From: Ruminococcus albus 7 = DSM 20455
Lineage (GTDB): Bacteria; Bacillota; Clostridia; Oscillospirales; Ruminococcaceae
NCBI RefSeq assembly: GCF_000179635.2
Contig: NC_014825.1
Location: 150,001 to 182,000 of the forward strand
Direction: 5' to 3'
Length of the DNA: 32,000 nt
Part shown: positions 1 to 32,000 of the stretch, piece after piece
Layout of the letters: the number at the start of each line of letters is the position of its first letter
Numbering within the stretch: position 1 is the stretch's first letter
Position numbers and translations under genes: made by a program
The notes under the pieces: generated by a model
Databases searched by the model: none
The model's input: only the letters and a program-made list of their open reading frames with translations
What the model was told of the DNA's origin: nothing

Positions 1-3000
1 TACCCATCAGGCAGTACAACGGCTGAACAGAACGCATATAAACTGATGATGTGGAATCTTAAACAGTATGCCAGTTCCGGTATTCAGTCATATTTTACGT
101 CTTCAAATAATGCAACAGAGCCCCTGACAGGTGATTTTGATTTATCAAAAGTATCTTATTATCCAATTAATAGAGCATCATCTGATGTTAGTATAGGTGC
201 GGCTAGTTTTACTTTCAATAATAAGAATATAGAAGATTCTGTTGTTGCAGGAACTACCTACCGCTCAACAGTTAGTAATAATTCCCAGCATTATTTGATG
301 CATTCCGGATTATTTAATAATGTTACTAGTAATTTAAGTATAGGTGATAATATCACATTGTCTGGTAGTATTGGTAAACATGAAAATGGGTCAGGTGCTA
401 TAGTTACCGGCACTTTAGGCGGACTTACGGAAGGAACAACTTCGTTTTCCAATACAACAGGAAAGCTAATAACCTTAAACGGATTAACTGTCAATGCTGC
501 TGATAACTATACTCCTGAAGGGGAATCGAGTGCGGTTACTACTTATAAACCGGTTCTGATAAACAGAATCAATAATCACGTTTCATTATCTCTTAATGGA
601 GTAAAAACAGCTGCTAATAGCTATGTTGCTACTGGCGGCGGTGTTAATACTGCGGGTTCAAGTTTGATAGGAACGGTTGGTACAAGAGATGGAGATAATA
701 AAGCCACCTCAGATTCAATCAGTTTAACATTTAATGATATAAGACTTGATGCGAGAACAGATTCAAACAAGAGTGTGGAGGCATTATCGGGTCTTTCAAC
801 AGCCTATGGAACTACTCAAGGTGTATTTACAAGAGCTACTCTTTTAGAAGAGTTTATCTTTAATAACAATAGCGACTGTAAAGGAGTGTATAATTATAGA
901 CTTTCCGAGGACTGGAATAGTTCCACAAAAGCAGCCATTCATAATGTAACTTACGGTTATGAAATAACCGGAACAAGTGAATTTGTAGGTATGCAGGATC
1001 ACTATGTAGACTTGCTGGGAAAGACTGACCCAACATCGTATGATAATACACAAGATGAAACAGAATATAGTTTTGCTGACTTTCTTCCTTATGTAGCTGT
1101 TCGAAATTATTCTGAGGCAAGTGATACACAGCGTTCAAGAGAAATAATGGTCAATCACACCAATGTTAGTATTACTGACGGCTGTGGCACGTATAATGAT
1201 CCTTATATAATTGATACTAATGGTCAGATAGAAGTTATTGCAAAGATTTTGGAACAAGGCGAAGTTAGTGATGGTTTTACTATCAATGTTCCTAATATTA
1301 CTGCTGTTTCGGGCACCAATTTCACTTATGAAACTTGGCATACCAACGATCACATTCTCTTAACGTTCAATAACGGCACCTATAAAGCGAGTACTGCAAC
1401 ATATAATCATACTACGGCACAGCTTGCAAAGTATCTTGCTGGTGCATATTATAAGATCACCAAGGTTGAAAAAGAGGGTGAAGATGATACTGTAACTTAT
1501 GAGAGTATTACAATAAGCAGCGCTTCGTTTAATGGTCTTGGCGGTACCTCTAATGAGTATGCTTTTCATGGCGTAATAGTAGGAGATACTGATACTGCAA
1601 CATATCCTCTTGTCAATAATACCGGTTCTCCGCTTATCAAAACAAGCCATGGTAGTGTTGTGAAAGATTTGAATATTAATGTCAGAAATGAGAATATCTC
1701 TAGAACACAGGAAAACAATACTCAGAAATTCGTAATTAGTGGTGGCTGCTCTAACTACGGAGCTGTTATCGGTCAGATTCTTGGTGGAGATAATATCATA
1801 GATAATGTTGCTGTAGATTTTACAGATTCAACCATTAAAGTTGAAGGTTCATCTGCAAATGTTATTCCGGTAGGCGGATATGTTGGTGTTGTAGCCAGCG
1901 GTGCCCTGATTTTCAGAGGAATGAACGGTAAAAACCATGCCGGACTTACAACAGGCATTGTTAAGGACGGTACAACAAGTATAGCTATGGATAGCACTGA
2001 TTGGCTTTATGTCAACCCAATTATTGGACGAGTCCTTAATGGCTATGCAGTTTATGAAGCAGGAACCAACAGTAGTAGTAATGATTATAAATATAGTGAA
2101 AGTAACGTTACTATGAAAAATGGTACAAAGAATTATTCTATTGCTGATATTGACCCTGACATTGACAAGGTTGAAGTTTCGGCCTATACGCAAAAAGGAA
2201 CAACAGGATATTACACGACTAATGTAACCATTCCTAATGCTCAGTCGCTTTATGTACTTTCGCTATTAATGCAAAGCAGAACTATAGGTAATGATAAATA
2301 TGGTACTGCACTTAAAGTGTTAAATAGTGATAGCTATGATTCAACAGTTAAACAGGCAATGCATCATGGAAAATATGACAAAGTCGGCACGGCTGATAAC
2401 AGCGATTATAATTCCTATGCTAAATATGATACTGTTGGTGTAGACACGGTAAATGGCATTAAGTATGCTCCTTATATTGTTGAAAGATATACAAGTGCAG
2501 TCGGTGAAAAGTATTATGTATTATCTCTTACAAACAATAAAACCGTTTGCAATATGACTCTTACAGGAAGCGACGCTGACTGGTATTTACCTGATGGATT
2601 TAAGGGAGTTGGGTACATCGGTTACGATAAATCCACATCCGATGGAATTAGTCTTCATAAATTCAACGGTAATGAGAAAACTATTCATTTGAATATGTCC
2701 TTGAACCATTACTCTGATAGTACAGATAACTACTGTCCAAGTAGTGGTAATGTAGGTTTTGGTCTCTTTAGTTCGATTAAGCATAATTCACAGGCGCAGG
2801 GAGGTGCTGTAACAGCTGATAATCTTGAAACAGATGATTACAAAATTAAGAACCTTAATTTAACAGGTACTATTGACTATAATGTAGCTGATGTTACAGA
2901 ATATAGTTCTTCAAATGTTTATAAGGATAAATACATAGATGTTGGTGGATTTGCAGGTTATTGTGGATACAGTGAGGCAAATGATTTAAGAATAGAAGGC

Positions 3001-6000
3001 ATAGATCTTTCAGGGCTTACTATCAATGGGTTTAAAACTGCCGGCGGCTTGTTCGGCTATCTGAAAATGGCAGCAAGTAATGTGTATTTAGCCAAAATAT
3101 CAAATATAACAGCTTCAAATGGCACTTTGACTGTCACTTCCAAAGATTATGTTGGAGGTATTGTGGGACGATGTGAACAAATTGGCTTAACTATTGACAG
3201 TTTGACTCTTGATAACCTTAGTATTGTTTCCTACTTTTATGAAACAGGCACTATTACATATAATAATGGAGCTGGTGGTATTATCGGTTGGGCAGCAAAT
3301 GCTTCAACTAATCAACCAATAACGCTGAGTAATATAACTGTAGGTAGTAGTACAGCAATATCTAATCTTCGTATAGGATACCCTAATAAAGCACCATATA
3401 CTAATACTAACAATGTCGATAATTATTATCAGATTGCTGTAGGTGGACTTGTTGGCAGGAGCATGACAAATAAGAACAGCAGTTATAGTTATTCGATGAT
3501 AATAGAGCATTGCTATGTTTACAATGTTGATTTTTATGGTCATAGAGTTGCGGGGATTATTGGACATGATGCAGCTGGTTCAGGTAAGACAGCATCTGGA
3601 TCCTATTTGCTGATGTCAGATGTCCATGTTGTAAGTAGTAATAGCGCATCGATTAATGGAATCAAAAAGTTGTCAAACCTAGGTGATAGAGGTTGTGGCG
3701 GATTAGTTGGTGTTATGTGGAACGATAAGAATAAAGATTTTATTGATTGTAGTGTTGAGGGTTATACGTTACGTTCTTATAATGATACTGGTGGAATTTC
3801 ATCAAATATGCAAACTGGAGGAACTGTAACAATAAAAAATTTCAAAGCTACAGATTTGAATATCTATTCTAATTATCATGGCTCATTATTTGGATATTTA
3901 AAATGTACTACAAATGGATATAACATACTACTTGATAACATTCAGTTCAATAATTATGTTGATGAGGAAGGGGTAGTTCATAAGCATAGTAATGGATATA
4001 TCGAAAAAAAATACGGTTATTTGGTCGGTAATAATGGCGGCTGTGTAATTAAACTTGTAGGTTTAACAAGACAACACTTAGAAAATACAGCTCATGATCA
4101 CCTGAACAGAATTGTTGGAGCTAAAAACTCCGACTCAAATTACAATTATGGTTCAGGCGGGTATATTATCTTTGCTGACACTCTTGGAAAAAGCACAACT
4201 ACAGCAACTGCTGGAACCAAGCAATCTGATTTGTCAGATAAAACAAATGTCACAGCGAAGTCACCGTGGGTAACTGTAAGCCCAAGTATCAACATTAGCG
4301 GAACAGAAGCAGATAGCACTCAGGTATTGACAGGCGACAGTATTATGTCAAATTACCTTGCTGCGGATACTCTGAGCAATTACAATGGTGTTGATACAGC
4401 TGGTATTATTTCCTCACTTGCTGATGTAAATTCAACTGCCAAAACGAATTACGCAGGCTTTAGAGATGCTCAACTATTCTCAACCTATGAGGACGAAATG
4501 GGTGATGGTTCTCTGCCTGAAGGAGTCTCAAACTTTGCTGTAATTGCGGTTGATAATAACGGATTAAGAGATGATTTAAATACCGCAATAAATAGTTATG
4601 TTCAGATGCTTACGCATACAACAGATGTTTATTCTCGAACAAATAATAATGGGAATGTATATAAGGTTCAAATTTACAGATGTACTTATGACTCAACTGA
4701 GCAAGTATTCGTAAAGACTGCCAGCAGTGATGGATTAACTAGAGATACTAATGGTTTTTACCCTTCTGTTGAACACCCTGATACTGATGCAGATACAGCG
4801 TGCTTTACTTTGGTTGACATTCAGTTCTTGAACCCGAGCAATTCTAACGAAGTCGCATATCATGTATATGTACCGGTACTCATAAAGAAATTATTGAAGT
4901 TTAATTTCAAGGCTTCTTCTTTGCCGGGTACGGTATATGATTATACTAACTATGTTTACAAAACTTCATCACACACAACGGAGGATAAATGGGGAACACC
5001 AAGTGTTACTAATCTCGGAACACCGGTCACCATGTATTTCCGTTATGATTACACTTCAAATGTAAGTGAGTGGCAGGAGATGATTAACAATGGCGAAAGT
5101 TTGATGTGGCATACTAACAACAAGCTGCAATTAAAGACTGCTGCAAGTAATCTTCCGTTCAATACAAGAATGGTTTTGGTCGATGCAAATAATAACGATA
5201 GAGCGTATTTTGCTAAGGCAAGCGACACGGGAGTTTTTACTAAAAATACCAACTCTGATCAAAATGATTATTTTGTTGATCTTACCAAGTTTAAAAACGG
5301 TTCTGATTATTTTGCGGCAAAGAATTTTGGAGAGAGGCTGCTAATTTCAGCCAGTACGACATCATCGTCAGCAGCTACTAAGGCCTATGTAATATCGGCT
5401 GCTGGTGAATCGGTATATGTAACTGCAACAATTGGAAGTGAAACAACTCGCTCCAACTTTAGACCCGCAACGGACGCTGAAATATCGGATAGTTCAAAAA
5501 CCAAGTATTACTTAACAGTTGATGGAGTAACTTCTTTACCTCCGGCTGGATTAACGGAAAGCTATTACATTACTTTCTTTACAGATACGGCAGATGATCC
5601 GCTAAGAGTAATTATAGGTGGTTCTGCGCCTTCGCTTTCCTCATCTCCTCAGAATTCGGAGATTAGCAAACATACTTTGAAATGCACAAATCAAACTGAA
5701 TCTGCATTGATTTTAGGAAATATTTTCAAGCAAGAATTTACAAAGTTTGAAACGGAAAATGCTCAAAGTGGTTTGGTGAATAACAGCTGTGATTATTTTG
5801 AAGCTGACATAACTGTAAAAATCTCAGTTAACAACGATAATGATGAGGCTGAAACGATAATTAGGTATTTGAATAATGATTCAATTGAAGTGTACCATAG
5901 TATTCTGTTGGGATTAACGAAGAATGATGGTACCACCGTTGAAAACACTATTTATGGAACACCTACTTATACTGTAAATACGGCTAAAGCAGCGTCAGGG

Positions 6001-6981
6001 ATTTATGGAACTATATCTTCAACATTTTCCGATAGTGCTGTTGATATATCTGGATTCAGTATTCCGTCACCAAACAATACATCTAGTTTTATTCAAATTG
6101 GTGATTTGGATTATAATATTAAGCCGCTTTTAGTTGAAAAAATCGGATCAACATATGGAGGTGCAATAATATCTGTCAATGGTTTACGAGTTCATTTTGA
6201 CTATCTGAATATTCCTAACCAATTTCCCTATCAACCCAGTACTGTGGAAGGACAAAACACCGTAGGCACAACTGTCAAAGCATATTCGACCTTAGATTCA
6301 GATTATACTAATATAGCTTACAGCAGTATAAGAGAAGAAATGGCTGATTCTAATGCAGTAAAGTATCATAGCGAGACCCCCTCATCAGCAACGCTTGTTT
6401 ACGTTGTTGATACTAGTGATGATATAGATATTGTAAAGAATTATAATATGCTTGGCATAAACCCAATAGATGAGGCTGAATATTTCAATAATATTATAAC
6501 TGCTGACGGAACATATAATGCGGTTTCATTTGTTGATTCAGCTCAAGCCGGTAAGATTAGATGGACTCTTTCTTTAGAAAAGAAGAATGAATCCGGTGCT
6601 TATGAAACTGTAAAAATGTCTGATTATGTTTCTGGAAATGTTACTGTTGGTAATCGAACTTCTGGCGCTGTATTTTCGGCTTCTGGTAATACGTTTATTT
6701 ATGATGAAGATTATACAACGCCAATGGACATTACAAAACTTACAACCATTTATGCAATGAAAACCGGAGATGATCTTGAAGCTCTTGTTGACGGTGACGG
6801 GAATCCTGTTACTGGTGTATATGCAAATTACAAGGTAACATTGTCAGCTACATTATATACAGGTTCGGAAGCATTGTCTGGAGATTTAAGTAGCCGAAAA
6901 ATCGATAATTCAACTGTTTCTGATTACATTAAGTATACAAATGCTAAGGTTAAATCAAGTTGGGTTAATCCTAGCAATTAG
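1..6981 (+). CDS. Giant secreted/cell-surface protein, 5' end outside the window (>=2326 codons here), with a central GLUG-like parallel beta-helix repeat region
   Basis: The frame-1 ORF is open from nt 1 (no stop before the first ATG at 46) to the TAG at 6979-6981. Composition is N/T/S/G/Y-rich. A lead-in 'GCGTYNDPYIIDTNGQIEVIAKIL' is followed by many G-G-hydrophobic-hydrophobic-G turns (GGYVGVVASG, GGFAGYCGY, GGLFGYLKM, GGIVGRCEQ, GGIIGWAAN, GGLVGRSMTN, AGIIGHDAAG, GGLVGVMWND), as in GLUG-motif adhesin-like proteins. No LPXTG, dockerin-like or SLH-like C-terminus was seen. Confidence 0.8.
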   Translation, partial: YPSGSTTAEQNAYKLMMWNLKQYASSGIQSYFTSSNNATEPLTGDFDLSKVSYYPINRASSDVSIGAASFTFNNKNIEDSVVAGTTYRSTVSNNSQHYLMHSGLFNNVTSNLSIGDNITLSGSIGKHENGSGAIVTGTLGGLTEGTTSFSNTTGKLITLNGLTVNAADNYTPEGESSAVTTYKPVLINRINNHVSLSLNGVKTAANSYVATGGGVNTAGSSLIGTVGTRDGDNKATSDSISLTFNDIRLDARTDSNKSVEALSGLSTAYGTTQGVFTRATLLEEFIFNNNSDCKGVYNYRLSEDWNSSTKAAIHNVTYGYEITGTSEFVGMQDHYVDLLGKTDPTSYDNTQDETEYSFADFLPYVAVRNYSEASDTQRSREIMVNHTNVSITDGCGTYNDPYIIDTNGQIEVIAKILEQGEVSDGFTINVPNITAVSGTNFTYETWHTNDHILLTFNNGTYKASTATYNHTTAQLAKYLAGAYYKITKVEKEGEDDTVTYESITISSASFNGLGGTSNEYAFHGVIVGDTDTATYPLVNNTGSPLIKTSHGSVVKDLNINVRNENISRTQENNTQKFVISGGCSNYGAVIGQILGGDNIIDNVAVDFTDSTIKVEGSSANVIPVGGYVGVVASGALIFRGMNGKNHAGLTTGIVKDGTTSIAMDSTDWLYVNPIIGRVLNGYAVYEAGTNSSSNDYKYSESNVTMKNGTKNYSIADIDPDIDKVEVSAYTQKGTTGYYTTNVTIPNAQSLYVLSLLMQSRTIGNDKYGTALKVLNSDSYDSTVKQAMHHGKYDKVGTADNSDYNSYAKYDTVGVDTVNGIKYAPYIVERYTSAVGEKYYVLSLTNNKTVCNMTLTGSDADWYLPDGFKGVGYIGYDKSTSDGISLHKFNGNEKTIHLNMSLNHYSDSTDNYCPSSGNVGFGLFSSIKHNSQAQGGAVTADNLETDDYKIKNLNLTGTIDYNVADVTEYSSSNVYKDKYIDVGGFAGYCGYSEANDLRIEGIDLSGLTINGFKTAGGLFGYLKMAASNVYLAKISNITASNGTLTVTSKDYVGGIVGRCEQIGLTIDSLTLDNLSIVSYFYETGTITYNNGAGGIIGWAANASTNQPITLSNITVGSSTAISNLRIGYPNKAPYTNTNNVDNYYQIAVGGLVGRSMTNKNSSYSYSMIIEHCYVYNVDFYGHRVAGIIGHDAAGSGKTASGSYLLMSDVHVVSSNSASINGIKKLSNLGDRGCGGLVGVMWNDKNKDFIDCSVEGYTLRSYNDTGGISSNMQTGGTVTIKNFKATDLNIYSNYHGSLFGYLKCTTNGYNILLDNIQFNNYVDEEGVVHKHSNGYIEKKYGYLVGNNGGCVIKLVGLTRQHLENTAHDHLNRIVGAKNSDSNYNYGSGGYIIFADTLGKSTTTATAGTKQSDLSDKTNVTAKSPWVTVSPSINISGTEADSTQVLTGDSIMSNYLAADTLSNYNGVDTAGIISSLADVNSTAKTNYAGFRDAQLFSTYEDEMGDGSLPEGVSNFAVIAVDNNGLRDDLNTAINSYVQMLTHTTDVYSRTNNNGNVYKVQIYRCTYDSTEQVFVKTASSDGLTRDTNGFYPSVEHPDTDADTACFTLVDIQFLNPSNSNEVAYHVYVPVLIKKLLKFNFKASSLPGTVYDYTNYVYKTSSHTTEDKWGTPSVTNLGTPVTMYFRYDYTSNVSEWQEMINNGESLMWHTNNKLQLKTAASNLPFNTRMVLVDANNNDRAYFAKASDTGVFTKNTNSDQNDYFVDLTKFKNGSDYFAAKNFGERLLISASTTSSSAATKAYVISAAGESVYVTATIGSETTRSNFRPATDAEISDSSKTKYYLTVDGVTSLPPAGLTESYYITFFTDTADDPLRVIIGGSAPSLSSSPQNSEISKHTLKCTNQTESALILGNIFKQEFTKFETENAQSGLVNNSCDYFEADITVKISVNNDNDEAETIIRYLNNDSIEVYHSILLGLTKNDGTTVENTIYGTPTYTVNTAKAASGIYGTISSTFSDSAVDISGFSIPSPNNTSSFIQIGDLDYNIKPLLVEKIGSTYGGAIISVNGLRVHFDYLNIPNQFPYQPSTVEGQNTVGTTVKAYSTLDSDYTNIAYSSIREEMADSNAVKYHSETPSSATLVYVVDTSDDIDIVKNYNMLGINPIDEAEYFNNIITADGTYNAVSFVDSAQAGKIRWTLSLEKKNESGAYETVKMSDYVSGNVTVGNRTSGAVFSASGNTFIYDEDYTTPMDITKLTTIYAMKTGDDLEALVDGDGNPVTGVYANYKVTLSATLYTGSEALSGDLSSRKIDNSTVSDYIKYTNAKVKSSWVNPSN

Positions 6982-7084
6982 TAGGACATAGTTTCAGTAA
7001 ATGTGTTTCTCTATTGTGAGCGAGTTTATTATCTATGCTAAAGCAATTTTCGATTCAACATTTATTGAGCCAAGTTATTATTTT

Positions 7085-7128
7085 GTGAGCCAAAGGAATC
7101 CCAATTTCCGCGGCTCACTTTCATTTTT
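7085..7128 (+). terminator. Possible rho-independent terminator of the giant gene
   Basis: Stem GTGAGCC (7085-7091) pairs with GGCTCAC (7112-7118) and is followed by TTTCATTTTT. The 20-nt loop is long, so this is only moderately convincing. Confidence 0.45.
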
Positions 7129-7372
7129 CCTTGAAAAACATCTTTGCCCCTCTTGCAATCAAGTCTGTTTTAGTGTATAATAGTAAGAGAAGAACAATGA
7201 AGCAGTCGCTATGTGCAAACAAAACAGTTGACAAACTCCTTGCAAAAAAGTTGACCACGAAATTCGTGTATTTTGAACGGTTTAATATATTCGCAACCAT
7301 GTAAAAAAGAAAGAAAAAGAAATAGTAATTGGCTGTTAGAAATGACAGAAACGGAATGAAGGGTAAAAACAA

Positions 7373-7813
7373 ATGCTGAACATTATATTTGGTGAGTATG
7401 CAGGTGTAGTCACAAACCCTGCCGTGTACTTTAAAAACACTTATGAAGACGAATGGATCACAGATGAATTGTCTCGAAAAATGATTCAGGCTGTTGACCA
7501 TTCAACCGTCATCAGTGAACGAGTTATCGAAAGCCCTGTTCTTGGTGCGATTACTCCTAAAGAACTTTCGGGCGGCGTAAAAACTCTTATTCTTATCAAC
7601 AATTGTCCGGACAAGATTTTCAACGCATCTGCTTGTGGTGATAACTGTGCCGAGTGGCTGCTTGAGATTGGTCAAGAAAAGGATATAACGATCAATCTGC
7701 GTCACATCATGGACTTTGGTGAGGGCAACTTTGATATTCACATTCAGAATACAGATCAGATAGTTCACAGCATGAAGGAGCTTATTCCGATTGCCGGAAT
7801 GATCGTGAGGTGA
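7373..7813 (+). CDS. Small (146 aa) protein resembling the C-terminal half of an ABC-type nucleotide-binding domain (signature motif only); possibly DUF4869-like
   Basis: 'LSGGVKTLILINNCPDKIFNASACGDN...ITINLRH' is collinear with ABC signature LSGG, helix, degenerate Walker B, D-loop-like and H-loop His. No Walker A is present. The stop lies 4 nt before the next ATG. The DUF4869 assignment comes from memory of similar ~150-aa proteins and is unverified. Confidence 0.7.
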   Translation: MLNIIFGEYAGVVTNPAVYFKNTYEDEWITDELSRKMIQAVDHSTVISERVIESPVLGAITPKELSGGVKTLILINNCPDKIFNASACGDNCAEWLLEIGQEKDITINLRHIMDFGEGNFDIHIQNTDQIVHSMKELIPIAGMIVR

Positions 7814-7817
7814 GCGC

Positions 7818-8798
7818 ATGAAGGGCAGTTATACAATCAGGGTCGGCAACAGCAGGCTCAGATACGAGTTCACTATTTGTAGGAACATTACTATTCTCAA
7901 GGGCAACAGCGCTACCGGAAAGACCACACTTGTCGAGATGATAAGGGAGTACTATGAGGACGGAGAACTAAGCGGTATTCAGCTTGAATCAAGTGTACCG
8001 TGCAGAACACTATCGGGGCGTGACTGGAAGTACATTCTGCCTGCGATAGAGAATAGTATCGTGTTTATTGATGAAGATAACGATTTTCTGAGAACGCTGG
8101 AATTTGCCGAAGCAATACGCCACAGCTCAAATTATTATGTGATTGTCACAAGAGAGGGTCTTGCGTATCTTCCTTACAGCGTGAATGAGATATACGGCAT
8201 AAGGGAATCTGGCAAATATGCAGGGCTAAAACAAGTCTATAATGAGTTTTACCGTATATATCATTGGGTAAGCGAGATAGAAAAATCCAACATTGTCAAA
8301 GTGGTTGTTGAAGACACTAACTCAGGCTATGAATTCTTTTCGGCACTTGCTGCTGACGGTCAGCCGATTGTTATTAGCGCTGAGGGTAATTCGGGAGTGT
8401 TTAAAAAGCTCCTTGGTCGTGACCCTTCGGAAACGTGTCTTGTCATTGCTGACGGGGCAGCCTTTGGCTCGGAAATCGACAGAGTGATGAAGCTGATACA
8501 TGACGCAGATAATGTTATTTTGTATCTTCCCGAGTCGTTTGAATGGCTGATCCTGAAGTCCGGATTGATAGACGGAACTCGCATACAAGAGATGCTTGCA
8601 AATCCTGAAAACTATATTCTCAGTGACAAGTATTTCAGTTGGGAACAGTATTTTACTGCACTGCTCATTGATGAAACCAAAGATACTTTTCTTAGCTACT
8701 CTAAGAAGAAACTAAATCCCGTGTATCTGCATGAGATCGAAAAAAGCAAAATTGTAAACGCTATGGATAAGATAGGAGAACTGTTTTCTGATAACTAA
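7818..8798 (+). CDS. P-loop ATPase (326 aa) with a C-terminal Toprim/DUF4435-like domain ('mini-OLD'-like)
   Basis: Walker A is 'GNSATGKTT' and Walker B is 'SIVFIDEDNDF', followed by 'YYVIVTRE'. No ABC signature motif is present. The C-terminal half has 'VVVEDTNSGYEFF', 'ISAEGNSGVF' and 'CLVIADGAAFGSEID', resembling Toprim Glu and acidic-strand motifs. The Toprim call is inference from motifs only. Confidence 0.7.
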   Translation: MKGSYTIRVGNSRLRYEFTICRNITILKGNSATGKTTLVEMIREYYEDGELSGIQLESSVPCRTLSGRDWKYILPAIENSIVFIDEDNDFLRTLEFAEAIRHSSNYYVIVTREGLAYLPYSVNEIYGIRESGKYAGLKQVYNEFYRIYHWVSEIEKSNIVKVVVEDTNSGYEFFSALAADGQPIVISAEGNSGVFKKLLGRDPSETCLVIADGAAFGSEIDRVMKLIHDADNVILYLPESFEWLILKSGLIDGTRIQEMLANPENYILSDKYFSWEQYFTALLIDETKDTFLSYSKKKLNPVYLHEIEKSKIVNAMDKIGELFSDN

Positions 8799-9382
8799 AA
8801 TCGTAAGAAATGATAGGTTGCTGTTCAAGGTGAGTTTAGCGATGTTTGAACAAAACGGTTGACCAACTCCTTACAAAACAGATGACCTAAAATTGGATCA
8901 AATATTGCTGTTTCATATTTTTTTGGATATTATAAACCAAGCCATCCAAGAAGCTATGCGTAAGCAGAACATCTTTGTTTAAACAAAACAGTTGACATAC
9001 TGGATAATCGAGTGATTGAAGATAGAACATTCTGGTAATGATCAAAATCATAGTGTTCACGACTGCTTTTAATCCTACTCTATGTTCAGATTAATCATTA
9101 TGTATACAAAACAGTTGACGAACTCCTTACCAAAAAGTTGACCTAAAAACCAACTCGAAAAAGTCGATTCCAAATTTTTTATAGCCAAAGCCAATCTGTT
9201 CGTAGAGCGCAGGGGAGCTTTGACCATACGAAAAAGTTGACCGCCTGCATACAAAACAGTTGACAAATTTATTGCACAATAGTGCGTTGATAAAGTAACC
9301 GCCAACCAATCCCCCGAGCCGACACAGCCCACCCAATATGATATAATTACTCTGAAGGATAATACGCAAGCCGAAAGGAGTA

Positions 9383-9766
9383 ATGAACATGGGAAAAATA
9401 TCTGAGATCAAAATGCAGCTGAGGCATAAGGAATGGGCTGAAATGGTCAGCGAGTGCCAGGCGAGCGGCAAAAAGGTCGATGAGTGGTGCAGAGAGAACG
9501 GCATCAATGTCAGTACCTACTATAAACGTCTGAATGTGCTGAGAACCGAGCTTATCGAGGGCAGTGAGAAACAGAGCATAGTTCCCGTAAGTGTTTCCGC
9601 CTCTGTCTCGGTGCCACAGAACAAAGCTGTTTCAGATACCGGAAAGGAGCTCATTTCAGATTCCGGAAAGATAATAATACGCAAGGACGGCTTTGAAGTT
9701 GAGCTTTCCGGGGATACTTCCGAAGATATGCTTATGGCTCTGTTCAGAGGGCTGAAACAATGCTGA
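9383..9766 (+). CDS. tnpA: IS66 accessory protein TnpA (HTH)
   Basis: 'EWAEMVSECQASGKKVDEWCRENGINVSTYYKRL' is typical of IS66 orf1. AAAGGAG sits at 9374-9380, so the second ATG (9389) is the better-spaced start. The stop overlaps the tnpB start (ATGCTGA). Confidence 0.8.
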   Translation: MNMGKISEIKMQLRHKEWAEMVSECQASGKKVDEWCRENGINVSTYYKRLNVLRTELIEGSEKQSIVPVSVSASVSVPQNKAVSDTGKELISDSGKIIIRKDGFEVELSGDTSEDMLMALFRGLKQC

Positions 9767-10116
9767 AGGAACTTTCTGCTGCCAATATCTACATCGTCTG
9801 TGGGCATACCGATATGCGTAAATCAATAGACGGTCTTGCAGCGATAATCAGAGAGGAATTTGATCTCGATCTGTTTTCCGACAGCCTGTTTTTGTTTTGC
9901 GGAAGGCGCAGAGATCGACTAAAGGCTCTGCTGTGGGAGGGCGACGGATTTATCATGCTGTACAAAAGGCTTGAGAATGGAAAATTCAACTGGCCGCGCA
10001 ATGAGCAGGAGGTAAGAAACTTAAGCCACGAGCAGTTTGTATGGCTATTGCAGGGACTATCCGTTGACCAGCCAAAGGCGATAAAAACTATCGAGGGCGG
10101 CATCGATTTTTACTGA
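9760..10116 (+). CDS. tnpB: IS66 accessory protein TnpB
   Basis: 'GHTDMRKSIDGLAAII...LFLFCGRRRDRLKALLWEGDGFIMLYKRLENGKFNWP' is the canonical IS66 orf2 signature. Confidence 0.9.
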   Translation: MLKELSAANIYIVCGHTDMRKSIDGLAAIIREEFDLDLFSDSLFLFCGRRRDRLKALLWEGDGFIMLYKRLENGKFNWPRNEQEVRNLSHEQFVWLLQGLSVDQPKAIKTIEGGIDFY

Positions 10117-10179
10117 AAAACTGCACATATTTATCGATGAAATTTCTCTGAAATAATGACTTAAAAAGCGCTCTTTTCC

Positions 10180-10208
10180 TTGATTTTTCGGGCGTTTTGT
10201 GGTATAAT
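10180..10208 (+). promoter_or_regulatory. Sigma-A-type promoter for tnpC of IS66 no. 1
   Basis: TTGATT (10180-10185), 17-nt spacer, TGgTATAAT (extended -10, TATAAT at 10203-10208). AAGGAG is at 10241-10246 and the GTG start at 10255. Confidence 0.6.
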
Positions 10209-10411
10209 ATAAGTATCGCAAAGCACTGATTTTTCAAGGAAAGGAGCATTTTTTGTGACATATGAAGAACGTAAGCGTATAACCCCCAGCACCTACCCCA
10301 CCGAAGTCTAATAAAGTATAATAAACTCCAAGGAACACCATGAAGTAAATTGAATAATCCAAATTGATCCATGGAGTTCATTGGAGACGATTAGACAAGG
10401 AGGTAACAGGT

Positions 10412-10728
10412 ATGGACAAAACAACATCCATCACAACAATCAAAAAGAAATGCAGCTTCAGGAATGGTCTGCGCAGATCAAAGCACAGCAGGCAAGCGGT
10501 CTGACGATCCGGGAATGGTGCAAAGAAAAAGGGATCAAGCCAAACACGTATTACAACCGCCTAAGAAAAGTTCGTGAAAAGTATATCGAAAATTCTCCGA
10601 CCATCGTTCCTGTATCAGTTCCTTGCTCAAACGAAAATATCCGCATTGAGAAAAACGGACTTCAAATATCTCTTCCGGCAGATATATCTGCGGACACTCT
10701 GACCGCTTTGGTGCATGAGCTATGCTGA
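10412..10728 (+). CDS. tnpA: IS66 TnpA of element no. 2, probably frameshifted near its 5' end
   Basis: AAGGAGG (10397-10403) is well spaced for ATG 10412, which reads MDKTTSITTIKK. The conserved body (MQLQEWSAQIKAQQASGLTIREWCKEKGIKPNTYYNRL) is in another frame, with its in-frame ATG at 10450. The switch maps to the A5 run at 10442-10446. Confidence 0.65.
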
Positions 10729-11077
10729 ATGATCTGGCAGCGGACGCACAGGTCTATCTTGTTACGGGATACACCGACCTTCGACGCGGGATAGACGGAC
10801 TTGCGACTATCGTTCAGGCTCAGCTTCGACTTGACCCGTTCTCGAAAGCATTGTTTTGTTCTGCGGCAGACGTTGTGACCGCATCAAAGGTCTGCTGTGG
10901 GAGGGCGATGGTTTTCTGCTGTTGTACAAGCGCCTTGACAACGGAAGATTCCAGTGGCCGCGCAGTGAGACCGAAGCAGTAATGCTCACATCTCAGCAAA
11001 TTCGCTGGCTTCTGGAAGGCTTGAAAATAGAGCAGCCGAAGGCTATCCGTGAGGGAAAGCCGGGGGCGCTGTATTAA
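10722..11077 (+). pseudogene. tnpB: IS66 TnpB of element no. 2, frameshifted
   Basis: ORFs 10722-10982 and 10856-11077 together give '...DPFSKALF / FCGRRCDRIKGLLWEGDGFLLLYKRLDNGRFQWP'. Compared with element no. 1 (LFLFCGRR), one T is missing in the T run at 10854-10857. Confidence 0.8.
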
Positions 11078-11109
11078 GGCAATACTTACCGAATATTCAG
11101 AATATGTGC

Positions 11110-11138
11110 TTGAAAAGCCCCTCTTTTCGTGGTATCAT
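11110..11138 (+). promoter_or_regulatory. Sigma-A-type promoter for tnpC of IS66 no. 2
   Basis: TTGAAA (11110-11115), 17-nt spacer, TGgTATCAT (11133-11138). The position and surrounding sequence (CTCTTTTC...TGGTAT.AT.AAGTATC) are conserved with element no. 1. GGAGG lies upstream of ATG 11170. Confidence 0.55.
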
Positions 11139-11169
11139 TAAAGTATCATAACGAACGGAGGGGTGCTTT

Positions 11170-12681
11170 ATGTCCGAACCAAATATGACATCGGAAATTG
11201 TATCGCTCCGTAATGAAAACGCTGTTCTCAAGGAAGAACTAGCACTTGCCAATCAGCAGTTAGCGTGGTTCAGAAAGCAGATATTCGGAAGAAAAACAGA
11301 GCAGACATCTGTTGTTATGGAAAAGGAGTTCGGTGTTCAGCTTTCCATGTTCGGAAACAATGAAGAAAAATCCGCAGCTAAATCTGCCGAAACAATTACT
11401 GTTCCCGAACACAAGCGCAAGAAAAAACGCACTCACGATGAATGGATGAACAATCTGCCTGTAAAAGAAGAACATCACAAAATTGACAACCCGGTATGCG
11501 AAATATGCGGCGCCGAAATGGAAGAACTGACTCCCGAAAAGGCTTACGATGAACTTATATTTACGCCGCCAAAATATCATATCCGCAGGCATATAGTACA
11601 TAAGTACAAGTGTCCCGAGTGCGGAGAAAAGCCCGAAGAAAGGGACGAACCTTGTCATATCATCCGTGCGCCATATCCTCACGCTATGATCCCGGGAAGC
11701 TATTGCTCTCCCGAACTTCTGGCTCATATCATCTACGAAAAATATGCAAAGTCAGTACCTCTGCACCGTCAGGAAAAGGACTTTAATTCCAAAAACATAC
11801 CTCTGCTCAAAGCGACTATGTCTAATTGGGTAGGCACTGCTGCCGAAAAATGGTGTTTGCCGATTGTGGAGAAAATGCATGAGATGCTTATCGCAGGGCA
11901 GATGATCCATGCCGATGAAACGACCGTTCAGGTGCTTCACGAGGAAGGCCGAAAGCCTACCACGACATCAAGAATGTGGGTCTACTGCAACGGCAAAATG
12001 AATGACAGGAGCATCATCATTTTCGATTATCAGCCGACACGAAAGGGTGAGCACGCCTCGAATTTCCTGAAAGGATTTATCGGCTATCTTATCTGTGACG
12101 GATACGATGCCTACAATGCAGTCGAGGGTGCTAAGCGATGCGGCTGTATGACTCATGCAAGGCGTGGTTTTATTCAGGCTCTTCCGAACGACCAAAAGCT
12201 GCACAGCACTTCTGTTGCGGCAAAGGCAGTAGAATATTTCAACAAGATATATCACGAAGAAAATCTGCTTGCCGACAGCTCCACAGAATACAGATATAAA
12301 CAGCGCCTTGTGAAGGTAAAGCCTTTGCTTGACGAGTTTTTTGCGTGGCTTGAAAATGTTCAGGTCAGTGGTAAGGGCAAGCTGACAGATGCAGTAAGAT
12401 ATGCGTTGAATGAACGGAAATATCTTTACACGTTTCTTGAAAACGGAGACGTGCCTATCGACAACAACAGAGCCGAAAACGCAATAAGACCGTTTGCGTT
12501 AGGCCGAAAAAATTGGCTGTTTTCAAATACAGCAAACGGAGCCAGATCAAGTGCAACGCTGTATTCGATCATTTCAACTGCACAGGCGAACGGTGTTGAT
12601 GCTGAGAAATACCTGACCGAGCTGTTTTCACAGCCTGCGGGAACGATATTATTACCATGGAGGGAAGAAAATGAAACTTAG
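11170..12681 (+). CDS. tnpC: IS66-family DDE transposase TnpC (intact, 503 aa)
   Basis: N-terminal coiled coil plus 'IFGRKTEQ', zinc-finger 'CEICGAEM...CPECGE', 'HADETTVQVL', 'LICDGYDAYN', 'MTHARRGF' and 'IDNNRAENAIRPFALGRKNWLFS'. Confidence 0.93.
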   Translation: MSEPNMTSEIVSLRNENAVLKEELALANQQLAWFRKQIFGRKTEQTSVVMEKEFGVQLSMFGNNEEKSAAKSAETITVPEHKRKKKRTHDEWMNNLPVKEEHHKIDNPVCEICGAEMEELTPEKAYDELIFTPPKYHIRRHIVHKYKCPECGEKPEERDEPCHIIRAPYPHAMIPGSYCSPELLAHIIYEKYAKSVPLHRQEKDFNSKNIPLLKATMSNWVGTAAEKWCLPIVEKMHEMLIAGQMIHADETTVQVLHEEGRKPTTTSRMWVYCNGKMNDRSIIIFDYQPTRKGEHASNFLKGFIGYLICDGYDAYNAVEGAKRCGCMTHARRGFIQALPNDQKLHSTSVAAKAVEYFNKIYHEENLLADSSTEYRYKQRLVKVKPLLDEFFAWLENVQVSGKGKLTDAVRYALNERKYLYTFLENGDVPIDNNRAENAIRPFALGRKNWLFSNTANGARSSATLYSIISTAQANGVDAEKYLTELFSQPAGTILLPWREENET

Positions 12682-13210
12682 TAATGAAGATGCAAAGCTG
12701 TTTTATGAACTGTTTTTTCCACTGCTTGACTATGTGAACAGAGAATATCATATACTTCCTGAGGAAGATTATTTCGGGCAAGGAATGATCGACCCACAGG
12801 ATGCTGCGGAGGTTGCCCACTTTTTATGGGAACGGACATGGATCATTGATGATTATCTTGAGCGATCGGATCTGCCCGAATAACACATGGAGATACTTAA
12901 AAGCTGGAAAGGGTGCATCACCGGCAGATTTATCATTGAGCGACATTTGAAAAAGGGATCGGTATTTATATCGATCGATGACAATTCTGTTTTTCTTGTA
13001 AACGGCATTGTCAGCAGTTGGGAGGAAATGCTGAGAAATGCACCGATGCCAACTTTGCTTGATGCAGCGCTTCTGCCATTTAAAAATGCGATCATTTCCG
13101 ATGGCCTTGTATCTGTTATGCCGATCATATTCGGTCCGAACAGCAAAGCTGATTTCAAAGAAATATACATGGACGCAAAGAGAAATGGAGAAATCAAAGC
13201 CAGAATATGA
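12671..13210 (+). pseudogene. Passenger ORF of IS66 no. 2 (unknown function), one reading frame interrupted by an in-frame TAA
   Basis: ORFs 12671-12883 and 12887-13210 are in the same frame, separated only by TAA at 12881-12883 ('...SDLPE*HMEILKSWKG...'). The start overlaps the tnpC stop by 11 nt. It lies inside the right IR and is followed by a terminator. Confidence 0.6.
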
Positions 13211-13215
13211 TGTTA

Positions 13216-13249
13216 CAGCCGGGTGTTATCTGCCCGGCTGTTTGCTTTT
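13216..13249 (+). terminator. Rho-independent terminator just inside the right IR of IS66 no. 2
   Basis: CAGCCGGG (13216-13223) pairs with CCCGGCTG (13233-13240), followed by TTTGCTTTT. Confidence 0.7.
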
Positions 13250-13274
13250 ATGATGCGGGGGGTTATACGCTTAC

Positions 13275-14914
13275 TGAAGAACTGAAAAAAGCATACGAAG
13301 AAATGTCAAAAAAGTGCGCTTTGCTTGAAAAAGAAAACGAGAAAAAAGATGAGACCATAGAGCATCTTGAAGAACTTCTTCTGAAAAGAAACAAGATGCT
13401 TTTCGGGCGTAAAAGCGAGAAGTCAAAATATTTGCAGTGTGACGGTCAGGAGAGCTTTGAAGGCGTGTTCAACGAAGCCGAAATGCTTTCCGATGAAGCT
13501 GCGGAAGAACCGACAGAGGAAACCATCGTTGTAAAAAGAAAGTCCCAAAAGACCGGTGAACACCGCGGCAAAAATAAGCTCAGAGAAGATCTTCCCAAAG
13601 AGAAGATCGTATCGAAGCTGCCCGAAAAACAAGTGTAACTGTGCTGTTTGCGGCAGTAAGCTCAAGGTCATCAAGGAAGAATTTCTGACAAGCAAACTTG
13701 TGTATATCCCCGAACAGCTGAAAATGCGTGAGTTTTACAGAACGGTGTACAAGTGTGAATGCTGCGATAAAAAGGGCGAGGATCCCCATATCGTCAAATC
13801 CGAAAACCCTACTCCCGCACAGGTCATACCGAAGGGTCTGCCGGATCAAACGCTTGTTGCGGATATAATGCAGAGAAAATATCAGCTTGGTACTCCGCTT
13901 GACCGTCAGGAAAAATACTGGGCGGCACAGGGGGTATATCTCAGCCGTACTTCAATGGCAAACTGGGTGATCGAGGGTTCAAAATGGTTTGAGCCTGTTA
14001 TTGATATGCTCTGGAAATATTCGTATAAAGAGCCTGTCCTGAATGCCGATGAAACGACGTCGAGAACTTTGAAAACCGATAAAGGCAAAAAAATAGACAA
14101 GCTGGGTCAGATGTGGATATGCTCGACAGGCAGAGCCGCAAAGAAAAAAATTGCAATATACGAGTACCGTGACAGTCGCACAAAGGCTGTTGCCGAGGAG
14201 CTTTACTATGGCTATACGGGCATATTGCAGACTGACGGATTTCAGTCCTATGGCAGCGGCAGCTACACGAGAGTCGGCTGCTGGTCGCATGCACGCAGGA
14301 AGCTGATCGACTGCATACCCGAAAAGCACAAAAAGAGCAAAGCGGCGATCGCTGTGGGTATGATCGACAAGATGTTCAAATACGAACGGGAGGCGAGAAA
14401 GGAAGACTATTCGGACGAACAGCTGCTTGAGATGCGTCGGGAAAAGATCGCCCCTCTTGTAGATGAGTTCTACAAATTCATAGACAGCCTTCACCCCGGC
14501 AATGGTTCACACTTAGCCGAGGCGGTTAATTATGCCCGAAATCAGAAAGCAGCACTGACTGTTTTCCTAAATAATCCACTTGTGGATATGAGCAACAATC
14601 TTGCAGAGAGAACAGTCAAGCCTTATATTATTGCAAGGAAGAATTTTCTTTTCAGCTGTACCGAGAAGGGTGCTCACGCAAGCGCGGCGGTTATGACAAT
14701 TATCGAGACAGCTAAGCGAAATGGTCTTGATGTGTACGGGTATCTCCTGCATCTGCTGACAGAGCTGCCGAAGTACGGTCATACTCCGACAAGGGAACAG
14801 CTTGAAGCTCTGATGCCGTGGAGCGACAGCCTGCCTGATTTCTGCAAGAAAAAGTATAGTCAGGTAGAGTCAGTTACAATACCGGAAATGAGTCTATGCA
14901 AAGCAAAGGTGTAG
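13275..14914 (+). pseudogene. tnpC: IS66 TnpC of element no. 1, split by IS66 no. 2 and additionally frameshifted
   Basis: The first 5 codons (GTG ACA TAT GAA GAA) are at 10255-10269. Removing 10271-13282 restores VTYEELKKAYEEMSKKCALLEKENE...LFGRKSEKS. A second lesion gives 'LPEKQV*' versus '..PKNKCNCAVCGSKL', with the frame change at the A5 run 13625-13629. Downstream motifs are intact (NADETTSRTL, LQTDGFQSY, CWSHARRK, MSNNLAERTVKPYIIARKNFLFS). Confidence 0.88.
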
Positions 14915-14958
14915 TAAGGTGCAGTCAGGTATAGTGGTTTCCAGCATATGATATACAG

Positions 14959-14990
14959 AAGAGCCGTGTCAGTCAGCACGGCTCTTTTTG
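14959..14990 (+). terminator. Rho-independent terminator just inside the right IR of IS66 no. 1
   Basis: AAGAGCCGTG (14959-14968) pairs with CACGGCTCTT (14977-14986), followed by a T run. Confidence 0.75.
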
Positions 14991-15279
14991 GTGGGAATAA
15001 TTTTGGGGGTGGATTGGTTGGCGGTTACAGATCTTCGTATGCGTTGACTATCTTCCAAGATGTCTTTGTTTTCGGAACGACTTTTTCCGCAAAATATGCC
15101 TCGATAGGCAGTCCCGCTTTCTGACTCTCTCTGACGGTCTTTGAGTACGGTATCACTGTTGGGGATGTGCGCACTGAAACAGCTTATTTCACCAGTTAAT
15201 ATGTTTTTTACTCTGATGTTCGGATATGGTTAGAGGGTGCTGCGGTTGCAACACCCTCATTTTTAAAGGAGGACTTATC

Positions 15280-15350
15280 ATGAAAAAAGTCGCAGTAATA
15301 TGGTCGAGCCCGAATAAAAACGGTCTGACTGCATCTGCAAAAGAACAGAT
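15280..15350 (+). pseudogene. 5' fragment (~24 codons) of a flavodoxin-like / NAD(P)H-dependent FMN reductase-like gene, truncated by IS21
   Basis: AAAGGAGG then ATG 15280; 'MKKVAVIWSSPNKNGLTASAKEQI' resembles the N-terminal beta1/phosphate-loop of flavodoxin-fold reductases. The reading frame runs straight into the IS21 terminal repeat at 15351. Confidence 0.35.
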
Positions 15351-15459
15351 TGTATATGCCGACCCCAAAACCGCAGCTGCACGGACTCGGAACCGCACTC
15401 TCACGCATTTTGAACCGCATCGTGCCGCGATAGAACCGCATCGACATATTTAACGTATC

Positions 15460-15493
15460 AAAAATGGAGCCCGCCTGAACTCAGACAGGCTCC
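15460..15493 (-). terminator. Terminator after the IS21 gene set
   Basis: On the minus strand GGAGCC..CAGG pairs with CCTG..GGCTCC (15466-15493), followed by ATTTTT. Confidence 0.55.
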
Positions 15494-15506
15494 CCGTTAA
15501 AGTTGA

Positions 15507-15704
15507 TCAGATTTCCGGATAGTCTATCTCATTCTCATCAAGAATAGCCTTGAGCCGGTCGATATACTCATACAGCCGCTGGATCTCTATCCAGTTGCCG
15601 TGACACAAGTGTTCGGCTTCCGCAAGCTCGTGACGGGTGAGCAGATAATCCTCCCATTTCAAGCACTTGTGATCCTTGCTGAAAGCACAGTAATTCTCCA
15701 TCAC
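15507..15704 (-). CDS. Small 65-aa ORF downstream of istB, inside the IS21 boundaries (unknown function)
   Basis: Its ATG overlaps the istB stop (ATGA at 15701-15704). It is followed by a terminator, and all of this lies inside the terminal repeat. The sequence is acidic with Cys/His residues (C6, H12, C14, H33, C34, H35). Confidence 0.5.
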
Positions 15705-16468
15705 GGTTCAGCTCCTTCCGGAAGCCCATGACGTTTTCTCATGGATATTTCACCATCGATCATTACCGGATATGCGGTATTGATTATCCTGTCGATTATC
15801 GCATCGGATATCGGACTGTCGTTTTCAGGATCGGGATTTATGCGTTCGTACCAGCCCTCGGCATGGTACTGTGTGCAAAAAATCATCGACTTTTCGATCC
15901 TTGCTTCGATGATCTCCAGCAGATTGTAGGCATCATTCGGAGCAAGCTTGCGGATAAGCCACTCGTCGAGGATCAGCAGATCGACTTTCTTGTATGCTTT
16001 GATTACCTTAGCAAATTCCCCGTTTGTTCTTGCAATGGAGAGTTCATCAAGCAGCTCCGGAAGTCTTATGTAGCGCACCGACTTGAACTTACGGCAGGCG
16101 GCATTTCCGAGAGCGCAGGCGACGTAAGTTTTTCCATTGCCCGATGCACCCATAAGGATAATATGCCTACCCTCGTCAACATAATTGCAGGTCGCAAATC
16201 GAAGCATTTTGCCTTTGTCGAGATGTCTGTCCTCAATGTATTCAATACCTTCAATGGTTGCATTAGCATCGGAGAAATGAGCGTTCCTGATGTATCTTAC
16301 GAGCTTGTTGTTCTGCCTGCGGTTCCATTCGGCATCAACAAGAAGTGTAAGTCTGTCCTCGAAACCAAGCTGTTTGTAGCTGTCGGCATCTTCAAGCTGA
16401 CGTTCAAGCTCGGCAGCCATTGAATTCATCTTCATAGCTCTTAAACACTCAATTGTGCTGTTGATCAT
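15701..16468 (-). CDS. istB: IS21 helper ATPase IstB
   Basis: Walker A 'GASGNGKTY', Walker B 'DLLILDEW', and the N-terminal '[16 protein letters not shown]' typical of IstB. It overlaps the istA stop by 4 nt. Confidence 0.93.
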
Positions 16469-17385
16469 TTGCTACCACCTACCTTTCTCCAGTAGGCGGC
16501 ACCGCGTGTGATGCCATATTTGTTGCTGTCATCGGTCTTTTCCGTGGGTTTGTCAGGCTCTTTGTTGTTTTTCAGCAGCGTTGTTATCGTGCGTATCGAA
16601 GGAGATGACGAGAACGCCAGCATACGCTCACAGGCGGCTTCAAGTTTCTTCTTTCCGTAACGCTTACCGAGCTTCGTTAGGCTTACACAGGCCTTGTACC
16701 CCTGTTCGGGAACGCTGCCGGAGGTCAGGAAATGCTTCACGACTTCCTCAACGGATTTGCCAACCGTTGACGCCCATTCCTTGAATTCATCGGCATTGTA
16801 GTTCAGATACTCGCGGTGATTCGTCGGCATATGCTCAGGTTTCACGACAGGCTGAACGCTGTACTTTTCAAGTCGCTTGTGTGAAGTCATGCGGCTACCT
16901 TTGAAATACACCTCAATCAGATCTTTGGTCAGGCGTATCTGCACCTGATCCCCGATAAGGTCAAAAGGAACAGAATATTTATTCAAGCCGTCCGAGATCA
17001 GATAGTCGTTCCCGACAGTCTGCTGTTTCCACACAGAGGGCTCATATCTGTGCTTAGGCAGCGGCAGCATGAATTCCTTTTCCTCAGATAGATATGCTTC
17101 TCTACGGTTTCCGGAACGTTTCTGAAATGGCTTTGTATTGACATATTCGAGGCGCTCGTCAACAGCCTCTCTGACCTCTGCAAAAGAGAAAAACTTACGC
17201 TCACGAAGTGCGGCGGTTATCCATGTTGTAGAGAATCCGACCGAGCGTTCAACGAACCCTTTATCCTGCGGCTTGCGAACTCTGGCAGGAACAATGGCTG
17301 TGCCGTAATATTCCGCAAGTTCACGGTAACTCTCGTTCAGCTGCGTTTCATAGCGAGTGTTCGCCGTCACACCGGTTTTGAGATT
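16465..17385 (-). pseudogene. istA: IS21 transposase IstA, C-terminal part (split by RIT insertion)
   Basis: It reads ...L-K-T-G-V-TANTRYETQLNESYRELAEYYGTAIVPARVRKPQDKGFVE..., continuing exactly from '...VLVPDNL' of the 20840-21469 part once 17386-20845 is removed. Confidence 0.9.
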
Positions 17386-17466
17386 TAATGTAAAGAGGAT
17401 GTTAATGTAAAGCTGAATAAAAATAGATCTAAAATCTAATGATTATAGGTATTCGACTTTACATTA
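17380..17466. repeat. RIT left-end recombinase-site cluster
   Basis: The 10-bp half-site TAATGTAAAG occurs at 17386-17395 and 17403-17412 (direct). The inverted copy CTTTACATTA is at 17457-17466. Confidence 0.85.
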
Positions 17467-17478
17467 ATATGATATAAT
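17450..17478 (+). promoter_or_regulatory. Possible promoter of the recombinase trio, overlapping an inner half-site
   Basis: Extended -10 TGaTATAAT (17470-17478) with a weak -35 around 17450-17457 (TTCGAC). Half-site 17457-17466 lies in the spacer. AAAGGAGG is at 17494-17501 and the ATG at 17511. Confidence 0.4.
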
Positions 17479-17510
17479 TGGATCAATCATAGAAAGGAGG
17501 AATTATCATC

Positions 17511-18743
17511 ATGATTGATTCCAGTTACTCAATGACACTGTATGATGCAATCCAACTGTTTCAAAGACACATCATACAAAACTACGGATCTGAATCCAAA
17601 ACAGCACAGGCTTACATTCGGATCTCTAATGATTTACAGCGGTATGCTAAAGGAACGGATTTGGAGGTTTCTCCGGAAGATGTGATCCAAGAATACTATC
17701 GTATTATCGTCGGGGTCCCTGCATTTGAAGCTGTTCCGTCAAAATCAAAAGAACGTCGAGGAAGAGCTGTTCAGATGATTCTGGATATCCTTAATGGAAA
17801 AGAACCTAAGAGAAAGTATACCACCCATAAGCGTGATTGTCCCATTACGTACCTGAATGTCATCAGAAAATATGAAACTTTCATGAGAAATGACCAAAAG
17901 AGCGATGGCACAGTACGCACGAGATCCGGACGAATCACTGTGTTTTTTGCTTTTCTTGAGGAGTGTAAATGTACATCATTAGAGGGCATCACGCCGGAGC
18001 TGTTTGCAAGATTTGTATCGTCCCTCAATGATAGGTATTCATCACAGGGAAAAGCGTCCATTTTGTATACGTTAAGGAATTTCTTTTCCTATGATGAGTT
18101 CTCAGGAGCGCTATCTTTCGATCCGATTCCCTTTTTGACAGGGATTCATTCCGGAAAGCATGAAAGACTCCCATCCTTTTACACGGCAGAAGAAGTAAGG
18201 CGTATCCTGAATGCTGTCGACAGGAATACCCCATGGGGAAAAACAGTCTATCTTATGATGCTTTTGGCAAGTGTGTACGGTTTTCGCTCAAGCGATATCA
18301 AAGCAATGGTTCTTGACAATATAAACTGGAAAAATCGCACAATAAATATCACGCAGTACAAGACGCACAAAGAGATTTCCCTTCCCATGACAGATGAGAT
18401 CCTTTTTGCACTCCTTGACTATATTAAGAATGTGCGTCCTGAGTCAGACTGTTCGAATGTGTTCATCCGACTTAGAAAACCGTACATTGCATACTCAATG
18501 AATGATCACTTTGGCGACAAGATATTACCGTTTTTTGAAATTGCCGGTGTTGATACAAAAGGTAAACATCATGGTCTGCATTCTTTAAGGCATAGTTTGG
18601 CAACAAACCTTTTGGTTTCAGGAACCCCGATAAATGAGATTGCTGTGATACTTGGACACACATCTGCGGCATCCACAAAAACTTATGTATGGTCAGATAT
18701 AGAGCATCTCCGAGCAGCAGCATTGGAGGTGCCTAAAAAATGA
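17511..18743 (+). CDS. Tyrosine recombinase, first of trio (410 aa)
   Basis: C-terminal catalytic motifs 'HGLHSLRHSLATNLL' and 'ILGHTSAASTKTYV' (R..HxxR..Y). It also has an N-terminal SAM-like/core-binding-type region. Confidence 0.9.
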   Translation: MIDSSYSMTLYDAIQLFQRHIIQNYGSESKTAQAYIRISNDLQRYAKGTDLEVSPEDVIQEYYRIIVGVPAFEAVPSKSKERRGRAVQMILDILNGKEPKRKYTTHKRDCPITYLNVIRKYETFMRNDQKSDGTVRTRSGRITVFFAFLEECKCTSLEGITPELFARFVSSLNDRYSSQGKASILYTLRNFFSYDEFSGALSFDPIPFLTGIHSGKHERLPSFYTAEEVRRILNAVDRNTPWGKTVYLMMLLASVYGFRSSDIKAMVLDNINWKNRTINITQYKTHKEISLPMTDEILFALLDYIKNVRPESDCSNVFIRLRKPYIAYSMNDHFGDKILPFFEIAGVDTKGKHHGLHSLRHSLATNLLVSGTPINEIAVILGHTSAASTKTYVWSDIEHLRAAALEVPKK

Positions 18744-19720
18744 TCAATGACAAGGAATTTCTTAAATTTGAAGAAGGTTTTTTCAAACCATATTTTGAAA
18801 AATTCATAGAGTTCAAGCGTGGAAAAGGTGAAAAAGTTGCTCATTCAACCATGGTTCGCTTAAGGAAACTGAACAATTCGCTTAATACTTACTATGAACA
18901 CCATATATCTGACCAGATGGTGGAGGAGTTACTGGCTCCTCGTGATGGATTAAGCGAATTAGAACGCCAATATCTTACAGCGAATCTCCGCCAGTTTTGT
19001 TCTTTCTTGGCGCTTCTCGGAATTGATGCGGTCATCGTCCCACGAAAATATATGCGAACGGTAAAGAGTGAATTTCGTCCGTACATTTTCAGCGACGATG
19101 AACTGCGCCGTCTGACTATTGCAGCCGACACGCTTCCTGCATCAAGAAAGTCGAGCTCGCATCAGCAGATATACCCAGTGCTCGTCAGATTACTTATAGG
19201 TACCGGAATGCGCATAGGCGAAGTCCTTGCACTGAAGCGGGCGAATGTTGACACTTCAAACGGTGTGATCAATGTTATCAACGGTAAAAATGGCGTTTCA
19301 AGATTTATTCCTGTATCCGACAGCTTGAAAGAAGTCCTATTTGACTATGCCAAGACTATAGATATGTCTGATGAGAATAGACCGTTTTTCACTTCCTCCT
19401 ACACCGGTGGTCATCTTACATATGATGCTATGAAATATATGTTTCCAAAGATGTTTAAGACGGCAGGCATACACAAGTCAGATGGTAAGACGCCAAATAT
19501 CCATTCTATCCGGCATACATTCTGCACCAAAAGTCTGGAAAAAATGTTGGAAAACGGAATGAATGTCTATACTGCTATTCCAATACTGGCGGCATACGTC
19601 GGACATGTGAATTACATAGATACAGAAAAATACATTCATTTCACAGAACAGGGACATACGGATTTCTTGCAGAAAGAATCATCCTTGGGGAGTCTATTCC
19701 CGGAGGTGGACAATGAGTGA
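18740..19720 (+). CDS. Tyrosine recombinase, second of trio (326 aa)
   Basis: 'GTGMRIGEVLALK', 'IHSIRHTFCTKSL' and 'YVGHVNYIDTEKYIH'. ATGA overlap with the upstream gene. Confidence 0.9.
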   Translation: MINDKEFLKFEEGFFKPYFEKFIEFKRGKGEKVAHSTMVRLRKLNNSLNTYYEHHISDQMVEELLAPRDGLSELERQYLTANLRQFCSFLALLGIDAVIVPRKYMRTVKSEFRPYIFSDDELRRLTIAADTLPASRKSSSHQQIYPVLVRLLIGTGMRIGEVLALKRANVDTSNGVINVINGKNGVSRFIPVSDSLKEVLFDYAKTIDMSDENRPFFTSSYTGGHLTYDAMKYMFPKMFKTAGIHKSDGKTPNIHSIRHTFCTKSLEKMLENGMNVYTAIPILAAYVGHVNYIDTEKYIHFTEQGHTDFLQKESSLGSLFPEVDNE

Positions 19721-20734
19721 TAATTTATTCTTCTATATACAACGATATTTTATGTCTTACCTAATGAAACAGCATAATTACGGCCCTAATACTGTTTCAT
19801 CATACCGAGACACCTTTAAGCTTTTGCTTAAATTTATGTCAGAATCCGGTAAAAGCATATCAAAGAAAACTGTTGATGAGATTGACTGCGATGTAGTACT
19901 CAAGTTTCTCTCTTGGCTTTCGAATGTCAGGAAAAATGGGGTGCCTACCCAAAATGTAAGATTGGCACATATAAAATCATTTTTTCGATATGTAATGATG
20001 ATCTCACCTGAATACTCCGGGCAATGCAGCGAAATACTCAGTATACCATTTGCAAAGGAAGATAAAAGGCTTCCTGATTGTATGTCTACGGATGCTATAA
20101 AGCAAATGCTTTCATCGATCGACTCATCATCTAACGAGGGACTAAGGCATTTGGCAATCTTATCCCTTATGTACGATTCAGCTTGTAGGGTTCAGGAAAT
20201 CATTTCACTAGATGTCAAAGACTTTCAGCCGGGTCAATGCTGCAGGATATATGTGCATGGTAAGGGAAATAAATATCGCACCATTCCGTTACTGGGAAAA
20301 ACAGAAAAAATCATCTCAAAATATATCAGGCAATTCGGTCTTATGCAAGAGTCCCCAATGTTTTGCAACAGGAATGGTGACCGGCTAACAAGGCAAGGCA
20401 GTCCGCGTACATAATAAGGAAATACTCTAAGTTGGCAAACGATACGGTTCCCGGTATTATAACCGGCTCTGTATACCCACATCGATTACGCCACAGTAAA
20501 GCCACACACCTTGTGGACAATGGCGTAAACATTTATAATGTCAGGGATTTCTTGGGACATGAGTCTGTTGCAACAACTCAGATTTACCTGTCAACGAATC
20601 CGGAAGTTATCAGAAAGGCTATCGAGACAGTAGCTGAGAAAACAGTATCAGAAAGCCTTGATTTCTTTTCAGACAAAGAAAAGGACGATTTTGATTTCCT
20701 TCTTGGATTCACTAGGATAACACGCATTTGTTAA
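19713..20734 (+). pseudogene. Tyrosine recombinase, third of trio, frameshifted
   Basis: ORF 19713-20414 ('...[15 protein letters not shown]') and ORF 20432-20734 ('[27 protein letters not shown]...[14 protein letters not shown]') join as ...[21 protein letters not shown]... The frame change must lie within 20381-20411. Confidence 0.8.
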
Positions 20735-20845
20735 TGTAAAGTAGGTCATGATGGAATGCCGATCAGACTTTCATTGAAACGGCCGACTTTACATTAACAT
20801 CCTCTTTACATTAAATCTCTAATGTGAAGCTTTACATTAGAGATT
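20732..20845. repeat. RIT right-end recombinase-site cluster, including two complete core-type sites
   Basis: Half-sites: TAATGTAAAG 20732-20741; CTTTACATTA 20787-20796 and 20804-20813; TAATGTGAAG 20820-20829; CTTTACATTA 20830-20839. The segment 20804-20829 reads CTTTACATTA-AATCTC-TAATGTGAAG (10-6-10). Confidence 0.85.
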
Positions 20846-21469
20846 ATCCGGAACCAAAACTCTTGTCACACCATCGAAGTATTCATAAGCGTGAATGTGG
20901 CACATGAGCCAGTTCTCCTGCTTCATGTCGGTGCAGGCTTCAACGTAAAGATAACTGCTGCAAGGCAATGCTGCTACGAAGATGTAAGCCTTGTACTCCT
21001 CACCTGTAACGCTGTCAAAGTACGGAATAGTGCCGCCTGCCCAATCTACCTGCATAACATCTCCAGGCTTATGCGTTACACGCATGGTAGCTTTAGTTAC
21101 ACGAGCCCAGCGACGGTATTTGTCACCGAACTGGGTGCTCATGTAGGGTGTTTCACCGTTTGCATAGGCATGCTCACAGTATTCATTCCAGAGTAGTGTG
21201 AGTGTCACACCTTTCTTGGACAGCTCACGGTGGATGTAGTCGTAATCTGGCTCTGCATAATGACTTCCGGCTGTTCTCCTTTCCGGATAGAAAAGCTTTT
21301 CAAGCTCAGCATTAGTCACATCCTCATCGATAGGCCATTCCACTCCATGCTTTGCAGCAAGTTCCAGAACATTCTTGACGGTATGATGAGAATGCCCCAC
21401 TCTTGCAGCGGTCTGTCTCAAGCTGTATCCCATACTGGTAAGCCTGAGTATTTCTTTGTAGTCCACCAT
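20840..21469 (-). pseudogene. istA: IS21 transposase IstA, N-terminal part (HTH and start of the DDE domain)
   Basis: 'MVDYKEILRLTSMGYSLRQTAARVGHSHHTVKNVL' is the HTH and 'MQVDWAG' a DDE-region motif. The frame ends '...VLVPDNL' and then runs into a TAA supplied by the RIT end. Confidence 0.9.
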
Positions 21470-21613
21470 ATGATAGACCTCCTTGATATGTAGTCACGTC
21501 ATTGACGCGCCATATCAAGTATATCATATTTTGCCGGGCAGTGCCCGTGGGCAGTCAGCGGCGAGATGTGGCAAAATATCCGTGCAGTTGTGGCAGTGTG
21601 GGCGGGATATACA

Positions 21614-21872
21614 TGAGTTTTAGCTCTGTGCGCAACTGTTTTAGCCGATCACCGACGGTCTGATTACTTGGATACATCTCTCCAGTGCCATCCATAAACC
21701 ATTCCTTGTTAACGCGAGTGCCTTTTAGAATTCTGCTAATACTATCTTCAGAAAAATTGGTTTCTCCATTTTCTAAGCGCGATTCAAGAGATGCAGACAT
21801 ATTGCAAAGCCTTGCAAAAACGGCAACAGTCATTTTATTGTGTTCTCTTAACTGTTTTAGCCTGTACTTCAT
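21614..21872 (-). pseudogene. XRE-type HTH regulator, 3' end truncated by IS21
   Basis: 'LKQLREHNKMTVAVFARLCNMSASLESRLENGETNFS' is HTH_3-like. A second repeat begins 'VGDRLKQLRTELKL' and is cut at the IS21 terminus. The last 19 codons of ORF 21555-21872 are IS-derived. Confidence 0.55.
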
Positions 21873-22483
21873 CGGTTCTTGTCAAGCCTCTCAATCTCAT
21901 CTATCAGCTCAAGTAGCTCATCCATACTTTCCCCATTATACCAAATCGCTTTCATCCCGACAGCTTCAGCACCTTTGACGTTCTTCTCGCTGTCATCGAT
22001 GAACACGCATTCTGACTTTTCTAGCCCATACCGCTCACACAGTATCTCATATATCCGCTTATCAGGCTTCACAACGTGCTCATAGCAGGAGAACACGCCG
22101 CCATCGAAGTGTGGGAGAAAGTTGAGTGGGAACACGTGCATCAGGTACTCGAAGTAGTTGGAGAGGAAGAAAATCTTATAACCTTTTGATCTCAGGGTTG
22201 TGATCAACGGCACAGTGGATGCTTTATCACGCGGACACTCACCGAGTTTGGAGAAGATGAGTCTGATCTCGGCTTCGTAGTTCGGAGCAGAGCTAATGAA
22301 CAACTTGAGAACTTCTTCATCAGTCATGCTCCCCTTATCAAACTCCACCCAGTCTGGATTGCGCCACATAGCTCTAGTCACGATATCGGCTGTTTCGGGA
22401 TCTAAGTATTTAGCTACGAAACTGTCCCAATCGAAATCCGTCAGAACGCCGCCGATGTCGAAGATTATAGAAGTTTTAGGCAT
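21869..22483 (-). CDS. HAD-superfamily hydrolase (subfamily IA-like phosphatase)
   Basis: Motif I 'IIFDIGGVLTDFD', then 'FFLSN', 'K', and motif IV 'CVFIDDSEKNVKGAEAVGM'. Confidence 0.8.
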   Translation of the reverse strand: MPKTSIIFDIGGVLTDFDWDSFVAKYLDPETADIVTRAMWRNPDWVEFDKGSMTDEEVLKLFISSAPNYEAEIRLIFSKLGECPRDKASTVPLITTLRSKGYKIFFLSNYFEYLMHVFPLNFLPHFDGGVFSCYEHVVKPDKRIYEILCERYGLEKSECVFIDDSEKNVKGAEAVGMKAIWYNGESMDELLELIDEIERLDKNR

Positions 22484-22658
22484 GGGTGGTGGCTCCTTTC
22501 TTGTATTCGGACTTCATATAAGAGTGATGTATAGCATAGCGAAGAGGTAGATGGCGAATAGGAGGTGGATGAAGTGCGGATTGATTATCTTTTTCATATG
22601 GCTTTAGTATAACCACAGAGAGTGTGTTTTTGTCAAGAGCTGTAGCCATCTGGAGCAG

Positions 22659-22937
22659 TCACTCTTTTGCCCAGGCATTATTGTCCAATATCTCTTCTAT
22701 TTTATCAAGATCTCTGCTTGCTATACGTGGATTCAATCCTTCTCTAACCTTATATTTCGCTAGATCATTCATATCGAATGAAGGGTTTTCTACGGTAAAT
22801 GCTTTGCATAAATCCCATAGCACATTTCCGTATCCAAGGTCTTTGGGATGGATGCAAACCTGCGTGTACTTTTCGCTATTACTCGGCAAGTGCATCCGTT
22901 TCATCAACTGACGAAATCGTTCCTTATAATCTTCCAT
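22659..22937 (-). CDS. Hypothetical protein (92 aa from the RBS-supported ATG)
   Basis: AAGGAGAAGG precedes the internal ATG at 22937 (MEDYKERF...). The longer ORF from 22982 lacks an RBS. No recognisable motif. Confidence 0.5.
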   Translation of the reverse strand: MEDYKERFRQLMKRMHLPSNSEKYTQVCIHPKDLGYGNVLWDLCKAFTVENPSFDMNDLAKYKVREGLNPRIASRDLDKIEEILDNNAWAKE

Positions 22938-23011
22938 TACCTTCTCCTTTAAATCAACAAATTCTATTAAAATGGTAACCACACTGGTTCGTACACTTGT
23001 TTCAGGGTAAC

Positions 23012-24304
23012 TTAATCCCTTCGGAACAGATCCCTTGTATAGACCTTATCAGCCACATCATCAAGACAAGAATCATATCTGTTTGCAATGATAGCAGCAG
23101 AACGCTTCTTGAACTCTTCGATGTCGTTAACCACAAGGCTGCCGAAGAACGTCTCACCATCCTGTAAAGAAGGCTCATAGATAATTACAGTTGCACCCTT
23201 AGCCTTGATACGTTTCATAACACCCTGAATAGAACTCTGACGGAAGTTATCGGAGTTTGACTTCATGGTAAGACGGTATACACCGATGACAACTTCCTTC
23301 TCTTTCGCTCTATCAAAATCATCAGAACCTTCATAGGCACCGACAATCTCAAGCACACGCTCAGCGATAAAGTCTTTTCTTGTCCTGTTGCTCTCAACGA
23401 TTGCTCCAATAAGATTCTGTGGAACATCAGCATAGTTAGCGAGAAGCTGTTTGGTGTCCTTCGGTAGACAATAACCGCCGTAGCCAAAGGAAGGATTATT
23501 GTAGTGTGTGCCAATACGAGGATCCAAGCACACACCATTGATAATTGCCTGTGTGTCTAAGCCTTTCATTTCAGCGTATGTATCCAGTTCGTTGAAGTAT
23601 GACACGCGGAGTGCAAGATAAGTATTCGCAAACAGCTTGACTGCCTCTGCCTCTGTTGTTTCCATGTATAAAGTAGGGATGTTCTCTGCAATTGCTCCTT
23701 GTTGGAGAAGATCTGCGAAGGTGTGAGCTGCATTGCAACAGATCTCATCGTCCTGTGGAAAACCCACGATAATGCGGCTCGGATAGAGATTATCGTAAAG
23801 AGCCTTTGACTCACGGAGGAATTCAGGTGCGAAGATAATGTTCTTACCAACTTCTCCGTAGAGGCTAATATAGTGCTCTGTGATCCTCTTTGTATAGCCG
23901 ACAGGAATTGTGGATTTGATGATAATCACAGGGTGTTCCTCACGACTTTTGCCCTTGTTTGATTCAAAAACAAGATCCATGGCTGCTTCAACATAAGATG
24001 TATCGAAGAAATTTTTCTTGCTGTCGTAATTTGTAGGGGTTGCTATGATGATGAGTTCGGCAGAACTGTAGGCTGATGCTCCGTCAAGTGTAGCGGTCAA
24101 ATCAAGGTTGCTGTCCTTGCCACCTGCTGTTTTTCCTTCTGTGAGGTATCTCTCGATCTCATCGTCCTGAATCGGGGATATATGATTGTTGATCTTTTCT
24201 ACCTTTTCAGGGACAACATCAACTGCTGTCACATGGTTATGCTGTGCGAGAAGCACAGCAAGGGAAAGACCGACATAACCAGTTCCTGCAACTGCTATAT
24301 TCAT
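23012..24304 (-). CDS. ugd: UDP-glucose 6-dehydrogenase (HasB/Cps3D-like)
   Basis: '[20 protein letters not shown]' is the NAD-binding fold. Other motifs are '[24 protein letters not shown]', '[28 protein letters not shown]', '[22 protein letters not shown]' (catalytic Cys) and '[15 protein letters not shown]'. Confidence 0.92.
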
Positions 24305-24336
24305 ATATGTATTACTCCTTTACTGTTATGTGGTTC

Positions 24337-24846
24337 TCAATTAGTAGCAGAATATTTAATAGGACAAACTTCCACACACTTGTAGCACCGAATACAGAGA
24401 CTTGCATCCAATACCGGATAAAGAAAGCCTTCCTCGTCTTCTTCCATAAAAATTGCACCATGTGGCAGGTCATATTTCTCACCGAAACTTCCAACAGAAT
24501 CTTTGCCGCTATTAAGCAACAATCCTTTTACGGTGCAAACAGCATAACAGGCGGTACATCCACAGCAATTCTCTCGAATGTTATATAGTTCCGGAAGTTG
24601 CTTATCAGTTTCAATCAAGCTCTTTGTTTTAGGGCTATAAGCTAATGGAATACCGTTTGTTCCTATTTTTATATTTTTATAACGTGTTGAAATATGTGGC
24701 TGATAACAAGTCTGGTCTTGAGGCTTCGGTTGTTGTTCATCCGGTAAAAAAGAGCCATCTGCATACTGATAAACCTTGGTACCGGCAGGCACATCATCGT
24801 ACTCATGAGATGAGTTAACACGAGTTATTCTTTTCATTTCTATCAT
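24337..24846 (-). CDS. 2x[4Fe-4S] ferredoxin-domain protein with a ~85-aa N-terminal extension
   Basis: 'CCGCTACYAVC' (CxxCxxCxxxC) and 'CIRCYKCVEVCP' flank 'EEDEEGFLYP'. This is the arrangement normally found at the N-terminus of FrhB-like proteins in EPS loci. The better-spaced start is ATG 24837. Confidence 0.75.
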   Translation of the reverse strand: MIEMKRITRVNSSHEYDDVPAGTKVYQYADGSFLPDEQQPKPQDQTCYQPHISTRYKNIKIGTNGIPLAYSPKTKSLIETDKQLPELYNIRENCCGCTACYAVCTVKGLLLNSGKDSVGSFGEKYDLPHGAIFMEEDEEGFLYPVLDASLCIRCYKCVEVCPIKYSATN

Positions 24847-25814
24847 CTCCTAAGTAATTTATGTGCTAAACGTATTGCGAATTGTTTACTCTTATTGATA
24901 AAGCCAAAATTAGTGTATTTCTTTGCGAGATAATCAAAATTTTGCATATAAAAGTCTTTCCAAAACTGATACCGATTATCTGGAAACGGAAAAGGTGCTT
25001 TCAAAGGCGGTTGTAAACTCTTTTCAATATCACATTCCTTATAATCTAAACTATCATTAACAGCATTGAACATATTATTTCCTAATTCATCATTAACAAG
25101 AACTAATGAAACACCTTTGTTATCATCAAAGCCCGGTGCGGCATTTTGAATTCCCCAATAATCTGCAATAGTTATATTTCCAGGATGCATTATAGATTTA
25201 TAAGGACATCTGTGACAACAAGGCCTGAGTATATCATGGCCATAAAACAATTCCTTAAAAACATCACTATCCACTCTTGAATTGTTCTTCATATATAATG
25301 ATTCAACATGAGCTGCCCAGCCAAACTCTCTTTTATTTCTAAAATCAACATTATCTATCTGACTATTGGCTCTTTCCTCTTGCCATTTTATATAATTGAC
25401 CCAGATAAGTGGACTTGGAACTCCGTGACATACAATGTCAACACAAATCAGATTGGAATACTCTTGTCCCAAAAACAATTGCAATCCAGCTACTTGGCAA
25501 GAAGTGCCTGAAAACAACACTTGCTTATTGGCTTTCAGATCGTCTTCCACCAATTCAAATACATTTCCTAATGAACTTTGAATATACTTAGAGCCGCGCA
25601 TCCTGTCTCGTTCTTCTTTTGAAGTGGCACGAATATGCTTTGCCAACAAGTCATCAGTCAAAATGCATCCATATACGACACCATTTCTATCCAACACATA
25701 ATCTGACAAAGCCGTAAAGATTCCTCCTGAACGTGATGCCATTCGGATCCGCTCATCTTTATGCTTTACAGCAAATACAAGTGGAACATTATATTTATCC
25801 AAGACGTTATTCAC
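24843..25814 (-). CDS. Coenzyme F420 hydrogenase/dehydrogenase beta-subunit-like (FrhB/FdhB-family) protein lacking its usual Fe-S N-terminus
   Basis: 'RMASRSGGIFTALSDYVLDRNGVVYGC', 'FSGTSCQVAGLQLFL' and 'VDIVCHGVPSP'. The family is commonly paired with polysaccharide pyruvyl transferases. Confidence 0.7.
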   Translation of the reverse strand: MNNVLDKYNVPLVFAVKHKDERIRMASRSGGIFTALSDYVLDRNGVVYGCILTDDLLAKHIRATSKEERDRMRGSKYIQSSLGNVFELVEDDLKANKQVLFSGTSCQVAGLQLFLGQEYSNLICVDIVCHGVPSPLIWVNYIKWQEERANSQIDNVDFRNKREFGWAAHVESLYMKNNSRVDSDVFKELFYGHDILRPCCHRCPYKSIMHPGNITIADYWGIQNAAPGFDDNKGVSLVLVNDELGNNMFNAVNDSLDYKECDIEKSLQPPLKAPFPFPDNRYQFWKDFYMQNFDYLAKKYTNFGFINKSKQFAIRLAHKLLRR

Positions 25815-27313
25815 ACCTCTTTTCTCTTTGAGCGTTTCAATGATTTTATCATTTCAAAACAAGTTGGGTTGATTATTAGATTCATGAGCGTTCCTATTGC
25901 CCCTATCACAAGAGTCAAAACAATGCCAGCAAGCAAAAATGTAGGAATATTTGCAATCTCAAAGTCTATAACCTTATCTAGGATAACAACTATGATAAAT
26001 AATAGTATGTTAGATCCAATGATAGTAATAGACTTTCTATAAGATCTATGCATAACCTTCTTGTCACTGATATAAGTTGTATAGATGATTTTAAGAGGAA
26101 GCGCAATAACAGTTGCAAACAGAACACCCACAATTCCAAATTTAAGAACAAGAATGATAGACAGCGTAATGTTAGTTATTGCTTCAATAAGTGAAATACG
26201 ACTCGTTGGTTTTGCATAGCCGGCTACACCTGTCAAGTTTCCTTGAATGTATCGACTCCATGAAAGAATCTGAACTAAACAAAACATGATAGGTAATTCC
26301 GAGTAAAGATAATTGACATCGGCAATACTACGCGTATACATAGTAATGAAAGGAATTGTTAGGACATACGCAACAGACATTAGTATGGTCATAGAACCGA
26401 TAAATACAGACATAAACGCATCATGAACCTTTTCATATACAGATAGTCCTTCATGATACTTCACTCCTAAAGTGTAATTGATGCTGGAATATATAGCATT
26501 TAATAGCGTGTTTATACTCACAAAGACCATATTATAAACTGAATATACACTTGACAAAGTGGTGCTGACAAATACAGAAAGAACAATTAAGTCTGTTGAT
26601 GAGAATATTGTCCATGCAATTTCTGTAATGATATAGGAATTCCTGTCATTCAGTTTTGCAGTTTTGGGTGCAGCCTTCTCATTGATCCAAGCGTAATTCT
26701 TCCTGAAATAATAGCGATAGAAAGCCACTTTTCCAATCGTTAAAAGTAAATAGCAAGCCTGTAAAATAACAATGCTAATGCCATTTAAAGCTAGTATAAT
26801 TCTGATTATATAGGACAAAACCTTATAAACCAGATCAGTAATACCATTAATGTATTCCTTTCCATCCGTATTAAGCGTAACTTTAACCGTTTGAACATAA
26901 TAAAATGAAAGAACAGAAGAAGCGCCTTCCAACAGAATGACAAGGAATATTGTCTTATAATCAACTTCTGTCTTTAATACAATCGGTGCTACAACAGCCA
27001 ATGTACAAACTGCCAAGCCATAGATTAATGTCAGTTTTCTATAATAATTCATAGCTGCTGAAACAATAAACGATACACCATCATGGTCATTATCATGAAT
27101 AGGCTTATATAATGCATTTCTCGCAGCTTGTCCAATTCCAGCTTCGAGTAGTGCCATATAGGTGAATATTTGCGTTAAAGTGGTGAGCAAGCCGTTTATG
27201 TCAGAGCCATAACTCGATATAAAGATTCTTGGTACGATTAATCCAAGAATCATGGTAATGAACTGCCCTACAAAACCTATAGTTGCATTCTTTAATAAAT
27301 TTTTCTTATTCAT
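25811..27313 (-). CDS. Polysaccharide flippase (Wzx-like, MOP superfamily)
   Basis: A 500-aa polytopic membrane protein (many hydrophobic segments) inside a glycan locus. The N-terminal 'LLKNATIGFVGQFITMILGLIVPRIFI' is typical of the family. Confidence 0.65.
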   Translation of the reverse strand: MNKKNLLKNATIGFVGQFITMILGLIVPRIFISSYGSDINGLLTTLTQIFTYMALLEAGIGQAARNALYKPIHDNDHDGVSFIVSAAMNYYRKLTLIYGLAVCTLAVVAPIVLKTEVDYKTIFLVILLEGASSVLSFYYVQTVKVTLNTDGKEYINGITDLVYKVLSYIIRIILALNGISIVILQACYLLLTIGKVAFYRYYFRKNYAWINEKAAPKTAKLNDRNSYIITEIAWTIFSSTDLIVLSVFVSTTLSSVYSVYNMVFVSINTLLNAIYSSINYTLGVKYHEGLSVYEKVHDAFMSVFIGSMTILMSVAYVLTIPFITMYTRSIADVNYLYSELPIMFCLVQILSWSRYIQGNLTGVAGYAKPTSRISLIEAITNITLSIILVLKFGIVGVLFATVIALPLKIIYTTYISDKKVMHRSYRKSITIIGSNILLFIIVVILDKVIDFEIANIPTFLLAGIVLTLVIGAIGTLMNLIINPTCFEMIKSLKRSKRKEV

Positions 27314-27326
27314 CTTAGTTCAGTCA

Positions 27327-28570
27327 TCAATTGCTTTTCAACTCTTGTAGAAGTAACTCTTTAGATGTCTCTACATAATTAATAAGCCTTTCGTAATTAA
27401 CCTTATTGGGGTCGATATAAATCATTCCGTTTTCGCTATAATTGTAATTAATTTCGTTTAATAAATCACATATTCTGTCTTTTAAATCATTAGTTCCGTT
27501 AAAAATCACCGGCTTTTTATAGATTAAGCCAAAGGCAAAGGCATGAAATGAATTTGTAACAATGACTTTAGTTTCATAAATTAAGCTGAGAAATTCGCTC
27601 GGTCCAACATCATTTCTTATATCAATCAAATTACTAGTTGACCTATTTTGGCAGGTTGGATGAATACCAATAATTCTGAGATTCTTTTCGGAAGCAATTT
27701 TGATTGCTTGTTCATCCAACTCTTTATCAGAGCGCAATAAATAATATAATATAAAACATGGTTATCCCTTTAACACACCATTAAAAAGTGCTATATAACA
27801 ATGAATCATCGTGTTGATGTTATCCTTCCCCCGCCGCAGGCGGGGGAAGGATAACCGCCGAGTATTTCTAGTTCTTATATTACACCAAATTAATTGGTGT
27901 GTAAACGGGATAATCAGAATATAAAATTATCCTCTTTTACATTCTCGTTCTGAAAATTTAACCATTCATCTAATGATAGCAAAAAAACAGGATCGATTAC
28001 TAAATCCGAGTTTATATGTGATAGATTTAAAATATTTACGCCAAATCTCTCACGAACACTTACCCACGAAAACAAGGGGAGATATTTTTTTATATTCTCA
28101 GATATTTCATTAGATATTCTTTTATTGCCAAAACTAGCAGCATATGAAATACTCATTTTTTCTGAATCTACAAAAGAAAGAAAATATGGAGAAGAATCGT
28201 TAAGGAAGGCATCATTCCAAACCTGATCGCTACCTGTAATAAAGCAGTCAAAATCACTGTTTAATAATCCCAGCTTATCCTTGGTGACATTATCCGTAAT
28301 AGTAAGATTGTTAATTACAAAATTATCAAACAGGGCATACTGTCTCTTTCGCTTAAAAAACAGCTTGGCTTTCCCCAGTATTTCTCCTTTACTTCGAGAA
28401 TCAAATGGATTCAAGGAATACTCGTGATGCAACTCAGGAGGATAATAATTAATGATTTTTACATTATATGAATTGTTTGTTAAAAAATTAGACAGCGCTA
28501 ACGCTTGTAATACAGCACCATAATTGTATGCAAAATGAAAAGTTATGATGCCAATCCTATTTATCAACAT
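27327..28570 (-). pseudogene. Polysaccharide pyruvyl transferase, interrupted by a 161-bp MITE
   Basis: The N-terminal part 27914-28570 ('IGIITFHFAYNYGAVLQALAL') and the C-terminal part 27327-27737 are in frame once 27757-27926 is deleted (...EDNFILYYLLRSDKE...). Confidence 0.85.
27757..27917. mobile_element. MITE-like non-autonomous element (161 bp) with imperfect ~25-bp TIRs and an internal perfect hairpin
   Basis: 9-bp TSD AATATAAAA at 27748-27756 and 27918-27926. TIRs are GGTTATCCCTTTAACACACCATTAA (27760-27784) and the reverse complement of 27890-27915, GATTATCCCGTTTACACACCAATTAA. The internal stem is 17 bp with a 3-nt loop (27819-27855). Confidence 0.85.
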
Positions 28571-29735
28571 ATGTTACTCCTCCATTATTTACTGAAAGTA
28601 TCTCTCTATAGTAATCATAAATTGATGAAGCTGATTTCTCAATACTATACAAACTAATGGCAATTTCTATCGGATTTTTCATAAAATTCAAAACATCCAT
28701 GTCGTTCATTTTTGATATTTCAGTCATATACTCTGCCATTTGAGAAATACTATCATATAGAAAGCCGCCTTTTGTTTTTTCTAAAATCTCCTTTGTTCCA
28801 GCGGTATTTCTCCCAATAACTGGGCAGCCTAACATATTCGCCTCTGCAGTCATCATTCCAAAACCCTCATTATACGACCCAACTATCAAGGCTTTGGCGG
28901 ATAACATAAATGGTTTGATATCCTTTTGAAAACCTATAAACTGAACCCTGCTTATAATTCCATAGTCTTCACACTTTTGTTTAATCATATCAATATATCC
29001 ATCGTCACCAAATCCCGCAATCTTAAGAATAAATTCACTGTTATTTTTACAAAATATAGCGAACGCATCTATAACGTCAGTTATGCCTTTTTCAGGCGAT
29101 ATTCTATTAGCAACTAGGAAATACTTCATCTTTTCTTTTGTTTCAATTTTACATTCATTCTTAAAGAATAGTGCATCATATATAACCTTTGATTTAATAT
29201 TGTTTTCTAAGCCGAAATATTTTTGCATATCATATGTTATTATAACCGTATATGATTCTCGAAACATCTCTTTAACTTTTTTTTCGGAAGGATACAACCT
29301 CCTGTGAAAATCCAATGTTTGATATTCTCTTATATGCCATAGATGCGGAATACCAAGTCTTTTAGCTAACAAGTAGCCCTCCTGAATCACACCAGTATTA
29401 GTATGAATCAAATCCGGTTTTTGCGTTTTAATCACTCTTTTTATGTCTTTTTCACTTTTTATTCTTCTATAAGATAGTACAGTTTTTCTATATAATTCTC
29501 GTAATACAGAACCTTTTTTTTCAGTTAAACACAACGGATTCATATTACAACGTTGATATTTTACACCTAACTGATTCAATCTTTCAATAATTTCTACATT
29601 TCCAGAATTTTGATTATCATAAGGGATTATTACAAAGGGCTCAATATCTTTTTTTTTCAGTTCAGATAACAAGTTTAAAAAAGTTATTGTCGCTCCTCCC
29701 ATCACTGTTGAATGCAATAAGAAAAGGATTTTCAT
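28557..29735 (-). CDS. Glycosyltransferase family 4 (GT-B, retaining)
   Basis: 'MKILFLLHSTVMGGATITFLNL' at the N-terminus and a C-terminal E-x7-E region 'EGFGMMTAEANMLGCPVIGRNTAGTKEIL'. Confidence 0.85.
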   Translation of the reverse strand: MKILFLLHSTVMGGATITFLNLLSELKKKDIEPFVIIPYDNQNSGNVEIIERLNQLGVKYQRCNMNPLCLTEKKGSVLRELYRKTVLSYRRIKSEKDIKRVIKTQKPDLIHTNTGVIQEGYLLAKRLGIPHLWHIREYQTLDFHRRLYPSEKKVKEMFRESYTVIITYDMQKYFGLENNIKSKVIYDALFFKNECKIETKEKMKYFLVANRISPEKGITDVIDAFAIFCKNNSEFILKIAGFGDDGYIDMIKQKCEDYGIISRVQFIGFQKDIKPFMLSAKALIVGSYNEGFGMMTAEANMLGCPVIGRNTAGTKEILEKTKGGFLYDSISQMAEYMTEISKMNDMDVLNFMKNPIEIAISLYSIEKSASSIYDYYREILSVNNGGVTYVDK

Positions 29736-29791
29736 ATCTTCACCACCATATTTTTTTCTTCGGCAATAAAATACCGAAATAAGCGTCCGTT

Positions 29792-30682
29792 TTACGCTTC
29801 GATATACCTTCCATTCAGTACATCCATAAGGTATCTTCCATACTGGTTCTTCATAAGTTCCTTTGCATCTGCCATCAGTTCTTTTTTAGAGATCCATCCA
29901 TTGAGGTATGCAATTTCTTCAAGGCAAGCGATCTTTCTGTGCTGATGATCTTCAATTGTCTTTACGAAATTCGTAGCCTCAACGAGAGACTCATGTGTAC
30001 CTGTATCAAGCCATGTAAAGCCCTGTCCGAGAAGTTCAACATTGAGTTTACCGCTTTCAAGATAAATACGGTTGAGGTCGGTAATTTCCAGCTCACCTCT
30101 TGCAGAAGGCTTGAGGGACTTAGCATACTCTACTACCTTTTCGTCATAGAAGTAAAGACCTGTTACGCAGTAGTTTGACTTTGGATGCTCAGGCTTTTCC
30201 TCTATTGAAACAGCCTTGCCGTTTCCGTCAAATTCAACGATACCGAAACGTTCTGGATCGTCAACATAATACCCGAATACTGTTGCACCATTGCCATTTT
30301 CAGCGTTCTCAACTGCCTTTTTCAGACGCTTCACAAGTCCGTGACCTGAGAAAATATTATCACCGAGAACCATAGCACATGGCTCGCCCTTTGTGAATTC
30401 TTCACCGATCAGAAATGCCTGTGCAAGTCCGTCAGGTGATGGCTGCACCTTGTACTGTAAGTTTATTCCAAACTGATGTCCATCACCGAGAAGGTCCTCA
30501 AATCTGGGAGTATCCTGCGGTGTGGAAATTATGAGTATATCACGTATCCCTGCTTGCATAAGCACTGACAGCGGATAGTATATCATCGGCTTGTCATAAA
30601 TGGGGAGAAGCTGCTTTGATGTTACCTTTGTTAGCGGATAGAGTCGTGTACCACTTCCACCTGCAAGAACGATTCCTTTCAT
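29792..30682 (-). CDS. rfbA: Glucose-1-phosphate thymidylyltransferase
   Basis: '[18 protein letters not shown]', '[17 protein letters not shown]', 'LGDNIF' and '[10 protein letters not shown]'. Confidence 0.95.
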
Positions 30683-30692
30683 TTTGACCTCC

Positions 30693-31277
30693 TCAGAGCG
30701 TTATGCCCTCTTTTTCACAGTATTCATTGAACGAAAGATTCTTTGTATCCTTTTCTGAAAGATTCAGGTCAGCATCTGTCATACCCTCAGGCATTTCCCA
30801 TTCGATACCGATTGTCGGATCATTCCACATCAAACCACCTTCATCATTAGGATACCAGAAGTCCGTAACCTTGTAGCAGAATTCAGCCTCGTCACTGAGT
30901 ACGATGAAGCCGTGAGCGAAATTCTTCGGGATAAGGAACTGCTTCTTGTTTTCTTCGGTCAGCTTAATGCCAAACCACTTGCCAAAAGTTTTGCTACCTT
31001 TTCTAAGGTCAACAGCAACATCAAATACCTCGCCCCTTATTACTCTGACAAGCTTATCCTGCGGATGGTTGAACTGATAGTGAAGTCCTCTCAGAACGCC
31101 CTTTGTGGAGCTTGACTGATTGTCCTGAACAAATGTGTAGTTCAGTCCCTCAGCTTCCATGTCCTTCTGATTGTATGTCTCCATGAAGTAACCACGATTG
31201 TCACCATGGACGGCAGGCTCAATAACACACAGCCCTTCGATACCACCAACATTTTTCTGAACTTTTATCTGTCCCAT
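30693..31277 (-). CDS. rfbC: dTDP-4-dehydrorhamnose 3,5-epimerase
   Basis: '[11 protein letters not shown]', '[18 protein letters not shown]', '[18 protein letters not shown]' and '[16 protein letters not shown]'. The start is taken at ATG 31277 (MGQIKV), which overlaps the rfbD stop (TAATG). The longer ORF to 31319 is unlikely. Confidence 0.92.
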
Positions 31278-32000
31278 TATTCTAACTCCTTTACATATCT
31301 TGCAACTGCATCCTGCCATGTTGGAAGCGGCTTAAATCCTGCTTCAACCAGCTTTGACTTATCAAGTCGGCTGTTGAATGGTCTTGCAGCCTTTGAGAGT
31401 CCATACTCGGCTGTAGTAACCGGTATGACTTTAGTGGACATTCCTGCTGCTTTGTATATCTCTTTAGTAAAATCATACCAGCTGATATAGCCGCCTTCGT
31501 TTGTTGCATGGTAATAGCCATATTTCTCGGTTTCTATCATATCAACGAGCAGCCTTGCAAGATCAAAAGTATATGTAGGTGTACCGATCTGATCGTTTAC
31601 AACCCTTACTTCATCATGTGTCTTGCCGACATTTATCATAGTCTTGATGAAGTTCTTGCCGTTCTTGCCGAATACCCAGGCAATACGTACAATGAAGTAC
31701 TTTTCAAGGGTATTTGCAACCGCAAGCTCTCCGTCAAGCTTAGTCTGACCATATACATTCATTGGTGCATAGTCCTTGCAATCCGGAATCCAAGGCTCGG
31801 TTCCCTGACCGTTGAACACATAGTCAGTGCTGATGTAGACCATTTTTGCATTGATCTTCTTGCAGATATCAGCGATATTCTGCGTACCGTCAACATTTAT
31901 TGCCTTGACCTTCGGCTTATTCTCCTCGTCCTCAGCAGCATCTACTGCTGTCCATGCAGCACAGTGGATAACAACATCACACTTGGAGTTGGAGATAACA
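31277..32000 (-). CDS. rfbD: dTDP-4-dehydrorhamnose reductase, 5' end outside the window
   Basis: The frame stays open upstream of the listed Met to the window edge (...CDVVIHCAAWTAVDAAEDEE...INVDGTQNIADICKKINAKMVYISTDYVFNG...). 'YGQTKLDGE' holds the catalytic YxxxK. Confidence 0.9.
   Translation of the reverse strand, partial: VISNSKCDVVIHCAAWTAVDAAEDEENKPKVKAINVDGTQNIADICKKINAKMVYISTDYVFNGQGTEPWIPDCKDYAPMNVYGQTKLDGELAVANTLEKYFIVRIAWVFGKNGKNFIKTMINVGKTHDEVRVVNDQIGTPTYTFDLARLLVDMIETEKYGYYHATNEGGYISWYDFTKEIYKAAGMSTKVIPVTTAEYGLSKAARPFNSRLDKSKLVEAGFKPLPTWQDAVARYVKELE

What the first reader, a model, noticed from the sequence alone, without database searches (positions are those of the whole stretch)
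7373..8798. Coupled gene pair: signature-motif-only mini-protein plus Walker-A/Toprim-like 'mini-OLD' ATPase, a candidate uncharacterised defence or addiction module
Seen directly: two ORFs are separated by 4 nt. The 146-aa protein has no P-loop. It does carry, in canonical ABC order, LSGG (signature), a helix, a degenerate Walker-B strand (KIFNAS), a D-loop-like CGDN and an H-loop-like ITINLRH. The 326-aa protein has Walker A (GNSATGKTT) and Walker B (IVFIDED) but no signature motif. Its C-terminal half has Toprim-like strands (VVVEDTNSG, ISAEGNSG, LVIADGAAFGSEID). Established knowledge: ABC-type ATPase plus Toprim/DUF4435 nuclease is the architecture of OLD-family nucleases, Gabija GajA and PARIS AriA/AriB. 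Inference: this pair could be a miniaturised, asymmetric version. One composite ATP site would form in trans, with Walker A/B from the large protein and the signature from the small one, gating a Toprim nuclease. The pair sits in an accessory region next to IS debris and is bracketed by its own repeats, which fits a mobile defence or addiction cassette. I half-remember the small protein as DUF4869-like, a family with no assigned function; this is unverified.
Basis: partly seen in the sequence, partly recalled or inferred. Interest (0 to 1): 0.8.

Follow-up and report, generated by a model that had tools for sequence, protein, structure and literature searches.

The report
Uncharacterised DUF4869 plus ATPase gene pair
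Two tightly coupled genes of Ruminococcus albus, a dead ABC-ATPase-like mini-protein that keeps only the 'signature' motif and a small live ATPase fused to an unknown acid-rich domain, form an obligate, widespread and unstudied module in gut and rumen bacteria; it may be a new ATP-gated nuclease-type conflict system, but it is not a demonstrable member of the OLD, Gabija or PARIS families.

Summary
ORFs 7373-7813 (146 aa) and 7818-8798 (326 aa) lie 4 nt apart, and every quoted motif is present and conserved. The small protein is Pfam DUF4869 (E 4e-59). Its confident AF2 model matches mainly ABC/SMC ATPase heads, each match weak on its own. The large protein has a compact active P-loop ATPase and a ~170-aa C-terminal alpha/beta domain with no Pfam, PADLOC or PDB match but an invariant acidic cluster. 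The pair is obligate: DUF4869 was adjacent in 80 of 80 genome loci, the two proteins co-diverge (r 0.81) and both are under purifying selection (dN/dS ~0.07). There is no third conserved gene. The large protein occurs in at least 537 species across several phyla.

Not supported: homology to OLD/Toprim/DUF4435 (hhalign probability 1-28%; PF20469 in 2 of 51 members at E 0.05), a defence-island or mobile-element context (neighbours are mostly housekeeping; 4 of 2.9 million viral contigs), and the ABC class of the large ATPase (best Pfam hits are AAA_14/STAND).

Best reading, about 40% confidence: an asymmetric heterodimer with one composite ATP site that gates a metal-dependent effector, acting as a defence or addiction module. 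The interface could not be modelled here. I found no literature.

The parts
7085..7129 (+). Intrinsic terminator of the upstream giant gene (stem 7085-7118 plus T-run). It separates the pair from the upstream transcription unit.
   Evidence: strand folding: -17 kcal/mol, z -4.35, 0 of 200 shuffles as stable. Conserved in close relatives.
7153..7181 (+). Sigma-70-type promoter of the pair: TTGCAA, 17 nt, TATAAT, with TG before the -10 hexamer.
   Evidence: Consensus scan 10 of 12. The segment is identical in the window and three relatives while surrounding sequence diverges. Function is inferred.
7182..7372 (+). Leader of about 190 nt containing the repeat unit 7208-7256 and the ribosome-binding site GAAGGG at 7358-7363.
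   Evidence: No Rfam family at E<=1.
7208..7256 (+). Upstream copy of the 49-nt repeat: two 14-nt cores ACAAAACAGTTGAC / GCAAAAAAGTTGAC set 23 nt apart.
   Evidence: 9 cores against 0.48 expected, all + strand.
7373..7813 (+). Small gene: DUF4869 protein, 146 aa. A degenerate ABC-head-like protein with LSGG at 7565-7576, a dead Walker-B position KIFNAS at 7613-7630, CGDNC at 7634-7648 and NLRH within 7685-7705.
   Evidence: Pfam PF16163, 198 bits against cutoff 28.9. AF2 pLDDT 94.5. Foldseek top hits are ABC/SMC heads. Invariant motifs. dN/dS 0.065.
7818..8798 (+). Large gene, 326 aa: compact P-loop ATPase fused to an unknown C-terminal alpha/beta domain.
   Evidence: dN/dS 0.068.
7818..8165 (+). 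ATPase domain (aa 1-116): N-terminal beta-hairpin, Walker A 7902-7928 (K35), non-conserved 'LSG' 8010-8018, Walker B 8058-8075 (D85, E86), and TRE 8148-8156 (R112) at the H-loop or sensor position.
   Evidence: AF2 secondary structure. Invariant K35, E86, R112. Pfam AAA_14 at 25.4 bits against cutoff 27, plus ABC-type N-terminal hits.
8166..8276 (+). Highly conserved linker (aa 117-153, LPYSVxEIYGIRESGKY...YNEFY) that AF2 leaves disordered. A candidate partner- or ligand-dependent element.
   Evidence: pLDDT 29-37 against near-invariance. The role is inferred.
8280..8795 (+). C-terminal domain (aa 155-326): four beta-alpha units followed by a helical bundle. Invariant acids sit at strand ends: E165/D166 (8310-8315), D212 in ADGAAFG (8448-8468), E239/E242 in PESFEW (8529-8546) and W275-E276 (8640-8645).
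   Evidence: AF2 secondary structure, pLDDT 80-95. Invariant columns. No Pfam, PADLOC or PDB match. 969 representative clusters, always in this architecture among the best 150.
8839..9288 (+). Downstream copies of the same repeat (8839-8887, 8973-9001, 9095-9143, 9217-9288), lying between the pair and the IS66-type genes.
   Evidence: One downstream copy is also present in close relatives L103-L107.

Best explanation
The locus is a self-contained two-gene operon with its own promoter, leader and translational coupling. It encodes the two halves of one machine.

DUF4869 is a stripped-down, catalytically dead ABC-type nucleotide-binding-domain look-alike. It has lost the P-loop lysine and the Walker-B acids, but it keeps an invariant LSGG signature and the neighbouring D-loop-like (CGDNC) and H-loop-like (NLRH) elements.

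The large protein carries the only functional P-loop (K35), Walker B (D85/E86) and a conserved R112. It lacks a conserved signature motif. It is fused to a ~170-residue alpha/beta domain whose invariant acids (E165/D166, D212, E239, E242, E276) sit at the C-terminal ends of parallel strands. That is the geometry of a divalent-metal phosphoesterase or nuclease, and the topology is Toprim-like.

Proposed mechanism, inferred and not shown: the two proteins form an asymmetric head-to-tail heterodimer with a single composite ATP site, made of the large protein's P-loop and the small protein's signature. ATP binding or hydrolysis at that site switches the C-terminal effector domain. The likely biological role is a conflict module, either phage/plasmid defence or addiction, with OLD/Gabija/PARIS-like logic but no demonstrable membership.

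Shown here: gene structure, family assignment of the small protein, motif conservation, obligate linkage, co-divergence, purifying selection and wide patchy distribution. Inferred: the heterodimer, the composite site, the nuclease activity and the conflict role.
For: Operon anatomy. DUF4869 at E 4e-59. AF2 model of the small protein at pLDDT 94.5; its Foldseek hits are almost all ABC/SMC heads, including YydI-containing 9a5y_B (E 2.4e-3, probability 0.85), SMC head 1e69 (probability 0.93), P-glycoprotein NBDs, PtuA, AriA, Rad50 and cohesin. Complementary motif loss with matching spacing: signature position to Walker-B position is 19 versus 20 residues, and Walker-B to H-loop position is 27 versus 27. 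Invariant catalytic-type residues in both proteins. Adjacency in 80 of 80 loci, 78 of them small-then-large on one strand with a gap of 94 nt or less. No third conserved gene. Identity matrices correlate at r 0.81, Mantel 0 of 999. dN/dS about 0.07 for both genes. The weak PADLOC hits of the N-terminus fall on ABC-type defence ATPases: LmuB 51 of 51, PtuA 44, AriA 38. Patchy cross-phylum spread in at least 537 species. The large gene is repeatedly broken or lost next to an intact small gene. hhalign against Old places Walker B, H-loop, E165 and D212 in the biologically expected register, but without statistical significance.
Against: No interface model could be made. By sequence the large ATPase looks closest to AAA_14/nSTAND3/AAA_22, a compact ASCE type with only 50 residues between Walker A and B, and not to ABC. 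In such ATPases a trans signature motif is not the usual partner element. All fold matches of the small protein have E above 1e-3. hhalign finds no similarity between small and large or between small and Old. The shared secondary-structure order is common to most P-loop cores. The C-terminal domain has no significant match to Toprim, DUF4435 or any nuclease, and its acid pattern and spacing also resemble a receiver domain. Neighbourhoods are mainly housekeeping, with only a few defence genes (PglZ x2 and type I R-M x2 among 140 neighbours), and the pair is rare on phages and plasmids. Sequence conservation is high for a defence gene.
Confidence: 0.4

Rival explanations
1. The two proteins are partners, but DUF4869 is not part of the ATP site. 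It acts as a regulator, adaptor or antitoxin that binds elsewhere on the large protein, for example the conserved disordered segment aa 117-153, and holds a toxic ATPase-effector in check, as in a toxin-antitoxin or addiction module. The retained LSGG would then serve a different purpose, such as binding a phosphate-containing ligand.
For: A small upstream gene translationally coupled to a larger effector gene. A conserved segment of the large protein that does not fold on its own. Scattered single-copy insertion among housekeeping genes, typical of toxin-antitoxin modules. The large gene is broken or deleted beside an intact small gene in 7 of 23 places sampled through the small protein. The ATPase is closest to AAA_14/STAND and not ABC.
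Against: The 7 of 23 count is biased, because the small gene is intact by construction of the look-up and 5 of the 7 come from one lineage. The precise complementarity of lost and retained motifs, together with invariant LSGG, CGDNC and NLRH, is hard to explain if the site is unused. No antitoxin-type DNA-binding domain is present in DUF4869.
Confidence: 0.25
2. The pair is a non-conflict, accessory housekeeping factor, for example a nucleic-acid repair or processing ATPase or a nucleotide-dependent switch whose C-terminal domain is receiver-like and not a nuclease.
For: Neighbours are overwhelmingly housekeeping and are stable within lineages. Strong purifying selection and unusually high conservation: mean identity across 70 species is 61% for the small protein and 53% for the large. 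The pair is almost absent from phages, plasmids and viral contigs. The C-domain acid spacing D166 to D212 to S240 (46 and 28 residues) is close to the CheY spacing D13 to D57 to T87 (44 and 30), and there are weak receiver-type hits. In one lineage the pair is operonic with Tpt1/KptA and lies next to Dtd.
Against: The distribution is patchy: at least 537 of about 185,000 species representatives, spread over several phyla, with no conserved synteny between lineages. Pseudogenes, deletions and tandem duplicates occur. There are more invariant acids (E239, E242, E276) than a receiver domain needs. No conserved functional partner genes are present.
Confidence: 0.2
3. One reading: the large protein is a true miniaturised member of the OLD/GajA/AriAB lineage, an ABC ATPase plus a homologous Toprim/DUF4435 nuclease, that has split off its signature-bearing half as DUF4869.
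For: N-terminal hairpin and P-loop hits to ABC-type defence ATPases, including ATPase-Toprim_I-B in 11 of 51 and GajA in 4 of 51 members. OLD-like_TOPRIM in 2 of 51 at E 0.054. hhalign against P2 Old over 220 columns at E 6e-4, probability 28%. The best BFVD fold hit is a Catovirus 'ATP-dependent endonuclease' at E 1.5e-3. The top generic fold hits, PTS IIA-Man and resolvase, have by my recollection of SCOP the same 2-1-3-4 strand order as Toprim.
Against: With a proper Old-family profile the probability falls to 1%, and the Toprim register differs between the two runs. No Pfam hit to the C-domain in 10 diverse members at E<=10. No AriB/DUF4435 hit. No OLD, GajA or AriB structure among the top 50 PDB fold matches. 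The Toprim DxD motif is reduced to a single Asp (ADGAAFG). DUF4869 shows no profile similarity to the Old ATPase. Gene order is signature half first, and no unsplit intermediate was seen among about 390 listed homologues.
Confidence: 0.1

Closest known systems
OLD-family nucleases (phage P2 Old; Pfam AAA_15/AAA_21 + OLD-like_TOPRIM PF20469) and Gabija GajA
   Same: An N-terminal P-loop ATPase with an ABC-like N-terminal hairpin, followed in the same chain by an alpha/beta domain carrying conserved acids at strand ends. The size class and the logic of an ATPase controlling a metal-dependent effector are plausible parallels. Weak matches point in this direction.
   Different: About half the size (326 aa against 586 aa). 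Only 50 residues lie between Walker A and Walker B, with no helical or dimerisation insert. There is no conserved signature motif in the chain. No significant Toprim similarity was found, and there is one Asp in place of DxD. It needs a separate DUF4869 partner that OLD and GajA do not have. No GajB-like helicase partner is present.
PARIS (AriA ABC ATPase + AriB DUF4435/Toprim nuclease)
   Same: A two-gene module in which an ABC-like protein and a putative nuclease-bearing protein are thought to act as a complex. AriA models weakly hit the P-loop region, and AriA appears among the fold matches of the small protein (8v46_B).
   Different: The division of labour differs. Here the live ATPase and the putative effector are fused, and the separate protein is a dead ABC-like remnant. 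There is no AriB/DUF4435 match.
Asymmetric ABC heterodimers with one degenerate ATP site (e.g. EcfA/EcfA', TM287/288, TAP1/2, CFTR; from established knowledge)
   Same: Complementary degeneration: one subunit keeps Walker A/B and the other keeps the signature, so that only one of the two composite sites can be catalytic. EcfA-A' is among the fold matches of the small protein (4hlu).
   Different: Those proteins are full-size nucleotide-binding domains in which both subunits still bind nucleotide. Here each partner is reduced to about 115-146 residues, one has no P-loop at all, and the ABC class of the active partner is unproven.
Csn2 (type II-A CRISPR) as an example of an inactivated ABC/P-loop-derived scaffold
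   Same: A small protein with an ABC-head-like fold and no ATPase motifs. It appears repeatedly among the fold matches of DUF4869 (3v7f, 3toc, 3qhq, 3s5u).
   Different: Csn2 keeps no signature motif and works as a DNA-end-binding tetramer within CRISPR loci. DUF4869 keeps an invariant LSGG and is always paired with the ATPase gene.
AAA_14 (PF13173) / DUF4143-type and STAND-type compact ATPases
   Same: These are the best Pfam matches over Walker A through the strand after Walker B (aa 22-111): AAA_14 in 51 of 51 members, best E 9e-9.
   Different: The window protein scores just below the curated cutoff (25.4 against 27 bits). There is no DUF4143 domain. The N-terminal beta-hairpin and the C-terminal domain are not part of that family.

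Membership tests
Pfam DUF4869 (PF16163), small protein | Full-length match to the family profile above the curated cutoff. | tested here: met
   198.4 bits against cutoff 28.9, E 4.2e-59, profile positions 2-128 of 128. All 120 listed homologues carry PF16163.
ABC-ATPase fold (nucleotide-binding-domain / SMC-head-like), small protein | Fold similarity to ABC heads, with the LSGG signature at the N-terminus of the helix that precedes the Walker-B strand. | tested here: inconclusive
   More than 40 of the top 50 Foldseek PDB hits are ABC/SMC/Rad50-type heads or Csn2; best E 2.4e-3, probability 0.85-0.93, TM 0.37-0.45. LSGG 65-68, helix 67-77 and strand 81-84 fit the expected layout. No hit has E<=1e-3, and there is no profile similarity to the Old ATPase.
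OLD family / GajA | A complete ABC ATPase (Walker A, signature, Walker B, D-loop, H-loop) in one chain, detectable as AAA_15/AAA_21. | tested here: not met
   No conserved signature in the large protein. AAA_15 matched only 10 of 66 members at E>=5e-4, and GajA models 4 of 51 at E>=0.011, P-loop region only. By contrast P2 Old gives AAA_15 at 7e-28.
OLD family / GajA | A C-terminal Toprim domain (conserved Glu after beta-1 and DxD after beta-3), detectable as PF20469. | tested here: not met
   PF20469 in 2 of 51 members at E 0.054. None in 10 C-domains at E<=10. hhalign probability 28% against a single sequence and 1% against a profile. No Toprim structure among the top 50 fold hits. Only one Asp is present (D212). 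The strand topology and the acids at strand ends remain compatible at fold level.
Gabija | A GajB (UvrD-like helicase) partner gene next to GajA. | tested here: not met
   No third conserved gene in 80 loci.
PARIS (AriA/AriB) | AriB-type DUF4435/Toprim protein together with a full AriA ABC ATPase. | tested here: not met
   AriA model hits cover only aa 17-50 (E 0.0065; best in family 3.6e-4). No AriB model hit. No DUF4435 in Pfam scans.
AAA_14 (PF13173) | Score at or above Pfam's gathering threshold. | tested here: inconclusive
   The window protein scores 25.4 bits against 27. All 51 relatives match at E<=1, best 9.3e-9, and some carry a precomputed PF13173 annotation.
Anti-phage defence systems in general | Enrichment next to known defence genes (defence islands) and/or an experimental phenotype. 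| tested here: inconclusive
   Among 140 immediate neighbours there were PglZ x2, type I R-M specificity x2 and mad3 x2, and the rest were housekeeping. N6-MTase plus GmrSD lie 8-10 kb away in one lineage. No statistical background could be computed. Phenotype is not testable here.
Toxin-antitoxin / addiction modules | Toxicity of one partner neutralised by the other. | not testable with these tools
   Indirect evidence only: the large gene is decayed or lost beside an intact small gene in 7 of 23 places, and the sampling is biased.
Translation initiation factor 2 (the name NCBI/UniRef give the large protein) | IF2/GTPase domains. | tested here: not met
   No IF2 or translational GTPase family in Pfam or NCBIfam scans. 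The name is a misnomer.

The most novel reading that the evidence does not exclude
DUF4869 and its partner form a new, minimal 'split-site' nucleotide switch. A pseudo-ATPase whose only retained function is to donate an ABC signature motif completes the single P-loop of a ~115-residue ATPase. This gates a previously unrecognised metal-dependent nuclease domain. The module would be a new class of defence or addiction system, widespread in gut and rumen Firmicutes and spread laterally to spirochaetes, Negativicutes and Actinomycetota.
Probability: 0.25. Interest if true: 0.8.

Novelty: new variant of a known kind. Interest (0 to 1): 0.58.

Why it matters
The module is large and entirely unstudied. 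DUF4869 has more than 7,000 clusters at 90% identity. The C-terminal domain has 969 clusters at 50% identity, occurs in at least 537 species, and has no Pfam model. I found no paper mentioning DUF4869 or PF16163, and public databases give the large protein a wrong name.

If the split-site model is right, this would be the smallest known ABC-like ATP sandwich and an extreme case of asymmetric-site evolution. It would also add a new effector domain and a new system to the catalogue of ATPase-nuclease conflict systems in the human and ruminant gut microbiome. If the model is wrong, the obligate pairing still gives DUF4869 its first functional anchor, namely that it works with this ATPase, and it marks residues for mutagenesis.

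Tried and rejected

(2) Sequence and profile searches of both proteins against PDB sequences gave only P-loop hits for the large protein and noise for the small one.

(3) hhalign of small against large, and of small against the Old family with both a shallow and a deeper profile, gave nothing.

(4) Foldseek of the full-length large model against the PDB gave no significant hit. The best were generic Rossmann-like folds (PTS IIA-Man, resolvase, response regulator). Against BFVD there was only one weak OLD-type hit.

(5) PHROGs and NCBIfam were uninformative.

(6) Natural fusions as evidence of interaction. P0014 is an internal duplication. P0219 is DUF4869 joined to a mid-fragment of the large protein, probably a deletion product. 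No true fusion appears among about 390 listed homologues.

(7) A riboswitch or other RNA in the leader: no Rfam hit. A tRNA integration site: no tRNA in the window.

(8) Mobile-cassette idea. The repeats are restricted to the R. albus lineage. No integrase or transposase recurs next to the pair elsewhere. I therefore rejected this as a general property.

(9) Phage-borne idea: 5 unannotated faecal 'Bacteriophage sp.' contigs and 4 IMG/VR contigs only. Rejected.

(10) The matching secondary-structure order of the small protein and the large N-domain is suggestive, but I do not count it as strong evidence, because most P-loop cores share that order.
Full report
**1. What is there.**

The window comes from Ruminococcus albus: both proteins have 100% matches there. 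The two ORFs are exactly as described. The small one runs 7373-7813 (146 aa) and the large one 7818-8798 (326 aa), separated by GCGC. A GAGG ribosome-binding site for the large gene lies inside the last codons of the small gene.

Upstream, the giant 2,311-aa ORF ends in a strong intrinsic terminator at 7085-7118 (-17 kcal/mol, z -4.35). It is followed by a sigma-70-type promoter, TTGCAA-17-TATAAT at 7153-7181. This promoter is identical in three related genomes while the flanking sequence diverges. A leader of about 190 nt follows. The pair is therefore its own transcription unit.

**2. The small protein.**

It has no hit in PADLOC, NCBIfam or PHROGs and none to PDB sequences.

With 44 homologues, AF2 gives a confident model (pLDDT 94.5, pTM 0.88). 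Foldseek against the PDB returns almost only ABC-type ATPase heads: YydI-containing 9a5y_B (E 2.4e-3, probability 0.85), T. maritima SMC head 1e69 (probability 0.93, TMq 0.45), many P-glycoprotein/MsbA/ECF nucleotide-binding domains, PtuA, AriA, Rad50, cohesin, and the degenerate P-loop protein Csn2. No single match reaches E 1e-3, but the class is consistent.

The invariant residues of the family are S54-P-V-L-G58, E64-L-S-G-G68-x-K-T-L72, F83, S86, C88-G-D-N-C92, T106, N108-L-R-H111 and H132. LSGG sits at the N-terminus of a helix (67-77) that leads into a strand (81-84). In that strand the Walker-B acids are replaced by Ala and Ser, and only G7 is left of a P-loop. The description 'signature-only mini-protein' is accurate.

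**3. The large protein.**

Residues 1-116 form a compact P-loop ATPase. The elements in order are a beta-hairpin (5-10, 15-20), strand 24-28, Walker A 29-37, helix, two short strands, helix 70-76, the Walker-B strand 81-85, helices, and strand 106-111 ending in T-R112-E113.

K35, E86 and R112 are invariant in 66 members that share only 32-50% identity with the window protein.

The class of this ATPase is not settled:

- The best Pfam matches, covering Walker A through the strand after Walker B, are AAA_14 (25.4 bits against cutoff 27 for this protein; best E 9e-9 among 51 relatives), nSTAND3 and AAA_22.
- ABC-type N-terminal models (AAA_23, AAA_29, SMC_N, ABC_tran, AAA_15) also match, more weakly.
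- In PADLOC every recurrent hit is to the N-terminus of an ABC/SMC-type defence ATPase: LmuB 51 of 51, PtuA 44, AriA 38, ATPase-Toprim_I-B 11, GajA 4. All are weak and confined to about aa 14-50.

An 'LSG' lies at aa 65-67, twenty residues before Walker B, which is where an ABC signature would be. It is not conserved in the family.

Residues 117-153 are nearly invariant, yet AF2 leaves them disordered (pLDDT 29-37).

Residues 155-326 form a well-predicted domain of four beta-alpha units followed by helices. Invariant or near-invariant residues sit at strand ends: E165-D166-x-N-x-G170, G190, A211-D212-G-A-A-F-G217, P238-E239-S-F-E242-W, W275-E276, Y294 and K296.

**4. Is the C-terminal domain a Toprim / OLD-type nuclease?**

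I tested this in several ways, and none gave significant support.

- Pfam on ten diverse isolated C-domains at E<=10 gave nothing relevant.
- PF20469 (OLD-like_TOPRIM) matched 2 of 51 full-length members at E 0.054 and did not appear among the 25 families listed for the 66 divergent members.
- PADLOC gave no AriB, GajA C-terminal or similar hit.
- Profile searches of PDB sequences with a shallow and a deep profile gave P-loop matches only.
- Foldseek of the model against the PDB found no OLD, GajA, AriB, DnaG or topoisomerase among the top 50. The best were generic three-layer alpha/beta folds: PTS IIA-Man, resolvase catalytic domain, a designed 2x2 Rossmann fold and a response regulator, all at E 0.03-0.6.
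- Against BFVD the top hit was a Catovirus 'ATP-dependent endonuclease', which is OLD-type naming (E 1.5e-3, but probability 0.18 and TM 0.16).

I then fetched phage P2 old, confirmed its AAA_15 + OLD-like_TOPRIM make-up, and ran hhalign against it.

- The deep family profile against the single Old sequence aligned 220 columns (E 6e-4, probability 28%).
- Against a 48-member Old profile, the probability fell to 1% (E 0.05).
- In that profile run the register was the biologically sensible one: Walker B on Walker B, TRE on THS, E165 on Old's Toprim Glu, and D212 on the first Asp of DxD.
- The Toprim register differed between the two runs.

My conclusion is that the domain is compatible with a Toprim-like topology and metal site. 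By my recollection of SCOP, IIA-Man, resolvase and Toprim share a 2-1-3-4 strand order. Homology to Toprim, OLD or DUF4435 is not demonstrated, and DxD is reduced to one Asp.

The spacing of D166, D212 and S240 also resembles the DD-D-T pattern of receiver domains, and there are weak receiver-type hits. A non-nuclease fold is therefore not excluded.

The domain is unannotated in Pfam. It has 969 representative clusters at E<=1e-3, and the best 150 all show this same ~320-aa architecture or fragments of it.

**5. Are the two genes partners?**

Yes.

- In all 80 loci retrieved, DUF4869 is adjacent. In 78 it lies directly upstream on the same strand, with a gap of 0-94 nt.
- In L061 a 438-aa HNH, IscB-like ORF has inserted between the two genes. 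In L079 the gene order is reversed.
- No other gene recurs. The next largest cluster, in 19 of 80 loci, is generic ABC transporters.
- Pairwise identities of the two proteins across 70 species correlate at r 0.81, with 0 of 999 Mantel permutations reaching that value.
- Against an 87-90% identical relative, dN/dS is 0.065 for the small gene and 0.068 for the large.
- Look-ups that started from five different small proteins also always found the large gene, or its remnants, next door.

**6. Context.**

In this window the pair lies between the giant gene and a pile of mobile DNA: IS66 TnpB and two IS66 transposases, IS21 IstB with an IstA fragment, and a tyrosine recombinase.

A 49-nt repeat with the core ACAAAACAGTTGAC, usually as two cores 23 nt apart, occurs once in the leader and four to five times downstream. 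There are 9 cores against 0.48 expected, and all lie within 7219-9264. Close relatives (95% identical small protein) keep the giant gene on the left and have one repeat copy on each side of the pair. The repeat is absent from the other 102 loci. The 'bracketing repeats' are therefore real but specific to this lineage.

Elsewhere the neighbours are heterogeneous and mostly housekeeping: tRNA synthetases, NrdD, citrate synthase, Mrp antiporter, BMC shell proteins, sporulation genes and Dtd. No integrase or transposase recurs. Only a few neighbours are defence genes: PglZ x2, type I R-M x2 and mad3 x2 among 140 immediate neighbours, plus N6-MTase and GmrSD 8-10 kb away in one lineage.

The pair is rare on plasmids (2 weak hits), on phage records (5 unannotated faecal contigs) and in IMG/VR (4 of 2.9 million contigs).

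The distribution is nevertheless patchy and crosses phyla. Carriers include Lachnospiraceae, Oscillospiraceae, Erysipelotrichaceae, Negativicutes and Treponema; Collinsella showed only a short, weak (71% over 146 nt) match to an annotated DUF4869 gene. The locus also decays. The large gene is frameshifted, truncated or deleted beside an intact small gene in 7 of 23 places sampled through the small protein, and tandem duplicates occur. That count is biased, because the small gene is intact by construction and five of the seven cases come from one lineage.

**7. How it most likely works.**

The most economical reading of the anatomy is an asymmetric two-subunit nucleotide switch. One partner keeps Walker A, Walker B and R112 but has no conserved signature. 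The other keeps an invariant signature with its D-loop-like and H-loop-like neighbours but has no P-loop lysine and no Walker-B acids.

The linear spacing of these elements is almost the same in the two chains: 19 versus 20 residues from the signature position to the Walker-B position, and 27 versus 27 from Walker B to the H-loop position.

This is the pattern seen in ABC heterodimers with one degenerate site, taken to the extreme. It predicts one composite ATP site made of the large protein's P-loop and the small protein's LSGG. That site would control the C-terminal acid-cluster domain, which I think is most likely a metal-dependent nuclease or phosphoesterase.

Patchy lateral spread, autonomy as a two-gene unit, decay of the putative effector gene, and the weak affinity of the N-terminus for defence ATPases all point to a conflict role, either defence or addiction. 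I put this combined explanation at about 0.4.

The main weaknesses are:

- the interface is untested;
- by sequence the ATPase looks more AAA_14/STAND-like than ABC-like;
- the nuclease assignment rests on geometry and not on homology;
- the genomic context is not island-like.

**8. Comparison with what is known, and novelty.**

Functionally, the nearest analogues are OLD/GajA (ATPase and Toprim in one chain) and PARIS (an ABC protein with a nuclease partner). Mechanistically, the nearest are asymmetric ABC heterodimers. For the small protein alone, Csn2 is a precedent for a dead ABC-like scaffold.

Membership of OLD, Gabija or PARIS fails the tests that could be run (see Membership tests). 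Only DUF4869 membership is met.

Neither DUF4869 nor PF16163 appears in the searchable literature. PADLOC-DB v2 has no model for either the small protein or the C-domain. The public name 'translation initiation factor 2' for the large protein is unfounded.

I rate this a new variant of a known kind: an ATPase-gated effector module. Interest is moderate to high because the family is large, gut-associated and unstudied. I temper the score because both the proposed mechanism and the conflict role remain inference.

Noticed in passing
window 7208-7256, 8839-8887, 8973-9001, 9095-9143, 9217-9288: A lineage-specific 49-nt direct repeat with core ACAAAACAGTTGAC, mostly as two cores 23 nt apart. All copies are on the + strand: one in the pair's leader and four or five between the pair and the IS66 genes. 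Close relatives carry one copy on each side of the pair, and it is absent from 102 other loci. It could be an operator array or a cassette boundary; its function is unknown.
   Followed up: partly
window 46-6981 (+); L103 1-5608: A giant ORF, 2,311 aa in the window and 3,688 aa in relatives, rich in Asn, Ser, Thr and Gly, with no Pfam hit on record. It is the conserved left neighbour of the pair in the R. albus lineage only. It is probably a surface or adhesin-type protein, and I did not analyse it.
   Followed up: no
window 9383-20414: A dense stretch of mobile-element genes: an IS66-type orf1-like ORF and TnpB (9760-10116), two IS66 DDE transposases (11170-12681, 13556-14914), IS21 IstB (15701-16468, -) with an IstA fragment (16465-17370, -), then a tyrosine recombinase (17511-18743) followed by two overlapping ORFs (18740-19720, 19713-20414) that may complete a recombinase trio.
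   Followed up: partly
L061 8634-9950: In a Mitsuokella MAG the small and large genes are separated by a 438-aa ORF with an HNH motif (HHITPRK...CPACH) and an arginine-rich N-terminal region. It looks like an IscB-like mobile nuclease inserted into the operon.
   Followed up: partly
L097-L102, L115: Decay of the large gene beside an intact DUF4869 gene: frameshifted or split (137+245 aa, 174+84 aa), truncated (205 and 138 aa), or deleted (L115). A tandem duplicate of the pair occurs in L098 and L100. Sampling is biased towards intact small genes.
   Followed up: partly
L112 8898-10987; also L113, L114: In one Eubacterium/Lachnospiraceae lineage an RNA 2'-phosphotransferase gene (Tpt1/KptA, PF01885) ends at the very base where DUF4869 starts, so it appears operonic. 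DUF3800 and DUF3781 genes lie just upstream and Dtd downstream.
   Followed up: no
window 8166-8276 (large protein aa 117-153): One of the most conserved stretches of the family (LPYSVxEIYGIRESGKY...YNEFY) is predicted disordered in the monomer model (pLDDT 29-37). This suggests it folds only with a partner or ligand.
   Followed up: no
window 7634-7648, 7703-7705, 7766-7768 (small protein C88, C92, H111, H132): Two invariant Cys and two invariant His surround the positions of the former Walker-B, D-loop and H-loop centre of DUF4869. They may form a structural or regulatory metal site. This is speculative.
   Followed up: no
P0001 / P0036 and other database entries for the large protein: NCBI and UniRef name the large protein 'translation initiation factor 2'. 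No IF2 or translational GTPase domain is detectable, so the name is an annotation error that has propagated.
   Followed up: yes
P0219 (231 aa, 46 member sequences): A cluster in which full-length DUF4869 is fused in frame to a mid-fragment of the large protein (from about aa 90 onwards, lacking Walker A). It is probably a deletion derivative and not a functional fusion.
   Followed up: partly

Follow-up and report, generated by a model that had tools for sequence, protein, structure and literature searches.

In the 32,000-nucleotide window that we analyzed (Ruminococcus albus 7 = DSM 20455, contig NC_014825.1, positions 150,001 to 182,000), a recombinase-in-trio (RIT) element has inserted precisely into the istA gene of an IS21-family insertion sequence, between the second catalytic Asp codon and the Asn-x codons, probably by tyrosine-recombinase site-specific recombination. 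A published table (PMC10214605, Table 1) gives the target specificity, the empty site, and the mode of movement of RIT elements as not tested; dozens of related copies compared here show target choice and end joining in this little-studied class.

The interrupted host element, on the minus strand, comprises the following features:

15459 to 21613, minus: IS21-family host insertion sequence, ~2.7 kb without the insert
15701 to 16468, minus: istB, 255 aa (Pfam IstB_IS21, E 7.5e-48)
16465 to 17379, minus: C-terminal part of istA (K-T-G-V... onward), the c side (Pfam Mu-transpos_C_2)
20846 to 21469, minus: N-terminal part of istA (M1 ... V-L-V-P-D), the n side (Pfam rve, weak)

It has the IS21 gene order, istA (rve core plus Mu-transposase C-terminal domain) and then istB (AAA+ ATPase), and an intact IS21 (L013/L014), compared after removing the insert, is homologous over window positions 21613 to 15459. 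The insert occupies 17386 to 20845 (3,460 bp). Its deletion on paper gives ...CCGGATAATCTCAAAACCGGT... and joins the two istA parts in one continuous frame; the resulting unbroken IstA of 515 aa contains VLVPDNLKTGV, as the initial annotation had predicted, and shares 89% identity with intact IS21 transposases. The uninterrupted IS21 copies that the same annotation suggested seeking do exist: intact relatives (L013 to L017; 89% amino acid identity) match the proposed empty site, reading GTACCGGAT AATCTC AAGACAGGTGTA, where AATCTC occurs once and nothing is inserted. Insertion was precise and can, on paper, be reversed; it lies at the catalytic Asp-Asn codons of the transposase gene.

Three adjacent, same-strand genes fill most of the insert:

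17511 to 18743, plus: ritA, 410 aa (Pfam Phage_integrase)
18740 to 19720, plus: ritB, 326 aa (Pfam Phage_integrase), with a 4-bp ATGA overlap onto ritA
19713 to 20734, plus: ritC, disrupted (ORFs 19713 to 20414 and 20432 to 20734; Pfam Phage_integrase)

Their description as overlapping tyrosine-recombinase genes was borne out: all three match PF00589, the overlaps are 4 bp (ritA/ritB) and 8 bp (ritB/ritC), and the catalytic Arg...His-x-x-Arg...Tyr motif is present in each protein (RitB HSIRH...KYIHF and RitC HRLRH...QIYL, from translations), with RitA H357, R360, H383, and Y392 invariant among 29 homologues. The window copy of ritC is broken by three +1 single-base insertions (20401, 20407, and 20689) and retains its catalytic motifs only out of frame, so RitC would be needed in trans. 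These insertions are the sole differences from a 3,431-bp contig present in 17 sequencing runs, and copies that otherwise match exactly have an intact ritC of 334 aa.

RIT elements have terminal inverted repeats of ~28 to 34 bp and a total length of ~3.5 kb; their ritA, ritB, and ritC genes were reportedly described in Cupriavidus metallidurans CH34 and C. necator pHG1 by Van Houdt in 2009/2012 and by Ricker in 2013. Like the CH34 and pHG1 elements, ours combines three overlapping recombinase genes in the same order with a length of ~3.5 kb (the 3,460-bp insert) and roughly 30-bp inverted repeats (here a perfect 33-bp repeat). Reciprocal best BLASTP matches paired each protein with its pHG1 counterpart (RitA, 35% identity, E 5e-55; RitB, E 6e-40; intact RitC, 35% identity, E 2e-70), while cross-type matches had E values of 1e-14 or weaker. 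Gene order, overlaps, reciprocal matches, and repeats together uphold the assignment to the RIT class. In that class, RitA has two sequential core-binding domains and RitC an extra conserved C-terminal helix (PMC8138268). Our AlphaFold2 model of RitA (pLDDT 81) predicts two sequential core-binding domains, as 4-helix bundles at residues 10 to 94 and 112 to 191 ahead of a catalytic domain at 226 to 405; solved Xer/Int structures align to the model over only ~300 of 410 residues. The modeled fold is Xer/IntI-like, and its close matches include XerA, XerH, and an integron integrase on folded attC.

The element ends have more parts than a pair of inverted repeats:

17380 to 17385, plus: left junction 6-mer GAGATT; read on the istA strand, it is AATCTC and encodes Asn-Leu
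17386 to 17412, plus: left terminal repeat, made of two 10-mers TAATGTAAAG in direct orientation with 7-bp spacing, putative recombinase binding sites
17457 to 17466, minus: third left-end 10-mer, inverted, 44 bp inward
20732 to 20741, plus: inner right-end 10-mer, mirror image of 17457 to 17466
20787 to 20813, plus: right terminal repeat, two 10-mers CTTTACATTA with 7-bp spacing
20804 to 20829, plus: intact internal core site (10-mer, AATCTC at 20814 to 20819, inverted 10-mer)
20820 to 20839, plus: module M, a 20-bp near-palindrome (TAATGTGAAG followed by CTTTACATTA) made of two more 10-mer copies
20840 to 20845, plus: right junction 6-mer GAGATT, adjoining M

The perfect 33-bp inverted repeat (17380 to 17412 and 20787 to 20819), which includes the 6-mer, had been annotated as the boundary of the element. 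The repeat is there, and so is GAGATT at both junctions (17380 to 17385 and 20840 to 20845), but the right arm stops at 20819, 26 bp short of the host junction. Its outer six bases, AATCTC, are the reverse complement of GAGATT, and M and the second GAGATT follow; the 6-mer is thus present three times, and a single intact core site lies inside the element. Of the attB/attL/attR set that the copy was said to provide, the empty site stands, whereas the simple attR does not: it is a composite of right repeat, inverted 6-mer, 20-bp palindrome, and 6-mer, and the element is consequently not simply bounded by its 33-bp repeats. The 10-mer TAATGTAAAG has seven exact occurrences, all within the two ends, against 0.09 expected per window and with none of 100 shuffles reaching seven; this clustering is not due to chance. 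The terminal 10-mer arrangement is conserved in relatives with 66 to 81% DNA identity to the element, and the internal core site is present in every complete relative; judged from the sequence, its arms would be those of the predicted excised junction, and its spacer is inverted relative to the flanking GAGATT. Just after the inverted 10-mer and upstream of ritA, TGATATAAT (17470 to 17478) reads as a possible extended −10 box; the consensus scan called no promoter at this site.

A palindrome overlapping the repeat at one end has been described for RIT elements (PMC3414803), and we find one at 20814 to 20845 of the window and at 3967 to 3998 of the pHG1 locus (L140). The pHG1 layout, TAGCGC-[AAATGTGCTG CAGCACATTT]-GCGCTA-repeat ... 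repeat-TAGCGC, is the same as ours with different half-site sequences. The present lineage further differs in belonging to Firmicutes of gut and rumen (only 28 to 35% identical to pHG1), in having the same 10-mer at all half-sites, and in a target defined to the base (istA D|N-x|K). Published RIT copies interrupt IS66 tnpA, a Tn6049-like transposase gene, and radC (PMC2864759, PMC3414803); among our relatives, off-target copies outside IS21 were seen at L158 to L161 and L201.

The pattern TAATGTNAAGCTTNACATTA, used as a query, found at least 120 metagenome loci. The order flank, 6-mer, M, 6-mer, repeat was seen in 77 instances, and the layout recurs in ~80 related elements as well as in pHG1. 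From the N-side flank, an integrated copy runs through a 6-mer, M, the inverted 6-mer, and one repeat to the three genes, which are followed by the other repeat, a 6-mer, and the C-side flank. In every case M adjoins the N-terminal part of istA, and each of the four long-read contigs has exactly one M. The insertion point falls between the second catalytic Asp codon and the Asn-x codons (target 5'-GAY|AAYNNN|AAR-3'): M-side junctions in this lineage are D|N-x in istA codons in all 35 distinct cases, repeat-side junctions are N-x|K or N-x|R of IstA in 27 of 31, and the targets rebuilt from related copies are IstA by Pfam. One istA position is thus used across 35 different istA sequences. Comparing the flanks of other copies for GAGATT-like cores, a check the initial annotation had proposed, revealed, at the same istA codons, 6-bp junctions that fit AAYNNN, rather than unrelated or variable-length sequences.

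The gene body occurs in either orientation at about 1:1 (29 to 32), while the polarity of M relative to the genes is fixed, whichever end carries M; read along the rit strand, M is TAATGTGAAGCTTTACATTA in the window, L003, and L147 to L152 (M after ritC) and also in L129 (M before ritA). Few lineages are informative for this polarity argument because most M copies are perfect palindromes. Ruminococcus albus AR67 has two 100% identical copies in opposite orientations within istA genes that are only 84% identical, and L003 and L129 lie in two copies of one IS21, with the body inverted between them; both pairs are evidence for recent mobility. It is very improbable that the element is immobile and that its shared position reflects common descent, IS21 copies already carrying it having spread. 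The same IS21::RIT junctions do recur in several samples (L147 to L155), but this reading is already contradicted by 35 different N-side flanks from IstA families sharing little beyond the motif, by the AR67 pair of identical, oppositely oriented elements in one genome, by 6-mers that vary from copy to copy, and by the copies outside IS21.

The flanking 6-mers bear most directly on how the element moves. They are unequal in L004 (AACATG/AACTGC), L009 (AACTGC/AACATG), L027, L105, and L141 to L143, including the long-read contigs L142 (AACCTG/AACATG) and L143 (AACCTG/AATCTT), and in at least 10 relatives overall, long-read contigs and isolate genomes among them; several junction pairs come from short-read assemblies, where flanks of different copies may have been joined across the 3.4-kb repeat. 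Because the two 6-mers can differ, target-site duplication is ruled out. Identical 6-bp direct repeats do flank the insert here and in 13 of 25 tabulated complete relatives, as an ordinary staggered cut would leave them. Besides being contradicted by the heterologous junctions, that origin for the repeated GAGATT is at odds with the lack of a DDE or other transposase gene in the element, with the third, inverted 6-mer copy inside it, and with M-side 6-mers that change on an unchanged flank; we give it almost no credence. The differing 6-mers and the inverted internal copy agree with the earlier proposal that the 6-mer is a recombination spacer.

The two 6-mers also behave differently. The one adjoining the module-free repeat encodes the native residue in every judgeable case (among intact homologues, 120 of 120 show DNM and 118 of 118 show DNL), whereas the one beside M is frequently foreign, matching the 6-mer native to another IS21 family. 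Foreign 6-mers are found only on the M side (L004, L009, L027, L141, and L142), four identical 24-nt N-side flanks each occur with two different M-side 6-mers, and AACCTG lies beside M at four targets in one lineage; the sample for this polarity is small (five or six protein-level foreign 6-mers and four flank pairs). In the window, the right GAGATT, beside M, most likely came along from an earlier site and the left one, next to the left repeat, most likely belongs to the target, so that the two copies probably differ in origin. Their identity, which had been attributed to strand exchange, is instead due to movement from one IS21 copy to another that shares its 6-mer; of that original claim, the spacer role stands.

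We infer that crossover at the 6-bp spacer through an end-joined palindromic junction is the best model for these observations. The moving form would have its ends joined as repeat-6-M-6-repeat, most simply in a circle, and this palindromic junction would present two inverted core sites, each consisting of a repeat half-site, the 6-bp spacer, and an M half-site. Crossover with the target inside the spacer would be open to either core, and the usability of both would produce the two body orientations; M would fall on the N side because the core is asymmetric and AA is conserved at one spacer edge. Spacer identity would be needed at only about two bases, and the 6-mer of the earlier site would travel with the element to the next, as for Tn554 and strand-biased circularizing elements. 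The excised junction repeat-6-M-6-repeat was found in none of 176 fetched loci nor in IMG/VR.

The same element and target might be joined by other chemistry, with a single-stranded moving form or a reaction stopping after one strand exchange, a possibility we take seriously while thinking it rather unlikely. The repeat-6-M-6-repeat strand would fold into a hairpin with one complete core site in its stem, similar to an integron attC or to the attP of CTX phage in its folded form. Exchange of one strand pair would take place at the AA edge, and replication would complete the product. Such a route would explain the need for a palindromic M as well as the polarity (element's 6-mer beside M, target's 6-mer beside the bare repeat), and it fits the close matches of the RitA model to XerA, XerH, and the integron integrase on folded attC. 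Moreover, a mobilome study recovered exonuclease-protected RIT DNA, detected no circle junctions, and proposed hairpin forms (PMC5737581), and multi-recombinase elements circularize with strand bias, carrying 6 donor bp (PMC10214605). However, a double-stranded circle with two inverted cores leads to the same integrated structure, the equal frequency of body orientations makes no strand preference visible, and the polarity sample is small.

That study's exonuclease-protected DNA also led to the published speculation (PMC5737581) of an excised form that is linear, not circular, and whose ends a telomere-resolvase-like reaction at the palindrome would have closed covalently into hairpins. Although one end does have a perfect or near-perfect palindrome, and some metagenome contigs (e.g., L075) have M between inverted copies of the same target half, we find this form improbable: each spacer is 10 bp away from the dyad axis, whereas telomere resolvases cut 6 bp apart across it; fixed M polarity relative to the body with M at either end fits circular permutation better; and contigs with palindromic flanks may be assembly fold-back artifacts at a 32-bp palindrome.

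End-joined crossover at a spacer has parallels in better-known systems. The Tn554 family (TnpA, TnpB, and TnpC) likewise consists of tyrosine-recombinase transposons that insert site specifically into a conserved gene (att554), with a 6-bp core and no target duplication, and six donor-flank base pairs travel to the new site (PMC10214605). Tn554 differs in having two recombinases plus an unrelated TnpC, no terminal inverted repeats, and resistance genes; our element falls outside that family, its third gene encoding a tyrosine recombinase and its ends carrying 33-bp repeats. SE and GInt elements also employ several tyrosine recombinases acting together and show polar 6-bp carry-over, but their conserved set numbers four genes, Tfp/GinC and Srap/GinD among them, they carry large cargo in gamma- and betaproteobacterial hosts, and no palindromic module has been described for them; here, three genes lie between the ends, with no fourth rit-strand ORF of ≥60 aa.

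The Tn916/Tn1549 and CTnDOT integrases share a circular intermediate (inferred for our element) and coupling sequences of 6 to 7 bp that may be heterologous. CTnDOT requires only ~2 bp of identity beside the first cleavage site, which parallels the invariant AA seen here. Those elements, in contrast, are conjugative, use a single integrase with Xis and loose AT-rich targets, and have coupling sequences that segregate both ways; ours, with only the trio in 3.46 kb, is not a Tn916-like element or ICE having integrase, Xis, and transfer genes. Finally, Xer/dif, CTX phage attP(+), and integron attC × attI recombination involve Xer-like "simple" recombinases and cores of two half-sites around 6 bp. 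CTX attP(+) and attC are folded single-strand palindromes whose recombination is resolved by replication, the model for the single-stranded route above; these systems use host Xer proteins or a single IntI where the present element has a trio.

The element inserted in istA of the window carries three recombinase open reading frames (ORFs) on one strand (17511-20734), all of which match Pfam Phage_integrase, in agreement with the initial annotation; no transposase is encoded besides these recombinases. It is enclosed by istB and two istA fragments on the minus strand (Pfam), and homology to intact IS21 puts the host insertion sequence at about 15459-21613. The features of the element and its host gene are as follows.

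15701-16468, minus strand: istB
17380-17385 and 20840-20845: junction 6-bp sequence (6-mer) GAGATT
17380-17412 and 20787-20819: perfect 33-bp inverted repeat
17511-18743, plus strand: tyrosine recombinase ORF 1 (ritA), Pfam Phage_integrase
18740-19720, plus strand: tyrosine recombinase ORF 2 (ritB), Pfam Phage_integrase
19713-20414, continued by 20432-20734, plus strand: tyrosine recombinase ORF 3 (ritC), Pfam Phage_integrase
20804-20829: complete internal site (10-mer, 6 bp, inverted 10-mer)
20820-20839: module (M), a 20-bp near-palindrome, TAATGTGAAG CTTTACATTA

The sequence common to the two junctions is exactly 6 bp, GAGATT, and removal of 17386-20845 (3460 bp) yields a single 515-aa IstA reading ...VTRVLVPDNLKTGVTANTRYE..., confirming the earlier claim that excision restores the host gene. 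A protein search with this rebuilt IstA returned thousands of intact IS21 transposases, the top match being 89% identical; at five loci encoding the best match, the site reads GTACCGGAT AATCTC AAGACAGGTGTA, with one 6-mer and no insert, just as the proposed empty site predicts. The earlier observation is real, and its interpretation essentially right. Compared with a 3431-bp contig (17 sequencing runs), the window element shows zero substitutions over its whole length; the sole differences are three +1 insertions in ritC, at 20401 (G), 20407 (G), and 20689 (T in a T-run), which may be either genuine inactivation or decay of this third recombinase or an artifact of assembly.

Elements of the recombinase-in-trio (RIT) class occur commonly across bacterial genomes. 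A tblastn comparison of RitA with plasmids matched hundreds of proteobacterial records; the match on pHG1 of Cupriavidus necator, a plasmid named as RIT-rich (PMC3414803, PMC2864759), is a trio of overlapping genes encoding 420, 327, and 336 aa. By position, the window proteins match this trio with E values of 5e-55, 6e-40, and 2e-70, each being the best match of its counterpart, and cross-type matches are far weaker. In an AlphaFold2 model of RitA (from 29 homologues; pLDDT 81), two predicted four-helix bundles, residues 10-94 and 112-191, precede the catalytic domain; as modeled, they are the double core-binding domain described as the RitA hallmark (PMC8138268). Solved structures of XerA, an integron integrase, XerH, and the Tn1549 integrase align to the model over only ∼300 residues, and NCBIfam places all three window proteins near Xer, yet under every curated cutoff. 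The positional matches and the two-bundle model support the RIT identity assigned initially: the element is a new representative of an already known class, and some of the RIT end structure or target bias may have been published before.

The ends are built from a 10-mer, TAATGTAAAG, a putative recombinase half-site with seven exact copies in the window (expectation, 0.09), all within the element ends, and an eighth copy with one mismatch. The left end runs GAGATT, 10-mer, 7 bp, 10-mer, 44 bp, inverted 10-mer; the right end mirrors it as far as 20813 and is then followed by AATCTC (the inverse of GAGATT), M, and the second GAGATT, so that there are three 6-mers, the 6-mer forming part of the 33-bp repeat. 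The repeats are perfect, as initially described, but they do not bound the element: the right copy ends 26 bp inside the host junction, with the inverted 6-mer, M, and GAGATT beyond it. Judged from sequence, the predicted junction of joined ends, CTTTACATTA-GAGATT-TAATGTAAAG, would share its arms with the internal site at 20804-20829. The pHG1 RIT has the same end plan in other sequences (TAGCGC, 20-bp palindrome, GCGCTA, repeat ... repeat, TAGCGC; locus L140, 3967-4027 and 7496-7536; NC_005241.1, about 51.3-54.9 kb); it interrupts a region flanked by further integrase-like genes. At the left end, the third 10-mer (window 17457-17478 region) lies directly before TGATATAAT, which resembles an extended −10 box upstream of ritA, an arrangement conserved in relatives that would allow autoregulation; a σ70 consensus promoter scan gave signal no higher than shuffles and did not call this putative −10 box.

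We collected relatives by a genome scan with RitA (10 loci), a metagenome scan with TAATGTNAAGCTTNACATTA (at least 120 loci), and exact-protein lookups (∼60 additional loci). Exact-protein matches were mostly ∼3.43-kb unitigs that end inside the 30-bp repeat and give no flank information; a megablast search of the plasmid collection with the element found no match. Among the loci listed, the layout flank, 6-mer, M, 6-mer, repeat occurs in 77 instances, and in complete relatives the far repeat lies 3420-3512 bp off and is followed by the third 6-mer. Of 31 loci whose flanks were fused through one 6-mer, 29 gave an ORF that crosses the junction; L072 and L097, which did not, have next to no far-side flank.

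The 6-mers are frequently unequal. All three agree in 13 of the 25 complete tabulated copies, and the remainder differ in every combination; the flanking 6-mers are AACATG and AACTGC in the isolate genome of Butyrivibrio hungatei (L004), AACTGC and AACATG in that of Hespellia stercorisuis (L009), AACCTG and AACATG in the long-read locus L142, and AACCTG and AATCTT in the long-read locus L143. Positions 3 to 6 vary, and positions 1 and 2 are fixed per lineage, as AA in the window lineage and as CC, TT, TG, or CG in sister lineages. A staggered-cut duplication is incompatible with differing flanking 6-mers, with this pattern of fixed and variable positions, and with the lack of any other transposase; since the 6-mers differ in isolates and long-read contigs alike, the initial reading of the 6-mer as a recombination spacer holds.

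These differences have a polarity. Intact homologues have Met after Asp-Asn in the ILTDNMKSVV IstA family (120/120) and Leu in the family of the window's IstA (118/118). By this measure, wherever a judgment is possible, the 6-mer at the bare repeat (the terminal repeat without M) specifies the native residue, and the M-side 6-mer is foreign in L009, L141/L144, L142, L027, and L004, the last by comparison with the N-C-K-T-A-V-V-H family of L176, L204, and L205. In the data set, each of these foreign 6-mers is found as the native one in a different IS21 family. Four identical 24-nt flanks from the istA half before the insertion point (N side) each occur with two different M-side 6-mers, and in one lineage from long-read assemblies, four targets all show AACCTG next to M, with a far 6-mer that follows the target. 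On the simplest reading, the element would bring a 6-mer from an earlier site and leave it between M and the N-side flank. Because the sample is small, we regard such carryover, with polar deposit beside M, as well indicated but not proven. Tn554 and strand-biased circularizing elements behave in the same way (PMC10214605). No excision footprint, in the form of a non-native residue at D-N-x, was found in 238 intact IstA cluster representatives, which have little power for this purpose.

The istA target has the form GAY/AAYNNN/AAR (slashes mark junctions). In the window lineage, M-side junctions read Asp/Asn-x in 35 of 35 distinct cases, opposite-side junctions read Asn-x/Lys or Arg of IstA-like proteins in 27 of 31, and M always faces the N-terminal side of istA. 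Both body orientations occur, with M before ritA (n = 29) or after ritC (n = 32). Inheritance of a single IS21::RIT at this position is ruled out by two pairs: in Ruminococcus albus AR67, two 100% identical copies lie in opposite orientations in istA genes only 84% identical, and L003 and L129 lie in two copies of one IS21, with the RIT body inverted between them. These copies are independent, recent insertions. Sister lineages with the same M target other invariant motifs in metagenome and IMG/VR loci (L018, L021, L042, L053, L062, L066, L102, L106, L114, L126, and L132).

Targets of sister lineages
IstA K-G-x-V/I-E motif
IstB Walker A motif, G-x-G-K-T
Mu-type transposase G-K-I-E-R motif
IS91 H-I-H motif
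IS66 TnpB-like P-V-D-M-R-K-S-F motif (read from translation only)
Helicase or ATPase P-loops, including the ResIII helicase Walker A motif

Isolated published cases of RITs within IS66 tnpA, a Tn6049-like transposase gene, and radC (PMC2864759, PMC3414803) fit this targeting. On a 1.13-Mb HiFi contig (L142:1270-8450), two RITs of different lineages occupy a single istA 131 bp apart, one at D-N-M/K and the other at a K-G-K-V-E-R motif. Off-target copies were also seen (L158-L161, right junction; L201, left junction): one adjoins a KAP-NTPase (QatA)-QatB defense locus at AAAATA/AAAAGGGTTGTCGTA, a junction resembling istA C-side sequence, and another adjoins an EF-G-like GTPase gene (AACACG/AAGCATCGG).

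Where M is asymmetric, it has the same polarity relative to the rit genes whether it follows ritC (window element, L003, and L147-152) or precedes ritA (L129). Simple in-place inversion was rejected as what produced both orientations within the window's lineage, since M is seen to turn over along with the body; circular permutation, unlike inversion, would yield constant polarity. From this constancy at either end we infer a moving form with joined ends, repeat-6-M-6-repeat, a long palindrome that would hold a pair of inverted cores; in each, a repeat half-site and an M half-site would flank 6 bp. The side of M on which crossover occurs would decide between the two body orientations, and heterodimer-like core asymmetry together with the AA edge would set M beside the N-side flank. 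A reaction settled by a single strand exchange at that edge would be consistent with the polar outcome. No match to the excised junction repeat-6-M-6-repeat was found among 176 loci and IMG/VR. That M is made afresh at each insertion was rejected: it has variable positions of its own, in many lineages it is unlike the half-sites of the repeats, and its polarity is constant. Because M is conserved in many sister lineages where the repeat half-sites differ, the sequences suggest that different Rit proteins may bind the two kinds of half-site.

The substrate might instead be a folded single-strand hairpin, which would account for M having to be palindromic; because a double-stranded circle yields the identical product, we rank the hairpin as a rival, possible but doubtful. 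A broader and rather unlikely proposal is that RITs are hyperparasites, each lineage homing to DNA that encodes invariant catalytic motifs (IstA D-N-x-K and K-G-x-V-E, IstB Walker A, IS91 H-x-H, and the IS66 TnpB motif), and that they copy out: folding of the palindromic end junction would create a hairpin that serves as core site, one strand exchange would take place at the AA edge, and replication would complete the process. If true, this route would explain the polar 6-bp handover between sites; it would also add RITs, with three recombinases of their own, to CTX phage and integrons as the third natural system that recombines folded DNA.

The window copy and its relatives provide a base-exact attB/attL/attR set, and the previously unexplained palindrome can be read as a second half-site pair that completes a core site for each terminal repeat. 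Dozens of independent insertions form a natural record in which orientation rules and polar 6-bp carryover are already visible. Together these suffice for designing a minimal recombination assay. The worth of the element is that it provides RITs with a defined target, an interpretable site architecture, and rules that can be tested. RITs of the window lineage disrupt the IS21 transposase at its catalytic Asp, and sister lineages strike further invariant motifs in proteins encoded by transposons, so that RITs may at once exploit insertion sequences as carriers and keep them in check.

Some contigs depart from the standard layout, with two Ms (L034, L036, L095, L144, and L163), no M (L158-161 and L176), or a lone M between two inverted target halves (L023, L050, L075, L094, and L120). 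These are the layouts that recombination of one copy's internal core with a junction of another would be expected to leave, but short-read assembly across a 3.4-kb repeat or a 32-bp palindrome could just as well have produced them as chimeras; given this, and since long-read contigs carry exactly one M in four of four cases, we set them aside as recombination evidence. In L156 (1180-1290; window's lineage), the N-side flank and AACCTT are fused straight to the inner left end, so that this copy is without the module, one 6-mer, and the left repeat (∼65 bp). L053 and L090 share an identical far-side flank and have different module-side flanks, reflecting either IS21 copies recombining through the element or an assembly chimera.

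Around the host IS21, the window contains the following.

46-6981: 2311-aa ORF, no Pfam match
11170-14914: two IS66-family transposase ORFs
21869-31843: polysaccharide-synthesis cluster (UDP-glucose dehydrogenase, glycosyltransferase, and nucleotidyl transferase)

These surroundings place the IS21::RIT in a chromosomal patch of insertion sequences.

Follow-up and report, generated by a model that had tools for sequence, protein, structure and literature searches.

A recombinase-in-trio element lodged in an IS21 istA gene of Ruminococcus albus 7, with two putative mirror-image crossover cores that share one palindrome

Recombinase-in-trio (RIT) elements have been on record since 2009 and occur widely among bacterial phyla; the papers of Van Houdt from 2009 and 2012 and of Ricker from 2013 are said to deal with them. 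Features used to recognize RIT elements include two core-binding domains in RitA and an extra C-terminal helix in RitC. The RIT unit is about 3.5 kb long, is bounded by inverted repeats and has a palindrome at one end (PMC3414803, PMC10214605). Short gene overlaps of 4–8 bp, of the ATGA type, are used as a criterion for RIT elements (PMC3414803, PMC2864759), and subgroup models for RitA, RitB and RitC have been published (PMC8138268). The palindrome at one end was noted earlier as unexplained (PMC3414803, PMC5737581). Moreover, the end repeats were called unconvincing binding sites, the mechanism was said to be "yet to be deduced" and no transposition was reproduced (PMC3414803, PMC5737581, PMC10214605).

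Similar to RIT elements, the Tn554 family, strand-biased circularizing integrative elements (SE elements) and GInts possess several tyrosine recombinases, insert at site-specific targets and carry 6 bp of the donor flank to one junction, a carry-over that is documented for SE and Tn554 (PMC10214605). Given that a donor 6-mer is carried to a junction, the 6-mers on the two flanks do not have to stem from a true duplication. Different from RIT elements, however, the ends of these elements are asymmetric, their junction core is single and they have an additional protein that is not a recombinase (TnpC/Srap/Tfp), and they are without terminal inverted repeats, a palindrome like the one at the RIT end or reported insertion in two orientations. 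The cores of loxP, FRT and dif also consist of inverted arms around an overlap, and their asymmetric overlap of 6–8 bp sets the direction of the reaction. Finally, CTXphi attP(+) and integron attC, which are used by XerCD and IntI, respectively, contain close inverted core copies that are able to pair in single-stranded DNA (ssDNA). These sites are served by one host or integron recombinase, tolerate spacer heterology and are resolved by replication, and their single-stranded intermediates have been demonstrated.

The window analyzed in this study is a stretch of 32,000 nucleotides of R. albus 7. It contains three adjacent tyrosine recombinase genes on the same strand, in the order long ritA, ritB and ritC, all of which match Pfam Phage_integrase. 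On the plus strand, ritA (17511–18743; E=4.6e-25) encodes 410 amino acid residues, ritB (18740–19720) encodes 326, and ritC occupies positions 19713–20720. ritA and ritB overlap in ATGA at 18740–18743, and ritB and ritC overlap in ATGAGTGA at 19713–19720. Three 1-nt insertions at 20401, 20407 and 20689 break ritC into open reading frames of 233 and 100 residues, which match the 334 residues of intact relatives. Given that its ritC is frameshifted, the window copy is probably non-autonomous. RitA has an N-terminal extension of 120 residues ahead of a SAM-like domain at residues 121–194, which is compatible with a second domain. The catalytic R-H-R-Y box, in the form HxLRH..GH..Y, is kept in RitA, where it reads HSLRH..GH..Y, as well as in RitB and in RitC of a close relative, L001, whose ritC is intact.

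The body of the element, referred to as E, spans 17386–20813 (3428 bp) with perfect 27-bp inverted ends and is accompanied by a palindrome, P, at 20820–20839, as in the RIT unit. The window element is a RIT element. Similar to the archetypal RITs (ritABC) of Cupriavidus metallidurans CH34 and C. necator pHG1, it has three same-strand recombinase genes of about 410, 326 and 334 residues, ATGA and 8-bp overlaps, a length of about 3.5 kb, inverted repeats at its termini and, at one end, a palindrome (PMC3414803, PMC2864759), and it is lodged inside a gene of another mobile element. RitA matched the first gene of an annotated trio on pHG1 with 35.5% identity (tblastn, E=8e-46), and it matched 11 places in that plasmid. 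Different from the pHG1 element, the window element belongs to a Bacillota (rumen/gut) lineage and has other half-site words, a RitA with only 35% identity and a defined IS21 istA target. A megablast search of the element against the PLSDB plasmids gave no match.

The interrupted gene is istA of a host IS21, whose istB lies at 15701–16468 (minus strand; Pfam IstB_IS21, E=7.5e-48). The C-terminal part of istA at 16465–17379 (flank X; minus strand; Pfam Mu-transpos_C_2) encodes ..K-T-G-V-T.. running away from the insertion, and the N-terminal part at 20846–21469 (flank Y; minus strand; Pfam rve) encodes ..R-V-L-V-P-D at the insertion edge. When rejoined, the two halves formed a 514-residue open reading frame collinear with intact IstA proteins, and the insertion point fell in the Asn-Leu codons of the catalytic D-N-L-K motif. 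The intact 514-residue IstA homologs were 89% identical, and their DNA carried a single AATCTC between GAT and AAG. Thus, the whole insertion is 3460 bp long, comprising E, an inner 6-mer, P and one extra GAGATT. The plus-strand GAGATT copies at 17380–17385 (L6; AAT CTC on the minus strand) and at 20840–20845 (R6; the junction of P and target) are the Asn-Leu codon pair of the target rather than element sequence. An earlier note on this DNA had assigned the extra 26 bp at 20820–20845 to the element end, which is correct for the 20 bp of P; the other 6 bp are target. The empty-site sequence was taken from the intact IstA homolog, and the empty sites found among all fetched loci were only false positives from double-P copies. 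A suitable target would read GTTCCGGAT-AAYNNN-AARACNGG, and no similarity was found between the target arms and the half-sites.

The ends of E are built from a repeated 10-bp half-site. On the plus strand, the left terminal inverted repeat at 17386–17412 reads TAATGTAAAG, the 7-nt AGGATGT and TAATGTAAAG, and the right one at 20787–20813 reads CTTTACATTA ACATCCT CTTTACATTA; the repeat between 17377–17412 and 20787–20822 extends over 36 nt (97%). Inverted inner half-sites lie at 17457–17466 (minus strand, exact match), 72 nt from the left end, and at 20732–20741 (plus strand), 73 nt from the right end. The eight half-sites of the earlier note were all recovered, with TAATGTAAAG or its complement occurring exactly at 17386, 17403, 17457(-), 20732, 20787(-), 20804(-) and 20830(-) and the one-mismatch form TAATGTGAAG at 20820. 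Half-site matches with at most one mismatch numbered 11 in the window, compared with 3.6 ± 1.8 expected (11 or more in 0 of 100 shuffles), and 8 of the 11 were located at the element ends. In addition, the segment 20804–20829 (plus strand), said to consist of inverted arms around a 6-bp spacer, does read CTTTACATTA-AATCTC-TAATGTGAAG. This complete 10-6-10 core is designated C1. Its spacer AATCTC, the inner 6-mer I6 (20814–20819, plus strand), is the reverse complement of the target 6-mer. P (plus strand) is a 20-bp palindrome, TAATGTGAAG CTTTACATTA, with one mismatch, and 20814–20845 is an ungapped palindrome of 16+16 nt.

Two further suggestions about the inner half-sites needed correction. 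The overlap of the half-site at 20732 with the stop codon of the third recombinase is a frameshift artifact, because ritC of the window copy has three 1-nt insertions; the native ritC stop is the TAA at 20718–20720. Where a trio promoter had been proposed around the left inner half-site, a consensus scan called no sigma-70 promoter at 17450–17480, and there is only a -10-like hexamer. It belongs to an extended -10-like TGaTATAAT at 17470–17478 (plus strand), upstream of ritA, which was found by eye and is only a putative promoter element. A -10-like hexamer 5–12 nt past the inner half-site was recurrent in relatives; the case for a promoter with autoregulation at the left end is weak.

In the related RITs, both the half-site pattern and the right-end segment were present, so that the absence named in the earlier note as a refutation was not seen. 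The half-site plan, compared in 36 distinct elements that include the archetypal pHG1 trio, consisted of three half-sites per end plus the 20-bp P. Position 1 of the plan was kept in 33 of the 36 elements and position 18 in 31, and nearly all had the inverted inner site at 72–74, 84 or 95 nt at both ends. The inner 6-mer and P occurred in all close and distant relatives as well as in the archetypal pHG1 RIT, whose trio showed the same 6-mer/P/6-mer/E/6-mer plan. The recurrent 10-bp words are genuine and conserved motifs of binding-site-like form at RIT ends. TAATGTNAAGCTTNACATTA was found in more than 120 loci, although the search pattern itself accounts for part of the apparent invariance of P across the 120 loci. 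The I6-P-R6 arrangement was kept in 101 distinct contexts, which came from widely differing environments, and in most of them it was a perfect 32-bp palindrome. Double-P and no-P copies were left out of the evidence as possible assembly chimeras. Given that the arrangement is found in every close relative, in the 101 contexts and in the pHG1 archetype, and that the 6-mers track the target, it is hardly credible that the extra 26 bp are a functionless leftover RIT end or a chance duplication, even though they are built from the same words as the true end. A relic of an older insertion is refuted by this comparative conservation.

The comparison with L001 bears most directly on the 6-mers. The window and L001 elements were 98.9% identical (39 differences in 3454 positions), and L001 sits in a different IS21 and carries the same P. 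L6, I6 and R6 were GAGATT, AATCTC and GAGATT in the window and AAGGTT, AACCTT and AAGGTT in L001, and these differences were synonymous in istA. All three 6-mers are therefore exchangeable and look like crossover spacers. That the inner spacer tracks the target 6-mer between copies 98.9% identical points to C1 as a live crossover site. Its layout is that of a simple core site, 10-6-10 by sequence, and 6-mer replacement places the crossovers in or at the 6-mer.

P itself behaved differently from the 6-mers. Its internal mismatch (G at 20826) was common to the window and the L001 lineage, which are independent insertions with different 6-mers. Given that this mismatch is shared, P was inherited and not re-made at each event. 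Moreover, the half-sites of P were often unlike the adjacent arm of E. On these two grounds, we rejected the idea that every insertion rebuilds P from a single half-site. The same findings make it very improbable that P is the palindrome center at which one recombinase makes and resolves covalently closed hairpins in the manner of a telomere resolvase, with the inverted 6-mers as palindromic additions from off-center opening of a target-side hairpin. Such chemistry would suit the frequent perfect 32-bp I6-P-R6 palindromes and a 4020-bp contig, L118, that is a near-perfect palindrome centered on P, and hairpin-protected RIT intermediates were suggested earlier (PMC5737581). It is, however, also at odds with the non-complementary 6-mers of many contexts. 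P may also be read as a core of 7-6-7 layout in which AAGCTT is a palindromic spacer, but this reading is not needed.

The provenance of the 6-mers was traced in L012, where L6 was GCAGTT (N-C) and R6 was CATGTT (N-M). Among 110 intact relatives of the L012 IstA, DNCK occurred in 91, DNTK in 19 and DNMK in none. The L6 side of L012 thus appears to be native and the P-side R6 foreign, i.e., carried by the element. The direction of carry-over is suggested by this direct test and by one indirect test (L070/L018). L6 and R6 were unlike in about 20 of 59 rows, possible chimeric assemblies included, and the two always shared their last 2 nt. The 6-mers were all alike in about 24 copies, whereas the sole match was between I6 and the reverse complement of R6 in about 10, between L6 and R6 in about 6, and between I6 and the reverse complement of L6 in 3; since L6 lies 3.4 kb from the right side and short-read assemblies may mix copies, these class counts are weakened. 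The local 6-mer evidence consists of I6, P and R6. A fill-in target-site duplication of the DDE-transposase type was rejected, since many copies have an L6 unlike their R6 and a flank 6-mer of L012 is foreign. In L020, L018 and L148, the inner 6-mers matched neither flank and resembled other IS21 Asn-x codons.

E was found in both orientations relative to the target. In 26 of 26 contexts, the target side next to P was the one with the Asp codon. P was adjacent to the ritC end of E in 46 distinct contexts and to its ritA end in 33. For instance, L172 has the site and the 6-mers of L001, yet its ritA end lies beside P, and P is reversed. This structure is exactly that expected from a circle opened at the other core, C1. 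These results are in line with the choice between two oppositely oriented crossover sites that the earlier note had proposed. In L167 and L181, the same end of E was found with P in both polarities. Since the polarity of P relative to a given end of E is not fixed, more than one process must act.

Another reading is that C1 takes no part in integration, which would use a single core, and serves merely to invert E against the left junction as a switch that controls orientation, e.g., for read-through or expression. The left junction, attL (X arm-GAGATT-TAATGTAAAG), and C1 form an inverted pair whose spacers match, as at the borders of an invertible segment. Moreover, the two orientations of E are similar in number, and the polarities of L167 and L181 are those that inversion of E yields. 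Inversion of E, however, does not produce L172 from L001, in which E and P are both reversed at one site, and it leaves the inner 6-mers of L020, L018 and L148 unexplained. As the whole explanation, it is thus quite unlikely.

Overall, we consider it probable that this RIT element has two mirror-image cores sharing P and was integrated into the Asn-Leu codons of istA by site-specific recombination of the tyrosine-recombinase type. The half-sites would be putative recombinase-binding arms, and the mobile unit would consist of E and the 20-bp P, each followed by a 6-mer. After excision, the ends of E would be joined through 6-mer, P and 6-mer into two mirror-image 10-6-10 cores that share P, of which C1 would comprise the right arm of E, I6 and the left arm of P and C2 the right arm of P, S6 and the left arm of E. 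Crossing over with the target, within the 6-bp overlap, may take place at either core; if both are usable, P would always lie on the same side of the asymmetric target and the gene body could face either way. After integration, C1 would persist as a complete, recombination-competent core at 20804–20829, so that E could be inverted in place against the left junction or rearranged with other targets. The 6-mers would be overlap regions rather than a fill-in duplication. After a hop, the target itself would supply the 6-mer that lies away from P and the previous site would supply the one adjacent to P, as in Tn554 and SE elements, and repeated hops among identical IS copies would make the three 6-mers alike, as in the window. 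This two-core scheme generates every 6-mer class. We infer from the sequences the circular intermediate, the assignment of proteins to half-sites and the order of strand exchange in this scheme.

When position 20839 is joined to GAGATT and then to 17386, the junction reads CTTTACATTA-GAGATT-TAATGTAAAG. The 6-mer and orientation data support the mirror-image double core predicted at the circle junction. The near-perfect palindrome would be 86 nt long, not 58, and the GAGATT is target-derived. The joined-ends pattern (right arm of E, 6 nt, P, 6 nt, left arm of E) had 0 matches in JGI metagenome contigs, which counts against the two-core scheme, as does the lack of RIT circle reads in a mobilome study (PMC5737581). 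Assembled contigs would not be expected to include transient circles. As ssDNA, the predicted junction strand could fold into a hairpin with a 39-bp stem (-38.9 kcal/mol, z = -18.7), values that describe a capacity only.

This capacity raises the alternative that C1 and C2 are the two strands of one hairpin-borne core, as in CTXphi attP(+) or attC. The intermediate would then be a circle of ssDNA or one exchanged strand; one strand would be exchanged with the target, replication would resolve the junction, and the duplex "double core" would be the footprint of the hairpin. The exact complementarity of I6 and R6 in 61 of 101 contexts is what a paired stem requires, and the linearized strand, if inserted between X and the target 6-mer, would yield X-6-E-6-P-6-Y directly. 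Moreover, a carried 6-mer may share only its last 2–3 nt with the target (CATGTT vs. GCAGTT in L012), and such low sharing is compatible with an exchange of the first strand in which branch migration stays incomplete. SE elements, which are related, are strand-biased (PMC10214605), and in the mobilome study RIT DNA was exonuclease-protected while reads across a circle junction were absent (PMC5737581). However, in about 40% of contexts I6 departs from the reverse complement of R6, at as many as 4 of 6 nt, so that a perfect stem is unnecessary. Nothing in the data shows ssDNA, and a duplex circle with heteroduplex segregation gives the same 6-mer patterns. A folded single-strand site is thus unlikely.

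Similar to loxP, FRT and dif, C1 consists of inverted arms around an overlap, in a 10-6-10 layout. Different from these sites, the two putative RIT cores are set back to back with a palindrome in common, two more half-sites lie at each end and the arms of the target are unrelated in sequence; the likeness is one of sequence alone. Different from CTXphi attP(+) and attC, RIT elements encode three recombinases of their own, and the pairing here comes from a predicted fold alone. The palindrome as the shared arm pair of two cores is a reading from the present analysis, and some of the features may have been described earlier.

RIT clades were found to insert in catalytic-motif codons of transposase and ATPase genes. 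In this, they resemble homing elements (inteins and group I/II introns with homing endonucleases), which also insert in the most conserved stretches of catalytic motifs. The chemistry is, however, entirely different, and RITs are without splicing and inactivate the host gene. A broader and more tentative reading is that RITs may be site-specific "homing" parasites of mobile elements and ATPase genes, with an excised form that carries an 86-bp palindrome of six half-sites bound by an A2B2C2 recombinase assembly. The palindrome would contain two mirror-image cores, either of which would undergo strand-biased exchange at catalytic-motif codons (D-N-x-K or E-K-G of IS21, Walker A/B of IstB, the HUH motif of IS91 and P-loops), and the element would keep a 6-bp memory of the last two sites. 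Such an assembly on six half-sites would explain the three recombinases.

The comparison of about a hundred copies points to how RITs cut, flip and re-insert. It provides a testable map that includes three crossover 6-mers, eight half-sites at fixed spacing, a portable palindrome, a defined target and a rule for the origin of the 6-mers. The two-core scheme would explain both orientations of the body, link RITs mechanistically to Tn554 and SE elements and suggest a stoichiometric reason for three recombinases. Insertion in catalytic codons makes RITs natural inactivators of IS elements, and they may be possible sources of programmable-looking, short-site tyrosine recombinases.

The RIT element interrupted a single minus-strand IS21 istA gene, to which both of its flanks belonged; istB followed downstream (15701–16468). 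The istA reading across the insertion was ..R-V-L-V-P-D-N-L / N-L-K-T-G-V.., with N-L on each side; thus, GAGATT (AAT CTC on the coding strand) was present on both sides. Joining 16465–17379, one GAGATT and 20846–21469 gave a 514-aa ORF that was collinear with intact IstA without a gap at the insertion site, and the identities between this IstA and its intact 514-aa homologs were up to 89%. The DNA of the closest intact homolog read GTACCGGAT AATCTC AAGACAGGT, in which the hexamer was found only once, so the inserted DNA was 3460 bp. It comprised the element body E (17386–20813; 3428 bp with perfect 27-bp inverted ends), the inner 6-mer I6 (20814–20819; AATCTC), the 20-bp palindrome P (20820–20839; TAATGTGAAG CTTTACATTA) and, as its last component, an extra 6-bp copy of the target. 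The integrated structure was X-L6-E-I6-P-R6-Y, in which L6 and R6 are the left and right 6-mers, and X and Y denote the istA flanks with K-T-G-V and V-P-D, respectively. An earlier note had counted 26 extra bp at the right end; 20 bp of them are element DNA, but the other 6 bp are target-derived, as the single hexamer of the intact homolog indicates. Two IS66-family transposase ORFs, at 11170–12681 (503 aa) and 13556–14914 (452 aa), were just upstream of the IS21::RIT nest, and this insertion-sequence cluster adjoined a polysaccharide-synthesis block (21869–31843, minus strand). In addition, a 2311-aa ORF and then a DUF4869 protein and an AAA/STAND-like NTPase were found at 46–6981 and 7373–8798.

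The half-site TAATGTAAAG or its complement occurred exactly at 17386, 17403, 17457(-), 20732, 20787(-), 20804(-) and 20830(-), and with one mismatch, as TAATGTGAAG, at 20820, so that all eight half-sites proposed earlier were recovered. The 32-kb window contained 11 matches with ≤1 mismatch, 8 of which were in the element ends, compared with 3.6 ± 1.8 in shuffled sequences, none of which (0/100) reached 11. The half-sites are therefore real and far beyond chance. A repeat finder also returned a terminal inverted repeat of 36 nt and 97% (17377–17412/20787–20822) and a gap-free palindrome of 16+16 nt at 20814–20845.

A search with a RitA alignment, covering one genome per species, identified 41 related loci, and a search for TAATGTNAAGCTTNACATTA in JGI metagenome contigs identified at least 120 in samples of gut, rumen, soil, freshwater and marine origin; TAATGTNAAGCTTNACATTA was also matched in two viral contigs. 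The constancy of P among the recovered loci is partly due to this search pattern. Among the matches listed, a half-site-like 10-mer and a 6-mer before P and a 6-mer after P were found in 101 distinct contexts, and the match of I6 to the reverse complement of R6 was exact in 61 of them and was off by 1–2 nt in 30 and by 3–4 nt in 10; the chance of an exact match is 1 in 4096. Each end of 36 distinct complete elements had half-sites at positions 1 and 18 and, 72–74 nt in, an inverted inner half-site, which some clades had at 84 or 95 nt instead. These six and the two arms of P make eight sites. The 10-6-10 plan and mirrored spacers predicted for related RIT ends were thus conserved, the half-site plan in the 36 elements and the I6-P-R6 arrangement in the 101 contexts among the matches listed. 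The outermost arm depended on the clade (TAATGGAAAG, TAATGACAAG, TTATGTAAAG or ATATGCGAAG); the position-18 and inner arms remained close to TAATGTAAAG. The inner spacing varied by clade, with each step close to one helical turn; such phasing suggests a loop that connects inner and terminal half-sites. The archetypal proteobacterial trio of pHG1 had the same plan in other words, TAGCGC-AAATGTGCTG CAGCACATTT-GCGCTA-TTACCGGCCG..E..CGGCCGGTAA-TAGCGC, in agreement with the 47/51-bp palindromes of Nielsen et al. (PMC5737581).

A RitA relative with 99% identity was found in at least 14 public contigs. In nine related loci, L001–L009, the element had 39 differences from the window copy over 3454 positions and was inserted in the homologous codons of a different IS21 whose flanks were only distantly similar. 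Its 6-mers were AAGGTT (flanking) and AACCTT (inner) instead of GAGATT and AATCTC, and these changes were silent in istA (AAC CTT and AAT CTC both encode Asn-Leu). Because the 6-mers differ between near-identical copies at homologous sites, all three are target-derived and were replaced after the copies diverged. P was unchanged between the two, down to its one internal mismatch. Comparison of these copies points to I6 as a live crossover point; a relic or static sequence is ruled out, as the 6-mers were replaced with the target while P was inherited. A telomere-resolvase-like hairpin origin of P is unlikely, since the imperfect P was passed on by inheritance.

Among 59 rows with both element ends present, L6, I6 and R6 were all alike in about 24, only I6 and R6 agreed in about 10 (L6 there was usually 1–2 nt off), only L6 and R6 in about 6 and only L6 and I6 in 3, the remaining rows being mixed; these counts are affected by the 3.4 kb between L6 and the right side, across which short-read assemblies may mix copies. 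The final two nucleotides were common to L6 and R6 in every case. Only the I6-P-R6 relation and the comparisons of two loci, L012 and L172, are free of copy mixing. The L012 copy, from Butyrivibrio hungatei, has N-C codons in L6 and N-M codons in R6. Intact relatives of its IstA (96–54% identity; n = 110 with the motif found) had DNCK in 91, DNTK in 19 and DNMK in none. Thus, the 6-mer far from P is native in L012 and the P-side 6-mer was brought in. Many Logan contigs of RitA relatives (L060, L062 and others of ~3430 bp) were 3420–3435 bp long and spanned exactly from TT plus the left repeat to the right repeat plus AA, their assembly breaking within the 6-mers.

It appears rather probable that the half-sites are recombinase arms and that the inner core C1 (20804–20829) and the hybrid junction (20830–20855) derive on integration from a palindromic double core, which would form when the ends are joined and of which either core could be used. 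Crossover would occur in or at the 6-bp overlaps. In the excised form, the junction spacer would be the former L6, and I6 would be retained. Integration via the junction core would then give L6, I6 and R6 as target, old I6 and old L6, and integration via the inner core would give target, old L6 and old I6 with the body reversed. Three identical 6-mers, as in the window, would result after a few hops among identical IS copies. The scheme as a whole would generate every 6-mer class observed.

The orientation data bear on the choice of core. Among the matches listed, all 26 distinct contexts of the IS21 D-N-x-K clade had P on the target's Asp-codon side, and the gene adjoining P across all clades was ritC in 46 and ritA in 33 distinct contexts. 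Ruminococcus albus AR67 contained one copy in each orientation (L014 and L015). L172 had the flanks and 6-mers of L001, but its ritA end adjoined P, which was TAATGTAAAG CTTCACATTA in L172 vs. TAATGTGAAG CTTTACATTA in L001. All these differences are within 60 bp, and L172 is therefore not an assembly chimera. Its structure is exactly that expected of a circle E-right/I6/P/S6/E-left that is opened at the inner core and not at the junction core; if only E were inverted, P would stay unchanged. In L167 and L181, P had opposite polarities at the same E end, so that inversion of E in place against the left junction probably also occurs. The second, mirror-image core and the choice of crossover site proposed in the earlier note are supported by L172, the 6-mer exchange and the two orientations.

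In a closely related variant, the two cores would form the opposite strands of a single site carried on a hairpin of folded single-stranded DNA; one strand would be exchanged and replication would resolve the product. The junction strand is predicted to fold at -38.9 kcal/mol (z = -18.7), and the variant would fit three observations: heterologous spacers are tolerated, I6 and R6 are often perfectly complementary, and a mobilome study found no circle-junction reads (PMC5737581). The joined-ends sequence was not found in public JGI metagenome contigs. The sequence by itself is compatible with both the double-core reading and this variant.

Several copies were atypical. In the L010 scaffold (1200–1260), the istA N-part and its 6-mer (..GGATAACCTT) were joined straight to ATTCGA-CTTTACATTA, the inner-left half-site region equivalent to 17451 of the window; P and the left end were missing, and two unrelated 6-mers were in tandem. 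Neither crossover within a shared spacer nor a shared k-mer explains this join. Solo P with its two 6-mers was found between head-to-head target arms without recombinase genes (L066:785, L093:193, L163:319, L137:7146, L074:222 and L118:2001), of which L118, a 4020-bp contig, was a near-perfect palindrome around P with 12 mismatching positions. In five loci (L019, L058, L077, L079 and L138), P was at both ends and both flanks were Asp-side; L021 and L017 lacked P, and both their flanks were Lys-side. Such copies may have arisen by recombination, either with one another or with a second target, or be chimeras assembled across the 3.4-kb repeat. In L053–L056, the right end of E met non-IS21 DNA without P (CTTTACATTA AAAATA AAAAGGGTTG...), upstream of KAP-NTPase and QatB-like genes, and on the left only 46 bp of istA remained, adjoining an IS1182-like transposase gene.

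Three tyrosine-recombinase genes were located between the end repeats: ritA (17511–18743), ritB (18740–19720) and ritC, split into 19713–20414 and 20432–20734. Successive genes overlapped by ATGA and ATGAGTGA. Compared to the intact 334-aa ritC of L001, whose element was 98.9% identical, the window ritC contained three single-base insertions (20401, 20407 and 20689) that split it into two ORFs; two of the three were outside homopolymer runs. The window copy is thus probably non-autonomous. The overlap of the half-site at 20732 with the ritC stop codon, noted earlier, is a by-product of the frameshift, the native stop being TAA at 20718–20720. A left-end promoter had also been proposed. A -10-like TGaTATAAT (17470–17478) was found four nucleotides past the inner left half-site, with -10-like hexamers at similar places in relatives, but a consensus scan found no sigma-70 promoter at the left end. 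It is plausible that bound recombinase could occlude this putative promoter.

The element has the defining features of RITs, and is an ordinary member of this known family: gene order, sizes and overlaps match, it is homologous to a pHG1 trio, the catalytic boxes are present in all three proteins and the 3.4-kb unit has inverted ends and a palindrome. It has the 6-bp carry-over in common with Tn554/SE elements. Different from them, however, it has inverted ends and P and no accessory non-recombinase gene, which places it outside these families. Similar to the window clade, which targets IstA D-N-x-K, the reconstructed targets of other P-sharing RIT clades were codons of catalytic motifs (L064, L096, L133, L145, L157, L105, L086, L087, L139, L183, L116, L109, L124 and L085), namely E-K-G-x-V/I-E of IS21 IstA, a Mu-type G-K-I-E-R, the D-F-G around the first Asp in an IstA-like transposase with an rve domain, the Walker A and B motifs of IstB, H-I-H of an IS91 Y2 transposase (Y2_Tnp) and the P-loops of a ResIII helicase and other ATPases. 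Earlier single RIT insertions were in radC, IS66 tnpA and a Tn6049-like transposase (PMC2864759, PMC3414803). A general rule of catalytic-motif targeting is absent from the literature that was compared. As far as this literature shows, the site architecture and dynamics of RITs would represent a new form of att-site organization among tyrosine recombinases, and they make the long-open RIT mechanism directly testable.
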